From Acetobacteraceae bacterium (GTDB lineage: Bacteria; Pseudomonadota; Alphaproteobacteria; Acetobacterales; Acetobacteraceae): a stretch of DNA of 64,000 nucleotides. The stretch lies in NCBI GenBank assembly GCA_965276665.1, contig OZ255620.1, positions 2,726,291-2,790,290 on the forward strand. The letters run 5' to 3'. The position numbers and the translations under genes are program-made. This document shows, piece after piece, positions 1 through 64,000 of this stretch (position 1 is the first letter of the stretch; each line of letters opens with the position of its first letter). The notes beneath the pieces were generated by a model that saw only the letters and a list, made by a program, of their open reading frames with translations, was not told the DNA's origin and did no database searches.

Positions 1-375
1 CTGGTGCGCCTCAACCACAAGGGACAGGCGCGGCTCTATACGGGCGAGGTGGCGCTGCATCCCGGGATCACGCTGCATCCGGCGCCCGGCCATTCCGCCG
101 GCCTGCAATTCGTGCGCGTCACCACGCGGCGCGGACCGGTGGTGCTCGCCTCCGACGCCTCGCATTTCTACGAGACGATGGAGACCGGACGGCCCTTCCC
201 CATCCTGGTCAGCATGCCCGACACGCTGGAGAGCTATGAGCGCCTCTTCGCCGCCGCGCCGTCGGTCGCGCATATCGTGCCGGGGCACGACCCGCTGGTG
301 ATGGCGCGCTATCCGGCCCCGAGCCCCGACCTGCAGGGGATCGCCGTCCGGCTGGACGTGCCGCCGAACGCCTGA
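1..375 (+). CDS. MBL-fold metallo-hydrolase (N-acyl homoserine lactonase-like), C-terminal part; 5' end cut by window edge
   Basis: ORF 4..375; HPAPGHSAG and IVPGHDP motifs typical of metallo-beta-lactamase-fold lactonases. Confidence 0.7.
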   Translation: MVRLNHKGQARLYTGEVALHPGITLHPAPGHSAGLQFVRVTTRRGPVVLASDASHFYETMETGRPFPILVSMPDTLESYERLFAAAPSVAHIVPGHDPLVMARYPAPSPDLQGIAVRLDVPPNA

Positions 376-456
376 GGCTGTCAAGAAACGCGGTCTGGCG
401 GACATCCGACGCGCTTTTCCGACGCTCCGGTGCTCACGGCCGGCAAGGCCGCTCCG
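376..456. repeat. Truncated copy of MITE-like repeat family B (left arm only)
   Basis: ggctgtcaagaaacgcggtctggcgg...ctcacggccggcaaggccgctccg aligns with the full copies at 20554 and 24213; begins right after a stop codon, as at 20554. Confidence 0.6.
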
Positions 457-1427
457 TGGAGGGCTGGATGGTCGTTGCGCTCTGGCCGCTGGCGTTCTGT
501 GGGGGTGTTGCGCTCATCGTTTGGGGTGCAGAGGCGTTCGCCGAGCATCTCGGCAGGGCTTCGGTGCGGCTCGGCGTCAGCACCTTTGCGCTCGCGCTCC
601 TGCTGGCTGGGGCGGAGCCCGAGGAGCTTACGACGGCAGTGGTCGCCGCGCTCCGCGGATCGCCAGGAATCGCGCTCGGCGATATCGTGGGCGCGAACGT
701 CGCAATCTGCCTCGTCGCGCTCGGCGTCGGCGCATGGATATCGCCATTGCCGTTCCGGGGCGGGATCATGCGCTACGCCCTGCTCGGACTTCCGCTCGGC
801 GCCTTGAGCGCGTGGTTCGCCTGGGACGGCAGGGTCGGTCGGATAGAGGGCGCGATACTGGTCGCCCTCTACGTCGTCTACGTTGGCGCGATCTGGACAA
901 CGGAACGCAAACTGCCCGCGCTCGGCGAGGTGGGCGAGCTGGCCGAGGCAAGGGAGGCTGCGGCGTCCGGGCACCCGTCACGGATCGGGCGCGATTTGGC
1001 GTTCGTGCTGGCGGGAGTCGTGGCCATGGCCGGGGGCGCCACGCTGTTGGTCGAGGCGGTCCAAAGAATCAGCGGCGTGGAGGCGACACAGACGCGGATG
1101 GGCCTGACCTTGGTCGGGTTCGCGACGGGTTTCGAGCTGGTGGTGCTGGCCTGGTCGGCGGCCCGGCGCGGCATTTCCGAGGCGGCGGTGGCGGGCGTCG
1201 TGGGTTCCTTCGCCTATAACGCGACGATGACACTCGGAGCCGGCGCACTCGCCCGTCCGCTCGTGCTGACCGACGCGGCGGTGCTGCATGTCCCGTTCCT
1301 GCTCATGCTCGGGTCGCTGGCAATCCTCATCCTCTTGGCCAGCCGTCGAGGCCAGCTCGGGCGCGCGGAAGGCGGCTTGTTGCTCGCGCTCTATCCCGTG
1401 TTCGTGGCGCTGATTCTGTTCAGTTGA
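456..1427 (+). CDS. Na+/Ca2+ exchanger family (CaCA) membrane protein
   Basis: 323 aa, multi-TM, GAEPEELTTAV and GDIVGANV alpha-repeat motifs; GTG at 456, alternative ATG at 468. Confidence 0.85.
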   Translation: MEGWMVVALWPLAFCGGVALIVWGAEAFAEHLGRASVRLGVSTFALALLLAGAEPEELTTAVVAALRGSPGIALGDIVGANVAICLVALGVGAWISPLPFRGGIMRYALLGLPLGALSAWFAWDGRVGRIEGAILVALYVVYVGAIWTTERKLPALGEVGELAEAREAAASGHPSRIGRDLAFVLAGVVAMAGGATLLVEAVQRISGVEATQTRMGLTLVGFATGFELVVLAWSAARRGISEAAVAGVVGSFAYNATMTLGAGALARPLVLTDAAVLHVPFLLMLGSLAILILLASRRGQLGRAEGGLLLALYPVFVALILFS

Positions 1428-1477
1428 AGGTGCTTGATCTCAGCCGGCCGATCAGAGACGACATGATGCCGCCCCTT

Positions 1478-2215
1478 CTACAGCATTCCCATCGCCCGCA
1501 ATGCCCGCGGCACCACGCCGATCATCGGCGTGCACTCGCGGAGCGCCCCGGCCAGCCCATCCCGCGGCACGATGCGCAGCAGATCGATCTCGCGGTCCGG
1601 CGCCCTGGCATGCGCGGCATGGATCGCCGCCGCATCCAGCCCCGTCTCCATCCGGCAGGCGATGTCGACCACATGCGTCCCCGGATGCTCGACCGCGCAG
1701 ACCGGATGCAAGGACGCGACCTTATCGGCGTCGAGGCCAAGCTCCTCCTCCAGCTCCTGGATCAACGCGGCTTCCAGATCGATCGCATCGCCCTGCACCG
1801 CCGCCACATCGACATTCCCGGCCGGCGGCAGCTGCCAGTAGCCGGGCAGATAGACCGATCCCGCCTCCCGCCGCCCCAGCACCACCCCATCCGCGCAGAG
1901 CAGCGGTCCGCACACCGCCATCGGCCGGATGCGCAGGCGCTCATGCAGGCCGGGCTCGCGCAGCTGCGCCGCCACCCGGCGATACTCGGTCCAGCGGCAG
2001 AACAATCGGTCCGGGGCGATCGTCTCGACGCTCAGCACCCGGCCGTTGAACAGGCTCGGCACCGCAGCCCGCGCCGCCTGCCAGGCGCGTTCCACCTCCG
2101 CCTCCAGGGCGGGCGGCAAATCCTTCATCTCCCCCACAACGCGTGCGACGACACCCGCTGCGAGCGGATACTCGAGCCAGCCCTGCATGATCCGCGCCCT
2201 TCGCTGCCGCAGCAT
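1478..2215 (-). CDS. NUDIX-family hydrolase-like protein
   Basis: 245 aa; NUDIX-box-like segment G..x..ALIQELEEELGL. Confidence 0.65.
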   Translation of the reverse strand: MLRQRRARIMQGWLEYPLAAGVVARVVGEMKDLPPALEAEVERAWQAARAAVPSLFNGRVLSVETIAPDRLFCRWTEYRRVAAQLREPGLHERLRIRPMAVCGPLLCADGVVLGRREAGSVYLPGYWQLPPAGNVDVAAVQGDAIDLEAALIQELEEELGLDADKVASLHPVCAVEHPGTHVVDIACRMETGLDAAAIHAAHARAPDREIDLLRIVPRDGLAGALRECTPMIGVVPRALRAMGML

Positions 2216-2281
2216 GCTCTAGCATCGTTGCCGCGCGGCCGTCCGCGCCGCATCCTGCCGGCCCCTTCGAAAGCGAGGCAC

Positions 2282-2761
2282 ATGAGCCTGGATCATTCTC
2301 ACGACCACGCGCGCTGGCGGGATGACGGCGTACGCGTCATCAAGGGCGACCAGCTCGATGCCAACACCGCCCAGACACCCGGCATGCAGCGCGAGGCCGC
2401 GATCAACGCGGCCCGGGTCGGCGCGCAGAAAATCTGGGCCGGCACGGTCAAGATCGATCCCGACGCCAAAACCGGCGCCCACCATCACGGCGCGCTGGAA
2501 AGCGTGATCTACGTCGTCCGCGGCCGCGCCCGCATGCGCTGGGGGGACCATCTCGAATTCACCGCCGAAGCCGACCCCGGCGACTTCATCTACGTGCCAC
2601 CCTACGTGCCCCACCAGGAAATCAACGCCAGCCCCGACGAAGTTCTGGAATGCGTCCTGGTCCGTAGCGACAACGAAGCTGTCGTCGTCAACCTCGACAT
2701 CGAACCCATCGAAAAACCGGACTCCGTGTACTGGGTCGACCCCATCCACCGTCGGCCGTGA
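2282..2761 (+). CDS. Cupin domain protein
   Basis: ATG at 2282 inside long ORF 1424..2761; GAHHHGALESVIYVV...GDFIYVPPYVPHQE cupin motifs; upstream part of the ORF is Arg/Pro-rich and looks non-coding. Confidence 0.8.
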   Translation: MSLDHSHDHARWRDDGVRVIKGDQLDANTAQTPGMQREAAINAARVGAQKIWAGTVKIDPDAKTGAHHHGALESVIYVVRGRARMRWGDHLEFTAEADPGDFIYVPPYVPHQEINASPDEVLECVLVRSDNEAVVVNLDIEPIEKPDSVYWVDPIHRRP

Positions 2762-2769
2762 AGGAAGAA

Positions 2770-2954
2770 GGCCAGGGGGCTCTCCCCCCTGGACCCCCGC
2801 CAAAGGCCGAGCCTTTGGACTCCATTACGGCTGTTTGGAGAGGGGTGGGCGACGAGGTGATTGCAACCGGTACCTGGCCCACCCCTCTCCAAACAGCCCT
2901 AGAGGGTTCTAAGGGCTGTGCCCTTAGCGGGGTCCAGGGGCAGAGCCCCTGGCC
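2770..2954. repeat. Modular hairpin repeat family A, full copy 1
   Basis: Nearly identical to 7638..7823; built from hairpins ccagggggctctcccccctgg, caaaggccgagcctttg, ctgtttggagaggggtgggc/gcccacccctctccaaacag, ctaagggcNNNgcccttag, ccaggggcagagcccctgg. Confidence 0.85.
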
Positions 2955-3805
2955 TTACCCTCCTCCGGCGGATGGCGTTTGCGCCGTTCGTGCCAGGCGT
3001 CCATCAGTTGGAGGACGGCGGCGGCGGTTTCTTCGATGGAGCGCCGGGTGACGTCCACGACCGGCCAGCCGTGCCGGCCGCAAAAGCGGCGTGCCCAGAG
3101 CAGTTCGGTTCGCACCGCTTCCTCGTCGACGTATTCGGCGTTGTCGTGTCGCATGCGGCCGTCTTCGCCGCCGGCGGCGAGCAGGCGGAGGCGGTGGCGG
3201 CGGATTTCGATCAGCGCGGCGGGTTCGAGGGTGAGGCCGATCACCGGGCAGGTCGGGGTCTCGAGCCCGGGCGGGTCGGGCAGGTTCGGCACCAGCGGCA
3301 CGTTGGCCGCCTTCACCCCGCGATTGGCGAGGTAGAAGGAAGTGGGCGTTTTCGAGCTGCGCGAGACCCCGACCAGGATCACGTCCGCGGCGGCGAGGCC
3401 GAGCTGGGCCTGCCCGTCATCATGGGCGAGGACGTAGTGCATGGCGTCGATGCGGCGGAAGTAATCGGCGTCGAGCACGTATTGCTTGCCGGGACGCGAC
3501 TGCGCCTGCTCGCCGATCTGCTCCTGCAGCAGGGTCAGCACGGGGTCGAGCACGTTCACCACCGAGACGCCGAGCCGGGCGCAGGTGGTTTCCATGTCGC
3601 TGCGCAGCGCCTTGTCCACCACGGTCGAGAGCACGGGGCCGGGTTCCGCCTCGATGCCTTCCAGCACGCGATGGAGCTGGAAGCGCGTCCGGATCAGGCT
3701 CCAACGGTGATAGACGATGGAGACGTGCTCGAACTGCGCCACCGTCGCGCGGGCGATGGAATTCAGCGTCTCCCCGGTCGCGTCGGAGACGAGATGCAGG
3801 TTCAT
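2924..3805 (-). CDS. Pyruvate,phosphate dikinase / PEP synthase regulatory protein (DUF299 kinase-phosphorylase family, RP001-like)
   Basis: [15 protein letters not shown]-terminus and [12 protein letters not shown]-loop; start taken at internal ATG (3805) of ORF 2924..3886; C-terminus runs into repeat A. Confidence 0.9.
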
Positions 3806-4154
3806 CCGCTGCGTGGCCGACACCGATCCTCCCGCCGCGAGCTCCGCGGATAGCGAGGATAACGGGGATAAGCGGGCAGGATGCAAGCGACGCGCGGATG
3901 CCGCGCCGGACAGCGGGGAGAAATTGGCCGCCGGGCGTGCGGAGGATCATTCGCCTTCTCACCATCCCGGCGCCGGGACAGATCCGAAAGAGCCGGTGTT
4001 TTCGGCGGGTTGCGCGTCTCTTTTCCTGTGGACGCGTTGGGAAGCAGATGATGCGACTCGTGTACCCCGTGTTCCACACCCCCTTCTGCTTCACCTACAG
4101 TTTCTCTTCTCTGACTTTATGGGTAGTGAAGAGGGGCGGCGTTCAGGCGGGTCG
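3806..4154. other. Candidate chromosomal replication origin (oriC) in the divergent DUF299-hemE intergenic region
   Basis: Synteny with Caulobacter/Rickettsia Cori (hemE / RP001 homologue); several 7-of-9 DnaA-box-like sites (cgaggataa, cggggataa, tgttccaca, ggaggatca); locally AT-richer tract 4090-4125. Confidence 0.45.
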
Positions 4155-5180
4155 ATGACGAAACAGGTGCTGCGGGTGCTGGCGGGCGAGGCGCAATGGC
4201 CGCCGCCGGTCTGGCTGATGCGCCAGGCCGGGCGCTACCTGCCGGAATACCGGGCGATCCGCGCCAAAGCCGGCGGCTTCCTCGAGCTCGCGCTCAATCC
4301 GGTGCTCGCCGCCGAGATCACCCTGCAGCCCGTGCGCCGGTTCGGGATGGACGCCGCGATCCTGTTCAGCGACCTGCCGATCCTGCCCTGGGCGCTCGGC
4401 CAGTCGCTCGATTACGTGGAAGGCGAGGGTCCCGTGCTAGCGCCGGTCCGCGACGAGGCCGGGCTCGCGGCCCTCGACGCCGGGATGGTCGCGGGCCGGG
4501 TGGCGCCAGTGGCCGAGACGGTGCGGCGCGTGCGCGCGGAGCTGCCGGAGGATTGCACGCTGATCGGCTTCGCCGGCGCGCCCTGGACGGTCGCCTGCTA
4601 CATGGTGGAGGGCCGCGGCGCGCGCGAATTCCCCGAAACCCGCCGCCTCGCCTATGCCGAGCCCGACCTGTTCGCCCGGCTGATCCGGCTGGTGACGGAG
4701 GCCACGATCACCTACCTGGCCGCGCAGATCGAGGCCGGCGCCGAGGTGGTGATGCTGTTCGACAGCTGGGCCGGGCTGCTGCCGCCGGCCTTGTTCGACC
4801 GCTTCGTCACCGGGCCGGCGGAAGCGATCACCGCCGCCATCCACGAGCGCTATCCCGGCATTCCGGTGATCGGCTTCCCCCGCCTCGCCGGCACCCAGCT
4901 CGGCCGCTACGCGCTCGACAGCGCGGTCGAGGGCGTCGCCATCGACACCGCCGCCGAGCCGGCCATCGCCGCCGCGCTGCTGCCCGAAGGGGTCGCGCTG
5001 CAAGGCAATCTGGACCCGCTGGCGCTGGTCGCCGGCGGCGAGGAAATGCGCGAACAGGCCGAAGACATCGCTCGCGCCCTGCGCGGCCGGCCTCATATCT
5101 TCAACCTCGGCCACGGCATCCTGCCACACACGCCGCCCGAACATGTGGCCGCCCTGCTCGAAATCGTCCGGAATGCTTGA
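4155..5180 (+). CDS. hemE: Uroporphyrinogen decarboxylase
   Basis: PVWLMRQAGRYLPEY signature near the N-terminus; 341 aa. Confidence 0.95.
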   Translation: MTKQVLRVLAGEAQWPPPVWLMRQAGRYLPEYRAIRAKAGGFLELALNPVLAAEITLQPVRRFGMDAAILFSDLPILPWALGQSLDYVEGEGPVLAPVRDEAGLAALDAGMVAGRVAPVAETVRRVRAELPEDCTLIGFAGAPWTVACYMVEGRGAREFPETRRLAYAEPDLFARLIRLVTEATITYLAAQIEAGAEVVMLFDSWAGLLPPALFDRFVTGPAEAITAAIHERYPGIPVIGFPRLAGTQLGRYALDSAVEGVAIDTAAEPAIAAALLPEGVALQGNLDPLALVAGGEEMREQAEDIARALRGRPHIFNLGHGILPHTPPEHVAALLEIVRNA

Positions 5181-5190
5181 AAGGCTGGAA

Positions 5191-5449
5191 GGCCAGGGGC
5201 GCTGCCCCCACGCATCACTTGGGACCCCGATAAGGGTGGTCACCCTTAAAACCCGGAACTTGGCGGTGCGGGACGTCGGCCATGCCGGCTGTAGTTCGGT
5301 GTTCGATGGCGCTTCGCGCGAAGCGCAATCGCCAACCGGAGCTACATCCGGCATCTCCTGGGACCCGCAACTTCACCGCCAGGCGCGAAGCGCAATCCGG
5401 GTTCTAAGGGCTCCGCCCTTAGCGGGGTCCAGGGGCGGAGCCCCGGGCC
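5191..5449. repeat. Repeat family A, composite copy (modules M1, M2, 2x M3, M4)
   Basis: ccaggggcgctgccccc, taagggtggtcacccttaa, two cgcttcgcgcgaagcgcaatc palindromes, terminal gggttctaagggctccgcccttagcggggtccaggggcggagccccgggcc. Confidence 0.7.
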
Positions 5450-5460
5450 TTCCCACCTGA

Positions 5461-6516
5461 ATGCCAAACCAGAAAACAGCCATCGTCCTGTTCAACCTAG
5501 GCGGCCCGGACAGCCCAGCGGCCGTGGCGCCGTTTCTGCGCAACCTGTTCAGCGATCCCGCGATTTTGCGTGTGCCGTTCTTCGTGCGGCCGTTCCTGGC
5601 CCGGCTGATCGCGAAGCGGCGCACCGTGCCGGCGCAGGCGAATTACGCGATCCTCGGGGGCAAATCGCCGCTGCTCGAGCTGACCGTGGCGCAGGGCGAG
5701 GCGCTGCAGGCGGCTCTCGGGGATGCGAAGGTGCGTTGCTTCGTCGCGATGCGGTACTGGCATCCGTTCAGCCCGGAAGCGGTGGCGCAGGTGAAGGCGT
5801 TCCGGCCGGATCGGGTGCTGCTGCTGCCGCTTTATCCGCAATATTCGACCACCACCACCGGCAGCTCGCTCGAGGATTGGCGCGATGCAGCGGCCCGGGC
5901 GGGGCTGGTCGCCGACGTGACCACGCTCTGCTGCTGGTATGACGATCCGGGGTTCGCCGCCGCCACCGCTGCGGGGGTTGCCCGGGCGCTGGTGGAGGCG
6001 CGCGCCGCCTTGCCGCCGGGTGTGCCGCTCCGGGTGCTGTTCTCCGCCCATGGGCTGCCGGAGAGCATCGTGCGGGCAGGCGATCCGTATCAGGGGCAGA
6101 TCGAGGCGACCGTCGCCGCGGTGCTGGCCGTGCTCGGCGAGCCCGGGCTCGACAGCACCATCTGCTACCAGTCCCGCGTCACGCCCGAACCCTGGCTCGC
6201 TCCGTCGACGGATGCCGAGGTCGAGCGTGCCGGCAAGGACCGGACCGCCGTGCTGGTGGTGCCGATCGCCTTCATCTCCGAGCACTCGGAGACGCTCGTC
6301 GAGCTCGATGTCGAGTACCGCCATCTCGCTGAGAAGCACGGCGTGCCGGCCTATTTCCGCGCGCCGGCGCAGAATGACGAGGCGGGGTTCATCGCCGCCC
6401 TGGCCGCGATCGCGCGCGCCGGCCTCGCTCGCGGCCCCGGGCTGTGCAGCGCGGAAGGCGGCCGGCGCTGTCCGGCGGACCGGACCGGCTGTCCGCACCG
6501 GCTCGGCGACGCATGA
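5461..6516 (+). CDS. hemH: Ferrochelatase
   Basis: 351 aa; AIVLFNLGGPDSPAAVAPFLRNLFSDP N-terminus and LLPLYPQYS motif. Confidence 0.95.
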   Translation: MPNQKTAIVLFNLGGPDSPAAVAPFLRNLFSDPAILRVPFFVRPFLARLIAKRRTVPAQANYAILGGKSPLLELTVAQGEALQAALGDAKVRCFVAMRYWHPFSPEAVAQVKAFRPDRVLLLPLYPQYSTTTTGSSLEDWRDAAARAGLVADVTTLCCWYDDPGFAAATAAGVARALVEARAALPPGVPLRVLFSAHGLPESIVRAGDPYQGQIEATVAAVLAVLGEPGLDSTICYQSRVTPEPWLAPSTDAEVERAGKDRTAVLVVPIAFISEHSETLVELDVEYRHLAEKHGVPAYFRAPAQNDEAGFIAALAAIARAGLARGPGLCSAEGGRRCPADRTGCPHRLGDA

Positions 6517-7190
6517 CATCCTCGCGTTTCGACCTCGTCATCTTCGATTGCGACGGCGTGCTCATCGACAGCGAGATGATCGCGAGCCGCGTCGCCGCCG
6601 CGGCGCTGACCGAGATCGGCTGGCCGATGACGCCGGCGGAGGCGATGGGGCATTTCCTCGGGGTCGCCACGATCGACATGGGGCCGATCATTGCCGCCCG
6701 GCTCGGGGCGGTGCCGGAGGGTTTTCTGGCCGCGCTGTCGCGCCGCACCACCGCGGTGCTGGCCGAGGAGGTCGAGGCGGTGCCCGGCGCGCGGGCGGTG
6801 CTGGAAACCCTGAACGCCATGGGCGTGCGCTGGCGCGTCGCCTCCAATTCAGGGCGCGTCCAGCTCGCCGCAAAATTCGCCCGCGCCGGGCTTTCGGAGC
6901 TCGTCGACGGCCGGGTGCACAGCGCGCAGGACGTGATCGCCCTGGGCGGTCGCGGCAAGCCCGCTCCCGACCTGTTTCTCGCAACCGCCGCCGCGGAGGG
7001 CGTTCCATCCGAAACCTGCCTGGTTCTCGAGGATAGCCTGCCCGGCGTGACGGCGGCCGTGGCGGCCGGGATGCACTGCCTCGGCTTCGCCCCGCATGGC
7101 AGCGGCGACGCGCTGCTCGCCGCCGGCGCCGCCGGGCTGATCCGTGATCTCGCGGACCTGCCGCCCCTGGTCAGGGCCCGCGCGGCATGA
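6513..7190 (+). CDS. HAD-superfamily hydrolase (phosphatase, beta-phosphoglucomutase-like subfamily)
   Basis: DLVIFDCDGVLIDSE motif I; ATGA overlap with the hemH stop; start is an internal ATG of ORF 6444..7190. Confidence 0.85.
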   Translation: MTSSRFDLVIFDCDGVLIDSEMIASRVAAAALTEIGWPMTPAEAMGHFLGVATIDMGPIIAARLGAVPEGFLAALSRRTTAVLAEEVEAVPGARAVLETLNAMGVRWRVASNSGRVQLAAKFARAGLSELVDGRVHSAQDVIALGGRGKPAPDLFLATAAAEGVPSETCLVLEDSLPGVTAAVAAGMHCLGFAPHGSGDALLAAGAAGLIRDLADLPPLVRARAA

Positions 7191-7633
7191 GCCTGCTGCT
7201 GCCGCTCTATCCGTGGATCAAGGCGCTGCACATCGCGTCGATGGTGGCCTGGATGGCGGGGATGTTCTACCTCCCCCGCCTTTTCGTCTATCACTGCCAG
7301 ACGAGGTCCGGGACGGCGGAGAGCGAGCGGTTCAAGGTGATGGAACGCCGGCTGCTGAAACAGATCATCACGCCGGCGATGATCGCCACCTGGTGCTTCG
7401 GCATCCTGCTCGTGCTGACACCCGGCATCATCAGCTGGTCGGAAGGCTGGTGGTACGTGAAGCTGGTGTCGGTGATCGCCCTGACCGGCTTCCAAGGCGC
7501 CCTCTCCCGCTGGCGCCGCGACTTCCTGCACGACCGCAACCGCCGCCCGGAAAGATTCTACCGCGCCGCCAACGAGGTCCCCACCATCCTTATGCTCGTC
7601 ATCATCATCATGGTGATCGTGCGGCCGTTTTGA
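7187..7633 (+). CDS. hemJ: Protoporphyrinogen IX oxidase HemJ (CopD-like UPF0093 membrane protein)
   Basis: 148 aa; WIKALHIASMVAWMAGMFYLPRLFVYH motif; 4-nt overlap with the upstream gene. Confidence 0.85.
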   Translation: MSLLLPLYPWIKALHIASMVAWMAGMFYLPRLFVYHCQTRSGTAESERFKVMERRLLKQIITPAMIATWCFGILLVLTPGIISWSEGWWYVKLVSVIALTGFQGALSRWRRDFLHDRNRRPERFYRAANEVPTILMLVIIIMVIVRPF

Positions 7634-7637
7634 GGAA

Positions 7638-7823
7638 GGCCAGGGGGGCTCTGCCCCCTGGACCCCCGCCAAAGGCCGAGCCTTTGGAATCCATTACGGC
7701 TGTTTGGAGAGGGGTGGGCGAGGGAGTGGTTGGGACCACCGCGTTGCCCACCCCTCTCCAAACAGCCCTAGCGGGTTCTAAGGGCTCCGCCCTTAGCGGG
7801 GTCCAGGGGCAGAGCCCCTGGCC
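7638..7823. repeat. Modular hairpin repeat family A, full copy 2
   Basis: Aligns along its whole length with 2770..2954; also lies between convergent gene ends. Confidence 0.85.
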
Positions 7824-8471
7824 TTACTGCGACGCCCAGACGATGCGGTGAACCCAGGCGACTTCGATGAGGTCGAAGCCGCGGTCGGGGTGGGCGGTGT
7901 TGAGGCTGCGGAGTTCGATGCGGCGGGCGGAGCGGCGGGCGAGTTGTTTGGCCATGACTTCGCCTTTGAGGGTTCGCAGCACGACGCGGTCGCCGCGGCG
8001 GATGGGCGCGCCGGGGGCGACGATGACCATGTCGCCGTCGCGGAACACTGGGTCCATGGAGTCGCCGGAGATTTCGAGGGCGTAGGCGTTGGGGTCGCCG
8101 ATTTCCGGCAGGCTGACTTCGTCCCAGCCGCCGCCGACCGGGTAGCCGCCATCATCGAAGAAGCCGTCGCCGCCGGCCTGGGCCATGCCGATCAGGGGAA
8201 TGCGGCGGGTGGATTGCTGGGGCCGGCTGGCGGGCAGGGTTCGCGCGCCGGTGACGAGGGCGGTGAAGTCGTCGAGCGTGGCGCCGGTGGCGGCGAGCAC
8301 CTTGGCAAGGCTTTCGGTGCTGGGCCAGCGGGCACGGCCGTCGGTGGCGCGGCGTTTCGAGGGGTTGAAGGTGGTGGGGTCGAGCCCGGCCAGCCGGGCG
8401 AGCCCGGAGGCGGAGCGCCCGCTTTCGGCGGCCAGGGTGTCGATCGCGCGCCAGATGTCGTCGTGCTTCAT
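7824..8471 (-). CDS. HTH (XRE/CI-type) + S24 peptidase repressor-like protein
   Basis: C-terminal GDSMDP...GDMVIV...K S24 Ser/Lys catalytic region; N-terminal HTH; start taken at MKHDDIW (8471). Confidence 0.85.
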   Translation of the reverse strand: MKHDDIWRAIDTLAAESGRSASGLARLAGLDPTTFNPSKRRATDGRARWPSTESLAKVLAATGATLDDFTALVTGARTLPASRPQQSTRRIPLIGMAQAGGDGFFDDGGYPVGGGWDEVSLPEIGDPNAYALEISGDSMDPVFRDGDMVIVAPGAPIRRGDRVVLRTLKGEVMAKQLARRSARRIELRSLNTAHPDRGFDLIEVAWVHRIVWASQ

Positions 8472-8536
8472 GGGTCCCGGCAAAGCCGATTCGAATCCGA
8501 TCACATCACGAATCGGCGTGCCTGGCCAGGGGTTTA

Positions 8537-8570
8537 GGAATTAACGCCGAAGTTCGTGGGAATTAGCGCC
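8537..8570. promoter_or_regulatory. Direct repeat GGAATTARCGCC x2 (22-nt period), candidate operator in a divergent promoter
   Basis: ggaattaacgcc at 8537 and ggaattagcgcc at 8559, between the S24 repressor-like gene and the 126-aa gene. Confidence 0.35.
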
Positions 8571-8607
8571 TAGAGGATTGCACGCAAACTCAGTCTCCTG
8601 TGTATTT

Positions 8608-8622
8608 GTTCATCCTTTGTTC
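8608..8622 (+). promoter_or_regulatory. Alphaproteobacterial-type SOS (LexA) box GTTC-N7-GTTC
   Basis: tttGTTCatcctttGTTCa; the 8-nt unit TTTGTTCA occurs twice, 18 nt upstream of the ATG at 8640. Confidence 0.55.
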
Positions 8623-8639
8623 ACACCTGGAGACACGCC

Positions 8640-9020
8640 ATGCATGCCGTTCTCGCCATCTCGCCCCACTATCGGTATCCGGCGGATTTCGCCGGGATGA
8701 CCACCCCGTTCCCAACGGCGGAGGAGGCGTGGCTCTGGACGGCGCAGGCGCTGCGGGCCCGGCGGGACGGGGCCCGTTCGGTCGCTAAGGCGGGTCTGGC
8801 GATACGGCCCTGCGAGCCGGACGATATCGTGCGCTGCCTGGATGGTTTGTTCCGTCGCGGGCGGATCGGTGCCGCGCATGCGACGGCGCTGCATCGCTGG
8901 GGCGAGCGCGGGATGGCGCCGGATGCGCACTGCGCTGCGGAGCAGGCGGATGCCGGCCGCTGGCAGGCGGCGTTGGCCTGGCTAGACTGGGCGTTGCGTG
9001 CGAAGGGGATCGTGGCCTGA
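8640..9020 (+). CDS. Hypothetical protein (126 aa), putative SOS-regulated
   Basis: ORF with ATG; codon usage looks coding; alternative start at MTTPFPT; no family recognised. Confidence 0.55.
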   Translation: MHAVLAISPHYRYPADFAGMTTPFPTAEEAWLWTAQALRARRDGARSVAKAGLAIRPCEPDDIVRCLDGLFRRGRIGAAHATALHRWGERGMAPDAHCAAEQADAGRWQAALAWLDWALRAKGIVA

Positions 9021-9123
9021 TGTCCTTTATAGGAAAAAATTCCTTGACACGACGCCATTATGACAGTTACAACCGAACCGCCAACGGGTGAGCCACGCCT
9101 GTTGGCCTGCCGCCCCTCCGAAA

Positions 9124-9156
9124 GGGCCGCCTCGCAAGGGGCGGCCCTTTTTCTTT
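9124..9156 (+). terminator. Rho-independent terminator
   Basis: gggccgcc-tcgcaagg-ggcggccc stem-loop followed by tttttcttt. Confidence 0.65.
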
Positions 9157-9179
9157 GTCCTCCAGAAAAGAGGCCGCCG

Positions 9180-9413
9180 ATGCCGTTCGTCCTTCGAAAT
9201 CTTTCCGTGCTCGCCTATGCCAACGGATTCACCCTTTGGCACTACAAGGCTCCGGGCGAGCGGCAGGCTTCGGTGATGCGCCGGGGCTATTTCAACGATG
9301 CCGGCGACATGCTGGCGGTGGGCGACATGATCCTGCTCTCTGCCAGCGATGGCGGTCGGCTGGTCTGCATTCTGCCCGACGACACGGCGGTGGTCGTCGA
9401 GCCGGTCGGTTAG
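9180..9413 (+). CDS. Small conserved hypothetical protein (77 aa)
   Basis: ATG at 9180 downstream of the terminator; the longer ORF from 9060 would span the terminator hairpin. Confidence 0.6.
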   Translation: MPFVLRNLSVLAYANGFTLWHYKAPGERQASVMRRGYFNDAGDMLAVGDMILLSASDGGRLVCILPDDTAVVVEPVG

Positions 9414-9545
9414 AGCATTTTCAGTTAAGTCGGCGCCGGCCCTCGCCCCCACCCGGCCCCCCATTGCTAGGCATGTATACTTTCATTGGGGGGCCGGGTG
9501 GGGGCGAGGGCCAGCGCCGACTCCACCGAAGGTGAAATGCTCTAA
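9410..9545. repeat. Nested palindromic element (family C outer arms plus a 34-bp GC-rich inner palindrome)
   Basis: Outer arms ttagagcattt / aaatgctctaa; inner arms 9429-9462 and 9487-9520 with one mismatch; overlaps the stop codons of both convergent genes. Confidence 0.8.
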
Positions 9546-10450
9546 GGCTGGGCGGCCGCCTCCGGCCGGCGGGCGCGGATGCGGCGGATGCGGCGCGCAT
9601 CCGCGTCGAGCACGCGGAATTCGAGGCCGGAGGGATGGCCGATGACCTCGCCGCGGGCCGGCACCCGCCCGGCGAGGGTGAAGACGAGGCCGCCCACCGT
9701 CGCGATGGCGGAGTCCCGTTCCTCTTCGGTCAGCACCGGGCCGGTGCGGGCCTCCAGCTCGTCGATCGGCAGGCGCCCGTCGAGATCGAGCGCGCCGTCC
9801 GGCCGCTCGGTCATCATCGAGCCGGGCGCGTCGTCATGCTCGTCGGAGATGTCGCCGGTGATCGTCTCCACCAGATCCTCGATGGTGACCAGCCCGTCGA
9901 TGCCGCCATATTCGTCCACCACCAGGGCGAGATGCATGCGGGCCTGGCGCATCTGCAGCAGCAGGTCGAGCACCGGAACCTGCGGGGCGACCATCAGCGG
10001 GCGGCGCAGCACCGCCTCAAGGGCGAACGCCTCCGGCCGGCCGGCATAGGCGAGCACGTCCTTCACGTGGACCATGCCGACGATGTCGTCGAGCTGCTCG
10101 CGATAGACCGGCATGCGCGAATGCTCCTCCCGCCGGAACATCGCGAGCACCTGGTCGAGCGTGAGATCGGACGGCACGGCGACGATGTCGGCGCGCGGCA
10201 CCATGACGTTGTCGGCGGTGATGCCGCGCAGGCGGAGCACATTGGCGATCAGCGAGCGTTCCTGCCGGTCGAGCTCCGGCAGCTGGCCGGGCGAGGGCGG
10301 CGCGTCGTCGCTCTCCGCCTCGCCGCCCGCCTCCTGCAAATCGGCTTCCTGCATCAGCTCGGCGATCGATTCCCGCAGGCTGTGCTCAGGGGTGCGGCGG
10401 AGCATGCTGCGCAATCGGCCGAGCAGGCCGGGACGGTCGAGGCCGCTCAT
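9542..10450 (-). CDS. corC: CBS-domain / CorC_HlyC transporter-associated protein (Mg/Co efflux CorC-like)
   Basis: Tandem CBS region (ADNVMVPRADIVAV...) plus C-terminal CorC_HlyC domain; start at MSGLDRP (10450). Confidence 0.9.
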   Translation of the reverse strand: MSGLDRPGLLGRLRSMLRRTPEHSLRESIAELMQEADLQEAGGEAESDDAPPSPGQLPELDRQERSLIANVLRLRGITADNVMVPRADIVAVPSDLTLDQVLAMFRREEHSRMPVYREQLDDIVGMVHVKDVLAYAGRPEAFALEAVLRRPLMVAPQVPVLDLLLQMRQARMHLALVVDEYGGIDGLVTIEDLVETITGDISDEHDDAPGSMMTERPDGALDLDGRLPIDELEARTGPVLTEEERDSAIATVGGLVFTLAGRVPARGEVIGHPSGLEFRVLDADARRIRRIRARRPEAAAQP

Positions 10451-10899
10451 GGCGAGCCTCCGCGCGGCTTCCAGGGGTTCGGCAGCCCCAGGCGGCGGAG
10501 GATGCGGGCCTCGGCCAGCTCCATCCGGCGCGCCTCGCGCGCCCCCCCATGATCCTCGCCGCGCAGATGCAGGCAACCATGCGCCACCAGATGCGCGAGA
10601 TGATGCGAGGCCGGCTTTCCGGCCGCTCGCGCTTCCCGGGTGACGACGCCGAGGGCGAGCACGATGTCGCCGTTGCCGCCGCCGCCCGGCGCGGGGGGGA
10701 AGGTCAGCACGTTGGTCGGTTTGTTGCGGCGGCGATGGCGGGCGTTGAGGCGCTTCACCGACGCATCATTGGTGAGCAGGATGGTGCCGGCCCCGCCGGC
10801 GGCGGCGGCGGCGCGGCGGGCGAGCGCCGCCACGCGCGGAACCACCCGATGCCAGCGCGGCTCATCCACGAGGATGTCCGGGACAGGAATGTCCGGCAT
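10447..10899 (-). CDS. ybeY: rRNA maturation endoribonuclease YbeY
   Basis: HLVAHGCLHLRGEDH zinc-binding motif; 4-nt overlap with corC. Confidence 0.9.
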   Translation of the reverse strand: MPDIPVPDILVDEPRWHRVVPRVAALARRAAAAAGGAGTILLTNDASVKRLNARHRRRNKPTNVLTFPPAPGGGGNGDIVLALGVVTREARAAGKPASHHLAHLVAHGCLHLRGEDHGGAREARRMELAEARILRRLGLPNPWKPRGGSP

Positions 10900-10939
10900 G
10901 GCCGCGCCGGACGGGAGCCCCGCTCGCGCGGGGCCGCGA

Positions 10940-11988
<1,049 letters not shown>

Positions 11989-11992
<4 letters not shown>

Positions 11993-13401
11993 GCGCAGGC
12001 ACTCTCCATGTCGGGGTTGGCCATGCCAGGGTTGGCGAGGGTGGGGTTGGCGAGGACACCGGTCAGTGAGTTGGGGTGCGCGGCGGCGATCGTCACCCTC
12101 GCCTCGGTGCCGGCGAGCGAGGCCGGGCCATCGACATGCACCGGCTGCAGCCAGGGCGTGCGTCCGCTCATCTGGCCCGGATGCCGGCCGGGGCCCGTGA
12201 ACAGCACGGAAACCCGCCTGCCTTGCGTGCGGGCGTTGAAGGCGGCCTGGTCGGCGCGGAGCTGCGCCTGGATCTCCTGTAGCCTGGCATCCTTCACCGC
12301 CTCGGGAACCTGGCGCGGCGCCCCGGCCGCCGGCGTGCCGGGACGGGGCGAGTATTTGAAGCTGAACGCCTGCGCGAAGCCCACTCGGCGGATCAGCGCG
12401 AGCGTCGCCGCATGGTCCGCATCGGTCTCGCCCGGGTGGCCGGCGATGAAATCCGACGACAGCGCGAGATCGGGCCGCGCCGCGCGCAGCCGGTCGATCA
12501 GCCGGAGATACCCATCGGCGGTGTGCCGCCGGTTCATCGCCTCCAGCATCGCATCCGAGCCCGACTGCACCGGCAGGTGCAGGAAGGGCATCAGCTTCGG
12601 CTCCTCGCGATGCGCCGCGATCAGCGGCGCGTCCATGTCGCGCGGATGGCTCGTCGTGTAGCGGATGCGCAGCAGCTCGGGGATCTCGCCGAGCGCGCGG
12701 ATCAGCCGGCCGAGCCCCCATCGGCCGCCCTCCGGCGCCTCGCCCGCCCAGGCATTCACGTTCTGTCCGAGCAGCGTGATCTCGCGCGCCCCGAGCGCCA
12801 CGAGCTGCCGCGCCTCGGTCAGCACCGCCGCCGCCGGCCGGCTCGCCTCGGCGCCGCGGGTGTAGGGCACGACGCAGAACGAGCAGAATTTGTCGCAGCC
12901 TTCCTGGATGGTGAGAAAGGCGGCGACGTCCGCGCGCGTGGGCGCCGGCAGGAAATCGAATTTCGGCTCGGGCGGGAAATCGGCCTCGACCAGCCCGCCG
13001 CCGGTCCGCGCGATGCGCGCCACCATCTCGGGCAGCCGGTGATAGGTCTGCGGGCCGAGCACGAGATCGACATGCGGGGCGCGGGCGAGGATTTCCTCGC
13101 CCGCCGCCTGCGCGACACAGCCGGCGACGGCGAGGATCATCCGGCCGCCCGCATCCGCCCGCGCCTGCTGGAGCGCGCGCAGCCGGCCGAGCTCGGAGAA
13201 CACTTTCTCCGCCGCCCGGTCGCGGATATGGCAGGTGTTGAGGATCACCATGTCCGCCCCTTCGGGGCTCGCCGCGGGGACGTAGCCGAGCGGGGCGAGC
13301 ACGTCCGCCATCCGCGTGCTGTCATAGACATTCATCTGGCAGCCCCAGGTGATGACATGCAGGCGGCGGGGCGCAGCGGTTTCGGGCATCAGGGACGGCA
13401 T
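11989..13401 (-). CDS. miaB: tRNA-i6A37 methylthiotransferase
   Basis: [15 protein letters not shown]-terminus, radical-SAM [11 protein letters not shown] motif, TRAM-like C-terminus. Confidence 0.95.
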
Positions 13402-13582
13402 CCGGCAGAGGCGCGCCGGACCATACCGGGGCGCGAGCACGGAGGAATGAGGATCGGCCGCGTCGCGGTCAAGCACCATACCCGGACGGGTGATATGTCG
13501 CGATGGCGAAGATGTTCCTTCCCGGATCCGCTCATTCCCTATCTGGATAGTCTCGCAAATCCGGCGGCGTGCCTGTCAAGGA

Positions 13583-14527
13583 TTATGATCCGGCCAGCGC
13601 CGCATCGAGACCCGCCGGAGCGGCTGCCGGCTTCGCCGCGGCCTCCGACGCGGTCACGCCGCGGTTCTGCCGCAGCGCCGCGGCGCCGTCCGCGACGGCG
13701 TTCCAGGCGGCGAGCGCCAGCTCCTTCCGGCTCGAGAAATCCCGCGGATCGAGCGGCGCGTGCAGCAGCACGCTGGCGCGCAGCCCCTGCCATTGCGCGA
13801 GCCGCCAGAAATGCGGCGCCAGGTCCATATCGCCATACCAGGCGAAGAGCGGCCGGGCGGTGCGACCGGCGGGCAGGCCGGCCAGCCGGTCGTAGACCAG
13901 CGAGACCGGCTGGAACAGCGGCGGCGCCTCGCCTTCGGCCAGCGCGAAGAACGGCGTGCGGAACGGCAGCACCCGCGACCCGTCCGAGCTCGTGCCCTCC
14001 GGGAACAGCACGAGGTTGTCGCCGCTCGCCAGCCTCTGCGCCATCACGTCCCGCTCCCGCCCGGTGGCGCTCGAGCGGCGGGTGACGAAGACGGTCCGGC
14101 CAAGCCGGGAGATGATGTTGATGCCGGGCCAGCTCGCGACATCGTCCTTGGAGACGAAGCAGGCCTCGAGCAGGCCGCCCAGCACGGTGATGTCGAGCCA
14201 GGAGGAGTGGTTGCAGACGAACACGACCTGCCGCCCCGCCGGTCGCGCCGGCCGGCCGAGCTGGCGCAGCCGCATGCCGAGCAGCACGCAGACCACCCGC
14301 CAGAACCAGCGCGCGAACACCACTTTCGCCCGGCCCGGCAGCAGCAGCAGGAGCGCCTGCACCGAGCACGCGATGATCGTCCAGCCCAGGATCAGCAGCG
14401 TCCGCCGCGCCGCCCGGAGCTTCCGCAGGATGCGCCGCTCCCGGAAGGAGAGCGGCGCCACCCCGCTCGCGATCGGTCCGAAGAGGCGGGCGGCCAGCGG
14501 CTTCAGCCGTCGGGGCGAGTCCTGCAT
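13583..14527 (-). CDS. Lysophospholipid (1-acyl-sn-glycerol-3-phosphate) acyltransferase family protein
   Basis: NHSSWLD (HX4D) and FPEGTSS acyltransferase motifs. Confidence 0.85.
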   Translation of the reverse strand: MQDSPRRLKPLAARLFGPIASGVAPLSFRERRILRKLRAARRTLLILGWTIIACSVQALLLLLPGRAKVVFARWFWRVVCVLLGMRLRQLGRPARPAGRQVVFVCNHSSWLDITVLGGLLEACFVSKDDVASWPGINIISRLGRTVFVTRRSSATGRERDVMAQRLASGDNLVLFPEGTSSDGSRVLPFRTPFFALAEGEAPPLFQPVSLVYDRLAGLPAGRTARPLFAWYGDMDLAPHFWRLAQWQGLRASVLLHAPLDPRDFSSRKELALAAWNAVADGAAALRQNRGVTASEAAAKPAAAPAGLDAALAGS

Positions 14528-14687
14528 GGAACAACCGATACCGCCATAGACCGAGGCGGCACAATGTCAGGCATGTGAAATGACGCCGAAGGGGCGTCGG
14601 GCATGTGAAATGACACCGGGATGCGTCATGGCAGTGCGTGATCGCTCGCGCCGAATGACAGCGTGATTTGCCAATCAGGGGCGGTTC

Positions 14688-16559
14688 GTGTCGTGTAACG
14701 GGGTGTTTCGGCCCCTGCCCCGCGCGCTGCCCGCCGCGCTCTGCCTGTCGGTTCTAGTGGTCCAACCCACCGCGCGGGCGGCCGATCCGCAGCCCTATGC
14801 GGTGACCATCGCCAAGACCGGGAACGCGCCGCTCGACCAGGCGCTGGCCGGCAGCTCGACGCTGTCGAGCCTGCGGACGGTGGCGCCGGTCGCCCCCTTC
14901 GCCCTGGTGACTCGGGCGCAGAACGACGTCTCCCGGCTGGAGGCGGCGCTTGGCGGGTTCGGCTATTACGGCGGCAAGGTGGATATCCGCATCGCCGGCC
15001 GCCCGCTCGACGATCCCGGCCTGCCGGACGCGCTCGACGCCCTGCCCAAGGGAAGCATCGCGCCGGTCGCGGTGGCGGTGACGCCGGGCCCGATCTTCCA
15101 TCTGCGGAAGGTGGCGCTCACCGGCCCGGCGCCGCCCGATGCGGTGGCGAAGCTCGCGCCGCTGAAACCCGGCGCCCCGGCCGTCGCGAGCGACGTGCTG
15201 GCGGCGCAGAACCGGGTGGAGACGCAGTTGCTGGAGGATGGCCACGCTTTCGCGAGCGTGGGCGACCCGGTGGCGATCCTCGACCGCAACGCGCAGGCGC
15301 TCGACGTCACCTTTCCGGTCACCGTCGGTCCGCGCGTCGATATCGGCCGGATCGACATCGCCGGTCTGAAGGGCATGAATCCGGGCTTCGTCCGCCGCCG
15401 GCTGCTGCTGCATCCGGGCGAGCAGTTCAGCCCGAGCAAGGTGGAGGCGGCGCGGCAGGATCTCACCTCGCTCGGCGTGTTCTCCTCGGTGCAGGCGACG
15501 GCGGCGAAGGCCACCGGGCCGGACGGCACCCTGCCGATCACCTTCACCTTCGTGGAGCGGCCGCTCCACGTGGTGAGCCTCGGCGCTGCCTATTCCACCG
15601 ATCAGGGTTTTCAGGGCACCGTCTCCTGGACCGACCGCAACCTGTTCGGCAATGCCGAGCAGCTCATCCTCTCGGCGAATAACAGCCAGCTCGGCGGCAG
15701 CGCCAGCACCGCGCCCGGCTTCGACCTCAACGCGACCTTCCTGAAGCCCGATTTCCTGCGCCGCGACCAGCAATTGCAGATCGATGCCGGGTTCGTCGAT
15801 GAGAGCCTGCTCGCCTATGACCGCCGCGCCGTCACCGGCGACGCCCTGCTCAACCGCAAGATCGACCCGCATCTGACGGTGAGCTTCGGCGTCTCCGGCG
15901 AGGTGGAGCGCATCGTGCAGGAGGAGGAGAGCCGGCATTACGCCCTCGCCGGCGTTCCGCTCACCGCGAAATACGACGACACCAACGATCTTCTCGTGCC
16001 GACGCGCGGGGTGCGCGCCACGATCAGCCTGACGCCGACCGTCGCCGTTCCTGTCGCGGGCGGGACCGGCGGCACGGCGGGGTTCCTGCTCAGCCAGGCG
16101 CAGGGTTCGACTTATTTCGATGTCTCCGGCAACGGCCATAGCGTGCTGGCGCTCCGCGCGATCGTCGGCAGCGCGGTCGGCGCCAGCCAATCCCAGCTTC
16201 CGCCCGACAAGCGCTTCTATGCCGGCGGCAGCGCGACGGTGCGCGGCTATGCCTATCAGACATTGGGGCCGCTCTTCGTCGATGACGACAAGCCGACCGG
16301 CGGCCTCTCGCTCGCCGCCGCGACGGTGGAGTTCCGCCAGCGCGTCTATGGCCCGATCGGCGCCGTCGCCTTCGTCGATGCGGGGCAGGTCGGGACCACC
16401 CCGGCGCCGTTCACCGGCACGCTGCATCTCGGCGCCGGCGGCGGTCTGCGCTATTACTCGCCGATCGGGCCGATCAGGCTGGACGCCGCCGTGCCGCTCA
16501 ACAAGGAGCCGGGCGGCGACACGTTCGAGCTCTATATCGGCCTCGGCGAGGCGTTTTGA
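14688..16559 (+). CDS. tamA: Outer-membrane translocation and assembly module protein TamA (Omp85/BamA family)
   Basis: 623 aa; POTRA-like N-terminus; C-terminal surface-antigen beta-barrel ending in F; followed by tamB. Confidence 0.85.
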   Translation: MSCNGVFRPLPRALPAALCLSVLVVQPTARAADPQPYAVTIAKTGNAPLDQALAGSSTLSSLRTVAPVAPFALVTRAQNDVSRLEAALGGFGYYGGKVDIRIAGRPLDDPGLPDALDALPKGSIAPVAVAVTPGPIFHLRKVALTGPAPPDAVAKLAPLKPGAPAVASDVLAAQNRVETQLLEDGHAFASVGDPVAILDRNAQALDVTFPVTVGPRVDIGRIDIAGLKGMNPGFVRRRLLLHPGEQFSPSKVEAARQDLTSLGVFSSVQATAAKATGPDGTLPITFTFVERPLHVVSLGAAYSTDQGFQGTVSWTDRNLFGNAEQLILSANNSQLGGSASTAPGFDLNATFLKPDFLRRDQQLQIDAGFVDESLLAYDRRAVTGDALLNRKIDPHLTVSFGVSGEVERIVQEEESRHYALAGVPLTAKYDDTNDLLVPTRGVRATISLTPTVAVPVAGGTGGTAGFLLSQAQGSTYFDVSGNGHSVLALRAIVGSAVGASQSQLPPDKRFYAGGSATVRGYAYQTLGPLFVDDDKPTGGLSLAAATVEFRQRVYGPIGAVAFVDAGQVGTTPAPFTGTLHLGAGGGLRYYSPIGPIRLDAAVPLNKEPGGDTFELYIGLGEAF

Positions 16560-19500
16560 TGCGCGGGCTGCGGATTGCCGGAAAACTGCTGGCCTGGATC
16601 GTCGGCGCCGCGATCGCGGTGCCGGTGGCCCTCGTGCTGGCCGTGCTCGTCTTCGCCAACATCCCGGCCGGCCAGCGCCTGATCGCGCGCGAGATCGGGC
16701 CGCTCAGCGCTGGCCTGGCGCGGGTCTCCGGCCTCTCCGGCCGCTTCCCCGACGCGCTGCGGGTCGCCCATGTCACCCTGCACGACCCGGGAGGCGACTG
16801 GCTCACGATCAACGATATCCGGCTCGACTGGTCGCCGCTGCGGCTGATCTCGCGGCTGGCTCAGATCGACGATCTGACGGTGGGCGAGATCCATGTGCTG
16901 CGCCTGCCGCAATCGGCCCCAGCCCCGGCCCCGGCGAAGCCGGCCTCCTCCACCCCGTTCGGCCTGCCGGTGCGGGTGGCGGTCGAGCGGCTGCGCGTCG
17001 AAAAACTCGCCATCGACCCGCCGGTCGCCGACGCCGCCGCGGCGCTGCGGATCGCCGGCTCCGCGCATCTCGCGACATTGCAGCAGGGCGACCTCTCGCT
17101 CGACGTGACGCGGCTCGACGGACCCGGCCACTACGCCGTCTCGGGCAAATTCGACGCCGCGCATATCAAGGCGGCGCTCGAGGCCAGCGAGCCGGCGGGC
17201 GGGCTCGTCGCCTCGCTCGGCCATCTGCCGGCGCTCGGCGCGCTCGCGGTGCACGCCACGGTGGACGGCCCGCGCAGCGCGGAGGCGACGCATCTGACCC
17301 TCGCCGCCGGCCCGCTGCGCGCCGCGGCGGACGGCACCGTCGATATCGTGGGCCAATCGGCCGATCTCGCCGTCACCGCCTCCGCGCCCCCGATGGCGCC
17401 GCGCGCCGATACGTCCTGGCAGAGCGTCGCGATCGACGCCCATGTGCACGGGCCGTTCACCAAGCCGGATGCGAGCGGGCATGTCGCGGTCGCCGGGCTG
17501 AAGGCGGGCGGTGCCGCGATCGACCGGTTCGAGGCGGATATCGCCGGCAATCAGGGGCAGGTGACGCTGAAGGCGAGCATCGCCGGCCTCGTGATCCCGG
17601 GGCCGAAGCCCGATCTGCTGCAGGCCTCGCCGCTGCTGCTGAGCGCGCAGGCGCGGCTCGACACGCCGGACCGCCCCGTCACCTTCAGCCTGGCGCATCC
17701 GCTGATCGCCGCCGACGGCACCGCGCAGACCGGCGGCGCGCTGGCGGCGACCCTGCATCTCCGCCTGCCCGACCTCGCCCCCTTCGCCGCGATTGGCGGC
17801 ATCGACCTTCACGGCAGCACCGATCTCACCGTGCAGGCGGCCGAGCGGGGCGCGGGCGAGCAGGTGGCGATCGATGGCGGCCTCGCGCTCACCGGCGGCA
17901 TGGCGCAGCCGGTGGCGCTGATCGGGCCGGGCGGCAAGATCGGCACCACCATCGCGCTCGACGGGGGCAACATCACGATCTCCCGCTTCGACCTCGCCGG
18001 CAAGGCGCTGCACCTGACCGCGCACGGCACCGATAATGGCGGCGCGCTCGATGTCGATTACGCGCTCGACCTGCCGGACATGACGGCGGTCGTGCCGACG
18101 GTGAACGGCACGGTCGGCATCACCGGCCATGCGCAGGGCCAGCAGACCGATCTCGCGGTGACCACCGACATCAAGGGCGATCTCGGCGCGCCGGGCGTGC
18201 CGCGCGCGCCGGTCACCGCGCATCTGGCGCTCTCCGGCCTGCCCGGCGCGCCGCAAGGCGACGTCACGGCCGCGGGCGCGTTCGACGGCGCGCCGCTCTC
18301 GCTCGCGGTGCATGCGTCCCGCGCCGCCGATGGCGGCCTCACCGCCGAGATCACCCGCGCCGATTGGCGGAGCCTGCATGCGGAGGGGAAATTCACCCTG
18401 CCGAAGGGCGCGACCCTGCCGCTCGGCCAGGCCGAGCTCCGCATGACGCGGCTCGACGATCTGCGTCCGGTGATCGGGCAGGCGGTCTCCGGCAGCGTGC
18501 AGGCGACGATCGCGCTCGACACCGGTCTCGCGAAGCTCAATCTCGAGGCGCGCGATGCCGGGCTGCCGGGCGATCATGTCGGCCGCGCCACCGTCACCGC
18601 GACGGTCAGGGACCCGCTCGGCAACGCCGCTGTCGACGCGCAGGCGAATATCGACGGCATCGCGGCGGCAGGCATCGGCGGCCAGGCGCGGATCACCGTC
18701 ACCGGACCGAAGGATGCGATCGGCATCCGGCTAGCGGCCGGGCTGACCGGGCTCGCCGGGTCGGACGCGAAGATAACCGGCGCCGCCTCGGTCAACGTGA
18801 CGGCGAAGCAGGCGACGTTGAGCGCGCTTTCGGTCGACTGGCATGACGAGCCGGTGCGCCTGCTCGCGCCGGTGCGGGTCTCCTTCGGCGATGGCGTGTC
18901 GGTCGACCGGCTTCGCATCGGCATCCGGCAGGCGACGCTCGATCTGGCCGGGCGGATCACGCCCAAGCTCGACCTCACCGCCGGGCTGCACAACCTGACC
19001 GCCGATCTCGCCAAGCCGTTCGCGCCGAGCCTCGCCGCCGACGGTTCGGCCAGCGTCGATGCCAAGCTCGCGGGCAGCCTCGCCGCGCCGACCGGCACGG
19101 TGCGCCTGCGCGCCGCCGGCATCCGGATGCGGAGCGGCCCGGGGCGGTCGCTGCCGCCGGCGACGCTCGCCGCCGATCTCGACCTCGCCGGCACCTCGGC
19201 CCGGGTCGATGCGCGGCTCGCCGCCGGGTCGACGCATCTCGCCGTCACCGGCACCGCGCCGCTCTCGGCCGGCGGGCCGATGAACCTGCACGCCACCGGC
19301 GCGGTCGATCTCGCCCTGAGCGACCCGATCCTCACCGCGTCCGGCCGGCGGATGCGCGGCAATGTGACGCTGGATGCGACCGCGACCGGTGCGCCCACCG
19401 CGCCGCGCATCGCCGGCAGCGTGCGGCTCGCGAATGGCGAGTTCCAGGATTACGCGCAAGGCGCGCATCTGACGAATATCGCGGCCGAGATCGACGGCAC

Positions 19501-20554
19501 CGGCGACACGATCCGCATCGCCCGGTTCACCGCGCAGGCCGGCCCCGGCACCATCTCGGCTTCCGGCACGGTCGGCACCGCGGCGCCGATGCCGGTCGAC
19601 CTCACGCTCACCATGCGCGATGCGCGGCCGCTGTCGAGCGATCTGCTGACCGCCGAGCTCGATGCCGATCTCACCCTGCGCGGGCAGGTGGCCGGCGCGC
19701 TGGCCGCCGGCGGCACGGTCAGGATCCGGCGGGCGGATATCCGGGTGCCGGACAAGCTGCCGACCTCGGTGGCGGTGCTCAACGTGCGCGATGCCGGCGC
19801 GCCGCCGCCGCCGGCGCCCTCGCCCGGCCCGAACATCACGCTCGACGTGACGGTCTCGGCCTCGCAGGCCATCTTCATCCGCGGGCATGGGCTGGATGCC
19901 GAAATGGCGGGACGGCTGCATGTCGGCGGCACCGCGTCGGCCCCCGAGCCGAGCGGCGGGTTCAAGATGCGGGAGGGAACGTTCAGCCTCGCCGGGACCA
20001 CGCTGACCTTCACCACCGGCGAGATCGGGTTCGATGGCAGCGGGCTGCGACGCAAGATCGACCCGACGCTGAACTTCCTGGCCACCAGCACCACGAGCAA
20101 CATCACCGCGAGCCTGGCGGTGACCGGCTATGCGGATGCGCCGAAATTCGCCCTGACCTCGGTGCCAGAGCTCCCGCAGGACGAGGTGCTGTCGCAGCTG
20201 CTGTTCGGCCGGAGTGCGCGGGATCTCGGACCGTTCGAATATGCCGAGATCGCGCAGGCGCTGGCGCAGCTGTCCGGGGTGGGGGGTTCGGCCTCCGACC
20301 CGCTGAACTCGGTCCGCCAGGGGCTCGGGCTCGACCGGCTGGCCGTCGGCACCGATGCCGCGGGCGGCCCGACCCTGCAGGGTGGCCGCTATATCGCGCG
20401 CGGCGTCTATCTCGGCGCGCAGCAGGGCGCCGGCGGCGACACCGCCGGCAATCTGCAGATCGACCTCTACAAGGGCCTCAAGCTGCAGACGACTGTCGGC
20501 AGCAGCGCCAGCGGCGGCAGCAGCCTGGGACTCACCTACCAATTCCAATACTAG
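16556..20554 (+). CDS. tamB: Translocation and assembly module protein TamB (DUF490)
   Basis: 1332 aa; N-terminal TM anchor; repetitive beta-rich body; conserved C-terminal GRYIARGVYLG...LGLTYQFQY; 4-nt overlap with tamA. Confidence 0.85.
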   Translation: MMRGLRIAGKLLAWIVGAAIAVPVALVLAVLVFANIPAGQRLIAREIGPLSAGLARVSGLSGRFPDALRVAHVTLHDPGGDWLTINDIRLDWSPLRLISRLAQIDDLTVGEIHVLRLPQSAPAPAPAKPASSTPFGLPVRVAVERLRVEKLAIDPPVADAAAALRIAGSAHLATLQQGDLSLDVTRLDGPGHYAVSGKFDAAHIKAALEASEPAGGLVASLGHLPALGALAVHATVDGPRSAEATHLTLAAGPLRAAADGTVDIVGQSADLAVTASAPPMAPRADTSWQSVAIDAHVHGPFTKPDASGHVAVAGLKAGGAAIDRFEADIAGNQGQVTLKASIAGLVIPGPKPDLLQASPLLLSAQARLDTPDRPVTFSLAHPLIAADGTAQTGGALAATLHLRLPDLAPFAAIGGIDLHGSTDLTVQAAERGAGEQVAIDGGLALTGGMAQPVALIGPGGKIGTTIALDGGNITISRFDLAGKALHLTAHGTDNGGALDVDYALDLPDMTAVVPTVNGTVGITGHAQGQQTDLAVTTDIKGDLGAPGVPRAPVTAHLALSGLPGAPQGDVTAAGAFDGAPLSLAVHASRAADGGLTAEITRADWRSLHAEGKFTLPKGATLPLGQAELRMTRLDDLRPVIGQAVSGSVQATIALDTGLAKLNLEARDAGLPGDHVGRATVTATVRDPLGNAAVDAQANIDGIAAAGIGGQARITVTGPKDAIGIRLAAGLTGLAGSDAKITGAASVNVTAKQATLSALSVDWHDEPVRLLAPVRVSFGDGVSVDRLRIGIRQATLDLAGRITPKLDLTAGLHNLTADLAKPFAPSLAADGSASVDAKLAGSLAAPTGTVRLRAAGIRMRSGPGRSLPPATLAADLDLAGTSARVDARLAAGSTHLAVTGTAPLSAGGPMNLHATGAVDLALSDPILTASGRRMRGNVTLDATATGAPTAPRIAGSVRLANGEFQDYAQGAHLTNIAAEIDGTGDTIRIARFTAQAGPGTISASGTVGTAAPMPVDLTLTMRDARPLSSDLLTAELDADLTLRGQVAGALAAGGTVRIRRADIRVPDKLPTSVAVLNVRDAGAPPPPAPSPGPNITLDVTVSASQAIFIRGHGLDAEMAGRLHVGGTASAPEPSGGFKMREGTFSLAGTTLTFTTGEIGFDGSGLRRKIDPTLNFLATSTTSNITASLAVTGYADAPKFALTSVPELPQDEVLSQLLFGRSARDLGPFEYAEIAQALAQLSGVGGSASDPLNSVRQGLGLDRLAVGTDAAGGPTLQGGRYIARGVYLGAQQGAGGDTAGNLQIDLYKGLKLQTTVGSSASGGSSLGLTYQFQY

Positions 20555-20691
20555 GCTGTTCGGAAACGCGGTCTGGCGGCCATCTGACGCGCTTCTCCTG
20601 TGCCCCGGTGCTCACGGCCGAGAAGGCCGTTCCGCTCCGGTACTCACAAAATCACGCCAGCTGACTCACCAGACCGCGTTTCCGAACAGCC
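20554..20691. repeat. MITE-like repeat family B, full copy with perfect 23-bp terminal inverted repeats
   Basis: ggctgttcggaaacgcggtctgg ... ccagaccgcgtttccgaacagcc. Confidence 0.85.
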
Positions 20692-20705
20692 TCGGGAACC
20701 TCGCC

Positions 20706-20827
20706 TTGCTTCGCGCGAAGCGCAATCAAACGCTCGACCACATCCGGCTTCGCCAATCTTCCACCGGCCTGTATCGGGTTCTAAGGGCGACTGCCCTTAG
20801 TGGGGTCCAGGGGCAGCGCCCCTGGCC
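20706..20827. repeat. Repeat family A, partial copy (M3 + M4 modules)
   Basis: gcttcgcgcgaagcgcaatc ... gggttctaagggcgactgcccttagtggggtccaggggcagcgcccctggcc. Confidence 0.7.
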
Positions 20828-22261
20828 TTACCCCTGCTCCAACGCCCCGAACACGCCCCGCTCATGCAGGGCGCGCATCGCCGCGAGAACCGGCTCCCGG
20901 CCGGGGAAGTCGCTGCCGAAGATATCGGTGTGCGCCAGCATGCGGTCGACCAGGATGTCGGGCGGCGATCCGGCGAGGGCGGCGGTTTCGGCGGCGACCG
21001 GGTCGCGCAGGGCGATGCGGCGCCCGGTGAGATCGACGCCGGTGGCGAGCTGCATCCAGGCGGCGAGGACGAGGGCGATGCAGGGGACCGGCTGGCCGGC
21101 GGCGATGGTCTCGCGCATCGGCGCGATTAGGCGGAGCGGCAGCTTGCGGCTGCTGTCCTCGGCGATCTGCGTCAGCCGGTGGACGATCCCGCGATTGCCC
21201 CAGCGGGCGATCGTCGCCTCGACATAGGCGGCGGCATCCGGGGCGCCCGGCGGCAAGGTCGGCGCGGTCTCGGTGAGCAGCAGTCGGCGGACGAAGCTCT
21301 CGAGCCGGGCTTCGCGGATCGCGTCCCCGACATTGGAGAGGCCGGCGAGCAGGCCCAGGCAGGCGAGCGCGGAGTGGCCGGCATTGAGCAGCCGGAGCTT
21401 CGCCGCCTCGTAGGGCGCGACATCGGAGACGAATTCCGCGCCGCCGGCTTCCCAGCGCGGGCGCGGACCGTCGAAACCCTCGATCGCCCATTGCAGGAAG
21501 GGCTCGGCGACCACGGTCGCGCTGTCGGCGAGGCCGGTGAAGGCGCTCGCCTCGGCGCGGTCGGCGCCGGTGGCGGCGGGCACGATGCGGTCCACCATCG
21601 TGCAGGGAAACCGCACGTCCGCCTCGATCCAGCGGGCGAGCGCCTCGTCGCCGCCGAGGGCGGCGAAGTCCGCCGCCGCGCGGCCGAGCGCCCGCCCGTT
21701 GCCGGCCAGATTGTCGCAGGAAAGCACAATTGGCGGCGCCGTCCCGCTGGCCCGGGAGGCGGCGAGGCCGGCGACCAGCAGCCCGATCGCGCTCTGCGGC
21801 GCCGCGCCGTCGCTGTCATGGACGATGTCGGAATGCCTTGTGTCGAGGCGCAGCGTCGCCGGGTCGAGGCAATAGCCTTTCTCGGTGATGGTGAGCGTGA
21901 CGATGCGGGCGGCGGCGATGGCGGCGATGAAGGGCGCCGGGTCGGTTCGGGTGAAGACGACCGAGCGCAGCGTGCCGATGATCTCGGCTGACGCGCGATC
22001 CCCGTCACGGGTCAGCAGGGTGTAGAGTCCGTCCTGCGGCGTGAGCGCTTCAGGGGTGGCGGGGGAGACGAGGCTCGCTGCGGCGATGCCCCAGTCGCCG
22101 GGCTCCGCGGCGATCGCGCGCTGCGTGGCGAGCGCCTGGTGCGCCCGCATGAAGGCGCCGCAGCCGAGATGGGCGATGCCGATGCCGAGCTCTGCCGGGT
22201 CGAAGCCGGGCAGCGCCGTCCCCGGCAGGGCCGAGCGGAACGAGTCGAGAGAGAGACGCAC
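20828..22261 (-). CDS. Mannitol dehydrogenase family oxidoreductase (mannitol 2-dehydrogenase / fructuronate reductase-like)
   Basis: 477 aa; GIAHLGCGAFMRAHQA N-terminal Rossmann motif; family-typical length. Confidence 0.85.
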   Translation of the reverse strand: MRLSLDSFRSALPGTALPGFDPAELGIGIAHLGCGAFMRAHQALATQRAIAAEPGDWGIAAASLVSPATPEALTPQDGLYTLLTRDGDRASAEIIGTLRSVVFTRTDPAPFIAAIAAARIVTLTITEKGYCLDPATLRLDTRHSDIVHDSDGAAPQSAIGLLVAGLAASRASGTAPPIVLSCDNLAGNGRALGRAAADFAALGGDEALARWIEADVRFPCTMVDRIVPAATGADRAEASAFTGLADSATVVAEPFLQWAIEGFDGPRPRWEAGGAEFVSDVAPYEAAKLRLLNAGHSALACLGLLAGLSNVGDAIREARLESFVRRLLLTETAPTLPPGAPDAAAYVEATIARWGNRGIVHRLTQIAEDSSRKLPLRLIAPMRETIAAGQPVPCIALVLAAWMQLATGVDLTGRRIALRDPVAAETAALAGSPPDILVDRMLAHTDIFGSDFPGREPVLAAMRALHERGVFGALEQG

Positions 22262-22272
22262 GTATCAGCGCG

Positions 22273-22524
22273 CTACCCGCCGAGCATGGCGAGGATGCGT
22301 TCGAGCCGTGTCCCGATTTCGTCGAGCCGCTCGGAGAGCCGCATCTGCGCCAGCTCGACGTTGGAAAGCCTGACGCCCATCTCGTTGAGCTGGGCGTGCG
22401 AAGTCGCCATCACCGCATCGAAGACCGCCCGCATCGCGACCTGCTCGCGCCTGGCGTCGTCGGTGGTGGCTTGTACCCGTGCCAGCACCGCGCTGAGCTG
22501 TTTGGGGTCCAAATTATCCGCCAT
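22273..22524 (-). CDS. Small hypothetical coiled-coil protein (83 aa)
   Basis: ORF only; heptad-like Leu/Glu/Arg composition; 12 nt upstream of the mannitol dehydrogenase gene. Confidence 0.4.
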   Translation of the reverse strand: MADNLDPKQLSAVLARVQATTDDARREQVAMRAVFDAVMATSHAQLNEMGVRLSNVELAQMRLSERLDEIGTRLERILAMLGG

Positions 22525-22989
22525 TCCGAGATCCTAGCCTGTGTTGAGCGTCACTAACAGGGATGCTGCCGTTGCGCAGCAGGAAGGTCCCGTAACGCGC
22601 CGCATACGCTGCCGTAACGACATATTTGCGGCATGGTCGCGAATCTGATCAAGAGCCATTCCGGGGCACTCCTAGAGGGGGTGTCACCGGGCCGGGTGCA
22701 TCGGCCGCTTCCGCGCCTCCCGCCCGCTCGCTCCGGCGATATCGCCGAGCACGAACACCATGATGAAGAAATCGAACGCGGCCAGCGTTCAGCCGAGATA
22801 GCAGGCGGCGAGCACATGCGCCTGCTGTCGCCGCTCGGACCGAAGCGGCGCCGTGCCCTCGCTCATGCAAACTGCCCTCACCAGCCTTCAATTCTGGCCG
22901 AAGCGCGGGCGAGCCGCATCCGCCCTTCCGGTTTACGGATGCGTGCCGGCGGGGGAGACTGCGCCATTCCCTCCCACGGAGAGCAAGAC

Positions 22990-23928
22990 ATGGACATCCG
23001 CAACCTCGGCACGTCGGGCCTGCGCGTCTCGGCGATCGGCCTCGGCTGCAACAATTTCGGCGCCCGCATCGACAAGGCCGCCTCGGCGGCGGTGATCGAC
23101 GCCGCTTTCGACCATGGCATCACCCTGTTCGACACCGCGGACGTGTACGGCGAGCGCGGCGGGTCGGAGACGGTGATGGGCGAGCTGCTCGGAGACCGGC
23201 GGAAGGAGATCGTGCTCGCCACCAAGTTCGGCCTGCCGATGGATGACGCCGAGGTGAAGCGCGGCGGCAGCCGGCGCTATATCATGCAGGCGGTGGAGGA
23301 CAGCCTGCGCCGTCTCCGTACCGACTGGATCGACCTCTACCAGCTCCACCGCCGCGACGCGCTGACCCCGATCGAGGAGACGCTGCGCGCGCTGGAGGAT
23401 CTCGTCCGCCAGGGCAAGATCCGTTACATCGGCTGCTCCAACGTGCCGGCCTGGGAGGTGGTGGAGGCCGACTGGACGGCGCGGACCAGCCATCTCTCGC
23501 GCTTCGTCTCCTGCCAGGACGAATATTCCCTGCTGGTGCGCGGGATCGAGGCGGAGCTGATGCCGGCGGCGCGAAAATACGGGCTCGGGCTGCTGCCCTA
23601 CTTCCCGCTGGCCAGCGGCCTGCTCACCGGCAAATACCGCCGCAACGCGCCGATGCCCCAGGATGCGCGGCTCACCAAGACCCAGCGCCTGGCGGAGCGC
23701 TACATCACCGACCGCAACTGGCCGATCGTCGAGAAGCTCGCCGATTTCGCGGAGAAGAACGGCCACAGCATGCTGGAGCTCGCCTTCTCCTGGCTGCTCG
23801 CGCAGGCGCCGGTCTCGAGCGTCATCGCCGGGGCGACCCGGCCAGAGCAGATCGCCCAGAACGTCGCGGCCGGCGCCTGGGCGCTGACGCCGGAGCAGCT
23901 CGTGGAGATCGACACGTTGACCAGGTGA
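22990..23928 (+). CDS. Aldo/keto reductase
   Basis: MDIRNLGTSGLRVSAIGLGCNNFG, FDTADVYG and later AKR motifs; internal ATG of ORF 22633..23928. Confidence 0.9.
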   Translation: MDIRNLGTSGLRVSAIGLGCNNFGARIDKAASAAVIDAAFDHGITLFDTADVYGERGGSETVMGELLGDRRKEIVLATKFGLPMDDAEVKRGGSRRYIMQAVEDSLRRLRTDWIDLYQLHRRDALTPIEETLRALEDLVRQGKIRYIGCSNVPAWEVVEADWTARTSHLSRFVSCQDEYSLLVRGIEAELMPAARKYGLGLLPYFPLASGLLTGKYRRNAPMPQDARLTKTQRLAERYITDRNWPIVEKLADFAEKNGHSMLELAFSWLLAQAPVSSVIAGATRPEQIAQNVAAGAWALTPEQLVEIDTLTR

Positions 23929-24212
23929 GTTCTGCGGGAAAGCGCGCGGGTGTGAAGCGCGGGCGGGCAAGTTCGAGCGGCAAGCGGCGGGAAAACTCTT
24001 GCGCCCGACTCGCTTCACCCCACATGCTCCGGCATCCGCAACCAACTGAAAGGAGGTGATCCAGTGTCTCATTGTTTGTCGCCGATGGATGGGATGTCCT
24101 GGATGATTCTCCGCGGGCACACGCTCGCGGCCTGATCGCCCTCCAGGCGGCCGTCCTGTGGCCGTCAGCAATGGGAAGGCTCCGGCGTTAGCCGGGGCCT
24201 TCCGTGTTTTGA

Positions 24213-24347
24213 GGCCGGTGAAAACGCGATCTGGCGGCCATTTGACGCGCTTTCCTGTGCTCCTGTGCTCACGGCCGAGAAGGCCGCTCCGCTCCGGTGC
24301 TCGGAAAATCACGCCAGCTGACCCACCAGATTGCGTTTTCACCAGCC
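24213..24347. repeat. MITE-like repeat family B, full copy
   Basis: ggccggtgaaaacgcgatctgg ... ccagattgcgttttcaccagcc; interior aligns with 20554..20691. Confidence 0.8.
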
Positions 24348-24475
24348 TCTTGCTGTCGTTGACCGACTCGGAAGTCGGTTTGGCAGTCGGCCTTTGATCC
24401 GACCATCGCTGCTCCGTTGCGGAAGGCCACGCCGGGTGGCAGCCTGCGCCTTGCGAGGGCGACAGGGGCGGTTGG

Positions 24476-25186
24476 ATGGCGGTGAGCAAGGTGTTCCCGA
24501 GCGCGGGCGAGGCACTCGCCGATCTGCTGCGCGACGGCATGACGATCATGTCCGGCGGGTTCGGCCTTTGCGGCATTCCCGGCGCGTTGATCGAGGCGAT
24601 CCGCGCCTCCGGGACGAAGGATCTCACCTGCATCTCCAACAATGCCGGCATCGACGATGCCGGCCTCGGCCTGCTGCTGCAGACCCGCCAGGTGCGCCGG
24701 ATGATCAGCTCCTATGTCGGCGAGAACGCGCTGTTCGCGCAGCAATATCTCGACGGCGTGCTGGAGATCGAGTTCAACCCGCAAGGCACGCTCGCCGAGC
24801 GCATCCGCGCCGGGGGTGCCGGCATACCCGCCTTCTTCACTCGCACCGGCGCCGGCACCGAGGTCGCCCGCGGCAAGGAGGAGCGCGAATTCGACGGCGT
24901 GCGCTACGTGATGGAGCGCGCGCTGTTCGCCGATCTCGCGATCATCCATGCCTGGAAGGCCGATACCGAGGGCAACCTCGTGTTCCGCAAGACGGCGCGG
25001 AACTTCAACCCGATCATGGCAACGGCCGCCAAGGCAACGGTGGTGGAGGTGGAGCATTTAGTGGAGCCGGGCACGCTCGACCCGGACCACATCGTCACCC
25101 CCGGCATCTTCGTCCAGCGCATCGTCAAGCTCGACCGCGTGGAGAAGCCCATAGAGCGGCGGACGACGCGCAAGCGCGCGGCTTGA
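24476..25186 (+). CDS. scoA: 3-oxoacid CoA-transferase subunit A
   Basis: 236 aa; [15 protein letters not shown] motif. Confidence 0.9.
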
Positions 25187-25244
25187 GGAAGGCCAGGCGG
25201 CGAAACCCTCGGCCCGGTTCGAAACCCGCTTCAAGGAGGCCGCA

Positions 25245-25895
25245 ATGCCCTGGACCCGCGACCAGATGGCCGCCCGCGCCGCGCAGGAATTGCGCGACGG
25301 GTTCTACGTCAATCTCGGCATCGGCATCCCGACGCTGGTGGCGAACCACATTCCGTCCGGCATGACGATCCAGCTGCATAGCGAGAACGGCATGCTGGGG
25401 ATGGGCCCGTTCCCCTATGAGGGCGAGGAGGATGCGGACGTCATCAATGCCGGCAAGCAGACGGTGACCGAGCTCCCCACCACCAGCTTCTTCGACAGCG
25501 CCGCCTCCTTCGCGATGGTGCGGGGCGGCCATATCGGTCTCTCCATCCTGGGCGCGCTGCAGGTGGCCGAGAACGGCGACCTCGCGAACTGGATGATCCC
25601 CGGCAAGATGGTGAAAGGGATGGGCGGCGCGATGGACCTCGTCGCCGGCGTTCCCCGCGTGGTGGTGCTGATGGAGCATGCGGCCCGCGACGGCACGCCC
25701 AAGATCCTGAAACGCTGCACCTTGCCGCTGACCGGTGCCGGGGTGGTGAACCTGATCGTCACCGATCTCGGCGTGCTGGACGTGGGCGATGACGGCCTGA
25801 CCCTGGTCGACATCGCCCCCGGCGTCACGGTGGGCCACCTCCGCGCGCAAACCGAGGCAAGCTTCAAAATACACCCCGACCTGTCACCGTCTTGA
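25245..25895 (+). CDS. scoB: 3-oxoacid CoA-transferase subunit B
   Basis: 216 aa; [14 protein letters not shown] and SENG catalytic-Glu region. Confidence 0.9.
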
Positions 25896-25933
25896 TCCCC
25901 CGCCCGACAGCGGGCTATATGCGCCACCCGCAC

Positions 25934-26009
25934 GGGGCCATAGCTCAGTTGGGAGAGCGCCTGAATGGCATTCAGGAGGTCAGGGGTTCGACTCCCCTTG
26001 GCTCCACCA
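25934..26009 (+). tRNA. tRNA-Ala (anticodon GGC), CCA encoded
   Basis: Hand-folded cloverleaf: acceptor GGGGCCA/TGGCTCC with the G3:U70 Ala identity pair, anticodon loop atGGCat, T-arm ggggttcgactcccc. Confidence 0.95.
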
Positions 26010-26065
26010 TCGCCCGCCCCTAAGTGTCTGAAATGTCTTGTGTGTAGATTGCCATTTCGGGCGCA

Positions 26066-26086
26066 GCATACGTTTTGGCATACGTT
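26066..26086 (+). repeat. Tandem GCATACGTT x2, candidate integrase arm-type site (attL side)
   Basis: gcatacgttttggcatacgtt; near-identical to 37749..37769. Confidence 0.55.
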
Positions 26087-26179
26087 CGTCTCGCTTTTTG
26101 GGGTGCTTGCGAAGTCGATCCCTCGGGGTGGCGAGGCAGTGCTATCCGTTCACCGCGCCCCACCGCATACAACTCCTGC

Positions 26180-26665
26180 ATGTCCCGCACGCGCCCCACC
26201 GTCCCCGCCCCCCCTGCAATCCGCCCCGTTGTCCCGCCGGCCCGCGGTCGGCCGCGCAAGGGCGAGATCGACGCGGACGCCATCCGCGCGCTCGCTGCGC
26301 TCGGGTTGAATGCAACGACCATTGCAGCGCGGCTCGGGTTATCCCGTAGAACGCTGTTCGAACGGCTGGCCGAGGATCCGGTCGCGCGCGCAGCATACGA
26401 TGTGGGGTTGGCCGATCTGGTCGCCACGGCCGGCGCAAAGCTGCGCGAGCTGATCGAGCAGGGCAACGTTGCGGCGGTCATTTTCACGCTGAAAACAAAA
26501 GGGGGCTGGCTTACGCCGCGCGAGGCGTCACCGGCGCTACCGGACGGTGGACCGGTGATCGACGCGAGTGTTGTGTACAGGGGCGGCGAGGCGCAGCGGG
26601 TGCTCCGTGAACGGCATGCGTTGGCGCTCGAGCACGGATTGGATCAGGGTGACGACAACGACTGA
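26180..26665 (+). CDS. HTH protein resembling phage small terminase subunits
   Basis: GRPRKGE..., HTH LNATTIAARLGLSRRTLFERL, and NVAAVIFTLKTKGGW, which resembles the IFWLKNR motif of TerS proteins; start at internal ATG 26180. Confidence 0.5.
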   Translation: MSRTRPTVPAPPAIRPVVPPARGRPRKGEIDADAIRALAALGLNATTIAARLGLSRRTLFERLAEDPVARAAYDVGLADLVATAGAKLRELIEQGNVAAVIFTLKTKGGWLTPREASPALPDGGPVIDASVVYRGGEAQRVLRERHALALEHGLDQGDDND

Positions 26666-27062
26666 GCTCGCGGTCGCAGAGCTAAGCACTCGTTCGATTG
26701 GTGAACTGGCATCATCCGGGCCCGTGCCGGCGCATCGAGGGGGCAGGCAATTCGTTCTCCGCCATGCATCGCGAAAATACTCCGTGGGCCATGGTCATCT
26801 GCCTGACTTGCAGGTGCGCCGAAGCGTGTCCCAGCCCGATCACGCGGTGGACGCCGCAGCCGCAATCCACTGCCACGTAGTGATCGCGCATCGTGCCGAC
26901 GAACGAGGCGAGGACGAGGGCTCGATCGTAGAGAGGCTCTCGCATGTAAGGAACGTATAGTGAACATAGGCTCGAGTCGAGTCCTAGGACTTACGCGCCG
27001 GCGACGGATCGAGGCGGCGGTGGCGGTGCCGGCGACGGCCCATTTTGCCGCCGGCATAACTG

Positions 27063-27635
27063 TTACGCCCGCAGCTCACCCGAAATACGTTCCGTGAGAA
27101 GGACATGTTCCTTGAAGGTGGCCAGCGCCAAAGTGGCAAGGTGCTGCCCCTGCAACTCCGCCATCTCGCTCGTGTCCTTCGAAGCGTTCTTCAAGTAGGC
27201 GGTGGCAAGCGCGCGCAGGAACTTGTGATTTTCGACCTGGGCCGTGATGTAGTCGCGATCGAAAGCCGCACCTTCATGGGCATTCGTGATCTTGGCCAAG
27301 GTTGCTTGCGCCATCGAGTCGGGCGCCGGCACGGGAGTGCCAAGCTCTTTGAGGACGGTGGTCACAGCGATAGCCTCCGTGAGCTCGAAACCCGCGAATT
27401 CCTTCACCATCGGGTTAGTGGCCCGCTCGACTGCGATCTTGCTAGTGGCGAGCGATAGCTCGGCAGGTCCGATCACGCCCGCGGCGAATTCCTTCGCGGT
27501 TCGAACGCCGGATACGTCCGGCATCGTCGGCGTCTCGGAAGCCTCCCGCGGTGACGACTGAGCCATGGCCGTGGCAATAGGAGCCACTGCCAGCGCGGCG
27601 GCGCTGGCCAGTACGGAACGTCGGTTCGTGAACAT
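27063..27635 (-). CDS. DUF4142 domain protein with signal peptide (island cargo)
   Basis: FDRDYITAQVENHKF motif shared with the paralogue at 44476..45042 (FDRDYVRSQISDHQ). Confidence 0.8.
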   Translation of the reverse strand: MFTNRRSVLASAAALAVAPIATAMAQSSPREASETPTMPDVSGVRTAKEFAAGVIGPAELSLATSKIAVERATNPMVKEFAGFELTEAIAVTTVLKELGTPVPAPDSMAQATLAKITNAHEGAAFDRDYITAQVENHKFLRALATAYLKNASKDTSEMAELQGQHLATLALATFKEHVLLTERISGELRA

Positions 27636-27845
27636 CTTCTGCTTTCTGGTAAGGCCATCGGCGGGATGCCGCGGCCGCCGGCACTCGCTTGCCTAAAGAC
27701 CGATGTTAAGCCGAAGTTCCTCTCCTAGTGTCGTGGTTCACGGGACGGCGCCTGTTTGTGGATTGTGCTCGTACTTATTTTTAGGGTATTATGTAGTTGA
27801 CAAACACGGCTAGCATGATAGGATTTCGGTTAAGGAGCCAAGCCG

Positions 27846-28766
27846 ATGTCCTTCCTGTCCGTCCCTTACTTCCACGACGAAGCCGCAGCCTACGCGGAGC
27901 TTGAGGCAACGCTGTGGCCGCATGGCCCCGTATGCCCGCGCTGCGGCGGGATGGATCGGATCACGGCCGTTAAGGGTGGCCGCATCGGTCTGTATCGCTG
28001 CGGCCCGTGCAAGCGCCAATTCACGGTCAAGGTCGGCACGGTTTTCGAGTCCAGCCATGTGCCGCTGAACCTGTGGCTGCAAGCGGTCTATCTGATGTGC
28101 AGCAGCAAGAAGGGCATTAGCAGTCACCAGCTCATGCGCATGCTCGACGTGCAATACAAGACGGCTTGGTTCATGACGCATCGCATTCGCGAGGCGATGA
28201 AGGATGGCAGCCTGTCGCCGCTGGGTGGCGCTGGCGTGACGGTCGAAATCGACGAGACCTTCATCGGCACAAAATACAAGAAGCCGGAAGGTGCTCGCGG
28301 CTATGCGCACAAGAACGCGGTTATGACGCTCGTGCAGCGTGGCGGCTCTGCGCGCTCCTTCCATGTTGACGGCACGAAAGCGAGCGATCTGCTTCCGATC
28401 ATCAAGGCGAACGTCGCGCCCGGCACGCACGTGATGACCGATGAGGCCGGTCAGTATGCGCATCTGAATAAGCACTTTGCGGCGCACGATTTCGTCCGCC
28501 ACGGCGCCGAGGAATACGGTCGCGGCCCGATCCACACGAACACCGTGGAGGGGTTCTATTCCGTGTTCAAACGCGGAATGAAGGGTGTGTATCAGCACTG
28601 CGCCGAGAAGCACCTGCACCGCTACATCGCGGAGTTCGATTTCCGGTATAATAACCGTTCCGCGTTCGGCGTGAACGACACTCAGCGCACGGCAAGCGCG
28701 CTGCGCCGTATCGTCGGCAAAAGGCTGACCTATCGAGGGCCTAATTCAGCCAAATCGGCGCAATAG
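27846..28766 (+). CDS. IS1595-family (ISXO2-like) transposase
   Basis: N-terminal zinc ribbon CPRCGG...CGPCKRQF and DDE region VEIDETFIG...MTDE...NTVEGFYS. Confidence 0.85.
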   Translation: MSFLSVPYFHDEAAAYAELEATLWPHGPVCPRCGGMDRITAVKGGRIGLYRCGPCKRQFTVKVGTVFESSHVPLNLWLQAVYLMCSSKKGISSHQLMRMLDVQYKTAWFMTHRIREAMKDGSLSPLGGAGVTVEIDETFIGTKYKKPEGARGYAHKNAVMTLVQRGGSARSFHVDGTKASDLLPIIKANVAPGTHVMTDEAGQYAHLNKHFAAHDFVRHGAEEYGRGPIHTNTVEGFYSVFKRGMKGVYQHCAEKHLHRYIAEFDFRYNNRSAFGVNDTQRTASALRRIVGKRLTYRGPNSAKSAQ

Positions 28767-29035
28767 ATCATCCAAGTGAACGACGATCAGGAAGGCTCTC
28801 TTCCTGACGCGTTCGTGGACATCGTCAACGCATATCTGGCGGCGCCCAAGGTCTGTTCCGTTCGGATGGGGTGGCGCGAGAATCGGCAGCACGCAGACTA
28901 CGCGCGGGCACAGATGAGAATCTTTTGCCCCGCCATGCCGCGTGCGCGCGGGCGTGTCGTACTAATCTCGCACAAATACTACTTCCCGCGGAAGTACAGC
29001 TTCACCTTACTATTACGAACAACGCGCATCGCTAG

Positions 29036-29863
29036 GCTCAGGACCCTTTACGCGGCTTGATGAGGTGTGATTCTGGGGGGTCGGAGGTGGTGCATGTCCG
29101 ACCTTGTTCTGCTGTCGCGGGCGCAGATGCGCCGCATCGAACCGTTCTTTCCCCACTCTCGCGGCTTGCCGCGCGTTGACGACCGACGAGTGATCAGCGG
29201 GATCATCTACGTGATCCGGCACGGCTTGCAGTGGAAGGATGCGCCGCGCGGCTACGGCCCACCCAAGACGCTTTACAACCGGTTCATCCGCTGGAGCCGC
29301 CTCGGCGTGTTCGCCCGTATCTTCGCGGCACTTGCGGGCGCGGCTGACACGCCGGAACGACTAATGATCGACGCCACCCACCTGAAGGCGCACCGGACCG
29401 CCGCGAGCCTGCTCCAAAAGGGGCTCTTTCCCGTTGCCTCGGGCGAACCAAAGGCGGCCTGAACTCCAAGCTGCACGCGGTCTGTGACGGCGAGGGGCGG
29501 CCCCTCCTGCTGCTGCTCACCGAAGGCCAGATGAGTGATCACCGCGGCGCTGCGATGATGCTGCCCGCATTGCCGCCAGCACGCGAACTGCTCGCCGATC
29601 GTGGGTACGACAGCAATCGCTTCCGCGCCGGACTGGCCGCGCGGGGCATAGCCCCGTGCATCCCATCCACCAAAAACCGCAAGGCCCCGCTGCCCTACGA
29701 CAAGCTGCTCTATCGACAGCGCCACCGCATCGAGAACATGTTCGGCCGCCTCAAGGACTGGCGACGTGTGGCGACCCGCTACGACAGATGCGCTCACACC
29801 TTCTTCTCAGCCATCTGCATCGCAGCCGCCGTCACATTCTGGCTCTGATACAGAGTCCTGAGC
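29036..29863 (+). mobile_element. IS5-family (IS427/IS1031-like group) insertion sequence, ~0.83 kb
   Basis: Terminal inverted repeats gctcaggac / gtcctgagc flanked by CTAG on both sides (2-4 bp target duplication); two-frame transposase inside. Confidence 0.85.
29094..29848 (+). CDS. IS5-family transposase, orfA-orfB joined by a probable programmed -1 frameshift near 29414-29421 (ccaaaagg)
   Basis: orfA 29094..29462 (DDRRVISGIIYVIRHGLQWKD); the -1 frame continues KGALSRCLGRTKGGLNSKLHAVCD...ADRGYDS...RHRIENMFGRLKDWRRVATRYD. Confidence 0.85.
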
Positions 29864-30086
29864 CTAGCTTAGATGTTGGGCCTCGAAGGAGCCACAAGAA
29901 TCCTTTAAGCCGCGCGTCTATTCAAAGCACACACTGGTCCTTCTACCCATGCGATACTGTTCTTCCGGATCAAAGAGAGCAAATGCATGCGTTGTGGCTT
30001 GTGGAATTCTTCGAAAGGTGTAACATAGACTTCCGCTCACGGTACGAGCGGCCTGTGCATGACGTGGAGCAACCAGAGTTGCCGCT

Positions 30087-30845
30087 ATGGCCCGGATCGT
30101 AACGCCCCAGGATGTCGAGCACGCCGCGCGCTCGCTTGTTGAGGCGCGGGCGAGCAGTATGGGCATAGAGGTGACTACACCGATCTTGCACGCAAACGGC
30201 GACTTCGTTGAGGTGATCGTTGTTCCCGGCGTTGATGGGTTTGCTGTGCATGACGCAGGGCTCGGTAGCATGCGTCTGTCCGCAGAAGGCATGAGGACGG
30301 GTGGCGATGCCGCAATTCGGATGAGACTTGCGGCAGAGCGGTATGATTGCTTAGTTGAGGGAGGGCGGATCGTTAGGCGTTGCTCCGATGAGGCGGAACT
30401 CGCAGTTTCGATCGCGCTTGTGGCTAATGCGACCAGAACTGTCGGAGACTTTGCGGCCGAGGTTCGGCGCCAGAACGACAGCCAGTTTAGATTCGTACTG
30501 ACGGAGCGCATTCGTGAGATCGCCGGGCCGCGCCTGAGAGAGAACGAGGCCTTCAAGGGCCAAAGCGGGCGCATTTATCGCGTTCCAAATGTCATCCTAG
30601 ACAAACAGCTCTCCCTGCCCCCGGTCTTTGCTGTGCCGGTGGCTTCTCGCAGTTCTGTTCCGTTCCAATTCCGAGAATTGTTTGATCTCAAGGCAGCGTT
30701 CCCCCTTATCAGGAACGATAGCGTTTACAATGATGCTGGGGATTTTCGTCCTGATGAGGACGGGTGGATTCTCGGCCAGGTCGGTGAAGTCACTCCGTTT
30801 TCGGACCTCCCAAAAAGGCTCCCCGAGTTGTTGGAGACGGCATGA
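30087..30845 (+). CDS. Hypothetical two-domain protein (252 aa); layout resembles DUF1828/DUF1829 proteins
   Basis: ORF; start overlaps the upstream restored ORF; N-terminal pattern HANGDFVEVIVV..FAVHDAGLG and C-terminal FKGQSGRIYRVPNVIL recalled from those families (unverified). Confidence 0.65.
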   Translation: MARIVTPQDVEHAARSLVEARASSMGIEVTTPILHANGDFVEVIVVPGVDGFAVHDAGLGSMRLSAEGMRTGGDAAIRMRLAAERYDCLVEGGRIVRRCSDEAELAVSIALVANATRTVGDFAAEVRRQNDSQFRFVLTERIREIAGPRLRENEAFKGQSGRIYRVPNVILDKQLSLPPVFAVPVASRSSVPFQFRELFDLKAAFPLIRNDSVYNDAGDFRPDEDGWILGQVGEVTPFSDLPKRLPELLETA

Positions 30846-31009
30846 CGGATTCGAAGAAGTCGCAACGCGACCGCTTCATCGAAACCGCGCGCCAACTTGG
30901 TGCGGACGAGAACGAAGCCGCGTTCAAGGAGAAGCTGGCGGTGATCGCGCGGCAGAAGCCGAAGGACGCGCCGAAACCGCAGAAACCGCAGGACAAGCGT
31001 GGTGGTTAA
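30842..31009 (+). CDS. Small protein (55 aa), helical N-terminus plus Lys/Pro-rich tail
   Basis: Not in the ORF track (under 60 aa); hand-translated MTDSKKSQRDRFIETARQLGADENEAAFKEKLAVIARQKPKDAPKPQKPQDKRGG; ATGA overlap with the upstream stop. Confidence 0.5.
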   Translation: MTDSKKSQRDRFIETARQLGADENEAAFKEKLAVIARQKPKDAPKPQKPQDKRGG

Positions 31010-31202
31010 GGTCTGGAAAACCGGACAGGGAGACGATTTCACCTGTCCTCATTGTGGAGCGATCTATTCGGTCCACATCACGCGTCTTCCCGTCCGAGAG
31101 CGTGAAACCGAGACATGCGCTGTTTGCAAACGGGTCATGTACGAAGCCAATTCGACGGAGAGCAAGATATTCAGCCTCTCAAAGCGGCCAGACGCACTAT
31201 AG
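30999..31202 (+). CDS. Small zinc-ribbon protein (67 aa)
   Basis: CPHCG ... CAVCK four-Cys motif; GTG start overlaps the preceding sORF by 11 nt. Confidence 0.55.
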   Translation: MVVKVWKTGQGDDFTCPHCGAIYSVHITRLPVRERETETCAVCKRVMYEANSTESKIFSLSKRPDAL

Positions 31203-31271
31203 GACTTCTTGCCTAGGCCGGCGCGTTGTGTTTGCGAAGTGCATAATCTCCTATTTTTAAGGTGCGGAAAA

Positions 31272-31420
31272 GCCCCCCTATGCCCCCCTGTGCACCCTAT
31301 GGTTTTCCGTCCGTGCGCTATACGCAGTGCTTGTGTCCTGTCACCTAAGCGAGGATTCAAATCTTTTTAGATTTTCTAAGGGAAAAAAGCATAGGGGCGC
31401 GTAGGGGGTCATAGGGGGGG
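31272..31420. repeat. Inverted iteron clusters (3 + 3 copies of CCCYRYG-type units) flanking an AT-rich spacer; candidate island replication origin
   Basis: gcccccctatgcccccctgtgcaccctatgg (31272-31302) versus cataggggcgcgtagggggtcatagggggg (31390-31420); spacer contains aaatctttttagattttctaagggaaaaaag. Confidence 0.55.
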
Positions 31421-31437
31421 AGGCAAAGCCGGTGCCC

Positions 31438-34135
31438 TTACGACCGCGCGAGGAAATACGAAGCGACCGCCCACTTGCCGCCGCCTTTCGATTTTACCAG
31501 CACCCAGCCGCCGGCGTGAGTTCCCACCAACGCCGCGAGCCTCGCCACCAACGCCTGCCTGTTGCTGCCGTCCCAACTAAACTGGACAACGACATCATCG
31601 TGCAGGTCGGCCGCCTTCACGGGGGCAACGCCATGGTGAGCGTGCCAACACGCGAAGGCTTCCGCGATCCGAGCACGCACCGGATCATTGCTCTTTGCTT
31701 CTTGGACTCTGTCGACCGGATCCCGGCAGCCGAGCGCCAGCAGGGGGTCCCGGACCCACTCCGCCCATGCTTCGTATGAGCCAAGCGGCCTGCCCTTTGG
31801 CAGATGCGACTGTCGGCCCCACCTCCAAATCGTCAGAAGCGCCGACAGCAGATCTTCGCGGCGAGGCAGCAGCGATTGCACGAAGTTTGGTGCGAACGGC
31901 CGGTTTTCGGGGTCGGGCGTGCGCGCGTCGAGTGCGCAGTGCACGAAGCGTCTCGCGAGGTCTTCCGACACGCTAAGGCCATTCCCGGTGATGGCGACGA
32001 AGGCCGTCGAGTTGAGGCGCGCCATCTCGCTCCGACCGAGGAGGCGCACCTTCGCGGGGTTTTCAGTGAGCACGGACGCCAGGGCGTCACTGCGCAACTG
32101 CCTGCCATTCACGTTAATCGAGGAAGACCGCAGGCTCAGCCTCTAGCAGGGCGGCGACAATGCGCTTTTCCAGCTCGGCAAGATCGGCGCCGGCCGTAAA
32201 TGCCTGCGGCGATCGTCCGAAGGCGACGGCGCAGATGGCGCGTACGAGCAAGCCTTTCCCAACGGACGACCCTGAAATTTCGGGGGCGTGCACGAGAAAG
32301 CCCGGCGCCAGATCGATGCTCGGCCGCACCACCGCGGTGAGAAGACCGCAGAGCAAGGCGCTCTCGTCCTGGCCAGGGTCCACCCGCACGTCGGTCACGT
32401 CCACACCTAACGTCGCCTCGTGCACGCGCTCGGCATCGGCGACGGCGAACGTGCGGAAGGCATGGCGAATGGAATGGAGCGCGATCAGCGCGTCTCCTTC
32501 GTCTGGCCGATCGGGCACTTGGACCGACACGCCGGACGCGCACCACAATTTGGTTATTGGGTCATAACCGCAGGCGTGTCGAATGGAACCGTCATCTGCC
32601 AGCAGCGGACCGAGGGCGAAGCCGTGCAGAGCGGGGAGGTGCCAGTCGCCGCGCATCGCTAGATATAATTTCGCCACGCGATCCGGCAGCGTCGTGCTCT
32701 TCGGGCCGTCCTTCCCGATCGCCATCGGACGACAAATCCGGTGCGCCTCTATTACGGCGCGGTCGGCCCCAAGATGGTGCACCTCCGGAAAGCCGTCGGC
32801 GTTCCGGACGACAACCACCGGTTTGTCGCGCTCAAACAAGTTGCCGGCCGCGGCCAAAGCATCTCGCGGGCGCTCCGCAGTTTCGGGGAGGTCTCCGTTG
32901 TCGACGATCAAGTCCGGCCGCGCATGCCGCTTGCGCAACTCCGGCGGCATCGGCTCGACCGTGTCGGCGAACTCTTCCTGCGCCTCCGCCATTCGGATTT
33001 CACGAACCGCGCGCAGATAGTGGCCCGTGTCGGCTCCGGCCTCCTCGGCCCACTCGAGGATGTCCGCTGTGCCGACAAAAAAAGGCGGCGCAAGCGAATT
33101 AAAAGTTCGCTCTGCCTCGGTCGAATCGCCGCCGCGGTGATACCTGCCGTCGAACTCGATGTAGAGTTCGCGAGCCATCTCGAGGTGCTGGGGCAGCGCT
33201 GCTTTAAGTGCGCACCCGATCTTTACGTACCCGCTGTCCCGCTCATCAAAACGGCCGTCGTTCTGGATTTGGCGGAACAGGTCGGCGAGCGCGTCAGGAG
33301 CGACAGCAGCAAGGAAGCGCTGATCCGGCGCGCCGTCAGGGAAGGACAGAACGGCTGCGCCACGCACCTTCTCCGTCGCGGTTCGCTGCGGAGTCGAGCG
33401 CTCTACGACTTCGGCAATGCGTGGCGGCACAGTCACTTCCGCTTCGCCTGGTAGTTCGACGAACCGCGCCGGGCAGGGGTCTTCGACGCCGTTCAGGGCT
33501 GGGGCCGCCGTGTAGATCGGCGTCACATCGTTGAAGAGAGAGTGGTCTACGGGGGAGTCAACGAACCACTCTCTCAACGCCTCGCGGCCAAGCGGAACGT
33601 TCATCCAAAACCAGAACCGCAGTCGGGCACCATCCTTGAAACCATGGGAACCGGACGCGCTGACGAAGCATCGCGCCGCGCGGAACTCTGCCGGAAGCAG
33701 CGGTAGAACTACCTTGCCGCATGCTGCCACGTCGGCCCGGTCGGTCCCGGCGGGCAGTGCGACGCCGTCCAGATCTATGGCGACCCAGCGGTGCGGGGCC
33801 GGCTCGAGCGTCGGCGCATTCCCGTCCTTTTGGTGCAAAAGGCGTCTCGCATTCTCGGCTCGCTCCGCGCCGATGAGCTTCCCGCGCACGACCATGACAT
33901 GCCGACGAGACTGCAGCTTCTCGAGCAGGCGCCCGAGATCGTCGAAGCTCTTTAGCGGGCGGGTGGCGATCGTGAAGAAGGTCGCCGAATCGTAGCCCTT
34001 TACGCCTTCGGGCGAGACGCGCTTTGCAAGGACCTTGCCCTCCGTAGAGGCGAGCAGCGTGATGAAGTCGCCGGCCCGCTCCGGCGCCGGCGAAGTCGCG
34101 CAGGGATCGGCAGTTGCTTCGGTCGCGGCGGACAT
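31438..34135 (-). pseudogene. Primase-helicase-like replication protein (P4-alpha/VirE-like P-loop NTPase) split by a frameshift at ~32112
   Basis: ORFs 32114..34213 and 31438..32112 abut; ...EPAVFLD-stop then (I)NVNGRQL in the adjacent frame; deleting one T restores FLDNVNG (Walker B-like); GSSVGKG P-loop upstream. Confidence 0.7.
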
Positions 34136-34139
34136 CGAA

Positions 34140-34382
34140 TCAGCTCTCGTGTCCGGCGAGCAATGCGCGAACCGAAGCCATCTCGACCAGGGCGCGCTTG
34201 CCCACTTTCGCAAATCGGACGCGACCTTCCGCTCGGAGGACGTAGAGGTGGGACCGCGAAAGGCCGAAGTGGCTGCACGCGTCCGGCACGGCCGCGAATT
34301 CAGCGTGCGCGAGCGCCGCGGGATCGGGCTTGCGGCGCTCGCGGCGCGTGCGGTGGTCGGCGGTAGTCTGGGTGGTGGACAT
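34140..34382 (-). CDS. AlpA/excisionase-type HTH transcriptional regulator
   Basis: 80 aa; FGLSRSHLYVLRAEGRVRFAKVGKRALV motif; directly upstream of the replication gene. Confidence 0.8.
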   Translation of the reverse strand: MSTTQTTADHRTRRERRKPDPAALAHAEFAAVPDACSHFGLSRSHLYVLRAEGRVRFAKVGKRALVEMASVRALLAGHES

Positions 34383-34501
34383 GACGGGAAACCTCGGGTC
34401 GTTGCTGGACCCAGAAAGGCAAATTTTCTAACTCACAAAAACGTTCGTCTGCGATTTCGGCCGAACTTTATTTCTTCGCGTGGGGATTGATTGTGAGTTA
34501 A

Positions 34502-34969
34502 TCACATGATCTCGCGCGCGTTCGCATCGGCTACGAGAACACGCCCTCGCCGCGGCTTCGCTTCGGGTGGAATCCGAAACTGCTGATCGCAGACGACACA
34601 ATTCAACAAATTCACGAAGGCGGATGGATGTAGCGGCACCCGGAAACCGAAGTCCCTCATTAGGAGGGAGAGGCGCCAATCGTCAGTCAGCGTGGTGCCA
34701 GACACTGCCCAATAAACAAAACTGCCGTCGCGGTGGTCGCGCCACTGCAGGAGGAGCCCGACGCGCCCACCGCGCTCGTCTACGAGCTCGCCGACAACAT
34801 CCAGCGCGTCGGCGATTCGCTCGGGCGGGGGTTGCCACCACAACCCCTCAGCGGCAGCGCAATAGAACTCGGCGGCCAGCGGGGCTGGCGGGGTGATGCG
34901 GCTCGAGACGGGGCGCCCTTCTATTAGCGTGCCGATCTCGTCGACGGGGAAAGTGAGAATGTGCGTCAT
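34502..34969 (-). CDS. Hypothetical protein (155 aa)
   Basis: ORF only; no family recognised. Confidence 0.5.
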   Translation of the reverse strand: MTHILTFPVDEIGTLIEGRPVSSRITPPAPLAAEFYCAAAEGLWWQPPPERIADALDVVGELVDERGGRVGLLLQWRDHRDGSFVYWAVSGTTLTDDWRLSLLMRDFGFRVPLHPSAFVNLLNCVVCDQQFRIPPEAKPRRGRVLVADANAREIM

Positions 34970-35097
34970 GGGAACTCCTAATGTGGAGCCCGCAACTTGC
35001 GCTTACTGTGCGATCGGAAACCTGCTAGAAGGAATTTCCAACGTCCCTTCATGCTGCTTTTCGAAACCGCCCGTGGCGCCCGCTACGGGCGGTTCGT

Positions 35098-35334
35098 TTA
35101 CGCGGTCGGCAAGGTGGCGAAGTACGTGGCGAATGCAGTTGCGTCGACCAGCACGCGTCGCCCGATCCGGCGAGCGAGCAGACGACCGGCGGCGATTTCG
35201 CGGCGGATAGATTTTGGTGAGACGCCGGCGCGCCGGGCGGCAGCGGTGACCGAAATGCCGAGTGCGTCAGGCGCGGCGGTAAGCGATGGTGCGGCGGTCG
35301 CGGGCATGGGGCCTCGCAGGGCTAGAGGGGACAT
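35098..35334 (-). CDS. Excisionase-family HTH DNA-binding protein
   Basis: ISVTAAARRAGVSPKSIRREIAAGRLLARRIGRRVLV pattern typical of the excisionase/MerR-like HTH_17 family. Confidence 0.7.
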   Translation of the reverse strand: MSPLALRGPMPATAAPSLTAAPDALGISVTAAARRAGVSPKSIRREIAAGRLLARRIGRRVLVDATAFATYFATLPTA

Positions 35335-35386
35335 GACGATCCCCGAATAGCCGCACGTTCCCGCTGGCCCTATAGCGCGCTCCGGC

Positions 35387-35674
35387 TCACCACCGCGCGG
35401 GCGGATCCGCCCGCAACGTCCCTGCGGCCCGATCGTCGGGGCTGCGCATCGCCGGCTCGGCCGGTGCAGTCCGGGCCGGCGGGCGCGCGCCTCCGTCTGA
35501 CGGCGCCATGGCGGCGAGCACGATGCCGAGGCTGAGTATCGCGAGGATCATGATCCCATGCAGGCCGAGGAGCCAAAGAAAGAACACCGCGCCCAGCGCG
35601 ATCGCCGAGACGACCCTGTTCAGGGTGGCAAGGGCGGCTGGCAGGAGTGCCAGAAACACGATCGGGGCGAGCAT
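35387..35674 (-). CDS. Small membrane protein (95 aa, ~2 TM)
   Basis: Hydrophobic N-terminal 55 residues; ORF only. Confidence 0.45.
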   Translation of the reverse strand: MLAPIVFLALLPAALATLNRVVSAIALGAVFFLWLLGLHGIMILAILSLGIVLAAMAPSDGGARPPARTAPAEPAMRSPDDRAAGTLRADPPARW

Positions 35675-35813
35675 CGCCTAAACCTTTGAAAAATTCTGCA
35701 AAATTTCGCGCGATGGCTGCGCTGGTCGCAGCCGGGTAGCCCCGCTTCCTCCCCACCCCCGGCACCCCCATTGGGGTGATCTTCCTTTACAGAAGACCAC
35801 CCCAATGGGCTTA

Positions 35814-36287
35814 CTATGCCAATCGCATCTGCTCGATCATGCGCGCGCTCTCGACCTGTTCGGCAGCGACTATCTCGGCGATCTCGCTCGTCCTGCGCGT
35901 GTGCGCCTCGCCGAAGGCCGCAAAAGACTGCATATCAAAGGCCAAAATCCGTTGTGCGAGGTGCACCGCGAAAATGCACTGCATGCGTTCCGGGGCTACA
36001 GCATTGATAATAGGCTGCACTGTGGCCAGCCGGGCGGTGTCAAGATCCGAGAGGGGGCTGTCGCGTAGGACGGGTTCGCTGAGGACGCGCTCCGTGGCCT
36101 TCTGCATGAGGGCCAAGATGGCGCCGGCCCCTTTGTCTCCTGCACACAGCAGCGCCTGCAGCCGGGCGTGCTGTGTGCGCATGAGGTTGACGTAGGCAGG
36201 CACATCAACCGGGACTCGAAGTGCCCCAGCGTCGATCGTGGACACTGGCGGCGCTAATACTGTATTGGTGGTATCGCCTTCAGGCAT
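35814..36287 (-). CDS. Hypothetical protein (157 aa)
   Basis: ORF only; no family recognised. Confidence 0.5.
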   Translation of the reverse strand: MPEGDTTNTVLAPPVSTIDAGALRVPVDVPAYVNLMRTQHARLQALLCAGDKGAGAILALMQKATERVLSEPVLRDSPLSDLDTARLATVQPIINAVAPERMQCIFAVHLAQRILAFDMQSFAAFGEAHTRRTSEIAEIVAAEQVESARMIEQMRLA

Positions 36288-36490
36288 GTTCGGGTCCTCT
36301 TATCCGTGGCAACGTGCCGGATGGCACGGCGCAGCCCAGTGATTCGCCCACTGGGTTGCGCCAATTATTGCACAAAACGATCAAGACATCAAGCTATTAC
36401 TGTATTGACCATTGGCTAGATTAGAGACATTTGCGCTCATCGAAACTTATATATGATTGGACTGCAGCATATTGCTCGTGGCTGCATCCT

Positions 36491-37735
36491 TTAGCTTACC
36501 TCGCGGCGGATCGTCGTGACGTTGTCGGCGGCGGCAGCGTCTGGCGCTGGACGCCTGCAGAACACGGCCCATTCGGCCATGAGTCGGCGGCGCCGCTCGA
36601 ACAAGTCGGATCGCCGGTAGGCCGCCTCCACCTGATCGGCGATGGTGTGCGCGAGGGCCGCTTCAGCCACTTCGCGCGAGTAGGCGGTGGTGTCGGCGAC
36701 CCAATCGCGAAAGGTGCTGCGGAAACCATGCACGGTTATGCTGTCGCGCTCCATCCGGCGAAGCACTGCCGACATCGCCATGTCACTGAAGGGCTTCCCG
36801 GCGCGCGTGCTCGGGAAGATCCAATCACCGCGCTTCATGTCGCGTAGTGGGGCCACGGCGCGCAGCACCTCGCACGCTGCGTCGGACAGCGGGACACGAT
36901 GCCCGATGCCGGCCTTCATGCGCTCGCCGGGCACGGTCCATACGGCCTTGACGAAGTCGATTTCGCCCCAGGTCGCGCCGATCACCTCTCCGGTCCTGGC
37001 AGCGGTCAGCACGGTGAACTGCAGGGCCATTGCAGCAATCCCGCCGTGCTTCCGGAGCTCGGCCATAAACGCGCCAACGTCCGCCCAGGGCAGGGCCGGA
37101 TGATGAGCCACGCGGACTAGGCGGGAAGGGCGGGCCAATAAGTTGGACAAATGACCGCGCCACCGCGCGGGGTTTTCGCCGTCACGCCATCCGCGCGCCT
37201 TCGCGAAGTCCAAGACGAGCTCGATACGGCCGCGCAGCCGCGAGGCGGTTTCCGTCTTCGTCGCCCACATCGGTTCCAGGACGCTCGTGACATCTCCGGT
37301 GGTGATCGCGGCAACCGCCTTGTCGCCGAACACGGCGTTGGCGAGGGCGAGTGTCTGGCGCCACTGGTAGCGGTGTTTGGCATTGCGCCAGCTCGGCTCG
37401 TGGGCCGCAATGTATAAGTCGGCCACCTCGCGAAAAGTCCTCCCGATCTTCGCACCAGCCGCTGCCTCGCCCTCTTGGGCGCGGCGCCGCTCGAGCGGGT
37501 CAATGCCTTGCCGCAGAAGTTTCCGGCACTCGCCTGCCGCCTCCCTGGCCTCTGCCAATGAGAGTTGCTCGGTGCTTCCCAGACCCATGAGGCGCGCCTT
37601 GCCGTCGATGACGAACCGGAAGAGCCAAGACTTCGCCTCGGGCCCGCGCACCTGCAGCAGGAGATTGCCGCCGTCACTGTATCGGCCTGGCTTCGCCAGC
37701 TTCTCGACCTTAAGCGCGGTGAGCTTCGTGGCCAT
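36491..37735 (-). CDS. Tyrosine recombinase, P4-type integrase (DUF4102 arm-binding N-terminus)
   Basis: LTALKVEKLAKPGRYSDGGNLLLQV N-terminus; catalytic region TAARTGE...HGFRSTFRDW...LAH...Y. Confidence 0.95.
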   Translation of the reverse strand: MATKLTALKVEKLAKPGRYSDGGNLLLQVRGPEAKSWLFRFVIDGKARLMGLGSTEQLSLAEAREAAGECRKLLRQGIDPLERRRAQEGEAAAGAKIGRTFREVADLYIAAHEPSWRNAKHRYQWRQTLALANAVFGDKAVAAITTGDVTSVLEPMWATKTETASRLRGRIELVLDFAKARGWRDGENPARWRGHLSNLLARPSRLVRVAHHPALPWADVGAFMAELRKHGGIAAMALQFTVLTAARTGEVIGATWGEIDFVKAVWTVPGERMKAGIGHRVPLSDAACEVLRAVAPLRDMKRGDWIFPSTRAGKPFSDMAMSAVLRRMERDSITVHGFRSTFRDWVADTTAYSREVAEAALAHTIADQVEAAYRRSDLFERRRRLMAEWAVFCRRPAPDAAAADNVTTIRREVS

Positions 37736-37748
37736 CCATCCAAATCCA

Positions 37749-37769
37749 GCATACGTTCTGGCATACGTT
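37749..37769 (+). repeat. Tandem GCATACGTT x2, candidate integrase arm-type site (attR / int promoter side)
   Basis: gcatacgttctggcatacgtt, 14 nt upstream of the integrase start; matches 26066..26086. Confidence 0.55.
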
Positions 37770-37888
37770 TACACGATGGATTGGGCTGCACAAGTCGAAA
37801 CGAAGCTGGACGGCTACTTCGATATTATCAGTGTCTATAAGGGGATTTCTGGACACAGCCGAACAAGCCTGGATGACCGTTTGGCGGA

Positions 37889-37902
37889 CCTTGGCTCCAC
37901 CA
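37889..37902 (+). repeat. attR core: duplicate of the tRNA-Ala 3' end
   Basis: ccttggctccacca is identical to 25996..26009. Confidence 0.8.
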
Positions 37903-38046
37903 GCGTGCTCGATGAACCACCTGAAGAGATGGACGTGTCCAGTGGCGCCGCAAGCGGCAGAAATAGCCTACTGCTCTCCCGCCGGATTGGCCGCACTGGA
38001 CCGTAGCCGTCGTGGAAGCGAACTTCGGAGGTTCGGCCGAGGAGGC

Positions 38047-39054
38047 TTATGCCGGGCGGCGGCGCGAGCGGTCGGCGAGGCGATTCCACAGTTCGCGTGC
38101 GCGGGTCGCCAGTCGATAGCGGCGATTGAAGCGTGCCGCGACATAGCGGGGCGACGTCGCGCCGCCGAAGCCGGCGAAGAGCAGGACGCTTTCCGGTGTG
38201 CCGACGCCATCGAAGTCGAATGTCAGCCCGCGGTTTGTGGCGTCCTGGATGGCCTGCCAGAGAAGCAGGCTGATCGCGCCGTTATGCGCGCCGAGCGCAC
38301 GCGTCGAGAGGTAATAGTACGCGGTTCTGGGATCGGACAGCGTGAAGATCGCGGCCCGCAATCGTCCTGCCTCGTCCTTGGCGCCGATGATGCGCCCGCG
38401 GCCGCGCGAGATCGCGGCGCGGCCGACCGCCGCCATGGCGATCGCGTCATAATAGCTGCTCTTGCCGCGTGCTTCCAGATTGGCCTGGTAGAACGAGACG
38501 AACTCGTCCGGATCCGAGATCGCCTCGACACGAAATTGCTCGCTTGCGCGTCGGATGACGTTGCGCGTCTTGTCGCGCATCGCGCGCCAGAGCGTCGCCG
38601 TCGGCGCCGCGTCGATCTCGTAGGTGAATTCCACCCCGACGGAAAAACCCGTGTGCTGGAAAGCGAGCATATCGGTGATCCCGGCATGCATCCGGTGCAT
38701 GAAGCCATCCGATTCCGGCATCTGGTCCAAGAGATCGCGGATGATGCTGTTGCGCTTCAGCGCTCGCGTGCAGGCGGAGCCCGCGCCTTCGGCGATCGCC
38801 GGGCCCAGGAAATGGGTTAGGGCGGGCATCGTCGAGAAGGTGATCCCCATTCCGCCACGCCGGATGAACGGGAAGCGGCCGACCACCACGCCCGCTTGCC
38901 TGACCTCGACCTCCTCGAAACGGCCGCCCGTCGCGGCGTCGAGTAGCCAGGGTTCGTGGTACACGGTTGGGATGAGCAAGTTGCTGGCCGGTGCGCCCGG
39001 ATCGCGCGCGTGGCCTGCCGGCTCCGCCAGCCGGTTCGGCGCGACCCGCCGCAT
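38047..39054 (-). CDS. GNAT/FemAB-like acetyltransferase family protein
   Basis: Resembles BioF2-like/FemAB-type acyltransferase domains (YYYLSTR...GAISLLLWQAI...FDFDG); start at internal ATG 39054 is uncertain. Confidence 0.65.
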   Translation of the reverse strand: MRRVAPNRLAEPAGHARDPGAPASNLLIPTVYHEPWLLDAATGGRFEEVEVRQAGVVVGRFPFIRRGGMGITFSTMPALTHFLGPAIAEGAGSACTRALKRNSIIRDLLDQMPESDGFMHRMHAGITDMLAFQHTGFSVGVEFTYEIDAAPTATLWRAMRDKTRNVIRRASEQFRVEAISDPDEFVSFYQANLEARGKSSYYDAIAMAAVGRAAISRGRGRIIGAKDEAGRLRAAIFTLSDPRTAYYYLSTRALGAHNGAISLLLWQAIQDATNRGLTFDFDGVGTPESVLLFAGFGGATSPRYVAARFNRRYRLATRARELWNRLADRSRRRPA

Positions 39055-39510
39055 GGTGGGATCAGCGGTGCGGAGGTTTGTCACGATCGGCTCCGGCCCG
39101 ACCCGGCTCAACGGGGCAGGGTTCGTCCTGGCGCATCCGCGTGGCGTTTCCAAAAACCGAGACCCCTTCCACAGGGTGCGGAAGGGGCCGGGAGGTCGAG
39201 TGGCAATGGAGCTCCGGTGTCACAAGGTCGAGGCTGATTGTGCCCTAGCGTAATGGGCGGTTTCGGGGCCCAGATCAAGGAGAGATCACGTGATCGCCGA
39301 GGCTGGGGATGACTGAGAGAGGACAGTCGAAACCGGCCGAGCTACCTATCCAGGATAGGAGTACCTAACAAGGATAGGAGAGGCTGACATCACCGCTCTG
39401 CAAACGCGACTTCGGTGGGAGTGTCGAGGCGGCGAAGCTGATTGTTGGATCCTGCGCCCGGCGTCTCGGCGCCATTGCCGGATGATAGAGCGCCGATCGT
39501 GGCTCACCCG

Positions 39511-39717
39511 TCAGCCGCCGCTGAAATTCTCCATCTCTTCCGGTCCCGAGGCCATCGAGCCCTCGTTCGCCGGGCTGCCATCCTCGGCTTCGAGCTCGGC
39601 GACGGCCTGCTGCCAGAAATGATCCCGCCTGCCGTCCGGCTTGCCGGACTTTTCCCATAGGCGATAAGCGCGTTCCCGGATGCGGTCCTCGGGCGAGGCG
39701 CCTTCAGTCGGCACCAT
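39511..39717 (-). CDS. DUF2934 domain protein
   Basis: EDRIRERAYRLWEKSGKPDGRRDHFWQQA signature. Confidence 0.75.
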   Translation of the reverse strand: MVPTEGASPEDRIRERAYRLWEKSGKPDGRRDHFWQQAVAELEAEDGSPANEGSMASGPEEMENFSGG

Positions 39718-39907
39718 ATTTCTCCAAATCTGCCGGCCCGGAGCCCGCCGATCCCTCGTCACCCGGCTCCTCGTCTTCCGCGCCGATCTCTCGGCGCGCT
39801 TGATGCCAGTGCTCCTCGGCCTGTCCCTCGGTCCGGCCGTTCTGCTCCCAGAGCTCGTAGGCACGCTCCCGGATGCGTTCCTCGCGTGACTTGGCTTGAC
39901 CAGACAT
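39704..39907 (-). CDS. DUF2934 domain protein (tandem paralogue)
   Basis: EERIRERAYELWEQNGRTEGQAEEHWHQA signature; 14-nt overlap with the downstream paralogue. Confidence 0.75.
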   Translation of the reverse strand: MSGQAKSREERIRERAYELWEQNGRTEGQAEEHWHQARREIGAEDEEPGDEGSAGSGPADLEKYGAD

Positions 39908-40133
39908 CGCCCAGCCCTCCTTCGGATCGGCCGGCACTCGCCCCGACCTCGCCTTGTCTAAACGCGGCGGTGCTCGAGAAGATCGCAATCCAATGGCGCC
40001 GTCGCATCAGAAAATCGCGCGTGGCGTCGAACCGCGGCGAAACAGTTCGGAACCGCGTCAAGCGCGTCCGGTCATTCGAGGAAGCCGGCGACCATCGGAG
40101 AATGGGCGCCGGTCTCTCGTCTTCGCAGCCTTC

Positions 40134-40170
40134 GAGCATTTTCACCGCCGACTTAACTGAAAATGCTCTA
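40134..40170. repeat. Family C palindrome, simple copy (11-bp stem, 13-nt loop)
   Basis: gagcattttca-ccgccgacttaac-tgaaaatgctc followed by ta; its reverse complement ttagagcattttcagttaagtcggcg matches the left end of the 9410 element. Confidence 0.65.
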
Positions 40171-40671
40171 ATGCGCGAGCTCGTTCACGCGGCTCTCGGC
40201 GATCGTGGTCAGCTTCTTGTCGGCCGCCTTCTCCTCATCGAGGTTTTGCTGCAGCACGCTTGCACAATCGTTGCGGCCAAGCTCCTTGGCGAAGGCGATC
40301 AGCGTGCCGTAGCGAGTCATCTCGTAATGCTCGACAGCCTGCGCGGCCGACAGCATCGCCGCATCGCAGACACTGGCATCGCCGCAATCGCTGATGACCT
40401 CCTTGGCCTCCGACAGGATGCCATCCATCGCCGCGCAATCCACTGCCTTCACCGTCTGCCCATGCATCTGGAACACCTGCTCCAAGCGGCTGACATGACC
40501 TTCCGTCTCTTCGAGATGATGCTGGAAGGCGCTGCGCAATTCGGGATTCGACGCCTTGCCGATCATCGTCGGCAGGTTCTTCACGATTTGATTCTCGGCA
40601 TAGTAGATGTCCTGCAGCATGTGCACGAACAGATCGTCGAGCGTCTTGATCGGGGAGGTGAACAGGCCCAT
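40168..40671 (-). CDS. Ferritin-like DUF892 (YciE/YciF family) stress protein
   Basis: LFVHMLQDIYYAENQIVKNLP N-terminus; AAGGAGA Shine-Dalgarno before ATG 40671. Confidence 0.85.
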   Translation of the reverse strand: MGLFTSPIKTLDDLFVHMLQDIYYAENQIVKNLPTMIGKASNPELRSAFQHHLEETEGHVSRLEQVFQMHGQTVKAVDCAAMDGILSEAKEVISDCGDASVCDAAMLSAAQAVEHYEMTRYGTLIAFAKELGRNDCASVLQQNLDEEKAADKKLTTIAESRVNELAH

Positions 40672-40854
40672 GGGAGATTCTCCTTTGGTCGTAGGGTCGG
40701 GCGCTGCGCTCCTGCGGGAGGAGCGCGCCCTCAAGGGAAGAACACAGGCGCGACAAGCGCGTGCCGCCCATCTCGGTGTGTTGATGAGCCGCGCCCACGT
40801 CACGGTCAGGCGCGTCCTGCGATCCTCGCGCGAGGCCTGACGATTAAGCCTTAG

Positions 40855-41103
40855 TCATCGCGCGACGCAGGAAGTTTCCCGCGGGGCGCCCGGTTTCGTG
40901 ACGTCGGTCTGGTAGATGCGATTGCTGCCACCAACCACCTGCTTGATCTGTCCGGCCGGACACGTGCCGTCATCGACGAAGACGACCTGCCCGGGACGCA
41001 GCGCGCCGTTTCGCGGCATCCGGGACAGGGTGTTGTCGGCCGAAGGCTGCGGCGCGCATGCGGCCAAGCCGGCGATGCAGGCGATGATCGTGCAATAGCG
41101 CAT
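40855..41103 (-). CDS. Small putative lipoprotein (82 aa)
   Basis: Lipobox-like IAGLAAC after a hydrophobic N-terminus. Confidence 0.55.
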   Translation of the reverse strand: MRYCTIIACIAGLAACAPQPSADNTLSRMPRNGALRPGQVVFVDDGTCPAGQIKQVVGGSNRIYQTDVTKPGAPRETSCVAR

Positions 41104-41125
41104 GTGGCCTCACGAATCCGGTTTC

Positions 41126-41150
41126 GATACGATACGATACGATACGATAC
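41126..41150. repeat. (GATAC)5 pentanucleotide microsatellite
   Basis: gatacgatacgatacgatacgatac, read directly. Confidence 0.9.
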
Positions 41151-41271
41151 CGCGACGGTCGCAGAACGCCAGGGCATCGCCCGCAAGGCGCCGCGCAGTG
41201 CGGGAGCGCCTCGGCAGGACGGGTCGAGCGTGCGAGTGTTCGCCCGCAGAACAAAGGCGCAGGAACCCTCG

Positions 41272-42858
41272 ATGCTCGCGGCGGAGTACGACTACATCAT
41301 CATCGGCGCCGGTTCGGCCGGCGCGGTGCTGGCGGCCAGGCTGAGCGAAAACCCGGAGACACGCGTGCTGCTGCTGGAAGCCGGCCGCGACATGCGCTCG
41401 GCGGACACGCCGGACCACATCAGCATCCCCAATCCGATGCGCGCGATCGGCGATGACGATTATCGTTGGCCGAAGCTGATGGCACGGCGCACCGCGACGC
41501 AGGCGCCGCGCCTGCTCTGGCGCGGCCGGGCGATGGGCGGCAGCTCCACCATCAACGGCCAGATCGCGATCAGGGCGGTGCCGGACGATCTCGACCGTTG
41601 GGCGGCGATGGGCTGCACCGGATGGGGCTGGGCCGAAATGCTGCCCTATTTCCGCAAGCTCGAAACCGACATGAATTTCGGCGACAAGCCTTACCACGGC
41701 AATGCCGGACCGATCCCGGTCTATCGCGCCCCGCGCGACGCATGGGGCAGCGTCGATCGCGCGCTCGGCGATGCGGCGGTCGGTCTCGGCTATGGCTGGT
41801 GCGACGACCACAACGCGCCCGAAGGCACCGGCGCCTCGCCCTACGCGATCAACAGCCGCGCCGCACGCCGCGTCTCCACCAATGACGGCTACCTCGAACC
41901 CGCGCGCGGACGCGAGAACCTGCAGATCGTCGGCGATGCCCTGGTGGAAAGCCTGACCCTGGAAGGCAACCGGTCGCATGCCACCGGGGTGCGGGTGCGG
42001 ATCGGCACATCGCATGAGGGGAGCGAGGCGCATGCGGTGCGCGCCACGCGCGAGGTGATCCTGTGCGCCGGCGCCATCCACTCGCCGGCGATCCTGCAAC
42101 GCTCCGGCATCGGCCCGGCGGCCCATCTTCGCGGCCTCGGCATCGAAATCGTCGCCGACCGGCCGGTGGGCGAGAACCTGCTCGACCACCCGCTCGTCGG
42201 CGCGCTGCTGCATCTGCGCACCGGCGCACGCGTGGACACGCTGATGCACAGGCACACCAATTGCTGCCTGCGCTACAGCTCTGCCCTCGCCGGCGCGGGC
42301 GAGAACGACATGATCATGATCGCCGGCAACATGGCGGGCGCCCTGCTCGGCCGCCCCGGCGCCGAGACAGAAGGCGGCCGCATCGCCGTCTCCGTCTACC
42401 AGGCCTTCAGCCAGGGACATGTGCGCATCACCACGCCAGACCCCACCGTCGATCCCGAGGTGGAGGAGCGCATGCTGTCCGACGAACGCGACCTGATCCG
42501 CCTGCGCGACGGCGCCCGCCGCCTGCGCGACATCTGCCGGCACGACGCGGTCGCCGCGATCACCGACCGCGTGGAATACGGCCTGACCGGCATCTCCATG
42601 GACGAACAGCTCGACGATTCGGCGCTCGATTCCTGGCTGTTCGCCGAATGCACCGACGCCCAGCATGCCAGCGGCACCTGCCGCATGGGCGCGGCCGACA
42701 ACCCGCACGCGGTCGTCGACCCGTCCTGCCGCGTGATCGGCATCACCGGGCTGCGCGTGATCGACGCCTCCATCCTGCCGGAAGTGCCGCGCGCGAATAC
42801 GCATCTGACGACGGTGGCGGTGGCTGAGCGGATGGCTGATGTTTTGAAGGGGACGTGA
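41272..42858 (+). CDS. GMC-family FAD oxidoreductase (choline dehydrogenase-like)
   Basis: YDYIIIGAGSAGAVLAARLSE Rossmann N-terminus; C-terminal GMC signature ...HASGTCRMG... Confidence 0.9.
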   Translation: MLAAEYDYIIIGAGSAGAVLAARLSENPETRVLLLEAGRDMRSADTPDHISIPNPMRAIGDDDYRWPKLMARRTATQAPRLLWRGRAMGGSSTINGQIAIRAVPDDLDRWAAMGCTGWGWAEMLPYFRKLETDMNFGDKPYHGNAGPIPVYRAPRDAWGSVDRALGDAAVGLGYGWCDDHNAPEGTGASPYAINSRAARRVSTNDGYLEPARGRENLQIVGDALVESLTLEGNRSHATGVRVRIGTSHEGSEAHAVRATREVILCAGAIHSPAILQRSGIGPAAHLRGLGIEIVADRPVGENLLDHPLVGALLHLRTGARVDTLMHRHTNCCLRYSSALAGAGENDMIMIAGNMAGALLGRPGAETEGGRIAVSVYQAFSQGHVRITTPDPTVDPEVEERMLSDERDLIRLRDGARRLRDICRHDAVAAITDRVEYGLTGISMDEQLDDSALDSWLFAECTDAQHASGTCRMGAADNPHAVVDPSCRVIGITGLRVIDASILPEVPRANTHLTTVAVAERMADVLKGT

Positions 42859-42864
42859 GAGTTT

Positions 42865-43043
42865 CCAGGGGCTCTGCCCCTGGACCCTGTTAAGGGTAGT
42901 CACCCTTAGGACCCACTATAGCGATGTGCGCGGGAGGTTGGGGCCGGATGTGGTGCGACCTTGTTTGATGCGCTTCGCGCGAAGCGCATCCGGGTTCTAA
43001 GGGCGACTGCCCTTAGCGGGGTCCAGGGGCAGAGCCCCTGGCC
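42865..43043. repeat. Repeat family A, composite copy (M1, M2, M3, M4)
   Basis: ccaggggctctgcccctgg, ttaagggtagtcacccttag, gcgcttcgcgcgaagcgcatc, gggttctaagggcgactgcccttagcggggtccaggggcagagcccctggcc. Confidence 0.8.
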
Positions 43044-43488
43044 TTGGCTTTCCCTGAACCCCCAACAAAACCTCCGTGCAGTCCGCGATCGCCGCGAGGG
43101 TTTCCTCGCTGACGTGGTGTTCGATGCCTTCCGCGTCGCGGCGGGCGGTGTCGGGGGAGATGCCGATCGCCTCGAGGAAGCGCAGGATGATGCGGTGGCG
43201 GTGGCGGGCGGCGGCGGCGAGGCGTTCGCCTTCGTCGGTGAGGAAGATGGCGCGGTAGCGTTCGGCGCGGACGAGGCCTTCGCGTTTCAGCCGGGCCACG
43301 GTTTTGGCGACGGTCGGGTGGGCGACGCCGAGGCGGCGGGCGATGTCGACGGCGCGGGCCTGGCCGGTTTCCTCGATCAGGTCGGCGATGAGCTCGCAGT
43401 AATCCTGCGCCATGGCGAGCGCGCGCGCGGCCCGGCTCTGGCGGAATGCCTCCGCCTGGACGCTGTCTTCGGCGAGCTCCGGCGTCAC
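42997..43488 (-). CDS. mntR: Manganese-responsive DtxR-family transcriptional regulator MntR
   Basis: DYCELIADLIEETGQARAVDIARRLGVAHPTVAKTVARLKREGLV...HRHRIILRFL; GTG at 43488 with a GGAGAA SD; C-terminus extends into repeat A. Confidence 0.8.
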   Translation of the reverse strand: MTPELAEDSVQAEAFRQSRAARALAMAQDYCELIADLIEETGQARAVDIARRLGVAHPTVAKTVARLKREGLVRAERYRAIFLTDEGERLAAAARHRHRIILRFLEAIGISPDTARRDAEGIEHHVSEETLAAIADCTEVLLGVQGKPRPGALPLDPAKGSRP

Positions 43489-44372
43489 CCGCTTTTCTCC
43501 GGCAGGGCGATGCCGGCGAGCGCTTCCCAGAACCGGATGACGAAGGCGTCGTCGCGTCCGCCATGCCCGGACGCGGCGGCGGCGAGGAAGAGCTGGTGGG
43601 CGGCGGCGGCGAGCGGCAGCGGGAAGGTGAGCGCGCGCGCCTGGTCGAGCACGATGCCGAGATCCTTGACGAAGATGTTCACCGCCGAGAGCGGGGTGTC
43701 GTCTCCCGCCAGCACGTGCGGCATCCGGTTCCGCCACATCCACGAGCTGCCGGCGGAGGAGGAGATCACGTCGAACAGCGTCTGCGGGTCGGCGCCGGCG
43801 CGGATGCCGAGCGCCATCGCTTCCGCCGCGACCGCGATATGGACGCCGGCGAGGAGCTGGTTGACCATCTTGACCGTGCTGCCGATGCCGGCGGCCTCGC
43901 CGAGCCGCCAGACCTTGCCGGACATGGCGGCGAGCAGCGTCTCGGCCCGCGCAAAGGCGCTTGGGCTGCCGGAGGCCATCACCGTCATCGTCCCTTCCCG
44001 GGCGCCGGCGCGGCCGCCGGAGACCGGGGCGTCGAGGAAGTGCCGGCCGGCGGCCTCGACCCGAGCCGCGAAATCGCGCGCCGCTTCCGGGGCGATGGTC
44101 GTGCAGCAGAGCACGACCGCATCCGGCGCCAGGTGATCGAGGCAGGAATCAAGCACGGCGGCGGCCTGAGTGGCATTGACGACGAAGAGGATGACGGCGT
44201 CGAGGCCGTCGGGGAGCTCGGCGGCCTCCGCGACGCAGGCGCCGCCCGCCGCTTCGAGCTCTGGCCAGATGTCCCGGCGAAGCTCGCAGCCGGTGACGGC
44301 GACGCCTTTCCGGGCGAGGTTGAGGGCTGCGCCCATCCCCATCGTGCCCAAGCCGATCACTGCCGCCCGCAT
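43485..44372 (-). CDS. NAD(P)-dependent oxidoreductase, 3-hydroxyisobutyrate dehydrogenase family
   Basis: MRAAVIGLGTMGMGAALNL Rossmann N-terminus; family-typical ~295 aa. Confidence 0.85.
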   Translation of the reverse strand: MRAAVIGLGTMGMGAALNLARKGVAVTGCELRRDIWPELEAAGGACVAEAAELPDGLDAVILFVVNATQAAAVLDSCLDHLAPDAVVLCCTTIAPEAARDFAARVEAAGRHFLDAPVSGGRAGAREGTMTVMASGSPSAFARAETLLAAMSGKVWRLGEAAGIGSTVKMVNQLLAGVHIAVAAEAMALGIRAGADPQTLFDVISSSAGSSWMWRNRMPHVLAGDDTPLSAVNIFVKDLGIVLDQARALTFPLPLAAAAHQLFLAAAASGHGGRDDAFVIRFWEALAGIALPEKSG

Positions 44373-44475
44373 GCAAGCCCCCCGGTTCCCGGGGAGCATG
44401 CAGCAGCGGGCGCCAGGGCGCTACGCCAGGCGCTATCCGGGCGCGTCGGCGCCCGGATAGCTAGTGACCGGCCTG

Positions 44476-45042
44476 CTAGTGAGACGTGTGATGGGTGGCA
44501 CGTCGCGGCATCGGCGCCGGCAGCAGGGCCTGCGCCGCCGAGAGATGCGACTGCAGCTGCGGCAGCGCCTGGTTGGCGAAGTTCTTCACGTCCGGATCGC
44601 TGCCATCGGTCGTTTCACGCTGGAACAGCGCGATCGTCGCCTGATGGTCGGAGATCTGGCTGCGGACGTAGTCGCGATCGAAGATCACGCCGCGCTCGCG
44701 CTGCAGCCTGGCGAGGATGGCCTGGTGCGCCGGGTCGAGATCGGTCGGCAGCGTCACGTTCTTCGTCTGCGCGAGCTGCATCAGCTGCTGGTTCAGCGCC
44801 GTGTGGTCGGTGACCATCTGCTGCGCAAAGCTCTTCACCGCCGGGCGCGCCGCCTTGGTGGAGGCCAGCTGTCCGAACTGCACCTCGGCCATGCCGCCGA
44901 GGGCTGCCTGGTTGAAGAACGTCGTATCCGTCTGGCTGATCGGCGGCGGCGCCGGCGCGGGCGGCGGCGGGGGCGACGGGCTCGAGCATGCGGCGACGGC
45001 GAGCACCAGCGCGGCGCCGCCCCAGCGGAAAACAGGGTTCAT
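44476..45042 (-). CDS. DUF4142 domain lipoprotein
   Basis: Lipobox LAVAAC; FAQQMVTDHTALNQ and FDRDYVRSQISDHQ repeats. Confidence 0.8.
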   Translation of the reverse strand: MNPVFRWGGAALVLAVAACSSPSPPPPPAPAPPPISQTDTTFFNQAALGGMAEVQFGQLASTKAARPAVKSFAQQMVTDHTALNQQLMQLAQTKNVTLPTDLDPAHQAILARLQRERGVIFDRDYVRSQISDHQATIALFQRETTDGSDPDVKNFANQALPQLQSHLSAAQALLPAPMPRRATHHTSH

Positions 45043-45219
45043 TGGATCGACCTCCAGACAACAGGAACCCGAGCGCAGGACAGCACCCGGCCACCCGTGA
45101 TTGCGACGCGGCCCATGATTGCGACGCGGTACGGGCGGAACGAGGCAGTGATGCGTCGGTTCCGCGCGAATGTAAAACGCCGTCGGGGTGAAAATCCATC
45201 CAGAACCCGGTTTTCGGGT

Positions 45220-46170
45220 TCATGGATGCTCGCGGAACCGCTCCACCGCGGCGACCAGGGCGCGGCGGATTCCCGGTTCCAGCGCGGAATGCCCGGCATC
45301 GGGGATCACCGTGAGCCGGGCCGCCGGCCAGGCGGCGGCGAGCTCGAAGGCGGTGCGTGGCGGGCAGATCATGTCATAGCGCCCCTGCACGATCTCGGCG
45401 GGCAGATGGCCGATCCGCGCCATCCCGGCGAGCAGGCCGCCTTGCGGCAGGAACAGCCCGTGCGCGAAATAATGCGCCTCGATGCGGGCGAGGCCGAGCG
45501 CGGTGCGGTCCTGCGCAAAGGCGGCCACCGCGTCCGGGCTCGGCAGCAGCGCGCTGCACGACCCTTCATAGACCGACCAGGCGCGCGCGGCGGGCATGTG
45601 GATGGAGGGGTCGGAATCGGTTAGGCGCCGGAGATAGCTGCCGAGCAGGTCGCCGCGCTCGGCGTCCGGCAGGAACCCGGCGAAGGCGGCGTGGGCATCG
45701 GGAAAGATCGCCCCGAGTCCGTGCAGGAACCAGTCGAGCTCGACCGGGCGGCCGAGGAAGACGCCACGCAGCACGAGCCCGGCCACCCGCGCCGGATGCG
45801 CCTGCGCGTAGGCTAGCGCCAGGGTCGAGCCCCAGGAGCCGCCGAACAGCAGCCATCGCTCGATGCCGAGATAGGCGCGCAGGGCCTCGATGTCGCCGAC
45901 CAGCGCCGGGGTGGTGTTGTCGACCAGGCTGCCGAGCGGGCGGGAGCGGCCGGCGCCGCGCTGGTCGAAAATGGTGACGCGCCAGAAGTCCGGATCGAAG
46001 AAGCGGCGGTGCACCGCCCCGGCGCCGGCCCCCGGGCCGCCATGCAGGAAGAGCGCCGGCTGCCCGCGCGGATTGCCCACCTGTTCCCAATAGAGGATGT
46101 GGCCGCCGGAGAGCGGCAGGTAGCCGCTCTCGAAAGGCCCGATCTCGGGAAACAGGTCGCCGCGCGGCAT
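45220..46170 (-). CDS. pip: Prolyl aminopeptidase (proline iminopeptidase)
   Basis: LFLHGGPGAG and GGSWGSTLALAYA (GxSxG) motifs; start at MPRGDLFPEI. Confidence 0.9.
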   Translation of the reverse strand: MPRGDLFPEIGPFESGYLPLSGGHILYWEQVGNPRGQPALFLHGGPGAGAGAVHRRFFDPDFWRVTIFDQRGAGRSRPLGSLVDNTTPALVGDIEALRAYLGIERWLLFGGSWGSTLALAYAQAHPARVAGLVLRGVFLGRPVELDWFLHGLGAIFPDAHAAFAGFLPDAERGDLLGSYLRRLTDSDPSIHMPAARAWSVYEGSCSALLPSPDAVAAFAQDRTALGLARIEAHYFAHGLFLPQGGLLAGMARIGHLPAEIVQGRYDMICPPRTAFELAAAWPAARLTVIPDAGHSALEPGIRRALVAAVERFREHP

Positions 46171-46255
46171 GTCGGCGCGCAGCGTAGCGGCGCGGCCCCC
46201 CAAGCTTCAACCGAAGGCCGCTGCAACCGGGCGCGTTCACCGCGGGCGGGCGGCA

Positions 46256-47725
46256 TCATCGCCGGGCCCGCGCGGCCACCGCCGCGCCGGCCTCGCGGTC
46301 GAGGCGGAGCGCGTCGAGCGAGACGAGCGCGGTGACGAGGGCGATCGCGGTCAGCGCGAGGTCGAAGGCGGCGCGTCCGGGCGGCCCGCCGCCATGCCCG
46401 ATCATCGCCAGGCGCAGCGCGAGCGCGCCCAGCGCGACGCCGAAGCCGATCCCGAGCTGGAAGGCGACGCTGAACATCGTGTTGGCCGAGCTCGTCCAGC
46501 GCTCCGGCACGTCGGCGAAGGCCAGCGTGTTGAACGCGGTGAACTGCATCGAGCGGGAGGCGCCGGAGACCACCAGCACCAGCAGGGTGAGCGGCGGCAG
46601 GCCGAGCGGGATCAGCACCGCGCAGGCCAGCATGCTCGCCGCCTGCACGAGCCCGCTCGCCACGATGGTGGCGCGGAAGCCGAAGCGGCGGAGCGTGCCG
46701 GAGGTGAAGGGCTTCATGCCGAGATTGCCGGCGAACAGCGCGAGCACCATCAGCCCGGCATGGAAGGCGTCCAGCCCGTAGCCGAGCTGGAACAGCAGCG
46801 GCAGCAGGAAGGGCATGGTGTTGATGAGGATCCGCATCGCCGAGCCGCCGATCATCACCGAGCGGAAAGTGGCCACGCCGAACGGCGCCAGGTCGAACAG
46901 CGGATGCTCGGCCCGGCGCAGATGCCGATGGAGCAGCGTCAGCAGCCCGCCGAGCGCGACGACCAGGGCCGCCGCCTGCCAGGCCGCCCCGCCCGCCTGC
47001 CCGAGACGGTCCAGCAGCAGGGTGGCGGAGAGGCAGGCTAGGCCGCCGAGCAGGAAGCCGGGCATGTCGAACGGCCGCCGCTCGCCCACCGTCGCGCGCG
47101 GCACCAGGCGGAGCGCGAGCAGGAAGGCGGCCGCGCCCAGCGGCACGTTGAGGAAGAAGATCCAGCGCCAGGACGCGTATTCGGCGAGGAAGCCGCCGAT
47201 CGGCGGCGCGATGATCGGGGCGGCGAGCCCCGGCCAGGTGAGCACCGCGATCGCGTCCATAAGCGCGTGTCTCGGCGTGGTGCGGAGCACGACGAGGCGG
47301 CCGACCGGCACCATCATCGCGCCGCCCACGCCTTGCAGCACCCGCGCGGCGACGAAGCCGAAGGCGGAGCCGGACAGGCCGCACAGCACCGAGCCCAGGG
47401 TGAAGACGATGATCGCGCTGGTGAAGACCGGACGCGCGCCGAAACGGTCCGCCGCCCAGCCGCTCGGCAGGATGAACACCGCGACGGTCAGCAGATAGGC
47501 GGAGATGCCGATATTGAGCGCCACCGCCGTGCTGTGCAGCGCCGGCGCCATCCGGGGCAGCGCGGTGGCGATGATCGAGCCGTCGAGGAATTCCATGAAA
47601 AAGGCGCCGCCGACCAGCAGCGCCAGCGGGCTCGGCCGCGTGCGGGTGCGGGGGGGTGGATCGGGGGGCCGCCTCGGGTCGGAGGGGGGCGCCGTCGGGG
47701 CGGGCTCCCCGTCGGCAGGGCCCAT
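46256..47725 (-). CDS. MFS transporter (DHA2/EmrB-like, ~14 TM)
   Basis: LPSGWAADRFGARPV MFS motif A; many TM segments; start at 47725 overlaps the yggS stop (TGATG). Confidence 0.85.
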   Translation of the reverse strand: MGPADGEPAPTAPPSDPRRPPDPPPRTRTRPSPLALLVGGAFFMEFLDGSIIATALPRMAPALHSTAVALNIGISAYLLTVAVFILPSGWAADRFGARPVFTSAIIVFTLGSVLCGLSGSAFGFVAARVLQGVGGAMMVPVGRLVVLRTTPRHALMDAIAVLTWPGLAAPIIAPPIGGFLAEYASWRWIFFLNVPLGAAAFLLALRLVPRATVGERRPFDMPGFLLGGLACLSATLLLDRLGQAGGAAWQAAALVVALGGLLTLLHRHLRRAEHPLFDLAPFGVATFRSVMIGGSAMRILINTMPFLLPLLFQLGYGLDAFHAGLMVLALFAGNLGMKPFTSGTLRRFGFRATIVASGLVQAASMLACAVLIPLGLPPLTLLVLVVSGASRSMQFTAFNTLAFADVPERWTSSANTMFSVAFQLGIGFGVALGALALRLAMIGHGGGPPGRAAFDLALTAIALVTALVSLDALRLDREAGAAVAARARR

Positions 47726-48429
47726 CAGCGCGCCCCGAAGATCGCGCTGCCCACGCGCACCAGGGTGGCGCCTTGCGCGATCGCGATCTCGAAATCGGCG
47801 GACATCCCCATCGAGATGGTGGGCAGGCCGTGCCTTGCGGCGCGATCGGCGAGCCAGGCGAAATGCGGCGCCGGGTCCTGATCCTGCGGCGGCACGCACA
47901 TCAGGCCCCGCAGCGCCGCGCCGAAACGCGCGCGGCAGGCGGCGACGAAATCATCGGTCTCGTCGCGGGCGACGCCGGCCTTCTGCGCCTCGCCGCCGAC
48001 ATTCACCTCGATCAGCAATTCCGGAAATTCGCGCGCGCTTCCGGCGGCCACCTCCTTAGCGGCGGCCTCGGCGAGCGCCTCGGCCAGGCGCGGGCGGTCG
48101 AGGCTCTCGATCATGTCGGCGATCCGGATGGCATCGCGTGCCTTGTTGGTCTGCAATCCGCCGATCACGTGCAGCCGGAGCGCCGGGTTCGCCGCCCGCA
48201 GGGGCGGGAATTTCGCCGCCGCCTCCTGCACCCGGTTCTCGCCGAACACGGTCTGGCCGGCCGCGATGGCCGCCGCGACCGCCTCGGCCGGATGGGTTTT
48301 CGACACCGCGACGAGGGTGATGTCCGCTTGCCGCCGCCCGGCCTTTGCCGCGGCATTGGCGATGCGCTCGCGCACCCGCGCGAGCCGGTCTGCGATGATG
48401 GCGGGTTGCGGGGCGAGCGGATCGGACAT
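47725..48429 (-). CDS. yggS: YggS-family pyridoxal-phosphate homeostasis protein
   Basis: LVAVSKTHP (PLP Lys), FGENRVQE, HVIGGLQTNK and MGMSADFEIAI motifs. Confidence 0.9.
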   Translation of the reverse strand: MSDPLAPQPAIIADRLARVRERIANAAAKAGRRQADITLVAVSKTHPAEAVAAAIAAGQTVFGENRVQEAAAKFPPLRAANPALRLHVIGGLQTNKARDAIRIADMIESLDRPRLAEALAEAAAKEVAAGSAREFPELLIEVNVGGEAQKAGVARDETDDFVAACRARFGAALRGLMCVPPQDQDPAPHFAWLADRAARHGLPTISMGMSADFEIAIAQGATLVRVGSAIFGAR

Positions 48430-48754
48430 CGGCGAGAAGCTGACGGTGGCGATGGCGAGCGTCAACCCGCCCGGACGCGTCTCCACGGGCGAGTAACAAG
48501 ACCCAATTGCGGCAGCGAATCTGCCACAGTGCGGGATCGTTTCTGTTGCTTTGGCGCCACAGTGTTCCGGAATGGCCAGTCACGCGGGGTTGTTGCTGTT
48601 GCGGGGCACGCAACGCTTCCGCAATAGTCTCGGCAGGTCTGGCAGCCCGCTCAAAGGGGGAAGGCCGTTTCGGTGCAAGCCGGAGCGGAGTTCCGGGGGG
48701 TGACAGCGGGACCTTCGGTCGGCCGGGTCACACCGGCCTTTTAAGGAGGATTGA

Positions 48755-50281
48755 ATGCGCAAGCTTCTGCTGGCCGGTGTGGCCGCGCTCAGCGCTTCTG
48801 CTGGCATGGCGGGTTACGCCAGCGCCCAGACTAGCATCTTGTCGGAGAACCCGAACGCGCCACAGCCGGCGCCGCAGCTCTTCGAGCGCAAGGGTGCCTA
48901 TCCGGGCGTCGACACCTACGCGCCGCCGACGATCAAGCAATCGACGCCGGAGCCGGCGCCGGGGCAGATGATCGTCCGCCTGCAGGGCCTGGTCGAAGTT
49001 GATCAGCAATTCACCCAGAACGGCGAGGCGGGCACCCCGCCGCCGGCGGGCAGCCCGCCCGGCACCGGCGGCAGCAAGCTCGCCAATTACGCGACCTACT
49101 CCTTCGCCCGCCTCTACCCGAGCCTCGAGGGCCGGGCGACGAACGGGCTGAAATACGGCGCCTTCGCCGAAATCCGGCAGGACAACAGCCAGGGCACCGG
49201 CGCCGGCGGCGGGCTCTACGGCTCGCCTTCCGGCACCGACCAGCGCCGCGGCGAGCTCTACTGGCGGCGCGAATACGGGTATTTCGGCACCGATCAGCTC
49301 GGCATCATCCGCGTCGGCGCCGGCGACCAGCCGACCAGCCTGTTCCTGACCGGCAACATGGAAAACTTCGACGCCGGCGGCTGGAACGGCGACTTGCCCG
49401 ACACGATGTCGAGCTCGCTGATCGTGAGCTGGCCGTTCGAGGATGTCGGCAGCCTCTATTCGACCGAGAAGGTGGTCTATCTGTCGCCGCAATTCGCCGG
49501 GTTCGATTTCGGCGTGTCCTATGAGCCCTCGACGGCGGCGGTCGGCGCCGGGACGGGCTGCGCGACGGTGCCGTACGGCGCGACCACGCTGACCGGCGGC
49601 TCCACGGCGGGCGCGACGGCAGGCTGCACCGATCTCTCCTCGACCGGTGTGGCGAGCGAGCTGTCGCGGCGGCGCAACACCTTCGACGGCGTGCTCCGCT
49701 ATCGCGCCGCGTTCGGTCCGTTGGGGATCGCGGCGACCGCCGGCGGCATGGTGAGCAGCAAGGTCGCCAACTCGAACAACCAGCAGACCTACACTGGCAT
49801 CAACTACAAGGACATGACGGTCGCCGATTTCGGCGCCACCATCACCTATGCCGGACTGATCGTCGGTGGTCACTTGGACTTCGGCGCCTACAACCCGTTC
49901 CGGCAGTTCTCGCAGCTGACGCCGGACGGCGTGGGCAACGGCCTCGCCTATGTGGTGGGCGCCTCCTACCAGCCTGCGCCGCCGTTCATCTTCGGCGCGC
50001 ATTACCTGAGCGATTGGGGCGCGGGCAACGAGACGGCGCTGAACAAGGCGACGGTGGGCGAGCTCAACGAGCAGGGCGTCGCGATCGGGGCGACCTACTC
50101 GATCACGCCGGGCTTCAACCTGTTCCTTTCGGGGATTTGGGGCCAGCGCAAGGAAAGCGGGTTCAACCTCGTCCAGGGCTCGGCGACGAGCACGGGTCCG
50201 GTGGGGTCCGGCCTGAACGCGCTCGACCACAACAAGACCACGACCTACGCGCTCGGCCTCGGCGAGGCCTTCCACTGGTGA
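48755..50281 (+). CDS. Outer-membrane porin (alphaproteobacterial porin family)
   Basis: Signal peptide MRKLLLAGVAALSASAGMAGYASA; beta-strand-rich Gly/Tyr composition; terminal aromatic residue (HW). Confidence 0.8.
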   Translation: MRKLLLAGVAALSASAGMAGYASAQTSILSENPNAPQPAPQLFERKGAYPGVDTYAPPTIKQSTPEPAPGQMIVRLQGLVEVDQQFTQNGEAGTPPPAGSPPGTGGSKLANYATYSFARLYPSLEGRATNGLKYGAFAEIRQDNSQGTGAGGGLYGSPSGTDQRRGELYWRREYGYFGTDQLGIIRVGAGDQPTSLFLTGNMENFDAGGWNGDLPDTMSSSLIVSWPFEDVGSLYSTEKVVYLSPQFAGFDFGVSYEPSTAAVGAGTGCATVPYGATTLTGGSTAGATAGCTDLSSTGVASELSRRRNTFDGVLRYRAAFGPLGIAATAGGMVSSKVANSNNQQTYTGINYKDMTVADFGATITYAGLIVGGHLDFGAYNPFRQFSQLTPDGVGNGLAYVVGASYQPAPPFIFGAHYLSDWGAGNETALNKATVGELNEQGVAIGATYSITPGFNLFLSGIWGQRKESGFNLVQGSATSTGPVGSGLNALDHNKTTTYALGLGEAFHW

Positions 50282-50307
50282 GACTGGGCTAGATCGCATC
50301 TGCGAAG

Positions 50308-50339
50308 GGGCGGCGGGGCAACCTGCCGCCCTTTCTTTT
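50308..50339 (+). terminator. Rho-independent terminator after the porin gene
   Basis: gggcggc-ggggcaacct-gccgccc followed by tttctttt. Confidence 0.6.
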
Positions 50340-50457
50340 GGTGCCTCCTCTTGGTATCGGGATTTTCTTGGCTTCGGTTTCGGCTTGCCTCGCACAATGC
50401 TTGGCGCGGCCGCCGCTTCGGGCTAGAGACATTGTTTCAACCGATTGACGGGCCGCC

Positions 50458-50973
50458 ATGTCTGCGCGTTCGCTGCTGATCCCCGCTTTCGTCCTGCTCG
50501 CCCTGTCCGGCTGCGGCCAGACACGCCCGGTGGCGGAGAACGAGTACAACGACCCCCGGTACCAGGGCGGCTCCTCGGGGTTGTTCAACAGCGAGATCGT
50601 CTCGGTCGGCGTGCGGAAGGACAACACCGCGAACGCCGATGCGGGGGGCGCCCTTGGCGTCAATGCCTATCTCTGGCGCGGGGCGCTCGACACGCTGTCC
50701 TTCATGCCGCTCGCCTCGGCCGACCCGTTCGGCGGGACGATCATCACCGACTGGTACCAGCCGCCGGCCTCGCCGAACGAGCGGTTCAAGGCCACCGCCT
50801 ATATCCTTGGCCGGCAGCTGCGGGCGGACGGCATCCGGATCGCGATCTTCCGGCAGGTGCAGCAGGATGGGCAGTGGATCGACCAGCCGGTGAGCCCGGC
50901 CACCACCGGCGATATCGAGAACAAGGTGTTGGCGCGGGCGCGCGAGTTGCGGGCGCAATCCGCCACCGGTTGA
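50458..50973 (+). CDS. DUF3576 domain lipoprotein
   Basis: Lipobox LALSGC; VNAYLWRGALDTLSFMPL motif; the usual neighbour upstream of leuS in alphaproteobacteria (recalled). Confidence 0.7.
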   Translation: MSARSLLIPAFVLLALSGCGQTRPVAENEYNDPRYQGGSSGLFNSEIVSVGVRKDNTANADAGGALGVNAYLWRGALDTLSFMPLASADPFGGTIITDWYQPPASPNERFKATAYILGRQLRADGIRIAIFRQVQQDGQWIDQPVSPATTGDIENKVLARARELRAQSATG

Positions 50974-51051
50974 ACTCCCACGCGGAGCCGTGCCGGGCCG
51001 CGGGTTTGCCGGGCCGTGTGTTTGCCAAGCCGCGTGCTTAATGGAACCAGG

Positions 51052-53679
51052 ATGAACGACATCGCGCAGGAGCGGGCGCCCCCCGCCGCCGGAGCACCCC
51101 GATACGATTTCCGCGAGGCGGAATCCCGTTGGCAGCGAATCTGGGAGGAGCGCGGCTGCTTCCAGGTGCCGGACGTGCCGGATGCGGCGGCGCGCCCTTA
51201 TTACGTGCTCGAGATGTTCCCCTATCCGAGCGGGAAGATCCATATGGGGCATGTGCGCAACTACACGCTCGGCGATGTGGTGGCACGCTACAAGCGCGCC
51301 CGCGGCTTCACCGTGCTGCACCCGATGGGGTGGGACGCGTTCGGCCTGCCGGCCGAGAACGCCGCGCGCGACCGGGGCATCCACCCGGCGAAATGGACCT
51401 GGAGCAACATCGCGGCGATGCGCGCCGAGCTGAAGCGCATGGGCCTCTCGCTCGACTGGCGGCGCGAGTTCGCGACCTGCGACCCGGCCTATTACGGCCA
51501 CCAGCAGAAGCTGTTCCTCGACATGTTCCGCGCCGGCCTCGCCGAGCGGAAGGAGAGCTGGGTGAACTGGGACCCGGTGGATGGCACCGTGCTCGCCAAC
51601 GAGCAGGTGATCGACGGCCGGGGCTGGCGCTCCGGCGCGCCGGTCGAGAAGAAGAAGCTGTCGCAATGGTTCCTGCGCATCACGCAATACGCGCCGGACC
51701 TGCTCGAGGCGCTCGGCAAGCTCGATCGCTGGCCCGCGCGGGTGCGGCAGATGCAGGCGAACTGGATCGGGCGGAGCGAAGGCGCGGAGCTGCGGTTCCG
51801 GCTGATCGTTCCCACCCGCGGCATCGATGGCGTCGAGGTCTACACCACGCGGCCGGACACGTTGTTCGGCATGTCCTTCCTCGCGGTCGCGCCCGAGCAT
51901 CCGCTGGCCGCCGCCTTGGCCGAGAAAGACGCGCGGGTCGCCGCCTTCATCGCGCAATGCCGCTCTCTCGGGACCAGCGAGGCGGCGATCGAGACGGCGG
52001 AGAAGCTCGGCTATGAGACCGGGCTGCGGGTGGCGCACCCATTTCTCAAAGGCGCGAGCTTCCCCGTCTGGATCGCGAATTTCGTGCTGATGGAGTATGG
52101 CGCCGGGGCGATCTTCGGGTGCCCCGCGCATGACCAGCGCGATTTCGCGTTCGCCCGGAAATATGCCCTGCCGATCCCGCCCGTGGTGCTGCCGCCGGGC
52201 GCCGATCCGGCGCAGTTCGCCATCGGCAAAGCCGCCTATGACGGGCCAGGGACTCTCTTCAACTCCGAGTTTCTCGACGGGCTCGATATCGCGGAGGCCA
52301 AGCGCCGCGCGATCGCGGCCCTTGAGCGGTCCGGCGACGGCAAGGGCGTGATCCGCTGGCGGTTGCGCGACTGGGGGGTCAGCCGGCAACGCTACTGGGG
52401 CTGTCCGATCCCGATCATTCATTGCGGCCGGTGCGGCGTGGTGCCGGTGCCGGATGAGGCGCTGCCGGTGCGCCTGCCGGATGACGTGGATTTCAGCAAG
52501 CCGGGCAATCCGCTCGACAACCATCCGAGCTGGAAGCACGTCGCCTGCCCGCAATGCGGCAGCGCCGCGCGGCGCGAGACCGACACGTTCGACACCTTCG
52601 TCGACAGCTCCTGGTACTTCGCCCGGTTCTGCAGCCCGGGCGCCGCGTTGCCGGTGGAGCGGGCGGCGGTGGATCGCTGGCTCCCGGTCGATCAGTATAT
52701 TGGCGGGATCGAGCATGCGATCCTGCATCTCCTCTACTCGCGCTTCTTCGTGCGCGCGATGCGGAGCACCGGTCATCTCGGCATCGAGGAACCGTTCGCG
52801 GGCCTGTTCACCCAGGGCATGGTGACCCATGAGAGCTATCGCGGCGCGAGCGGCGCGTGGCTCTACCCGGAGGAGGTGGAGCGCGGGGCCGAGGGCGCGC
52901 GGCATCGCGACACCGGCGAGGCGGTGACGGTCGGCCGCGCCGAGAAGATGTCGAAGAGCAAGAACAACACGGTCGATCCCGGCGCGATCATCGGCCAGTT
53001 CGGCGCGGACACCGCGCGCTGGTTCATCCTCTCCGACAATCCGCCCGACCGCGACATGGAATGGACGGAGGCCGGCGTCGCCGGCGCGCACCGCTTCACC
53101 CAGCGCCTGTTCCGCATGATCGAGGCCATCGCGGCCCTGCCCGACGCGGCGGCGCGCGAGGAGCCGGCGGCCCTCGCGCTTCGGCAGGCGACGCACCGGA
53201 CCATCAACCAGGTGACGGAGGCGTTGGAGGGCTTTGCGTTCAACGTCGCGGTCGCGCGGCTCTACGAGCTCTCGAACGCGCTGGCCGACGCCGAGCGGCA
53301 GGCGGTGTCGGACGTGCCCGGTCTCGATTTCGCGCGCCGCGAAGCCGGAAGAATGCTCGCGCGTCTGGTCGCGCCGATGATGCCGCATCTGGCCGAGGAG
53401 GCCTGGTCGCTGCTCTCGCCGAGCTCGGCCGGGCTCGTGGTCGATCAGCCCTGGCCGCAAGCGGATCCGGCGCTCGCGGCGGCGCAGCGCGTGACGATCG
53501 CGATCCAGATCATGGGCAAGCTGCGCGGGACGCTCGACATGCCGCCCGATACACCGGAGGCCGAGGTGCTGGCGGCTGCCTCAGCGGAACCCAACGTGGC
53601 GCGGCTGCTCGAAGGGCGTCGCGTGGTGAAGCGGGTGCACGTGCCGAACCGTGTGGTCAATTTCGTGGTCGCCGGCTGA
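51052..53679 (+). CDS. leuS: Leucine--tRNA ligase
   Basis: [15 protein letters not shown] (HIGH) and KMSKSKNN (KMSKS) motifs; 875 aa. Confidence 0.97.
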
Positions 53680-54207
53680 ATGCGCCGCCGGGCGCTGCTC
53701 CAGCTGGCCGTGCTCGGCCTGTCCGGGTGCGGCTTCAGCCCGCTCTATGAAACGAGAGCGGACGGCAAGCCGAATGCGGTGCAGAGCGATCTCGCGGCGA
53801 TCGAGGTGCCGATTCTGCCGGACCGCAACGGCCAGCTCATGCGGCAAGCGCTCCAGCAGCGCCTGGACGGGCCGGGCTATGACATCCCGAAGCGGTATCG
53901 CCTGATCGTCGGCTGGGGGATCGCGGCCGAGGGGCTGGTCATCGAGCCCGACAGCTCGGTCTCGCGGGTGCGCCTGAACGGCAGCGGCTCCTGGACCCTG
54001 GTCTCTCTCGCACCGAATACCCCGGTGCTGGCAAACGGCACGTCGCGCGCGCTCGACGGGTATAATCCGATTTCCAATCAGAGCTTTGCCGCCGACGAGG
54101 AGACCGAGGCGATCACCCGTCGCATGGCGGATCGCCTGGCGGACCAGATCGTGCAGCAGGTCGCGGCGTATTTCGCCAAGCAAACGCCGGCGACGGTTCA
54201 TTCGTGA
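53680..54207 (+). CDS. lptE: LPS-assembly lipoprotein LptE
   Basis: Lipobox LGLSGCGF; conserved position between leuS and holA. Confidence 0.75.
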   Translation: MRRRALLQLAVLGLSGCGFSPLYETRADGKPNAVQSDLAAIEVPILPDRNGQLMRQALQQRLDGPGYDIPKRYRLIVGWGIAAEGLVIEPDSSVSRVRLNGSGSWTLVSLAPNTPVLANGTSRALDGYNPISNQSFAADEETEAITRRMADRLADQIVQQVAAYFAKQTPATVHS

Positions 54208-55223
54208 AGCTGGACGCGCGCCGGGTTGCGCGATTTCTCGACGACCCCGGCCCATGCCGCTTCGTCCTGCTGCATGGCGAGGATGCCGGGCTGATCCGGG
54301 AGCGCGCCGAGACGCTCTCTGCCGCGATTCTCGACGCGCAGGACGATCCGTTTCGCCTCGTGCGGCTGACGCGCGAGGAAACGTCCCGGCTGGCTGAGGA
54401 GGCGCAGGCGCTTTCGCTGGTCGGCGGCCGGCGGGTGGTGCGGTTGCGGGAGGCGGGCGATGCCGCGCTGCCGCAGGTGCAGGCCGCCGCCGCCGCGCCG
54501 GGAGATTCGCTGGTGATCCTGGAGGCGCCGGGTCTCCCTGGGCGGTCGAAACTTCGGAGTTTCATCGAGGGCCTCGCGGAGGGGGCGGCGATCGCCTGCT
54601 ATCCCGAAGAGGGCCGCGCGCTCGACGACGCCATCCGGGCCGTGCTGGCGGCCGATGCCATATCGGTGGCTCCGGACGCGCTCGATTGGCTGCGGGACCA
54701 TCTCGGCGCCGATCACGCCCATACCCGCGCCGAACTCGAGAAGCTCGCTCTGTATGTCGGGTCGAGCGGCGAGGTGGATGTTGCGGCCGCCGAAGCCTGC
54801 ATCGGGGAAGCGGCGTCCCTGTCCGTCGAGGATGCGGTGTTCGCGGCGGTGACCGGAGAGGTGGCGGCCGCGGACCGCGCACTGGCCGTGGCCTTTGCGG
54901 AAGGCGCGGCTCCGGTCTCGATCCTGCGGATCATGATGCAGAACCTGCAACGCCTGCACCGCGCCCGGCTCTCCATGGAGGAAACCGGCGCCCGCGCGGC
55001 CGATGCCGCACGGCAGGCACGGCCGCCGATCTTCTTTCGCCGGCTTCCGGCCTTTACCGGGGCGCTGTCGGCGTGGTCGGGACGGTCCTTGCTGCGGGCG
55101 CTGACCTTGTGTTCGGAAACCGAACTCGCCTGCAAGCGCACTGGGTCGCCGGATGTGACGCTCTGCCAGCAACTCGTCGGCCAGATCGCCCGCCAGGCGG
55201 CAATGTTGCGGCGGAGGAACTAA
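54204..55223 (+). CDS. holA: DNA polymerase III subunit delta
   Basis: 339 aa; conserved position and length; GTG start overlapping the lptE stop. Confidence 0.8.
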   Translation: MKLDARRVARFLDDPGPCRFVLLHGEDAGLIRERAETLSAAILDAQDDPFRLVRLTREETSRLAEEAQALSLVGGRRVVRLREAGDAALPQVQAAAAAPGDSLVILEAPGLPGRSKLRSFIEGLAEGAAIACYPEEGRALDDAIRAVLAADAISVAPDALDWLRDHLGADHAHTRAELEKLALYVGSSGEVDVAAAEACIGEAASLSVEDAVFAAVTGEVAAADRALAVAFAEGAAPVSILRIMMQNLQRLHRARLSMEETGARAADAARQARPPIFFRRLPAFTGALSAWSGRSLLRALTLCSETELACKRTGSPDVTLCQQLVGQIARQAAMLRRRN

Positions 55224-55247
55224 TCGCTTCGGCGGCGGCAGGCCGGA

Positions 55248-56126
55248 TCAGCGTGCCTCTGTGGTGAGCAGCGTGATCAGCCCGTCGAGCTGGTCGAAGG
55301 TGCGAAACCGGATCGAGAGCGAACCACCCTGCGCGTCCCGCAGGATCTGCACGCGGAGACCCAGGCGCTCCGAGAGATCACGCTCCACCGCTTCGGTCTC
55401 GGGATCCCGGTCCGCGCGCCGGCGATCCGGCGCGGAGCCCTCTCGCGCGGCGAGATCTCCGCGCTGCACAAGCGCTTCGGTCTGGCGGACGTTGAGGCCG
55501 CGGGCGATCACCTCGCGCGCGGCGGTCTCCGGCATGGCGTGGCTGAGCAGCGCCCGCGCATGGCCCGAGGTGAGGCGGCCCTGTTCGAGCTCATGGCGCA
55601 CGCTTGCGGGGAGGGAGAGAAGGCGCAGGGAATTGGCCACATGGCTGCGAGACTTGCCGATGGCCTGACCGAGCTGCTCCTGCGTCAGGCCGAATTCGTC
55701 GATGAGCCGGCGATACCCTTCCGCTTCCTCGATCGCATTGAGATCCTGGCGCTGCAGGTTCTCGACGAGGGCGGCGCCCATCGCTTCCGCATCGGAGAAA
55801 TCCCGAAGCAAAACAGGGATCTCGTGCAGGCTCGCCTGTTGGGAGGCGCGCCAGCGGCGTTCACCCGCGATGATTTCGTAGCGGCCTGGCTGGTGCGGAT
55901 GACGGCGGACGAGGATCGGCTGCAGCACACCATGCGCGCGGATCGAGCTGACCAGCTCCTCGAGGAGTTCCGGCGCCATGTCGCGTCGCGGCTGAAACGG
56001 GCCGGGATCAAGCAGGTCGAGCGGCAAAGCCTGGCTGCCGGGGTGACTGCCGGTGCTCGCATTCGGTTCACCGAGCAGGGCTGCCAAACCGCGGCCGAGC
56101 CGCGGTGAGGTGGATTTCGGGCTCAT
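55248..56126 (-). CDS. parB: Chromosome partitioning protein ParB
   Basis: LGRGLAALL, QPRR, IIAGERRWRA and HTH region motifs. Confidence 0.95.
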   Translation of the reverse strand: MSPKSTSPRLGRGLAALLGEPNASTGSHPGSQALPLDLLDPGPFQPRRDMAPELLEELVSSIRAHGVLQPILVRRHPHQPGRYEIIAGERRWRASQQASLHEIPVLLRDFSDAEAMGAALVENLQRQDLNAIEEAEGYRRLIDEFGLTQEQLGQAIGKSRSHVANSLRLLSLPASVRHELEQGRLTSGHARALLSHAMPETAAREVIARGLNVRQTEALVQRGDLAAREGSAPDRRRADRDPETEAVERDLSERLGLRVQILRDAQGGSLSIRFRTFDQLDGLITLLTTEAR

Positions 56127-56929
56127 CGCGCCCGCGCCCCGACGCCCAACTCTCGGGCGAGCACCTCGTCGGCGAGGCGGATATAGGCCTGGGAACCGGC
56201 AGATCGGGCGTCGTAAAGCAGCACCGGCTGCCCGTGGCTTGGGGCTTCTGAGATGCGGATGTTCCTTGGGATCATCGTCTCATAGACCTGATCCCCGAAG
56301 AAGCTGCGGGCGTCCGATGCGACGAGATCCGAGAGATTGTTCCGCCTATCAAACATTGTCAGCACGATCCCTTGCAGCTTCAGCTCCGGGTTCAATCCAC
56401 GCTTCACCCGGTCGATGGTGCGAACAAGCTGGCTGATTCCCTCGAGAGCATAGAACTCGCATTGAAGCGGCACGAGAACCGATTGGGCGGCCACCAGGCC
56501 GTTCAGCGTCAGCAATCCAAGGCTGGGCGGGCAATCGATCAGGACGAATTCATACGCCGATTCGGCCGCGAGAGCGCCGAGCGCGCGCCGCAACCGGTGT
56601 TCTCGGAAATCCAGCGCGACCAGCTCGACTTCAGCGCCGGCAAGGTCGGGATCCGCGGGGACGATATCGAGGCCAGGAATGGCCGTTTGGGCCATCACGT
56701 CTTGCAGCGGAAAATCGTTGACGAGCACAGCATAAATGCCCGGCCCGGCTTGGCGATCGATGCCGAAGCCGGTGGACGCGTTGCCTTGCGGATCGAGGTC
56801 GATAAGCAGGGTTCGCTTGCCGACGGCGGCCAGTGCCGCCGCAAGGTTGACGGCCGTGGTCGTCTTTCCCACCCCGCCCTTCTGATTGGCGATGGCGATG
56901 ATGCGGCGAGATGGTGTTGGTTCAGGCAC
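56123..56929 (-). CDS. parA: Chromosome partitioning ATPase ParA
   Basis: IAIANQKGGVGKTTTAVNL deviant Walker A. Confidence 0.95.
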   Translation of the reverse strand: MPEPTPSRRIIAIANQKGGVGKTTTAVNLAAALAAVGKRTLLIDLDPQGNASTGFGIDRQAGPGIYAVLVNDFPLQDVMAQTAIPGLDIVPADPDLAGAEVELVALDFREHRLRRALGALAAESAYEFVLIDCPPSLGLLTLNGLVAAQSVLVPLQCEFYALEGISQLVRTIDRVKRGLNPELKLQGIVLTMFDRRNNLSDLVASDARSFFGDQVYETMIPRNIRISEAPSHGQPVLLYDARSAGSQAYIRLADEVLARELGVGARAR

Positions 56930-57500
56930 GGGAGATGCCGGAAATGTGGAGAATTTGGCCAGTGGGATCGGTGCGGCTTGGGGTGATCGTCACATGCATG
57001 TCCCAATATTGTTTTGCCGCGACCAACTCGGCCGCCGCGGTTGCCCCTTTGAGAAAGAGGCAAGAGCCACCAGGCAGGAGAAGCGGCTCTGCGTAGCCCA
57101 GGAGCGTGTCGAGCGGCGCCAACGCCCGAGCGGTGACGAGAGACGTGGGAGATGCCGCGGCCTTCTCTGCCCTCTCTGCCCTGATTTCCGCCTCGATTCC
57201 GGTCGTGCGGGCGGCCTCTCGCAAAAAGCTCGCCTTGCGATGATCGGATTCGATCAGGATGACCGAGAGGCTGCCTGCAATAGCGAGCGGGAGTGCAGGA
57301 ATGCCGCCACCACTGCCGAGATCGATGAAGGATTTGCTATCGGCGCTGATGAGGGGCAGCAATTGAAGGGCGTCCAAGATGTGCCGCGACCATATACGCT
57401 CACGATCCCGTGTTGACACGAGATTGACTTTCGCGTTCCATCTGCGCAGCAGCGACGCATACTCGGCCAGACGCGCAATTGTTTCACGTGAAACAAGCAA
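56922..57500 (-). CDS. rsmG: 16S rRNA (guanine527-N7)-methyltransferase
   Basis: DLGSGGGIPALPLAI SAM motif; N-terminal MLVSRET encoded by the parS sequence. Confidence 0.9.
   Translation of the reverse strand: MLVSRETIARLAEYASLLRRWNAKVNLVSTRDRERIWSRHILDALQLLPLISADSKSFIDLGSGGGIPALPLAIAGSLSVILIESDHRKASFLREAARTTGIEAEIRAERAEKAAASPTSLVTARALAPLDTLLGYAEPLLLPGGSCLFLKGATAAAELVAAKQYWDMHVTITPSRTDPTGQILHISGISRA
57480..57495. promoter_or_regulatory. parS centromere site (perfect TGTTTCACGTGAAACA palindrome)
   Basis: Exact 16-bp consensus, read directly; lies in the first codons of rsmG. Confidence 0.9.
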
Positions 57501-57540
57501 CCCCGCCAGCGAGGCGGCTATCTCGGGATCGCTGGGTGCT

Positions 57541-59409
57541 TCAGTCAGCGCTCACCTCATCGAGCTTGCGGATATGGGCGATTAGGGCCGTCACGCCGGC
57601 TGGGGTCATGCCTTGAATTCGCGATGCCGCGTCGACCGTCGCCGGCCGAACCGTGCTCAACTTGTCGCGGATTTCGGTGGTCAGTCCCCCAATCCGGGTA
57701 AAATCGATGCTGGCTGGCACGATCACGGCGCGCAGCCTTTCTGCTTCACGGATGTCACGCTCTTGCCGCGGCATGTAGCCGCGGTAGGCAGCCTCGGCCT
57801 GCATGTGTTGCTGAACGCGTTGTGGAACCTCGGCCAACCAAGGGAACGCGGCGGTAAATTTCGCCCATGCCACGCCCGATCGCCCGATCATGTCGAGCAT
57901 ATTGCGCCGCTCGCCATCGCCAAATCCGGGGAAACCTTGCCGCATCCACCAAGCTGGGTTTCCTCCCTCGGCGATTGCGCGCGCCATCACCTCCGCGACC
58001 GCGCGCACAGACGCAGCCGTGGCCTTTTCTCGCGCGGGTCCCACGCAGCTCCAGGCGCGGCCTTTCGTCGCGAGACGCAAATCCGCATTGTCGCAGCGGA
58101 GCGACAGTCGATATTCCGCGCGCGAGGTGAACATCCGATACGGCTCGGTCACGCCCTGCGTCGTCAGATCGTCGATGAGGACCCCGATATACGCCTCGCC
58201 CCGGCCTAGCGTGACGCCATCCTGGCCGGCAGCGCGGCGCGCTGCGTTGATTCCGGCCATCAGACCCTGGGCCGCCGCCTCCTCATATCCTGTCGTCCCG
58301 TTGACCTGCCCCGCGAGGAACAGCCTCGGCGCAGACTTCACCTCGAGCGTCGGATGCAAGCTCCGCGGGTCGATGTAGTCGTATTCGACGGCGTAGCCCG
58401 GCCGCACGATGCGCGCATGCTCGAGCCCTGGAATCGAGGCCACCATCGCGGCCTGGCATTCGGCCGGCAGGCTCGTGGAAATGCCATTGGGATAGACGAT
58501 CGGATCGTCCAGCCCCTCCGGCTCCAGGAAAATCTGATGCCTTTCCCGGGACGCGAACCGCACCACCTTGTCCTCGATCGAGGGACAGTATCGCGGCCCG
58601 GTTCCGGTAATGCCGCCAGTGTGGATGGCGGAGCGATGCAGATTGGCGCGGATGAGGGCGTGCGTTGCCGGCGTGGTCGCGGTGACGTGGCAGGCGATCT
58701 GCGGATTGATGAGACGCTCCGTCAGCGCGCTGAAGGGTTCCGGCGGATCGTCGCCTAAATCGGCGTCGAGGCCGCTGCGGTCGATGGTCCGCCCATCGAG
58801 CCGCGGCGGAGTCCCGGTCTTGAGCCGGCCGAGCGGCAGGTCGAGCGCCAGAAGCGCGTGCGCCAAGCCGATCGCCGCCCCCTCGCCCACGCGCCCGGCC
58901 GGTGTCTGCTGATCGCCGATATGGATCACGCCGCGCAGAAACGTGCCGGCCGTGAGGACCACGGCGCCCGCGCGGATCACGCGCCCGTCGGCGCAGCATA
59001 CGCCCACGACCCGGCCGTTTGCCTCGCGCTCGAGCCGTTCAACCGATCCCGCCCGGATCGTCAGTCCGGATTGGTCGGCAAGCAGGTCCTGGACGGCCCG
59101 GCGATACAGTCCGCGATCGGCTTGCGCCCGCAACCCGCGGACCGCCGGTCCCTTGCTCCGGTTGAGCAGCTTGACATGGATGCCGGCGCGATCCGCCGCG
59201 CGCCCCATGATCCCGTCGAGCGCGTCGATTTCGCGGACCAAATGCCCTTTGCCGATCCCGCCGATCGCCGGATTGCAGGACATCTCGCCGATCGTATCGA
59301 TCCGATGCGTGAGCAGCAACGTCCGGGCGCCCACCCGGGCCGCCGCCGCCGCCGCCTCGCATCCCGCGTGGCCGCCGCCGATCACCACAACATCGAATGC
59401 CTCGCTCAT
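57541..59409 (-). CDS. mnmG: tRNA uridine 5-carboxymethylaminomethyl modification enzyme MnmG (GidA)
   Basis: [17 protein letters not shown]-terminus; 622 aa. Confidence 0.97.
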
Positions 59410-59412
59410 AGC

Positions 59413-60702
59413 CTATTTCCCGATGCAGAATCGGCTGAAGATCGTGTCCAGAATATCCTCGGACGTAATCTCCCCGGTCAATCCGCCAAGCGCGTGCAGC
59501 GCCCGACGAAGATGCTCGGCCCGCAACTCGGCCAGAGCCGTGTCGGACACATCGCGCAATTCCGTCAATGCGGATTCTAGATGGAGCCGATGCCGCGTCC
59601 TGGTGAGCGGCGGCGACCCGTCTTGCGCCACCGTCTTCCTGGCAGCCTCACCGAGGATACGCCTGAGATCCGGCAAGCCGGCGCCAGTCACCGTACTGAC
59701 GCCAATCGCGTTCGGCGAGGCCGGCGGCGCGAGATCAATCTTGTTCGCCACGACAAGCGCAGTCGGATAAGCCATGTCACGTCGCATATCGTCGATCACC
59801 TCGATGATAAGATCGGCATCTTCTGCTCGTCCGCGGGCTCGCCGAATGCCTTCCATCTCGATCTCATCGCCTCCCTCGCGAAGTCCGGCGGTGTCGACAA
59901 GCGTCACCGGCATACCTCCCAACTCCAACCTAGCCTCCAGCGGATCCCGGGTCGTGCCCGAAGTGGAAGACACGATCGCCACGTCACGACCAGCCAATGC
60001 ATTGACAAGGCTAGATTTCCCGACGTTGGGGGCGCCCACCACGGCAAACACGAGACCATCCCGGATTCGCTCACCGCACCCGCTATCATCCAGATGAGCC
60101 GCGAGCGCAGCCGCGACCGCGGCGGCATCGTCGATCACCCGACCACGCTCGGGCGCAGGGACTTCATCATCGGAAAAATCGATCATGGCTTCCTGCTCGG
60201 CCAGGATTTCCCGCACCTTCCCGCTCCAGCCCCGATAGAGCGCGCCCAGCGCGCCTTCCATTTGCCGCAAGGCCTGTCGCCGCTGCGTCCCTGTTTCCGC
60301 CTCCACCAGATCCGCCACGCCCTCGGCCTCGAGCAGGTCCATCCGGCCGTTGAGGAAGGCCCGGCGGGTGAACTCGCCCGGGTCGGCGATCCGGAGCCCG
60401 GCCGCGCGCAGCGTCTCGGCCACAGCGTTCAGCACGCCTTGACTCCCATGCAGGTGCAGCTCGGCCGTATCCTCGCCCGTGTAGCTTCCTGGGGCCGGAA
60501 ACCAGAGCACCAGGCCGCGGTCCAGCACGTCGCCGTCAGCGCCCCGCAGGGTTCGCAGCGACGCGCGGCGCGGCGGCGGACGCTTGCCGCAGAGGCGATC
60601 GAGCGTCGCGCCGCTCGTCGGCCCGCTGATCCGCATCACCGCGACGGAAGCCCGGCCGGCGCCGCTGGCCACCGCGAAGATCGTTTCTCGCTCCATCCGC
60701 AC
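59413..60702 (-). CDS. mnmE: tRNA modification GTPase MnmE (TrmE)
   Basis: TIFAVASG N-terminus, [11 protein letters not shown]1, DTAG G3, C-terminal CIGK. Confidence 0.95.
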
Positions 60703-60714
60703 CCTCGCGACGGC

Positions 60715-61056
60715 TCAGGCGACGGGCAGCATCAGCTCGCGTGCCCGGCCACCCTGCTGCACATGCGTCTCCAGCACCCGATCGACGTCGGCGTTCGAGT
60801 CCACGCGATACCAGACGCCTTCGGGATAGATGACGAGACAGGGACCGAGCTCGCAGCGGTCGAGGCAGCCGGCCATGTTCACCCGCACGCCGGCAAGGCC
60901 GAGCTCCTTCACCCGCGCCTTCATGTAGTCGCGCAGTTTCTCCGATCCCTTGGCGGCGCAGGAGCCGCGCTTGTGCCCGTCAGGTCGGCGATTGCAGCAC
61001 ATGAAGAGATGCGCCTCGAAGAAAGGCGGCGGATCATCCGGCAGCGTCGTTCCCAT
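60715..61056 (-). CDS. Thioredoxin-like [2Fe-2S] ferredoxin domain protein
   Basis: Last 113 codons of ORF 60715..63255: HLFMCCN...GSCAAKG...[13 protein letters not shown] Cys pattern; the rest of that ORF is antisense to a convincing gene. Confidence 0.8.
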
Positions 61057-61158
61057 ATATTCCCTCTCGGCCCGATCGGGCGACGGCCGGCGATGCGCGC
61101 CGCCTCGCAAGCCGCGTCCGCCCTGCCCATGTGCGGGTCTTATCATCCGCCGGAGAGG

Positions 61159-63216
<2,058 letters not shown>

Positions 63217-63253
63217 CAGCGGCGTCCCACAGGTCTGCGATTCCGTTTGGTTC

Positions 63254-63760
63254 ATGGAATCGTCGATGCCTCAACTTTCCCTGCATTCGCCGGTCGGCGA
63301 CCTCACCATCTCGGAGGAGGCGGGCGCCATCGTGGCGCTCGACTGGGGCTGGGGACGCGACCAGACGCCGACCGCGCTGCTGCGCGCGGCGCGCGAGCAG
63401 CTCGACGCGTATTTCGATGGGAAGCTGCGGCATTTCGATCTGCCTCTCGCGCCCGCCGGCACGCCCTATCGCCGCGCCGTGTGGGAGGCGCTGCGAACGA
63501 TCCCCTATGGGGAGAGCCGGACCTATCGCGAGATCGCCGGGCTGGCCGGCGGCGTCCCCCGCTCGATCGGCCAGGCGAATGGCAGCAACCCGATCCCGAT
63601 CATCATCCCCTGCCACCGGGTGCTCGCCAGCGGCGGCATCGGCGGCTATTCCGGCGGCGAAGGGCTCGAGACGAAGCGTCGCCTGCTTGCCCTCGAGGGG
63701 TTCGATCTCGAAAGCGTCATGCCCGGCGGCGTTCGGCAGGGATTATGGAGAACAGCATGA
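63254..63760 (+). CDS. ogt: Methylated-DNA--protein-cysteine methyltransferase
   Basis: IPCHRV active-site motif and YGESRTYREIA helix; alternative start 63266. Confidence 0.9.
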   Translation: MESSMPQLSLHSPVGDLTISEEAGAIVALDWGWGRDQTPTALLRAAREQLDAYFDGKLRHFDLPLAPAGTPYRRAVWEALRTIPYGESRTYREIAGLAGGVPRSIGQANGSNPIPIIIPCHRVLASGGIGGYSGGEGLETKRRLLALEGFDLESVMPGGVRQGLWRTA

Positions 63761-64000
63761 CCAAGGCCATCCGCATCCATACGACAGGCGGCCCGGAGGT
63801 CATGCAATGGGAGGACGTGCCGACGCCTGAACCGGGGCCCGGCGAGGCGCTGGTGAAGCAGGCTGCGATCGGTCTCAACTATATCGACGTCTATTTCCGC
63901 AACGGTCTCTACAAGGCGCCTTCCATGCCGGCGACGCTCGGCATGGAAGGCGCAGGAACCGTCATCGCCCTCGGATCCGGCGTTACCCATCTGGCCGTCG
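63757..64000 (+). CDS. NADPH:quinone oxidoreductase (zinc-type alcohol dehydrogenase family), N-terminal part; 3' end cut by window edge
   Basis: MTKAIRIHTTGGPEVMQWEDVPTPEPGPGEALVKQAAIGLNYIDVYFRNGLY, hand-translated; ATGA overlap with the ogt stop. Confidence 0.85.
   Translation, partial: MTKAIRIHTTGGPEVMQWEDVPTPEPGPGEALVKQAAIGLNYIDVYFRNGLYKAPSMPATLGMEGAGTVIALGSGVTHLAV

Follow-up and report, generated by a model that had tools for sequence, protein, structure and literature searches.

A predicted hemE-linked chromosomal replication origin in an Acetobacteraceae genome

Introduction

In Caulobacter crescentus, the chromosomal origin Cori has been mapped experimentally to the region of hemE and a duf299 gene (CCNA_00001), where it contains two moderate G-boxes and five weak W-boxes, and initiation of replication needs transcription from a hemE promoter (PMC6393856). 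The predicted origins of Rickettsia prowazekii and of the Wolbachia group are also linked to hemE, with a COG1806 gene as the ancestral partner (Brassinga 2001/2002; Ioannidis 2007, PMC1914354). For Azospirillum baldaniorum Sp245, oriC has been predicted between yqfL and hemE (bioRxiv 10.64898/2026.09.14.751567; DoriC entry cited there). A different point of reference is the basal unwinding system (BUS) of the Bacillus subtilis type, which comprises a DnaA-box pair, a spacer and DnaA-trios (PMC8287927).

Here, we analyse the spacer between a DUF299 gene and hemE in the genome of an Acetobacteraceae bacterium. A sequence-only reading of this DNA had proposed the spacer as the probable replication origin, a proposal that is supported by the position of the spacer and by the conservation of its motifs across the family, and with which its place in the broad zone of minimum GC skew is compatible.

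Results

The locus and its flanking genes

The genome consists of a single contig of 5,050,355 bp with a GC content of approximately 69%, and the window, by which we mean the whole stretch of 64,000 nucleotides that was analysed, covers its positions 2,726,291-2,790,290. The two divergent genes that bound the 349-bp spacer are indeed those that had been named before, hemE on the right and a DUF299-like gene on the left (Table 1). The product of the latter matches PF03618 (Kinase-PPPase/DUF299) in Pfam with an E value of 4e-83 over residues 3-265, its alignment with relatives starts at residue 1, and the gene reads away from the spacer. The likeness of this neighbourhood to that of Cori in Caulobacter and of the Rickettsia origin, which had also been pointed out, agrees with the published descriptions (PMC6393856, PMC1914354). 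In genome coordinates the spacer lies at 2,730,096-2,730,444 (2.730 Mb), and its GC content is 64% compared with 69% for the genome. Because hemE is at most 68% identical to other Acetobacteraceae loci, most of which come from metagenome-assembled genomes (MAGs), the genome represents a poorly sampled genus of the family. It is itself a MAG, since the four public runs that contain its sequence are metagenome contig sets. The sole match in an Rfam scan was a tRNA at 25934-26006.

Table 1. Features of the predicted origin and of its surroundings (positions within the window)
Feature	Position	Strand	Remarks
DUF299 / PF03618 kinase-pyrophosphorylase gene (COG1806, yqfL/RP001-like)	2924-3805	-	Left boundary gene
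Predicted oriC, whole divergent DUF299-hemE spacer	3806-4154	.	349 bp, 64% GC
CGCGGATAG	3845-3853	-	First unit of the 9-bp GGATA ladder; weak box (CTATCCGCG, 6/9)
Abutting candidate DnaA boxes CGAGGATAA and CGGGGATAA	3854-3862 and 3863-3871	-	Each 7/9 to TTATCCACA
CGGGGAGAA	3914-3922	-	Degenerate DnaA-box copy, position conserved; relatives carry CGGGGATAAC; 7.7 bits
GGAGGATCA	3941-3949	-	Weak box (TGATCCTCC); column moderately conserved as GGGAT/GGGAC
TGTGGACGC (GCGTCCACA on the minus strand)	4027-4035	-	Candidate DnaA box, TCCACA core intact
GTGTACCCC	4060-4068	.	Copy of the family motif GGGTACCCC
TGTTCCACA	4070-4078	+	7/9 to TTATCCACA; box nearest the AT-rich tract; sole plus-strand box
G-poor, then T-rich tract	4079-4135	+	Predicted DNA unwinding element
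hemE (uroporphyrinogen decarboxylase)	4155-5180	+	Right boundary gene; homologues 58-68% identical
hemH (ferrochelatase)	5461-6516		Downstream of hemE
mnmE-mnmG-rsmG-parA-parB operon	55248-60702	-	Pfam matches; genes typical of the origin region
parS TGTTTCACGTGAAACA	57480-57495	.	Perfect; only genome copy with at most 2 mismatches

Candidate DnaA boxes in the spacer

Candidate DnaA boxes are spread over positions 3845-4078, three of them matching at seven of nine positions and three to four at six of nine; 7/9 is the best match in the spacer, and none of the boxes is perfect. Conservation within the spacer is highest in the abutting pair at 3854-3871, which reads TTATCCCCG-TTATCCTCG on the minus strand and scores 13.9 and 14.2 bits with the weight matrix. 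The four-fold GGATR ladder that had been described is present, with units at 3848, 3857, 3866 and 3879, and can be extended by a fifth unit at 3896. The columns of CGCGGATAG (3845-3853) are not conserved in the family alignment, and this unit is lineage-specific.

Among the 9-mers that the sequence-only reading had listed as 7/9 matches, this value holds for those at 3854 and 3863 and for TGTTCCACA, which occupies 4070-4078 and does not start at 4069 as had been given. It does not hold for GGAGGATCA at 3941, which matches TTATCCACA at six positions and reaches 7/9 only against the Caulobacter G-box TGATCCACA. Three elements are additional to that list, namely the boxes TGTGGACGC and CGGGGAGAA, both conserved in position, and the conserved motif GTGTACCCC. 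One GANTC site is present, at 4055-4059, upstream of the GTACCCC motif.

The number of boxes alone is weak evidence within this genome. The spacer contains three boxes with at most two mismatches, a count that is equalled by 0.7% of 400-bp windows. A weight matrix derived from the boxes of relatives did not single out the spacer either, as loci with equal or higher counts exist, and we rejected this matrix as a locator for its lack of discrimination in a genome of 69% GC. The tandem GGATAA-N3-GGATAA occurs once in the 5.05-Mb genome against an expectation of 0.03, and the triple GGATA ladder with its 9-bp period is unique in the genome. When boxes were defined strictly, as TTATCC[ACT]C or T[TG][AT]TCCACA, three within 350 bp were found nowhere else in the genome. 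Loci with two boxes at 878.9 kb and 4.548 Mb were discarded; both are short gaps beside tRNA genes and are not origin-like.

The AT-rich tract next to hemE

The stretch just before hemE had been called relatively AT-rich, and this was borne out: the lowest GC content of any 50-bp window within 4085-4140 is 44%, and only 0.36% of the 50-bp windows of the genome are as AT-rich or more so. In windows of 40 bp, GC drops to 45-50% within 4079-4135. The tract is short, and with 44-50% GC it is AT-rich relative to the genome only. The promoter and leader of hemE are probably located in it as well.

No CtrA sites (TTAA-N7-TTAA) and no TTAA whatever were found in 3700-4300; such sites mark Caulobacter-style regulation and not an origin as such. 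We also searched for DnaA-trios according to the rule that a box is followed, within 16 nt, by at least three trios (NAN, consensus 3'-GAT-5'; PMC8287927). No run of at least three NAN was present within 16 nt after 4070-4078, nor in the alignment of 47 relatives anchored on this position. A sigma-70-type promoter or a terminator had no match in 3600-4400.

Replichore geometry and a second locus in the minimum zone

The cumulative GC skew peaks sharply at approximately 89 kb, which corresponds to the terminus, and is lowest across a flat zone between 2.6 and 3.05 Mb. Without detrending, the lowest value is reached at 3,039,680, and after detrending at 2,708,631. A finer scale resolves a pair of minima of the same depth, one at 2.709-2.715 Mb and the other at 3.039 Mb, and the spacer lies 15-21 kb from the first of these. 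The skew of GGGNAGGG and of 8-mers, the latter trained outside the test zone, placed the terminus at 79-84 kb, with minima that wander over 2.71-3.05 Mb. Third-codon-position skew, calculated on a crude gene set, is flat with a minimum at 2.90 Mb, and gene-strand bias, also from crude gene calls, has its minimum at approximately 2.56 Mb. The rRNA operons, one at 2.463 Mb (minus strand) and the other at 3.603 Mb (plus strand), point away from the minimum zone and, like the gene-strand bias, independently confirm the polarity.

Composition places the origin in a zone of approximately 400 kb that contains the spacer, without finer resolution. In the GC-skew check that had been suggested, the spacer fell inside the minimum zone, but this minimum is flat over approximately 400 kb and is not pinned to the spacer. 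The raw minimum at 3.04 Mb was rejected as an origin: the seeming box cluster at this site proved to be GATC-rich sequence that encodes a membrane protein. Near the terminus, no convincing match to a dif site was found with the E. coli-type consensus. Origin-to-terminus depth ratios, taken from clean contigs of four metagenome runs in which the organism is present at 10-50x, were 0.78, 0.88, 1.0 and 1.04; at this level of noise, they reveal no replication gradient.

The distance of approximately 53 kb that had been noted for the parAB/parS block was accurate, with parS lying 53.3 kb from the spacer, and parS marks an origin-proximal centromere. The par operon, 51-57 kb to the right of the spacer on the minus strand, is oriented head-on to replication forks coming from an origin in the spacer, which suggests local rearrangements that may also have flattened the skew. 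The dnaA gene (Pfam match at 892,951-893,421, ORF at 892,414-893,850, downstream of rpsT) is 1.84 Mb away from the spacer, in the middle of a replichore and with no skew switch. The rpsT-dnaA spacer is AT-rich, but it contains neither TCCACA nor TGTGGA. A skew minimum next to dnaA, the result that the sequence-only reading had named as speaking against its proposal, is not what we found, given that this gene has neither a skew switch nor upstream boxes.

The skew of this genome cannot separate the hemE locus from a second spacer, flanked by a DUF2125 gene and a gene for a plsC-like acyltransferase (genome position 2,811,502; 81 kb to the right and outside the window). If the boxes upstream of hemE were real but served only the control of hemE and DUF299 transcription by DnaA, the origin would have to lie elsewhere in the zone of 2.6-3.05 Mb, and this plsC-DUF2125 spacer would be an example of such a place. 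Its TGTGGATAA, followed 3 bp later by TGTGG, is the one perfect DnaA box of the zone, and the spacer also contains a one-mismatch box 256 bp away, with moderately AT-rich DNA between the boxes. Conservation of its 17-mer TGTGGATAACTCTGTGG extends to 24 of 41 genomes of the family, with no matches in controls, and the par operon would be co-directional with a fork that starts there.

A complete relative with a genome of 4.53 Mb, G008, allows the two candidates to be told apart. In this genome, GGGCAGGG is heavily biased to the forward strand from 0 to 1.35 Mb, and the density of its reverse complement rises abruptly at 1.536 Mb, a convergence that places the terminus at approximately 1.46-1.54 Mb. 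The hemE gene of G008 (3.795 Mb) is located approximately 30 kb from the antipode of this terminus and inside a local GC-skew minimum zone (3.65-3.88 Mb), and across the 400 kb examined around this gene, boxes cluster nowhere but in the hemE spacer. The 17-mer, in contrast, maps to 1.633 Mb, a mere 0.1-0.17 Mb away from the convergence of GGGCAGGG and hence near the terminus, as is dnaA at 1.623 Mb. In G017, another complete genome of the family, dnaA is antipodal.

Other properties of the plsC-DUF2125 spacer also argue against its being the origin. Several genomes contain two to four copies of the 17-mer, which are not syntenic with hemE and are at odds with a single origin, and the two boxes of this spacer compare with five to seven conserved ones at hemE. 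The AT-richer DNA is on the ATAA side of the box, the reverse of the E. coli arrangement of R1 and unwinding element, and the genome contains no strict box cluster other than that in the hemE spacer. We regard the 17-mer as at most a DnaA-related regulatory or titration site and not as the origin, and an origin in the minimum zone away from hemE as unlikely.

Conservation across the Acetobacteraceae

We compared 110 hemE loci, 30 from relatives and 80 from public genomes. The divergent DUF299-hemE pair is kept in 83 of them, with a median spacer length of 322 bp, and motif counts were taken over 80 non-identical spacers. The flanking proteins are only approximately 60% identical (58-68% in the case of HemE), yet the spacers share a series of ordered blocks: a double box GAGGATARCGGGGATAA, a second CGGGGATAAC, cTGTGGAc, the module GGGTACCCC-TTATCCACAGG and a G-poor, AT-rich tract before hemE. 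The order starts with GAGGATA(A/G)CGGGGATAA, with the second CGGGGATAAC approximately 45 bp further, followed by GGGAT/GGGAC blocks, and continues through GGTTG and cTGTGGAc to GGGTACCCC, one or two bases and then TTATCCACAGG, which in relatives occupies the position of our box 4070-4078. After TTATCCACAGG, approximately 25 nt are nearly without G on the top strand, and a T-rich stretch extends from there up to the start of hemE, as seen in 47 aligned relatives.

The blocks keep their positions. Of the 80 spacers, 57 contain CGGGGATAA and 26 contain GGGTACCCC, and the double box GGATA[AG]CGGGGAT was found in 51, at -260 to -320 relative to the hemE ATG. The family-wide peak of TGTGGA lies between -100 and -140, and TCCACA likewise peaks at a fixed distance from the ATG. 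GGTACC occurs 52 times at -60 to -120, and in relatives its start precedes TCCACA by exactly 12 nt, a fixed spacing. Perfect copies of TTATCCACA number ten across the 80 spacers, nine of which are at -60 to -100, the site that is occupied by TGTTCCACA here. Orientation is fixed as well (GGGGAT 145 times versus ATCCCC 17 times). GANTC lies within the AT-rich tract in 56 of 80 relatives, and full CtrA sites (TTAA-N7-TTAA) were found in four of the 80 family spacers.

In a relative of the same genus, DUF299 no longer adjoins hemE, but the boxes, the GGGGTACCC-TTTCCACAG module and the AT-rich tract are all kept in the 390 bp upstream of hemE. In about half of the other loci that lack DUF299, GGTACC still precedes TCCACA by exactly 12 nt. 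The retention of the boxes after the departure of DUF299 indicates that the element travels with hemE. Read at the sequence level, this comparative conservation carries the most weight for predicting an origin at this site.

Conserved motifs next to the promoter of hemE and hemH could also be operators of a regulator other than DnaA, for instance one connected to heme or iron, in which case their likeness to DnaA boxes would be a coincidence. The spacer must hold two promoters, neither GGGTACCCC nor the GANTC-containing T-rich tract is a DnaA box, and most of the boxes here match at merely six or seven of nine positions, all of which such a regulator would accommodate. It would leave unexplained why relatives carry perfect copies of TTATCCACA almost exclusively at the site of 4070-4078 and why the repeated unit TTATCC(A/C/T)C retains the TTATCC half of the DnaA box. 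Moreover, at least five co-oriented copies over 230 bp typify a DnaA array and not a dimeric operator, and the same gene pair bounds the mapped origin of Caulobacter (PMC6393856). We consider operators of this kind very unlikely as the explanation of the motifs. Mere chance, in a normal promoter spacer slightly richer in AT than the genome, has a negligible probability as the source of the motifs. It is true that 0.7% of 400-bp windows reach the same count of boxes with up to two mismatches and that weight-matrix loci with equal or higher counts occur. However, position and orientation are conserved in 80 genomes with flanking proteins of approximately 60% identity, the double box is unique against 0.03 expected, and the family alignment effectively refutes this reading.

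Discussion

The DUF299-hemE spacer is, in our assessment, likely the chromosomal oriC of this bacterium and of the hemE-linked alphaproteobacterial type. The prediction builds on features that can be observed directly, which are the motifs, the conservation of their positions and orientations, their rarity in the genome and the coarse geometry of the replichores. As far as sequence can tell, the locus resembles hemE-linked origins in position, box cluster and AT content, the criteria that were applied to these origins before (PMC1914354).

DnaA binding, the site of unwinding and the firing of the origin are proposed here from the anatomy of the spacer and by analogy with established DnaA origins. 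DnaA would occupy five to seven boxes over 3845-4078, most of which would be low-match sites of the form TTATCC(C/T)CG or xxxTCCACA on the minus strand. The array would end with the plus-strand box 4070-4078, facing the adjoining G-poor, AT-rich tract at 4079-4135. R1 and the unwinding element (DUE) of the E. coli oriC share that geometry of box and tract. A DnaA oligomer may then melt 4079-4135, beside or overlapping the hemE promoter, and helicase loading would follow for bidirectional replication.

An origin at this locus would be one more case of a well-known class, in the place where it is expected for Alphaproteobacteria, and in this respect it is ordinary. Only mildly new are the absence of CtrA sites, the GGGTACCCC module, the TTATCCCCG class of boxes, the remote dnaA gene and the 17-mer that is conserved elsewhere. 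We suggest, very tentatively, that the origins of Acetobacteraceae could form a distinct sub-architecture of the hemE type. It would be characterized by an array of the TTATCCCCG class, by a GGGTACCCC-N-TTATCCACAGG module that adjoins an unwinding strand free of G and in which GGGTACCCC might bind a family-specific factor that replaces control by CtrA, by a displaced dnaA gene (mid-replichore or near the terminus), and by the separate 17-mer TGTGGATAACTCTGTGG as a titration or reactivation site comparable to datA or DARS. This generalization is possible but doubtful.

The prediction sets an origin for an uncultured Acetobacteraceae genome in which the skew is too flat and dnaA too distant for the usual shortcuts. 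Origin calls by adjacency to dnaA or by the raw skew minimum (3.04 Mb) could mislead in such genomes. The family template, consisting of GAGGATARCGGGGATAA, CGGGGATAAC, cTGTGGAc, GGGTACCCC-TTATCCACAGG and the G-poor AT tract, is reusable for the assignment of origins in Acetobacteraceae MAGs, and the same template can be used for peak-to-trough estimates of growth.

Among the described systems, the BUS is similar in that a candidate DnaA box is directly beside a strand-asymmetric, less stable tract. The likeness ends there, as the present locus has no run of at least three NAN, and the strand past the box is C/T-rich and at first A-poor. With the Wolbachia group, the locus shares the behaviour that the origin stays with hemE when the gene pair breaks, which is seen here in the relative of the same genus, and in Rickettsia and Wolbachia, too, skew alone was insufficient (PMC1914354). 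The origins of that group are AT-rich in absolute terms and have predicted CtrA and IHF sites, whereas the spacer described here has a GC content of 64% and no CtrA sites.

The dnaA gene of Caulobacter is close to Cori, unlike the present one at its distance of 1.84 Mb. Further differences from Cori are that CtrA sites are lacking here and occur in only 4 of 80 relatives, that the par operon is 51-57 kb off and inverted relative to hemE, and that the family-specific GGGTACCCC abuts the box nearest to the predicted unwinding tract. In common with Cori are the same divergent gene pair, boxes that are mostly weak (7/9 and 6/9 here, several with a TCCCC core), an AT-rich tract on the hemE side, a probable start of hemE transcription inside the predicted origin and the presence of GANTC sites.

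The oriC of Azospirillum belongs to a different family, and the likeness, between two predictions, is one of genes, of box number and orientation, and of the distance to par. Both come from a Rhodospirillales-type lineage and have the same flanking genes, the Azospirillum oriC contains approximately six boxes that point mostly one way with one reversed, and in both cases parAB/parS is located tens of kb away instead of adjacent to the origin.

Composite motif beside hemE

At the hemE-proximal end of the spacer that forms the predicted origin, we found a composite motif in which the predicted DnaA box nearest the AT-rich tract, TTATCCACAGG, follows a family motif, GGGTACCCC, after 1-2 nt. In the majority of family loci, also where the neighbouring DUF299 gene has been lost, TCCACA is preceded at exactly 12 nt by the start of GGTACC; GGGTACCCC itself is not a DnaA box. 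In one locus of a same-genus metagenome-assembled genome (L037), hemE consists of two reading frames that overlap, one covering residues 1-162 and the other residues 158-340; the cause is a frameshift or else an error in the assembly.

Features in the window and elsewhere in the genome (L119 and L121, sequence pieces of this genome; G008, a complete relative)
Feature	Position	Strand	Remarks
Na/Ca exchanger gene	window 456-1427		left of DUF299
Cupin-domain protein gene	window 1424-2761	plus	left of DUF299
Composite motif GGGTACCCC-(1-2 nt)-TTATCCACAGG	window 4060-4078		equivalent position in relatives
tRNA gene	window 25934-26006		Rfam, 66.9 bits
mnmE-mnmG-rsmG-parA-parB operon	window 55248-60702	minus
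CCTGTGGAACACAGGGGATAATCC	genome ~878,920-878,950		gap flanked by two tRNA genes
dnaA	genome 892,414-893,850 (L121:7414-8850), outside window	minus	downstream of rpsT
Plateau of strand-composition minimum	genome 2.6-3.05 Mb; G008 3.65-3.88 Mb		window lies inside the first of these ranges
TGTGGATAACTCTGTGG, 17-mer	genome 2,811,502-2,811,518 (L119:3502-3518), outside window		perfect DnaA box, second TGTGG core 3 bp on
TGTGGATAAAATGAGC	genome 4,548,039		adjoins another tRNA gene

dnaA and strand composition

The predicted origin is separated from dnaA by 1.84 Mb in this genome, and no DnaA box was found in the AT-rich rpsT-dnaA spacer. Among the complete relatives, the distance between dnaA and hemE is 2.17 of 4.53 Mb in G008, where dnaA lies near the terminus, and 1.35 of 2.70 Mb in G017, where the two genes are antipodal; in G010, G024 and G028 it is 1.25, 1.8 and 0.117 Mb, respectively. 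In both this genome and G008, strand composition reaches its minimum around the origin in a plateau 200-400 kb wide that is flat and noisy, unlike the terminus signal, which is sharp. This combination suggests that in the Acetobacteraceae family the surroundings of the origin are frequently rearranged or gain islands.

DnaA-box elements outside the window

The TGTGGATAACTCTGTGG 17-mer is located where a plsC-like acyltransferase gene reaches its stop codon, with a DUF2125 gene downstream. Allowing at most one mismatch, it is present in 24 of 41 family genomes at 1-4 copies per genome, with zero control matches. In G008 its position is close to the terminus, at a distance of 9 kb from dnaA. This candidate element might serve to titrate or reactivate DnaA. 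DnaA-box pairs also occur in short gaps adjoining tRNA genes at two further genome sites (CCTGTGGAACACAGGGGATAATCC and TGTGGATAAAATGAGC).

Gene order around the predicted origin

Within the window, the tRNA gene borders a lower-GC stretch (~26-42 kb, 59-66% GC versus ~70%). Because the mnmE-mnmG-rsmG-parA-parB operon is encoded on the minus strand, it is directed toward the predicted origin; in Caulobacter, this operon is co-oriented with hemE. The place held here by the cupin and Na/Ca exchanger genes is occupied in Caulobacter and Rickettsia by a maf-aroE-coaE-dnaQ cluster. Compared with that layout, this genome keeps only the inner hemE/DUF299 pair.

Follow-up and report, generated by a model that had tools for sequence, protein, structure and literature searches.

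A tRNA-Ala-integrated mobile island with an iteron-type replication module and satellite-like architecture in an alphaproteobacterium

Positions 26010–37902 of the 64-kb stretch of DNA analysed here (the window) are a site-specific integrative element of ~11.9 kb lodged in the 3′ end of tRNA-Ala(GGC). We favor, at a probability of about 0.6, the reading that this is a mobile island with its own integrase and replication module, copies of which most likely spread in helper-phage capsids. A satellite lifestyle is suggested by the island's architecture, which matches that of PICMI, VEIME, tycheposon and PICI-like elements. Judged from its sequence, the present copy is degenerate, with a 1-bp insertion in the Walker B motif of the replication gene and two IS elements in the accessory half; it is probably still able to excise but no longer able to replicate itself. 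The features are as follows.

25934–26009 (+), tRNA-Ala(GGC), the one tRNA in the window and the integration target, whose 3′ end forms attL (ARAGORN; Rfam tRNA, 66.9 bits)
25996–26009 (+), attL core, 14-bp direct repeat CCTTGGCTCCACCA, the tRNA 3′ end
26064–26086 (+), putative integrase arm-type sites by attL, two copies of GCATACGTT 12 bp apart
26180–26665 (+), P0153, HTH gene, 161 aa, weakly terminase small subunit (TerS)-like (phrog_309)
27063–27635 (−), cargo gene for a DUF4142 protein, 190 aa (Pfam PF13628, 9e-11)
27846–28766 (+), IS1595-family transposase, 306 aa (DDE_Tnp_IS1595, 2e-36; Zn_ribbon_IS1595, 5e-11)
29031–29868 (+), IS5-family insertion sequence with orfA (29067–29462) and orfB (29531–29848) (DUF4096, 6.5e-22; DDE_Tnp_1_2, 8e-13)
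30087–31009 (+), two-gene cassette of p252 (30087–30845) and a 55-aa ORF (30842–31009) with ATGA overlap; function not assigned by matches
31272–31419, putative replication origin, two inverted arrays of ~3 iterons (GCCCCCCTAT, GCATAGGGGG) around an AT-rich spacer (TRF, sequence)
31438–34135 (−), replication gene, primase/P-loop NTPase (putative helicase), ~898 aa, now a pseudogene
34140–34382 (−), HTH_17 gene (excisionase/AlpA clan), directly upstream of the replication gene (PF12728, 3.2e-6)
34502–34969 (−), ORF of 155 aa, no match in Pfam, PHROGs, NCBIfam, PADLOC or phage genomes
35098–35334 (−), second HTH_17 gene, excisionase/recombination directionality factor (RDF)-like (PF12728, 2.6e-6)
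35387–35674 (−), possible small membrane protein, 95 aa, gene call uncertain (GC3 0.84; hydrophobic translation; no family match)
35767–35809, palindrome I23, 18-nt arms (94% complementary) and 7-nt loop, just 3′ of p157
35814–36287 (−), p157, ORF of 157 aa adjoining the integrase gene, no family matches
36491–37735 (−), tyrosine integrase with P4-family domain layout, 414 aa, apparently intact (Pfam, catalytic motifs)
37747–37769 (+), putative arm-type sites between the integrase start codon and attR, two copies of GCATACGTT
37889–37902 (+), attR core, second copy of CCTTGGCTCCACCA

An earlier sequence-only reading had bounded the island by an exact 14-bp duplication of the tRNA 3′ end and placed within it a P4-type integrase at the attR end, two excisionase/AlpA-type HTH genes and iterons adjacent to a primase gene. 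It had found no capsid, tail or lysis genes, and had judged the island to be decaying and the host an alphaproteobacterium; all of this held up in the searches reported here. At ≤1 mismatch CCTTGGCTCCACCA occurs exactly twice in 64 kb, both times exactly, a count reached in 0/100 shuffles, and a search for internal or degenerate copies found none above chance level. A metagenome contig (L001) is 99.9% identical to the window as far as position 26012, past the tRNA end, and from there on carries a different, phage-like element; the left junction is thus a genuine insertion point that varies between strains. The right boundary is tentatively placed by the repeat, the integrase and the arm-type sites; the 4 bases after attR, GCGT, equal those after the tRNA in L001. 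GC content is 62.5% in the island and 68.5% in the left flank, and the flanks match best, at 81–83% identity, to Alphaproteobacteria and Acetobacteraceae MAGs. The viral and metagenome collections searched yielded no att junction, and none of the related contigs is circular.

The integrase carries Arm-DNA-bind_3 (PF13356, 2.5e-20), Phage_int_M (PF22022, 3.2e-27) and Phage_integrase (PF00589, 1.3e-15) domains, and its catalytic residues R, HxxR and H...Y can be read in the translation (ARTGE, HGFRSTFRDW, AH..AY); homologues number >8000 at E≤1e-30. The 23-nt repeat formed by the two putative arm-type regions (D12) is 96% identical between the island ends, and all four exact copies of GCATACGTT in the window fall within these two sites, a placement that suggests that the pairs serve as integrase arm-type sites. 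For the HTH_17 gene at 35098–35334, matches to phrog_7506 (RDF, 5.9e-6) and TIGR01764 (4.8e-5, under its cut-off) were obtained. The other, at 34140–34382, belongs to an ORF family located upstream of the replication gene at 23 related loci, and gave tblastn matches in loci L085, L147, L152 and L162.

The replication gene, read as 34135–32117 plus 32112–31441 (−), is a single gene split by a 1-bp insertion near 32113–32116. The insertion lies within Walker B (VFLD|N), where the sequence reads gat-T-aac-gtg, at a D-N pair (D673-N674) that is invariant in homologues, and phrog_29234 positions 241–615 and 621–787 run on across the frameshift. Other motifs include DxD, SGSHG and the Walker A sequence GSSVGKG; homologues show no variation at the Walker A and B residues. 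This gene had been read as primase-helicase-like. The primase label is supported by PHROG profiles, with matches to DNA-primase and origin-binding families and an N-terminus resembling phrog_16950 DNA primase (7e-19) and the phage Xfas53 primase (7e-14); the helicase label, drawn from motifs and domain architecture, is putative and found no support in Pfam and PDB searches. Homologues of the C-terminal module bear Prim-Pol, PriCT_2 or DUF927 N-termini, and small non-mobilizable plasmids also encode the N-terminal primase domain.

The iteron arrays (31272–31301 and 31389–31419 by TRF) are inverted with a 10-bp period, and the spacer between them has a GC content of 42% (0.425), falling to 28% in its last 39 bp, the AT core. 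CCTATG/CATAGG iterons follow the homologous gene in 43/65 relatives, in which the CCTATG core reaches 7.3 per kb just downstream of the gene vs 0.28 per kb elsewhere, a 26-fold difference. In SaPIs, iterons flank an AT-rich region directly 3′ of pri-rep. The island resembles the SaPI replication module in that an initiator gene is followed directly by two sets of iterons with an AT-rich spacer between them; proteins and repeat sequences of the two are unrelated.

Soil metagenomes commonly contain relatives and are the source of most of them. The order shared with the island is integrase, HTH_17 gene, primase/NTPase gene and then CCTATG iterons (43 of the 65 loci for the last); 17 related loci, or 23 by ORF clustering, have the integrase upstream of the replication gene, and 7 have a tRNA gene directly before the integrase. 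Two relatives with this backbone are complete between tRNA repeats, L129 at 6.6 kb and L119 at 7.8 kb, and those of their ORFs that were scanned matched no virion-gene family. Given the size of these complete forms, the small, structure-less state is native to the family, not what is left of a prophage. L129 carries a sulfotransferase as cargo.

P0153, at the attL end, had been proposed to be a small-terminase-like HTH gene. The HTH assignment stands, with sub-threshold HTH families in Pfam, and the TerS identity is weak: phrog_309 (TerS) matches at 8.6e-6 over part of the profile, a Psychrobacter phage TerS is 33% identical over 86 aa (E 7e-3), and neither Pfam nor NCBIfam gave a terminase match. 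The AF2 model (core pLDDT 87–90) has a predicted fold that resembles phage TerS. Its top Foldseek match in the PDB is Sf6 TerS (E 0.69), and all functionally named matches among the top 50 in BFVD are TerS or phBC6A51-type/homeodomain-like HTH proteins. Four paralogues in the same genome have IS-rich, non-phage surroundings that lack arm sites. P0153 is missing from every related locus, the integrase and primase are not multi-copy alongside it, and it may belong to the accessory part and not to the core.

Satellites with this gene set are known from the literature, Alphaproteobacteria included (PMC9618062, PMC10803314, PMC10085698, bioRxiv 10.1101/2020.12.28.424599). PICMIs of Vibrionaceae share with the island the order integrase, integrase-adjoining gene, alpA/HTH_17, small gene and primase, and likewise lack capsid-remodelling and virion genes; some have two or three alpA copies (PMC10803314). 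The 6.6–7.8 kb of the complete relatives adds to this likeness. PICMIs differ in integrating downstream of fis rather than in a tRNA, in their Vibrio hosts as against an alphaproteobacterium, and in primases of the DUF3987 or DUF5906 type, neither of which Pfam families the island protein matches; their helper dependence has been demonstrated (PMC10803314), and that of the island is proposed. VEIMEs (PMC9618062) and PICI-like tycheposons (bioRxiv 10.1101/2020.12.28.424599) also combine a tyrosine integrase, excisionase/AlpA, primase/helicase and sometimes a TerS homologue with no major capsid gene, and tycheposons, like the island, integrate at tRNA genes; most of those carrying cargo have no packaging genes (bioRxiv 10.1101/2020.12.28.424599). 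Both groups are marine and defined by virion recovery or specific integrase clades, whereas the island's relatives are mostly from soil metagenomes. The statement that such satellites are mostly described in Gammaproteobacteria and Firmicutes is outdated, since VEIMEs that carry integrase, AlpA, primase/helicase and TerS homologues have been reported as integrated in Pelagibacter and other Alphaproteobacteria (PMC9618062).

Assignment to a PICI or P4-like satellite, rather than to a prophage or ICE, had also been proposed. Gram-negative PICIs, as modelled in SatelliteFinder (PMC10085698, PMC6092414), share the end-placed integrase, alpA-type regulator, primase-replicase with adjacent origin and lack of tail or holin genes, and their median size of 9.5 kb is near that of the island. 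They differ in that no capsid-morphogenesis gene was found in the island, and its weak TerS candidate sits at the far end on the opposite strand; with 3/5 core components firm, we do not class it as a canonical PICI. P4-like satellites (PMC8628076, PMC10085698) are alike in the Arm-DNA-bind_3 integrase layout, tRNA integration, AlpA-clan HTH, single large primase-NTPase protein and a size of ~11–12 kb. Membership was rejected: Psu, Sid, Delta and epsilon were not found in the island, and its primase part has AEP-like motifs, with Prim-Pol in its place in relatives, and no detected similarity to P4 alpha-type primase. P4-like elements are essentially confined to Enterobacterales (PMC8628076, PMC10085698).

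Three other explanations were weighed. That the segment is no mobile element, the repeat having arisen by chance among ordinary chromosomal genes, draws on the shortness of the repeat and on a search for an empty tRNA-Ala site that recovered none. This reading is effectively refuted by the shuffles, the divergence of L001 exactly at the tRNA end and the placement of GCATACGTT; the repeat is moreover the tRNA 3′ end, integrase and paired arm-type repeats lie just inside it, and GC drops across the segment, leaving a negligible likelihood. We also consider it quite unlikely that the island is the remnant of a full temperate phage at tRNA-Ala that lost its structural and lysis genes, perhaps by IS-mediated deletions, and kept its integrase, replication module and a stray TerS. 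The two IS elements do sit exactly where late genes would be expected, the TerS-like gene has no TerL partner in the island, the near-identical L001 strain holds its phage-like element at the same tRNA site, and in L085, from an 81-kb viral contig, the HTH_17 gene, primase/NTPase gene and CATAGG iterons are followed by TerS, TerL and portal genes. However, those TerS, TerL and portal proteins, used as queries, matched only L085 among the related loci, several of which have a tRNA within 1.3–2 kb of the replication gene end. Both att copies of the island are intact, and L129 and L119 are complete without virion families in the ORFs scanned. The IS5-family element represents a simple insertion, not a deletion scar: its 20-nt inverted repeats (29031–29050 and 29849–29868, I14, 90% complementary) are intact, and reading them four bases shorter gives a possible target duplication, CTAG.

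Harder to set aside, and still improbable in our estimate, is a phage-independent, self-replicating integrative cargo island, a tycheposon-like shuttle or integrative plasmid moved by conjugative mobilisation, vesicles, natural transformation or generalized transduction. An integrase, xis and primase/NTPase core is equally typical of cargo-carrying tycheposons (bioRxiv 10.1101/2020.12.28.424599), ParA-bearing plasmids are among those with the N-terminal primase domain, cargo is present both here (DUF4142) and in L129, and P0153 is a weak TerS call outside the conserved backbone. Yet no relaxase, coupling-protein, conjugation or virion-structural family was found in the island ORFs, nor a recognisable oriT; the predicted P0153 fold matches phage TerS over other viral HTH proteins, three relatives lie in IMG/VR viral contigs, and experimentally proven satellites (PICMI) have exactly such a minimal gene set (PMC10803314).

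The element entered the tRNA-Ala(GGC) 3′ end through its own arm-binding tyrosine integrase, duplicating 14 bp. Its conserved backbone runs from 37888 to 31260 (−) and comprises the integrase, small genes including the two HTH_17 genes, a fused primase/P-loop NTPase initiator and, directly downstream, the putative iteron origin. Under the preferred reading, that of a helper-packaged island, integrase and an HTH_17 directionality factor would excise a circle, and the replication protein would bind CCCCTATG-type iterons, melt the AT-rich spacer and prime replication. Because Pfam, PHROGs and NCBIfam revealed no capsid, tail or lysis family in any island ORF, and conjugation genes are likewise missing, copies must rely on outside help to leave the cell. 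Packaging in helper-phage capsids, as for PICMI, PICI, VEIME and PICI-like tycheposon satellites, would be the likeliest route, and P0153 may share in it.

Among the remaining features, inverted repeats at the ends of the IS1595-family element were sought and none was clear. The p252 cassette gave weak full-length matches to PADLOC PDC-M24B (2.6e-4) and phrog_1960 (7e-4), and no match in phage genomes. A promoter-like site lies by p157 at 36392–36364, and the palindrome at the other end of this gene could be a terminator or an operator.

The window holds a single tRNA gene, and Rfam detects no other RNA in it:

25934-26009, + strand, tRNA-Ala(GGC)

The sequence-only reading had taken a 14-bp duplication of the tRNA 3′ end as the bounds of the element, and this proved correct. 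The 14 bases, CCTTGGCTCCACCA, recur exactly at 37889-37902, with no further copy in the window at up to 1 mismatch, and two copies were obtained in 0 of 100 dinucleotide-preserving shuffles. GC content is 62.5% between the repeats compared with 68.5% in the left flank. The left junction is supported by L001, a metagenome contig (ENA ERZ26858887, ctg186260) whose DNA is 99.9% identical to window positions 25096-26012 and diverges directly after the tRNA; the two left flanks encode the same CoA-transferase B subunit. Beyond the tRNA (L001 915-10800, window 26010 onward), this contig carries another, phage-like element with a large terminase, a resolvase and a DUF3987 primase. Since different elements occupy the same site in near-identical strains, tRNA-Ala(GGC) evidently serves this species as an integration hot spot whose occupant varies between strains. 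A tRNA 3′-end repeat, different content at the site in a relative and an intact integrase adjoining att mark 26010-37902 as an island, which explains a strain-variable 11.9-kb segment of this genome. The L001 element might even qualify as a candidate helper-type phage in this species.

The four bases that follow the tRNA in L001, GCGT, also follow the attR copy in the window, a match that agrees with, and hints at, the DNA from 37903 onward being the original chromosomal flank. An excised circle would carry an attP junction reading …TTTGGCGGA-CCTTGGCTCCACCA-TCGCCCGCCCC…, and the repaired attB would read tRNA-Ala followed by GCGTGCTCGATG. Searches for the exact junction in JGI metagenomes and IMG/VR gave no match, as did exact-protein look-ups with the right-flank genes, the integrase and the primase, and no related contig had the terminal repeats of a circular form. 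GTDB representative genomes yielded no empty site; their flanking CoA-transferase is only 81-83% identical and lacks synteny. The island contains no internal att copy, counts with 3 mismatches allowed being at chance level, and without such a remnant there is no evidence of a tandem composite. To the right of attR, the 3 kb at 37903-40850 have a GC content of 0.646 versus 0.70 beyond and encode a GNAT/FemAB-like protein, DUF2934, DUF892 and DUF6719; this stretch may have been acquired at the hot spot in an earlier event. The resemblance of a 14-mer at 39889 to the att core, with 3 mismatches, is at chance level.

From the attR side inward, the backbone of the island comprises the following features:

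36491-37735, − strand, integrase of 414 aa with Arm-DNA-bind_3, Phage_int_M and Phage_integrase domains, all over Pfam cut-offs
next after the integrase, − strand, 157-aa ORF (p157), immediately upstream of the palindrome
35767-35809, near-perfect palindrome with 18-nt arms and a 7-nt loop, immediately downstream of the 157-aa gene
between the palindrome and the first HTH_17 gene, 95-aa ORF, possible membrane protein
35098-35334, − strand, first HTH_17 gene
between the two HTH_17 genes, 155-aa ORF (p155)
34140-34382, − strand, second HTH_17 gene
34135-32117, then 32112-31441 in another frame, − strand, replication gene
31389-31419, iteron array 2, about 3 copies of complement GCATAGGGGG with a 10-bp period
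31272-31301, iteron array 1, about 3 copies of GCCCCCCTAT with a 10-bp period; both arrays lie directly downstream of the replication-gene stop codon

Both the integrase at the attR end and the pair of excisionase/AlpA-type HTH genes were borne out. The integrase retains its catalytic motifs (ARTGE, HGFRSTFRDW and AH…AY), and the two HTH_17 genes, a family of AlpA's clan, score just over the Pfam cut-off (28.0 and 27.7 bits versus 27). Between the integrase start codon and attR lie two copies of GCATACGTT, 12 bp apart (37749 and 37761), and a near-identical 23-nt block is found at 26064-26086, 55 bp inside attL. All four exact copies of GCATACGTT in the 64 kb fall within these two end blocks, and the pairs are putative arm-type integrase sites. 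The palindrome could be a terminator or an operator; a promoter and terminator scan gave only background levels. The products of p157, p155 and the accessory ORF p252 had no match in 50,697 phage genomes.

The replication gene starts 5 bases past the second HTH_17 gene, the same start as in the database protein P0001 (673 aa), and changes frame at the junction gat-t-aac-gtg, where the extra base is a T at about 32114. In homologues the invariant Asp-Asn of Walker B (…VFLDN…) stands at the frameshift position, and the match to the profile phrog_29234 continues from positions 241-615 on one side of the break to 621-787 on the other. The frame change and this continuity indicate that one extra base cuts short a protein of ~898 aa inside its NTPase site. 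A sequencing error is a possible source of the extra base, but the base lies outside any long homopolymer and the public protein record has the same stop.

Pfam and NCBIfam gave no match to the replication protein, and a PDB sequence search with the profile and with each half returned noise only. PHROG families were more informative for the N-terminus (residues 49-251 of the long ORF), which matches phrog_16950 "DNA primase" (7e-19) and phrog_3712 "replication origin binding" (1e-9). Further matches to this domain are the Xylella phage Xfas53 primase (7e-14) and proteins encoded by small, non-mobilizable Roseomonas and Skermanella plasmids. Its IDLD and SGSHG motifs resemble the DxD and sGxH found in archaeo-eukaryotic-type primases. 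Wide conservation is a property of the C-terminal half, which contains Walker A (GSSVGKG) and Walker B: a full HMMER search over 1.84 billion cluster representatives found 5,332 proteins at E<=1e-3, of which 351 reach E<=1e-30. Homologues have Prim-Pol, PriCT_2, DUF927 or RepB_primase domains either fused to this module or ahead of it, and in L119, a related locus, Prim-Pol (5e-30) is a separate gene directly upstream; DUF5906 is touched by 1 of 21 homologues (7.8e-4). Of the primase-helicase-like gene with adjacent iterons proposed from the sequence, the iterons and the primase part stand. Assignment as a primase plus replicative NTPase is well supported, and motifs and domain architecture suggest that the protein may act as a helicase. 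One of the plasmids with the N-terminal domain, Roseomonas mucosa plasmid unnamed4 (NZ_CP025065.1, loci L169/L170; 24,356 bp, non-mobilizable), encodes ParA, a site-specific integrase and a 1181-aa protein with the primase-like domain (34% identity), followed by an annotated terminase small subunit; virion genes are absent from the annotation of the record, and the replicon looks like a satellite or phage-plasmid-like element in Acetobacteraceae.

The strongest new result of the analysis is the comparison of iterons across relatives. In the island the two arrays are separated by an 87-bp spacer of 42.5% GC, the last 39 bp of which have 28% GC, in a window of 68% GC. The region that follows the homologous gene could be compared in 65 related loci whose sequence extends far enough; in 43 of them, three or more CCTATG/CATAGG hexamers fall within its first 450 bp, typically 9 bp apart and in two clusters. 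Hexamer density is 7.3 per kb downstream of the homologous gene versus 0.28 per kb elsewhere in the same loci. Based on these frequencies, the CCTATG repeat is a conserved cis element tied to the replication-protein family, and we interpret the region 31272-31419 (CCCCTATG repeats) as a putative replication origin. Iterons around an AT-rich spacer after the replication gene mirror the layout of SaPI origins.

A profile of the replication protein identified 483 relatives in JGI metagenomes, mainly from soil samples. An integrase is encoded 2-3 kb upstream on the same strand in 17 of 80 retrieved loci, or in 23 when ORFs are clustered across all related loci, and those of L091, L095, L096 and L147 are 48-52% identical to the integrase of the window. 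In 23 loci a member of the ORF family to which the second HTH_17 gene belongs is found just upstream of the replication gene, and 7 loci have a tRNA gene directly before the integrase. Two of the related elements are complete: L129 extends from tRNA-Leu to a 16-nt repeat (6.6 kb) and carries a sulfotransferase, and L119 extends from tRNA-His to a 46-nt repeat (7.8 kb) with the same polarity as the island, its integrase being at the end away from the intact tRNA. The scanned ORFs of both lack virion-gene families. IMG/VR contigs contain three relatives, of which one is part of a true phage; these occurrences are the sole indirect hint at induction and packaging by a helper phage. In L085, an 81-kb viral contig, genes for TerS, TerL and the portal protein come after the HTH_17-replicase-iteron module; the module is therefore common to true phages and small elements.

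The gene at the attL end had been read as small-terminase-like:

26180-26665, strand opposite to the backbone, HTH protein of 161 aa, identical to database protein P0153

An HTH protein is indeed encoded there, and its identity as TerS received weak support. It matches phrog_309 "terminase small subunit" at 8.6e-6 with partial profile coverage, and one phage TerS matches it at E 7e-3. Pfam and NCBIfam gave no terminase family, Pfam returning only sub-threshold generic HTH models, and BLASTP detected no similarity to the TerS of phage L085 or of the Roseomonas plasmid. An AF2 model built from seven close homologues has a core (residues 31-90, pLDDT 87-90) of a three-helix HTH, a long helix and a beta-hairpin. 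The best Foldseek match in the PDB is phage Sf6 TerS gp1 (E 0.69, probability 0.87), with phBC6A51 and SPP1-like TerS lower, none of them significant; among the top 50 BFVD matches, all those with functional names are terminase small subunits or phBC6A51-type/homeodomain-like HTH proteins (best E 4e-4). The modelled protein may thus be TerS-like in fold, its function is uncertain, and it falls outside the conserved backbone: none of the related loci contains the gene. Four paralogues (P0154, P0155, P0156 and P0159; 69-82% identity) are present in the same 5.05-Mb genome, in which the integrase and primase are not multi-copy. Their use as markers of sister islands was rejected, as the two paralogue loci examined (L087 10001-10462 and L168 10001-10843) are IS-rich and lack an integrase, primase, tRNA and arm sites. 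A defence-like cluster (BrxC/BrxD, TerB, DEAD helicase) borders one paralogue; another is carried by a 155-kb contig that may be circular, if the suffix _c in its name has that meaning.

Comparison with known satellites upheld the proposed PICI/P4-like class in part. The P4-like set of SatelliteFinder consists of int, psu, delta, sid, alpA, epsilon and alpha; the island resembles it in an integrase with the Arm-DNA-bind_3 domain set and in HTH_17 genes of the AlpA clan. Searches of the island ORFs with Pfam, PHROGs and NCBIfam found no psu, delta or sid family. The replication protein, without any Pfam match, is not an alpha-type primase-helicase; its N-terminus matches phrog_16950 with DxD/SGSHG motifs, where relatives have Prim-Pol, and the replication protein would be only a functional analogue of P4 alpha. 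With the psu-delta-sid operon and an alpha-type primase missing, the island is not P4-like. Of the five core components that define PICIs (PMC10085698), three are firmly present: the integrase, an alpA/merR/stl-type regulator (two HTH_17 genes) and a primase-replicase module, its gene frameshifted. For the capsid morphogenesis component, PHROGs and NCBIfam gave no head or packaging match beyond the weak one to TerS. The HTH gene at the attL end is at most a weak candidate for the fifth component, the small terminase subunit.

Smaller satellites offer closer parallels. PICMI, shown experimentally, has six genes with an int-alpA-prim arrangement (PMC10803314), and its model requires int, alpA [PF05930 or PF12728], primase [PF13148 or PF19263] and fis (PMC10803314). 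The island likewise has its integrase and alpA (PF12728) together, but its primase lacks DUF3987 and DUF5906 (no Pfam match) and it lies in tRNA-Ala, not downstream of fis. VEIMEs combine an integrase, AlpA, a primase/helicase and TerS homologues without a capsid gene and are integrated in Alphaproteobacteria (PMC9618062); PICI-like tycheposons (bioRxiv 10.1101/2020.12.28.424599) are likewise similar to the island in gene set and size. No relaxase, oriT, type IV secretion or coupling-protein family was matched in the scanned island ORFs, and a cryptic oriT is possible.

The best-supported interpretation is that of an integrative element that replicates itself and depends on a helper for transfer. 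Excision would be carried out by the integrase with an HTH_17 directionality factor, and replication would proceed from the iteron origin by the element's own primase/NTPase; because virion and conjugation genes are lacking, a helper would be needed for cell-to-cell transfer. By gene set and size, it probably functions like the minimalist satellites (PICMI, VEIMEs, PICI-like tycheposons). The observations behind the sequence-only reading are confirmed overall and its interpretation in part, as the satellite lifestyle rests on architecture; a cargo island that moves independently of phages is a less likely alternative. Decay of a larger prophage to the present remnant is improbable: the att pair is intact, and complete relatives measure only 6.6-7.8 kb. 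More specifically, and tentatively (probability roughly 0.3), the island may be a damaged member of a widespread undescribed family of minimalist satellites of soil Alphaproteobacteria, 6.6-12 kb in size and located at tRNA genes, which would combine an integrase, HTH_17, the Pfam-less primase/NTPase (>5,000 cluster representatives) and a CCTATG-iteron origin, some with a divergent TerS that redirects helper packaging.

The type of element is itself already known; what is new is the iteron signature of a large replication-protein family. Pfam lacks a model for this family (5,332 cluster representatives at E<=1e-3), which is accompanied by a recognisable iteron origin and, in soil bacteria, also makes up very small integrase-xis-replicase elements. 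Should these elements be phage satellites, PICMI/VEIME-type minimalist satellites would extend to terrestrial Alphaproteobacteria, and the iteron motif would be a simple marker for finding them. Being broken, the window copy is poorly suited to experiments, for which its intact relatives are the better choice.

The damage extends to the accessory half of the island, at 26010-31260, which contains the following in addition to the HTH gene:

30087-31009, p252 and a lysine- and proline-rich 55-aa ORF, overlapping by ATGA in a two-gene, cassette-like arrangement
accessory half, IS5-family element of 838 bp with 20-nt inverted repeats, or slightly shorter ones with a CTAG duplication outside
accessory half, IS1595-family transposase gene
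accessory half, DUF4142 gene

The frameshift in Walker B and the two IS insertions bear out the earlier suggestion of decay. Inverted repeats were not found for the IS1595 element, and its ends were not located. After its transposase gene, a 94-aa ORF (28776-29060) enters the left inverted repeat of the IS5-family element and appears to have been cut by that insertion. The p252 product has weak full-length matches to PADLOC PDC-M24B, a candidate defence protein (2.6e-4), and phrog_1960 (7e-4); the only other PADLOC match on the island is a weak one to a mad1 HTH. A second DUF4142 paralogue, 28% identical to the island copy, is chromosomal and lies at 44542-44907, ~7 kb right of the island.

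Follow-up and report, generated by a model that had tools for sequence, protein, structure and literature searches.

Insertion sequences (IS) of the IS1595 family typically generate an 8-bp target duplication, and passenger-carrying groups of the ISNwi1+/ISNha5 type were reportedly recognised within this family by Siguier, Gagnevin and Chandler in 2009. PMC11891212 cites the transporter-IS concept for the IS1595 family and names a transcription regulator as the passenger of ISNha5. Among candidate defence systems, the PADLOC entry PDC-M24 is one of 145 candidates that were found inside BREX, DISARM or type I RM loci; it consists of two genes in the order FAM_00129>>FAM_00065, and such PDCs are listed as untested (Payne et al., bioRxiv 10.1101/2024.01.29.577857). 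A literature search on PDC-M24 found no paper.

The window, i.e., the whole 64-kb stretch of DNA that was analysed, contains four open reading frames, ORF1-4, which an IS1595-family transporter IS carries as its passenger operon. This IS is inserted into a tRNA-Ala-linked integrative island, which also encodes an integrase of the P4 type, an HTH protein resembling excisionases and a primase-like product. The features of the IS are as follows:

27776..27783, no strand: target-site duplication TATTTTTA, left copy; an identical 8-mer abuts both element ends
27784-31251: transporter IS, whole element; 3,468 bp with the nested IS, 2,640 bp without it
27784..27807, + strand: left inverted repeat (IRL) GGGTATTATGTAGTTGACAAACAC; agrees with reverse-complemented 31228-31251 at 18/24 positions
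27797..27824, + strand: putative sigma-70-like promoter TTGACA-16-TAGGAT, overlapping IRL, 5' of the transposase; 10/12 consensus, extended TG
27846..28766, + strand: IS1595-family (ISXO2-like) DDE transposase, 306 aa, intact; Pfam DDE_Tnp_IS1595 and Zn_ribbon_IS1595
28776..30102, + strand: ORF1 (component A), interrupted; 5' part 28776..29035 (codons 1-86 and part of codon 87)
29036..29863, + strand: nested IS5-family IS, 828 bp, splitting ORF1; GGCTCAGGAC inverted repeats at its ends, CTAG duplication
29868..30102, + strand: 3' part of ORF1, stop codon included; in-frame join to 28776..29035
30087..30845, + strand: ORF2 (component B), 252 aa; 16-nt overlap with ORF1
30842..31009, + strand: ORF3 (component C), 55 aa; ATGA shared with ORF2 at 30842-30845
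30999..31202, + strand: ORF4, 67 aa, putative CxxC...CxxC zinc ribbon; 11-nt overlap with ORF3
31228..31251, - strand: right inverted repeat (IRR), reverse complement GGAGATTATGCACTTCGCAAACAC; pairs with IRL
31252..31259, no strand: target-site duplication TATTTTTA, right copy; abuts IRR

The transposase gene and ORF1-4 all point the same way; 9 nt separate the transposase from ORF1, and each of the three later junctions is an overlap. An earlier note on this DNA had described four coupled plus-strand ORFs in a block of lower GC content; the ORF coordinates confirm all four together with their 16-nt, ATGA and 11-nt junctions, and the GC content is 0.58-0.62 over 27-32 kb versus 0.66-0.75 in the flanks. 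The transposase matches PF12762 DDE_Tnp_IS1595 (2.3e-36) and, N-terminally, PF12760 Zn_ribbon_IS1595 (5e-11). The promoter hexamers TTGACA/TAGGAT are also conserved in the related elements L013/L014, no terminator-like site was found on the plus strand within 27784-31251, and ORF1-4 appear to be co-transcribed with the transposase from the putative IRL promoter. The element thus shares with described IS1595 transporter IS a DDE transposase with N-terminal zinc ribbon, short terminal inverted repeats, an 8-bp duplication and additional genes between the transposase and one end. In contrast to ISNha5 as described in PMC11891212, the passengers here are the A-B-C set and not a transcription regulator.

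A copy at another locus, L058, is 100% identical to the element over 27784-29035 and 99.93% over 29864-31252. Its identity starts and stops at the inverted repeats, its flanks are unrelated to those in the window, and the unit transposase-ORF1-ORF2-ORF3-ORF4 is 99.9-100% identical. Such near-identical copies at two loci point, indirectly, to mobility of the element. The nested IS5-family insertion is flanked by its CTAG duplication (29032-29035 and 29864-29867) and contains two transposase ORFs (29067-29462 and 29531-29848), which match DUF4096 (6.5e-22) and DDE_Tnp_1_2 (8e-13). Excision of the 828 bp gives an in-frame ORF1 of 164 aa, in agreement with the restored product of about 165 aa proposed before. 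L058 lacks the nested insertion, joins exactly at a single CTAG and encodes exactly the restored 164-aa protein; the existence of this IS-free copy proves the restoration. Since ORF1 is split, the A-B module in the window is probably inactive, and the intact copy of the module is found in L058/P0220.

Related elements with the layout transposase-ORF1-ORF2(-ORF3) were found at at least 16 other loci, and these relatives have their own repeats and duplications. Homologous inverted repeats, better matched than those of the element in the window, are present in L001 (25/25), L002 (21/24), L003 (21/22), L014 and L033 (22/22), and 8-bp duplications were identified in L014 (TTTAAAAA), L001 (TTTTAAAT), L002 (GAAACTTT), L003 (AAAGGAAG) and L033, with none in L040 or L058. 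A linkage tally covering 43 distinct ORF2 loci gave an upstream, co-directional transposase at 12 by script, L050 being a 13th by annotation, and a downstream, convergent transposase at three, likewise at L020 by tblastn. At 11 of the 43 loci no transposase was present although both flanks extended for at least 1.3 kb. Around the transposase-less pairs in L008, L009, L011 and L034 no inverted repeats were detected, so these pairs are not obviously decayed IS copies. Within the window's own subfamily, all 11 determinable loci are transposase-linked. A search of plasmids by tblastn with ORF2 gave no match, and the same method with ORF3 gave one weak match in Roseomonas. Phages searched with the distant relative P0165 yielded no match either. 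IMG/VR was scanned twice by pattern, once using the B alignment and once the B protein of the L057 prophage, and no confirmed relatives came up; as these scans are pattern-limited, their outcome is weak negative evidence.

ORF1 and ORF2 are the conserved core of the operon, a co-evolving two-gene module under purifying selection. In tblastn searches, almost all loci had an ORF1 homologue directly preceding that of ORF2, and ORF1-type genes are widely missed or mis-called. In pairwise comparisons, identity in A correlates with identity in B (rho 0.59). Compared with the L013 element, which is 78% identical, dN/dS is 0.12 for ORF1, 0.035 for ORF2, 0.18 for ORF3 and 0.14 for the transposase, and the substitutions in ORF1-3 fall mostly on third positions. 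The values obtained for ORF3 range over 0.16-0.34. Given these low ratios and the dominance of third-position changes, ORF1-3 are more than chance ORFs.

The pair resembles PDC-M24 in several ways. Both are two-gene cassettes in which A, of about 150 aa, is followed at once and in the same orientation by B, of about 250 aa (FAM_00129>>FAM_00065 in PDC-M24). The similarity of the B family to PDC-M24B is full-length: 47 of 48 members match this model (best 7.4e-16) and 35 of 48 a second B model. The search with the PADLOC models that the earlier note had proposed gave, for ORF2 itself, a match to PDC-M24B with an E-value of 2.6e-4 (residues 21-240 on model positions 19-245 of 256), whereas ORF1 of the window had no match to PDC-M24A at E<=1. 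Within the A family, PDC-M24A accounts for all PADLOC matches (5-6 of 22 members): five of the 22 match PDLC04536 (best 0.0042) and one matches PDLC04533 (5.3e-4). In L051, A matches PDC-M24A (0.0013) and B matches PDC-M24B. From these profile matches we infer that A-B is a distant homologue of the candidate anti-phage system PDC-M24. However, the window's pair would be a very distant branch and, unlike PDC-M24, it is carried by an IS together with a third conserved gene, ORF3. The suggestion that the locus is an undescribed system consequently needs qualification: no characterised defence, toxin-antitoxin or metabolic family was matched, but the core pair is distantly related to a listed PADLOC candidate.

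Other searches were in line with the view that no known defence, toxin-antitoxin or metabolic family is represented. ORF1 had no match in Pfam, NCBIfam, PHROGs or PADLOC, ORF2 had weak matches only in these four collections (including phrog_1960), and none of ORF1-4 matched a toxin or antitoxin family in Pfam, NCBIfam or PADLOC. Profile searches of PDB sequences with the A and B families revealed no relative. ORF2 is predicted to combine a DUF1828-like N-domain, a 48-residue helix and an alpha/beta C-domain (AF2 pLDDT 94.7). A two-domain likeness to DUF1828/DUF1829 had been suspected from the sequence, and its first half is borne out mainly by relatives: DUF1828 is matched by 27 of 48 B family members through their N-domain, some above the gathering score, and the distant relatives P0121 (28.8 bits) and P0165 (22.6 bits) exceed the cut-off of 22 bits, whereas the window's ORF2 stays below it (E 0.16, 12.7 bits). 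DUF1829, in contrast, found no match in ORF2, in the 48 members of the family or in 10 distant relatives. DUF6978 is matched by two of 22 A members (E 0.003). As both DUF1828 and DUF6978 are uncharacterised, membership adds no function; literature on DUF6978 gave nothing relevant, and the one mention of DUF1829 that was found concerns an unrelated HipA-associated protein.

Foldseek was run against the PDB with the predicted models of ORF1 and ORF2, as had been suggested, and gave no informative solved relative. For ORF1, a beta-rich protein with invariant or near-invariant H66, D89, H96 and H109, the best PDB match had an E-value of 0.16; its fold resembles a phage protein (E 4.4e-5, TM 0.63). 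For ORF2, weak matches of nuclease type were obtained (VC1899, BbvCI, Can2, PspGI and NucS; E 5e-3 to 0.1, TM 0.2-0.35). A PD-(D/E)xK nuclease was considered for the C-domain and rejected, since the predicted strands contain no D...(D/E)xK motif and the Foldseek matches to such nucleases are weak (E 5e-3 to 0.06). The predicted second and third strands hold invariant S160, Y164, R165, F181 and R188 and no conserved acidic-x-Lys.

The third and fourth genes differ in their conservation from the core. ORF3, a charged helical protein with the motif RFxEtAxxLGxDExEAxFxxKL, had no match in Pfam, NCBIfam, PHROGs or PADLOC. Homologues lie directly 3' of ORF2 in L001, L002, L005, L013, L018, L025, L040, L046, L050 and L054, so far only beside IS-borne A-B pairs, and ORF3 is, on the available homologues, a frequent third gene. 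ORF4 scores 20.8 bits against the MJ0042-type zinc finger TIGR02098 (cut-off 20.9) and has several sub-threshold Pfam zinc-ribbon matches. Apart from the identical L058 copy, no homologue was detected in related elements; one match, 37% identical (E 7e-6), lies in a Nostoc plasmid. In L001 and L054 the fourth slot is taken by a TM protein, in L005 by a lipoprotein-like ORF, and ORF4 is a lineage-specific, exchangeable occupant of this variable slot. The locus is consequently not the unit of four genes assumed in the earlier note: homologues of ORF1-ORF2, often with ORF3, do co-occur in mobile elements, but ORF4 is not conserved with them.

The genomic surroundings of the family give a hint toward its function. 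A position just 3' of cI-like repressors is typical for prophage exclusion genes, and in phage lambda the exclusion genes rexA-rexB are transcribed with the repressor. At two loci a Peptidase_S24 cI-like repressor gene precedes the pair in the same orientation: in L057 the two are adjacent, and in L052 about 0.5 kb separates them, the ORF upstream of B in L052 being counted as A by position only. As a two-gene module downstream of an S24 repressor it is like rexA-rexB, although the analogy is purely positional: RexA/RexB have no sequence or fold similarity to A or B, and the A and B models have no predicted membrane segment. In L056, the pair is located beside a GAAD/GASH/DO-GTPase/GAP1 system. 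This context of repressors and a GTPase system favours, by analogy, a phage-exclusion or conflict role; the likeness of the ORF1 fold to a phage protein and the match of ORF2 to phrog_1960 point the same way, and an anti-phage role of the cassette would be a reasonable guess. Nevertheless, a defence role would be assigned through guilt by association twice over, since the members of PDC-M24 are themselves only candidates. Overall, we consider it probable that the locus is the passenger operon of an IS1595 transporter IS whose PDC-M24-like A-B core serves as a phage-exclusion or conflict module on mobile elements. A-B would then hitch-hike on such elements as a module of phage exclusion or inter-element conflict, expressed from the IS promoter in this element and, in prophages, together with the cI-like repressor gene, i.e., in the position of rexAB in lambda. 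The DUF1828-like N-domain of B might sense an infection cue, and the C-domain might be the acting part of a B dimer that forms around the long helix. A, with H66, D89, H96 and H109, could be a partner enzyme or regulator of B, while the small protein ORF3 has a possibly regulatory role.

Alternatively, A-B might be a toxin-antitoxin-like addiction module that stabilises its carrier element and has no anti-phage role. Two overlapping, co-evolving genes that move among IS elements, prophages and islands and lack an enzymatic family assignment would fit this idea. However, we regard it as unlikely: neither the lengths of 164 and 252 aa nor the two folds resemble those of known type II pairs, no TA family was matched, and the location just downstream of cI-like repressors fits prophage exclusion genes. 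Furthermore, with ORF1 split next to an intact ORF2, an antitoxin role of A would mean death of the cell, unless L058/P0220 supplies A in trans. An addiction role would be compatible with one in abortive infection.

A-B, perhaps with C, could also have accessory functions for the IS instead of defending the host, for instance in controlling transposition, in the choice of targets or in transposition immunity. Accessory genes that serve their own elements are known from IS21 (IstB) and from the extra ORFs of IS66. The apparent single operon with the transposase and its coupled junctions, the constant transposase linkage in the window's subfamily (11/11 determinable loci), the occurrence of ORF3, so far, only next to IS-borne pairs and purifying selection at least equal to that on the transposase speak for such functions, and the layout is kept even in a Sulfitobacter plasmid element, where B reaches only 54 bits against the family profile. 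We nevertheless find this explanation doubtful, because family members scoring 200-264 bits occur without transposase or inverted repeats in prophage immunity regions, at the GTPase conflict system and between ychF and rplU. In addition, the position of the transposase varies between upstream co-directional and downstream convergent, its divergence is not congruent with that of B (rho -0.35, from only six complete elements) and, to our knowledge, most IS1595-family members transpose without such genes. The earlier proposal of an independent four-gene system as variable cargo of a satellite-like island, to which the low-GC DNA and the place within the tRNA-Ala island with its integrase, excisionase-like and primase-like genes lend some colour, is very improbable. 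It is contradicted by the inverted repeats and the 8-bp duplication, which enclose the transposase and four ORFs, and by the near-identical L058 unit between unrelated flanks; in addition, ORF4 is not conserved with ORF1-3.

If A-B, as in the preferred reading, excludes phages, then an insertion sequence as small as 2.6 kb would spread immune modules, as larger Tn7-like transposons do; PDC-M24 would in addition gain a first functional footing, along with an intact, cloneable operon of 1.6 kb. If A-B-C instead serve the IS, they would be a set of accessory proteins in a family thought to need the transposase alone, and embedding-based defence prediction may pick up IS passengers. The embedding of PDC-M24 in defence loci could itself have been produced by IS insertion. 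As a tentative and rather speculative extension, one IS1595 lineage might carry the PDC-M24-like A-B pair plus C as a near-standard operon for conflict or immunity. Such an operon would either shield the host from phages, to the benefit of the IS as well, or make the cell dependent on the IS, and some embedded candidates, including PDC-M24, would have been placed in BREX/RM loci by IS.

With respect to annotation, 22 clusters were called for ORF1 and 48 for ORF2, and in the Sulfitobacter plasmid pSD118, RefSeq calls an opposite-strand ORF at the position of ORF1.

The four cassette genes on the + strand (ORF1 to ORF4, or A to D) are passengers of a transporter insertion sequence (IS) of the IS1595 family, 2,640 bp long without its nested IS5-family element and laid out as follows:

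27784-27807: left terminal inverted repeat (IRL), matching the right one at 18 of 24 positions
27846-28766, + strand: intact transposase gene, 306 aa, its stop 9 nt ahead of the ORF1 start
28776-30102, + strand: ORF1, interrupted
29036-29863: nested IS5-family element within ORF1, 828 bp, with GGCTCAGGAC terminal repeats and a CTAG duplication
30087-30845, + strand: ORF2, 252 aa, overlapping ORF1 by 16 nt
30842-31009, + strand: ORF3, 55 aa, sharing an ATGA with ORF2
30999-31202, + strand: ORF4, 67 aa, overlapping ORF3 by 11 nt
31228-31251: right terminal inverted repeat (IRR), matching IRL at 18 of 24 positions

The boundaries were located by comparing the ends of several related elements, and both are abutted by the 8-bp direct repeat TATTTTTA. 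Homologous inverted repeats and separate 8-bp duplications delimit related elements at the compared loci L014 (TTTAAAAA), L001 (TTTTAAAT), L002 (GAAACTTT), L003 (AAAGGAAG) and L033. Furthermore, a second copy of the whole element, L058, is 100% identical to the window over 27784-29035 and 99.93% identical over 29864-31252; the identity begins and ends at the inverted repeats, and the flanks of L058 are prophage-like and unrelated to those of the window. Boundaries and second copy thus define the unit, and our confidence in this anatomy is very high.

The coupled + strand ORFs described in the earlier note were recovered with the same coordinates and overlaps, and the lower GC content it had noticed was measured as 0.58-0.62 in the cassette region against 0.66-0.75 in the flanks. 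Judged by dN/dS values of 0.12 (ORF1), 0.035 (ORF2) and 0.18 (ORF3) against a 78%-identical relative, the cassette ORFs are real genes. The ORFs of the nested IS match DUF4096 and DDE_Tnp_1_2. Excising the 828-bp insertion from the window in silico yields an in-frame ORF1 of 164 aa, and the intact ORF1 of L058, which lacks the nested IS and retains ORF4, is identical to this reconstruction, confirming the interrupted gene proposed before. With ORF1 split, the module in the window is likely to be inactive. Judging by the intact, near-identical copy (L058/P0220), the element seems to have moved recently, and a functional module may be present at another site of this genome or in a close relative. 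Overlapping IRL is a sigma-70-like promoter (TTGACA-16-TAGGAT), and a terminator-like site on the + strand was not found inside the element; together these suggest a single transposase-A-B-C-D transcript. Another IS5-family element, with ~72% DNA identity to the one splitting ORF1, sits in L001 (4224-4969) within the transposase gene of a related transporter IS; with such insertions in both places, at least two collisions between these IS types have taken place.

Homologues of ORF2 form 48 clusters, mostly alphaproteobacterial metagenome sequences. In every one of the first long contigs examined, ORF2 lies ~500 bp 3' of a same-strand IS1595-family transposase, and the gap is occupied by an ORF1 homologue (34-75% identity, tblastn) that gene callers usually miss. 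Such under-calling is general for genes of the ORF1 type: ORF1 has 22 clusters, ORF2 48. At L050 (Sulfitobacter guttiformis pSD118), a 182-aa gene between an IS1595 transposase and the ORF2 homologue (3456-4004) scores below the ORF1 profile threshold and is called ORF1-like by position and shared motifs; RefSeq annotates an 88-aa ORF there on the opposite strand. Across 43 distinct ORF2 loci surveyed in genome, metagenome and plasmid collections, ORF1 lies directly 5' of ORF2 almost everywhere, while the transposase is placed as follows:

Upstream, co-directional: 13 distinct loci, L050 included
Downstream, convergent: 3 classified loci (L033, L053 and L028), with L020 arranged alike
Transposase absent, flanks of at least 1.3 kb on both sides: 11 distinct loci
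Indeterminate, contigs too short: 16 loci

Within the window's own subfamily, the transposase is linked in 11/11 determinable loci. In pairwise comparisons, ORF2 identities correlate with those of ORF1 (rho 0.59) but not with those of the transposase (rho -0.35; six complete elements, a weak test). By this measure ORF1 and ORF2 act as one co-evolving module, and its association with the transposase appears reshuffled. ORF3 comes after ORF2 in many co-directional elements, among them the very divergent one on pSD118. No counterpart of ORF4 was found in related elements except the identical L058 copy, and in its place L001 and L054 have a small transmembrane protein and L005 a lipoprotein-like ORF. 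The four-gene unit envisaged earlier therefore gives way to the ORF1-ORF2 pair. The closest thing to ORF4, and its sole detectable relative (37% identity, E 7e-6), lies on a Nostoc sp. TCL26-01 plasmid (L049, 4001-4186) in an unannotated stretch flanked by hypothetical genes and an IS5 transposase. At its right-hand end the L003 element carries extra opposite-strand cargo (7009-8135, within inverted repeats 4497-8208), namely an N6_N4 DNA methyltransferase (1.4e-44) and a 71-aa ORF. This element lies within ~100 bp of ychF (8302-9399), and a Hyphomicrobium MAG (L011, 5489-6753) has a transposase-less A-B pair between ychF and rplU; the recurrence of ychF may be fortuitous or reflect a common target neighbourhood.

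ORF2 of the window matches the PADLOC model PDC-M24B (E 2.6e-4) and phrog_1960 over its full length, both weakly. PDC-M24B is matched by 47/48 members of the ORF2 family (best 7.4e-16), which makes a relationship to this model clear at family level. At L051 both partners match their own PDC-M24 models. ORF1 family members match PDC-M24A only among PADLOC models (5-6 of 22, best 5.3e-4), and their best Pfam match is DUF6978 (2 members). Of the DUF1828/DUF1829 likeness suspected before, the first half was borne out at family level, with DUF1828 matched in the N-domain by 27 of 48 ORF2 family members and DUF1829 by none of them. An exhaustive profile search gave 833 representative relatives of ORF2 (E<=1e-3), nearly all ~250 aa. 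The ORF2 model (pLDDT 94.7) has two alpha/beta domains, N- and C-terminal, with a 48-residue helix between them; its PDB matches are weak and nuclease-type (VC1899, Can2, BbvCI, PspGI and NucS). Nuclease activity is unsupported, as the D...(D/E)xK motif is absent from the family alignment. The ORF1 model (pLDDT 87) is a helix-capped beta structure with no informative PDB match, matching an uncharacterised phage protein (E 4.4e-5, TM 0.63). Both ORF1 alignments keep H96 and H109 invariant; H66 and D89 do not vary in one of them and reach at least 90% conservation in the second. No sequence relative with a solved structure was found for either family.

The PDC-M24 cassette has two genes (FAM_00129>>FAM_00065) and is one of 145 phage defence candidates proposed from their embedding in loci of BREX, DISARM or type I RM systems. 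At L057, the pair lies directly 3' of a same-strand Peptidase_S24 cI-like repressor gene in a prophage-type region. L052 is arranged likewise, with the pair ~0.5 kb from the repressor; its upstream ORF is A by position only, the ORF1 profile being unmatched. At L056, the pair has as neighbours a GAAD/GASH/DO-GTPase/GAP1 system and genes of phage or Mu-like type. These three independent non-IS contexts, the cI-like repressors, L056 and the PDC-M24 embedding, point to a role in conflict, and given them we tentatively favour A-B as a phage-exclusion or abortive-infection-like module riding mobile elements. The embedding argument is itself weakened, because an IS can drop passengers into any locus. 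That A-B is an addiction module seems unlikely, and that it serves the IS as an accessory function somewhat less probable still. The earlier reading of the cassette as free cargo of a satellite-like island is highly improbable, as the inverted repeats, the flanking duplication and the L058 copy delimit a transporter IS inside the island. The feature is real and well delimited, and joins in a new way an IS1595 transporter IS and a distant PDC-M24-type pair, each of a known kind; its significance rests on this link between IS and defence, not on the window's damaged copy.

The host island is integrative and spans ~11.9 kb:

25934-26009: tRNA-Ala(GGC), one boundary
34140-34382 and 35098-35334: two HTH_17 excisionase-like genes
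36491-37735: P4-type integrase
37889-37902: 14-nt repeat of the tRNA-Ala 3' end, CCTTGGCTCCACCA, the other boundary

The 'TerS-like' label of its 196-aa gene (26075-26665) comes from one PHROG match (phrog_309, 8.6e-6), limited to the helix-turn-helix region; Pfam gave only generic HTH domains, below threshold. The primase/helicase-like gene (31438-34213, - strand) is split into ORFs of 699 and 224 aa in different frames, which cover adjoining stretches of the phrog_29234 profile (positions 241-615 and 621-787); the gene may thus be a pseudogene with a frameshift, or the sequence may contain an error. Just 3' of the primase-like gene, and just past IRR of the transporter IS, lies a 25-nt C-rich/G-rich inverted repeat (31273-31297 and 31395-31419, 84% complementary).
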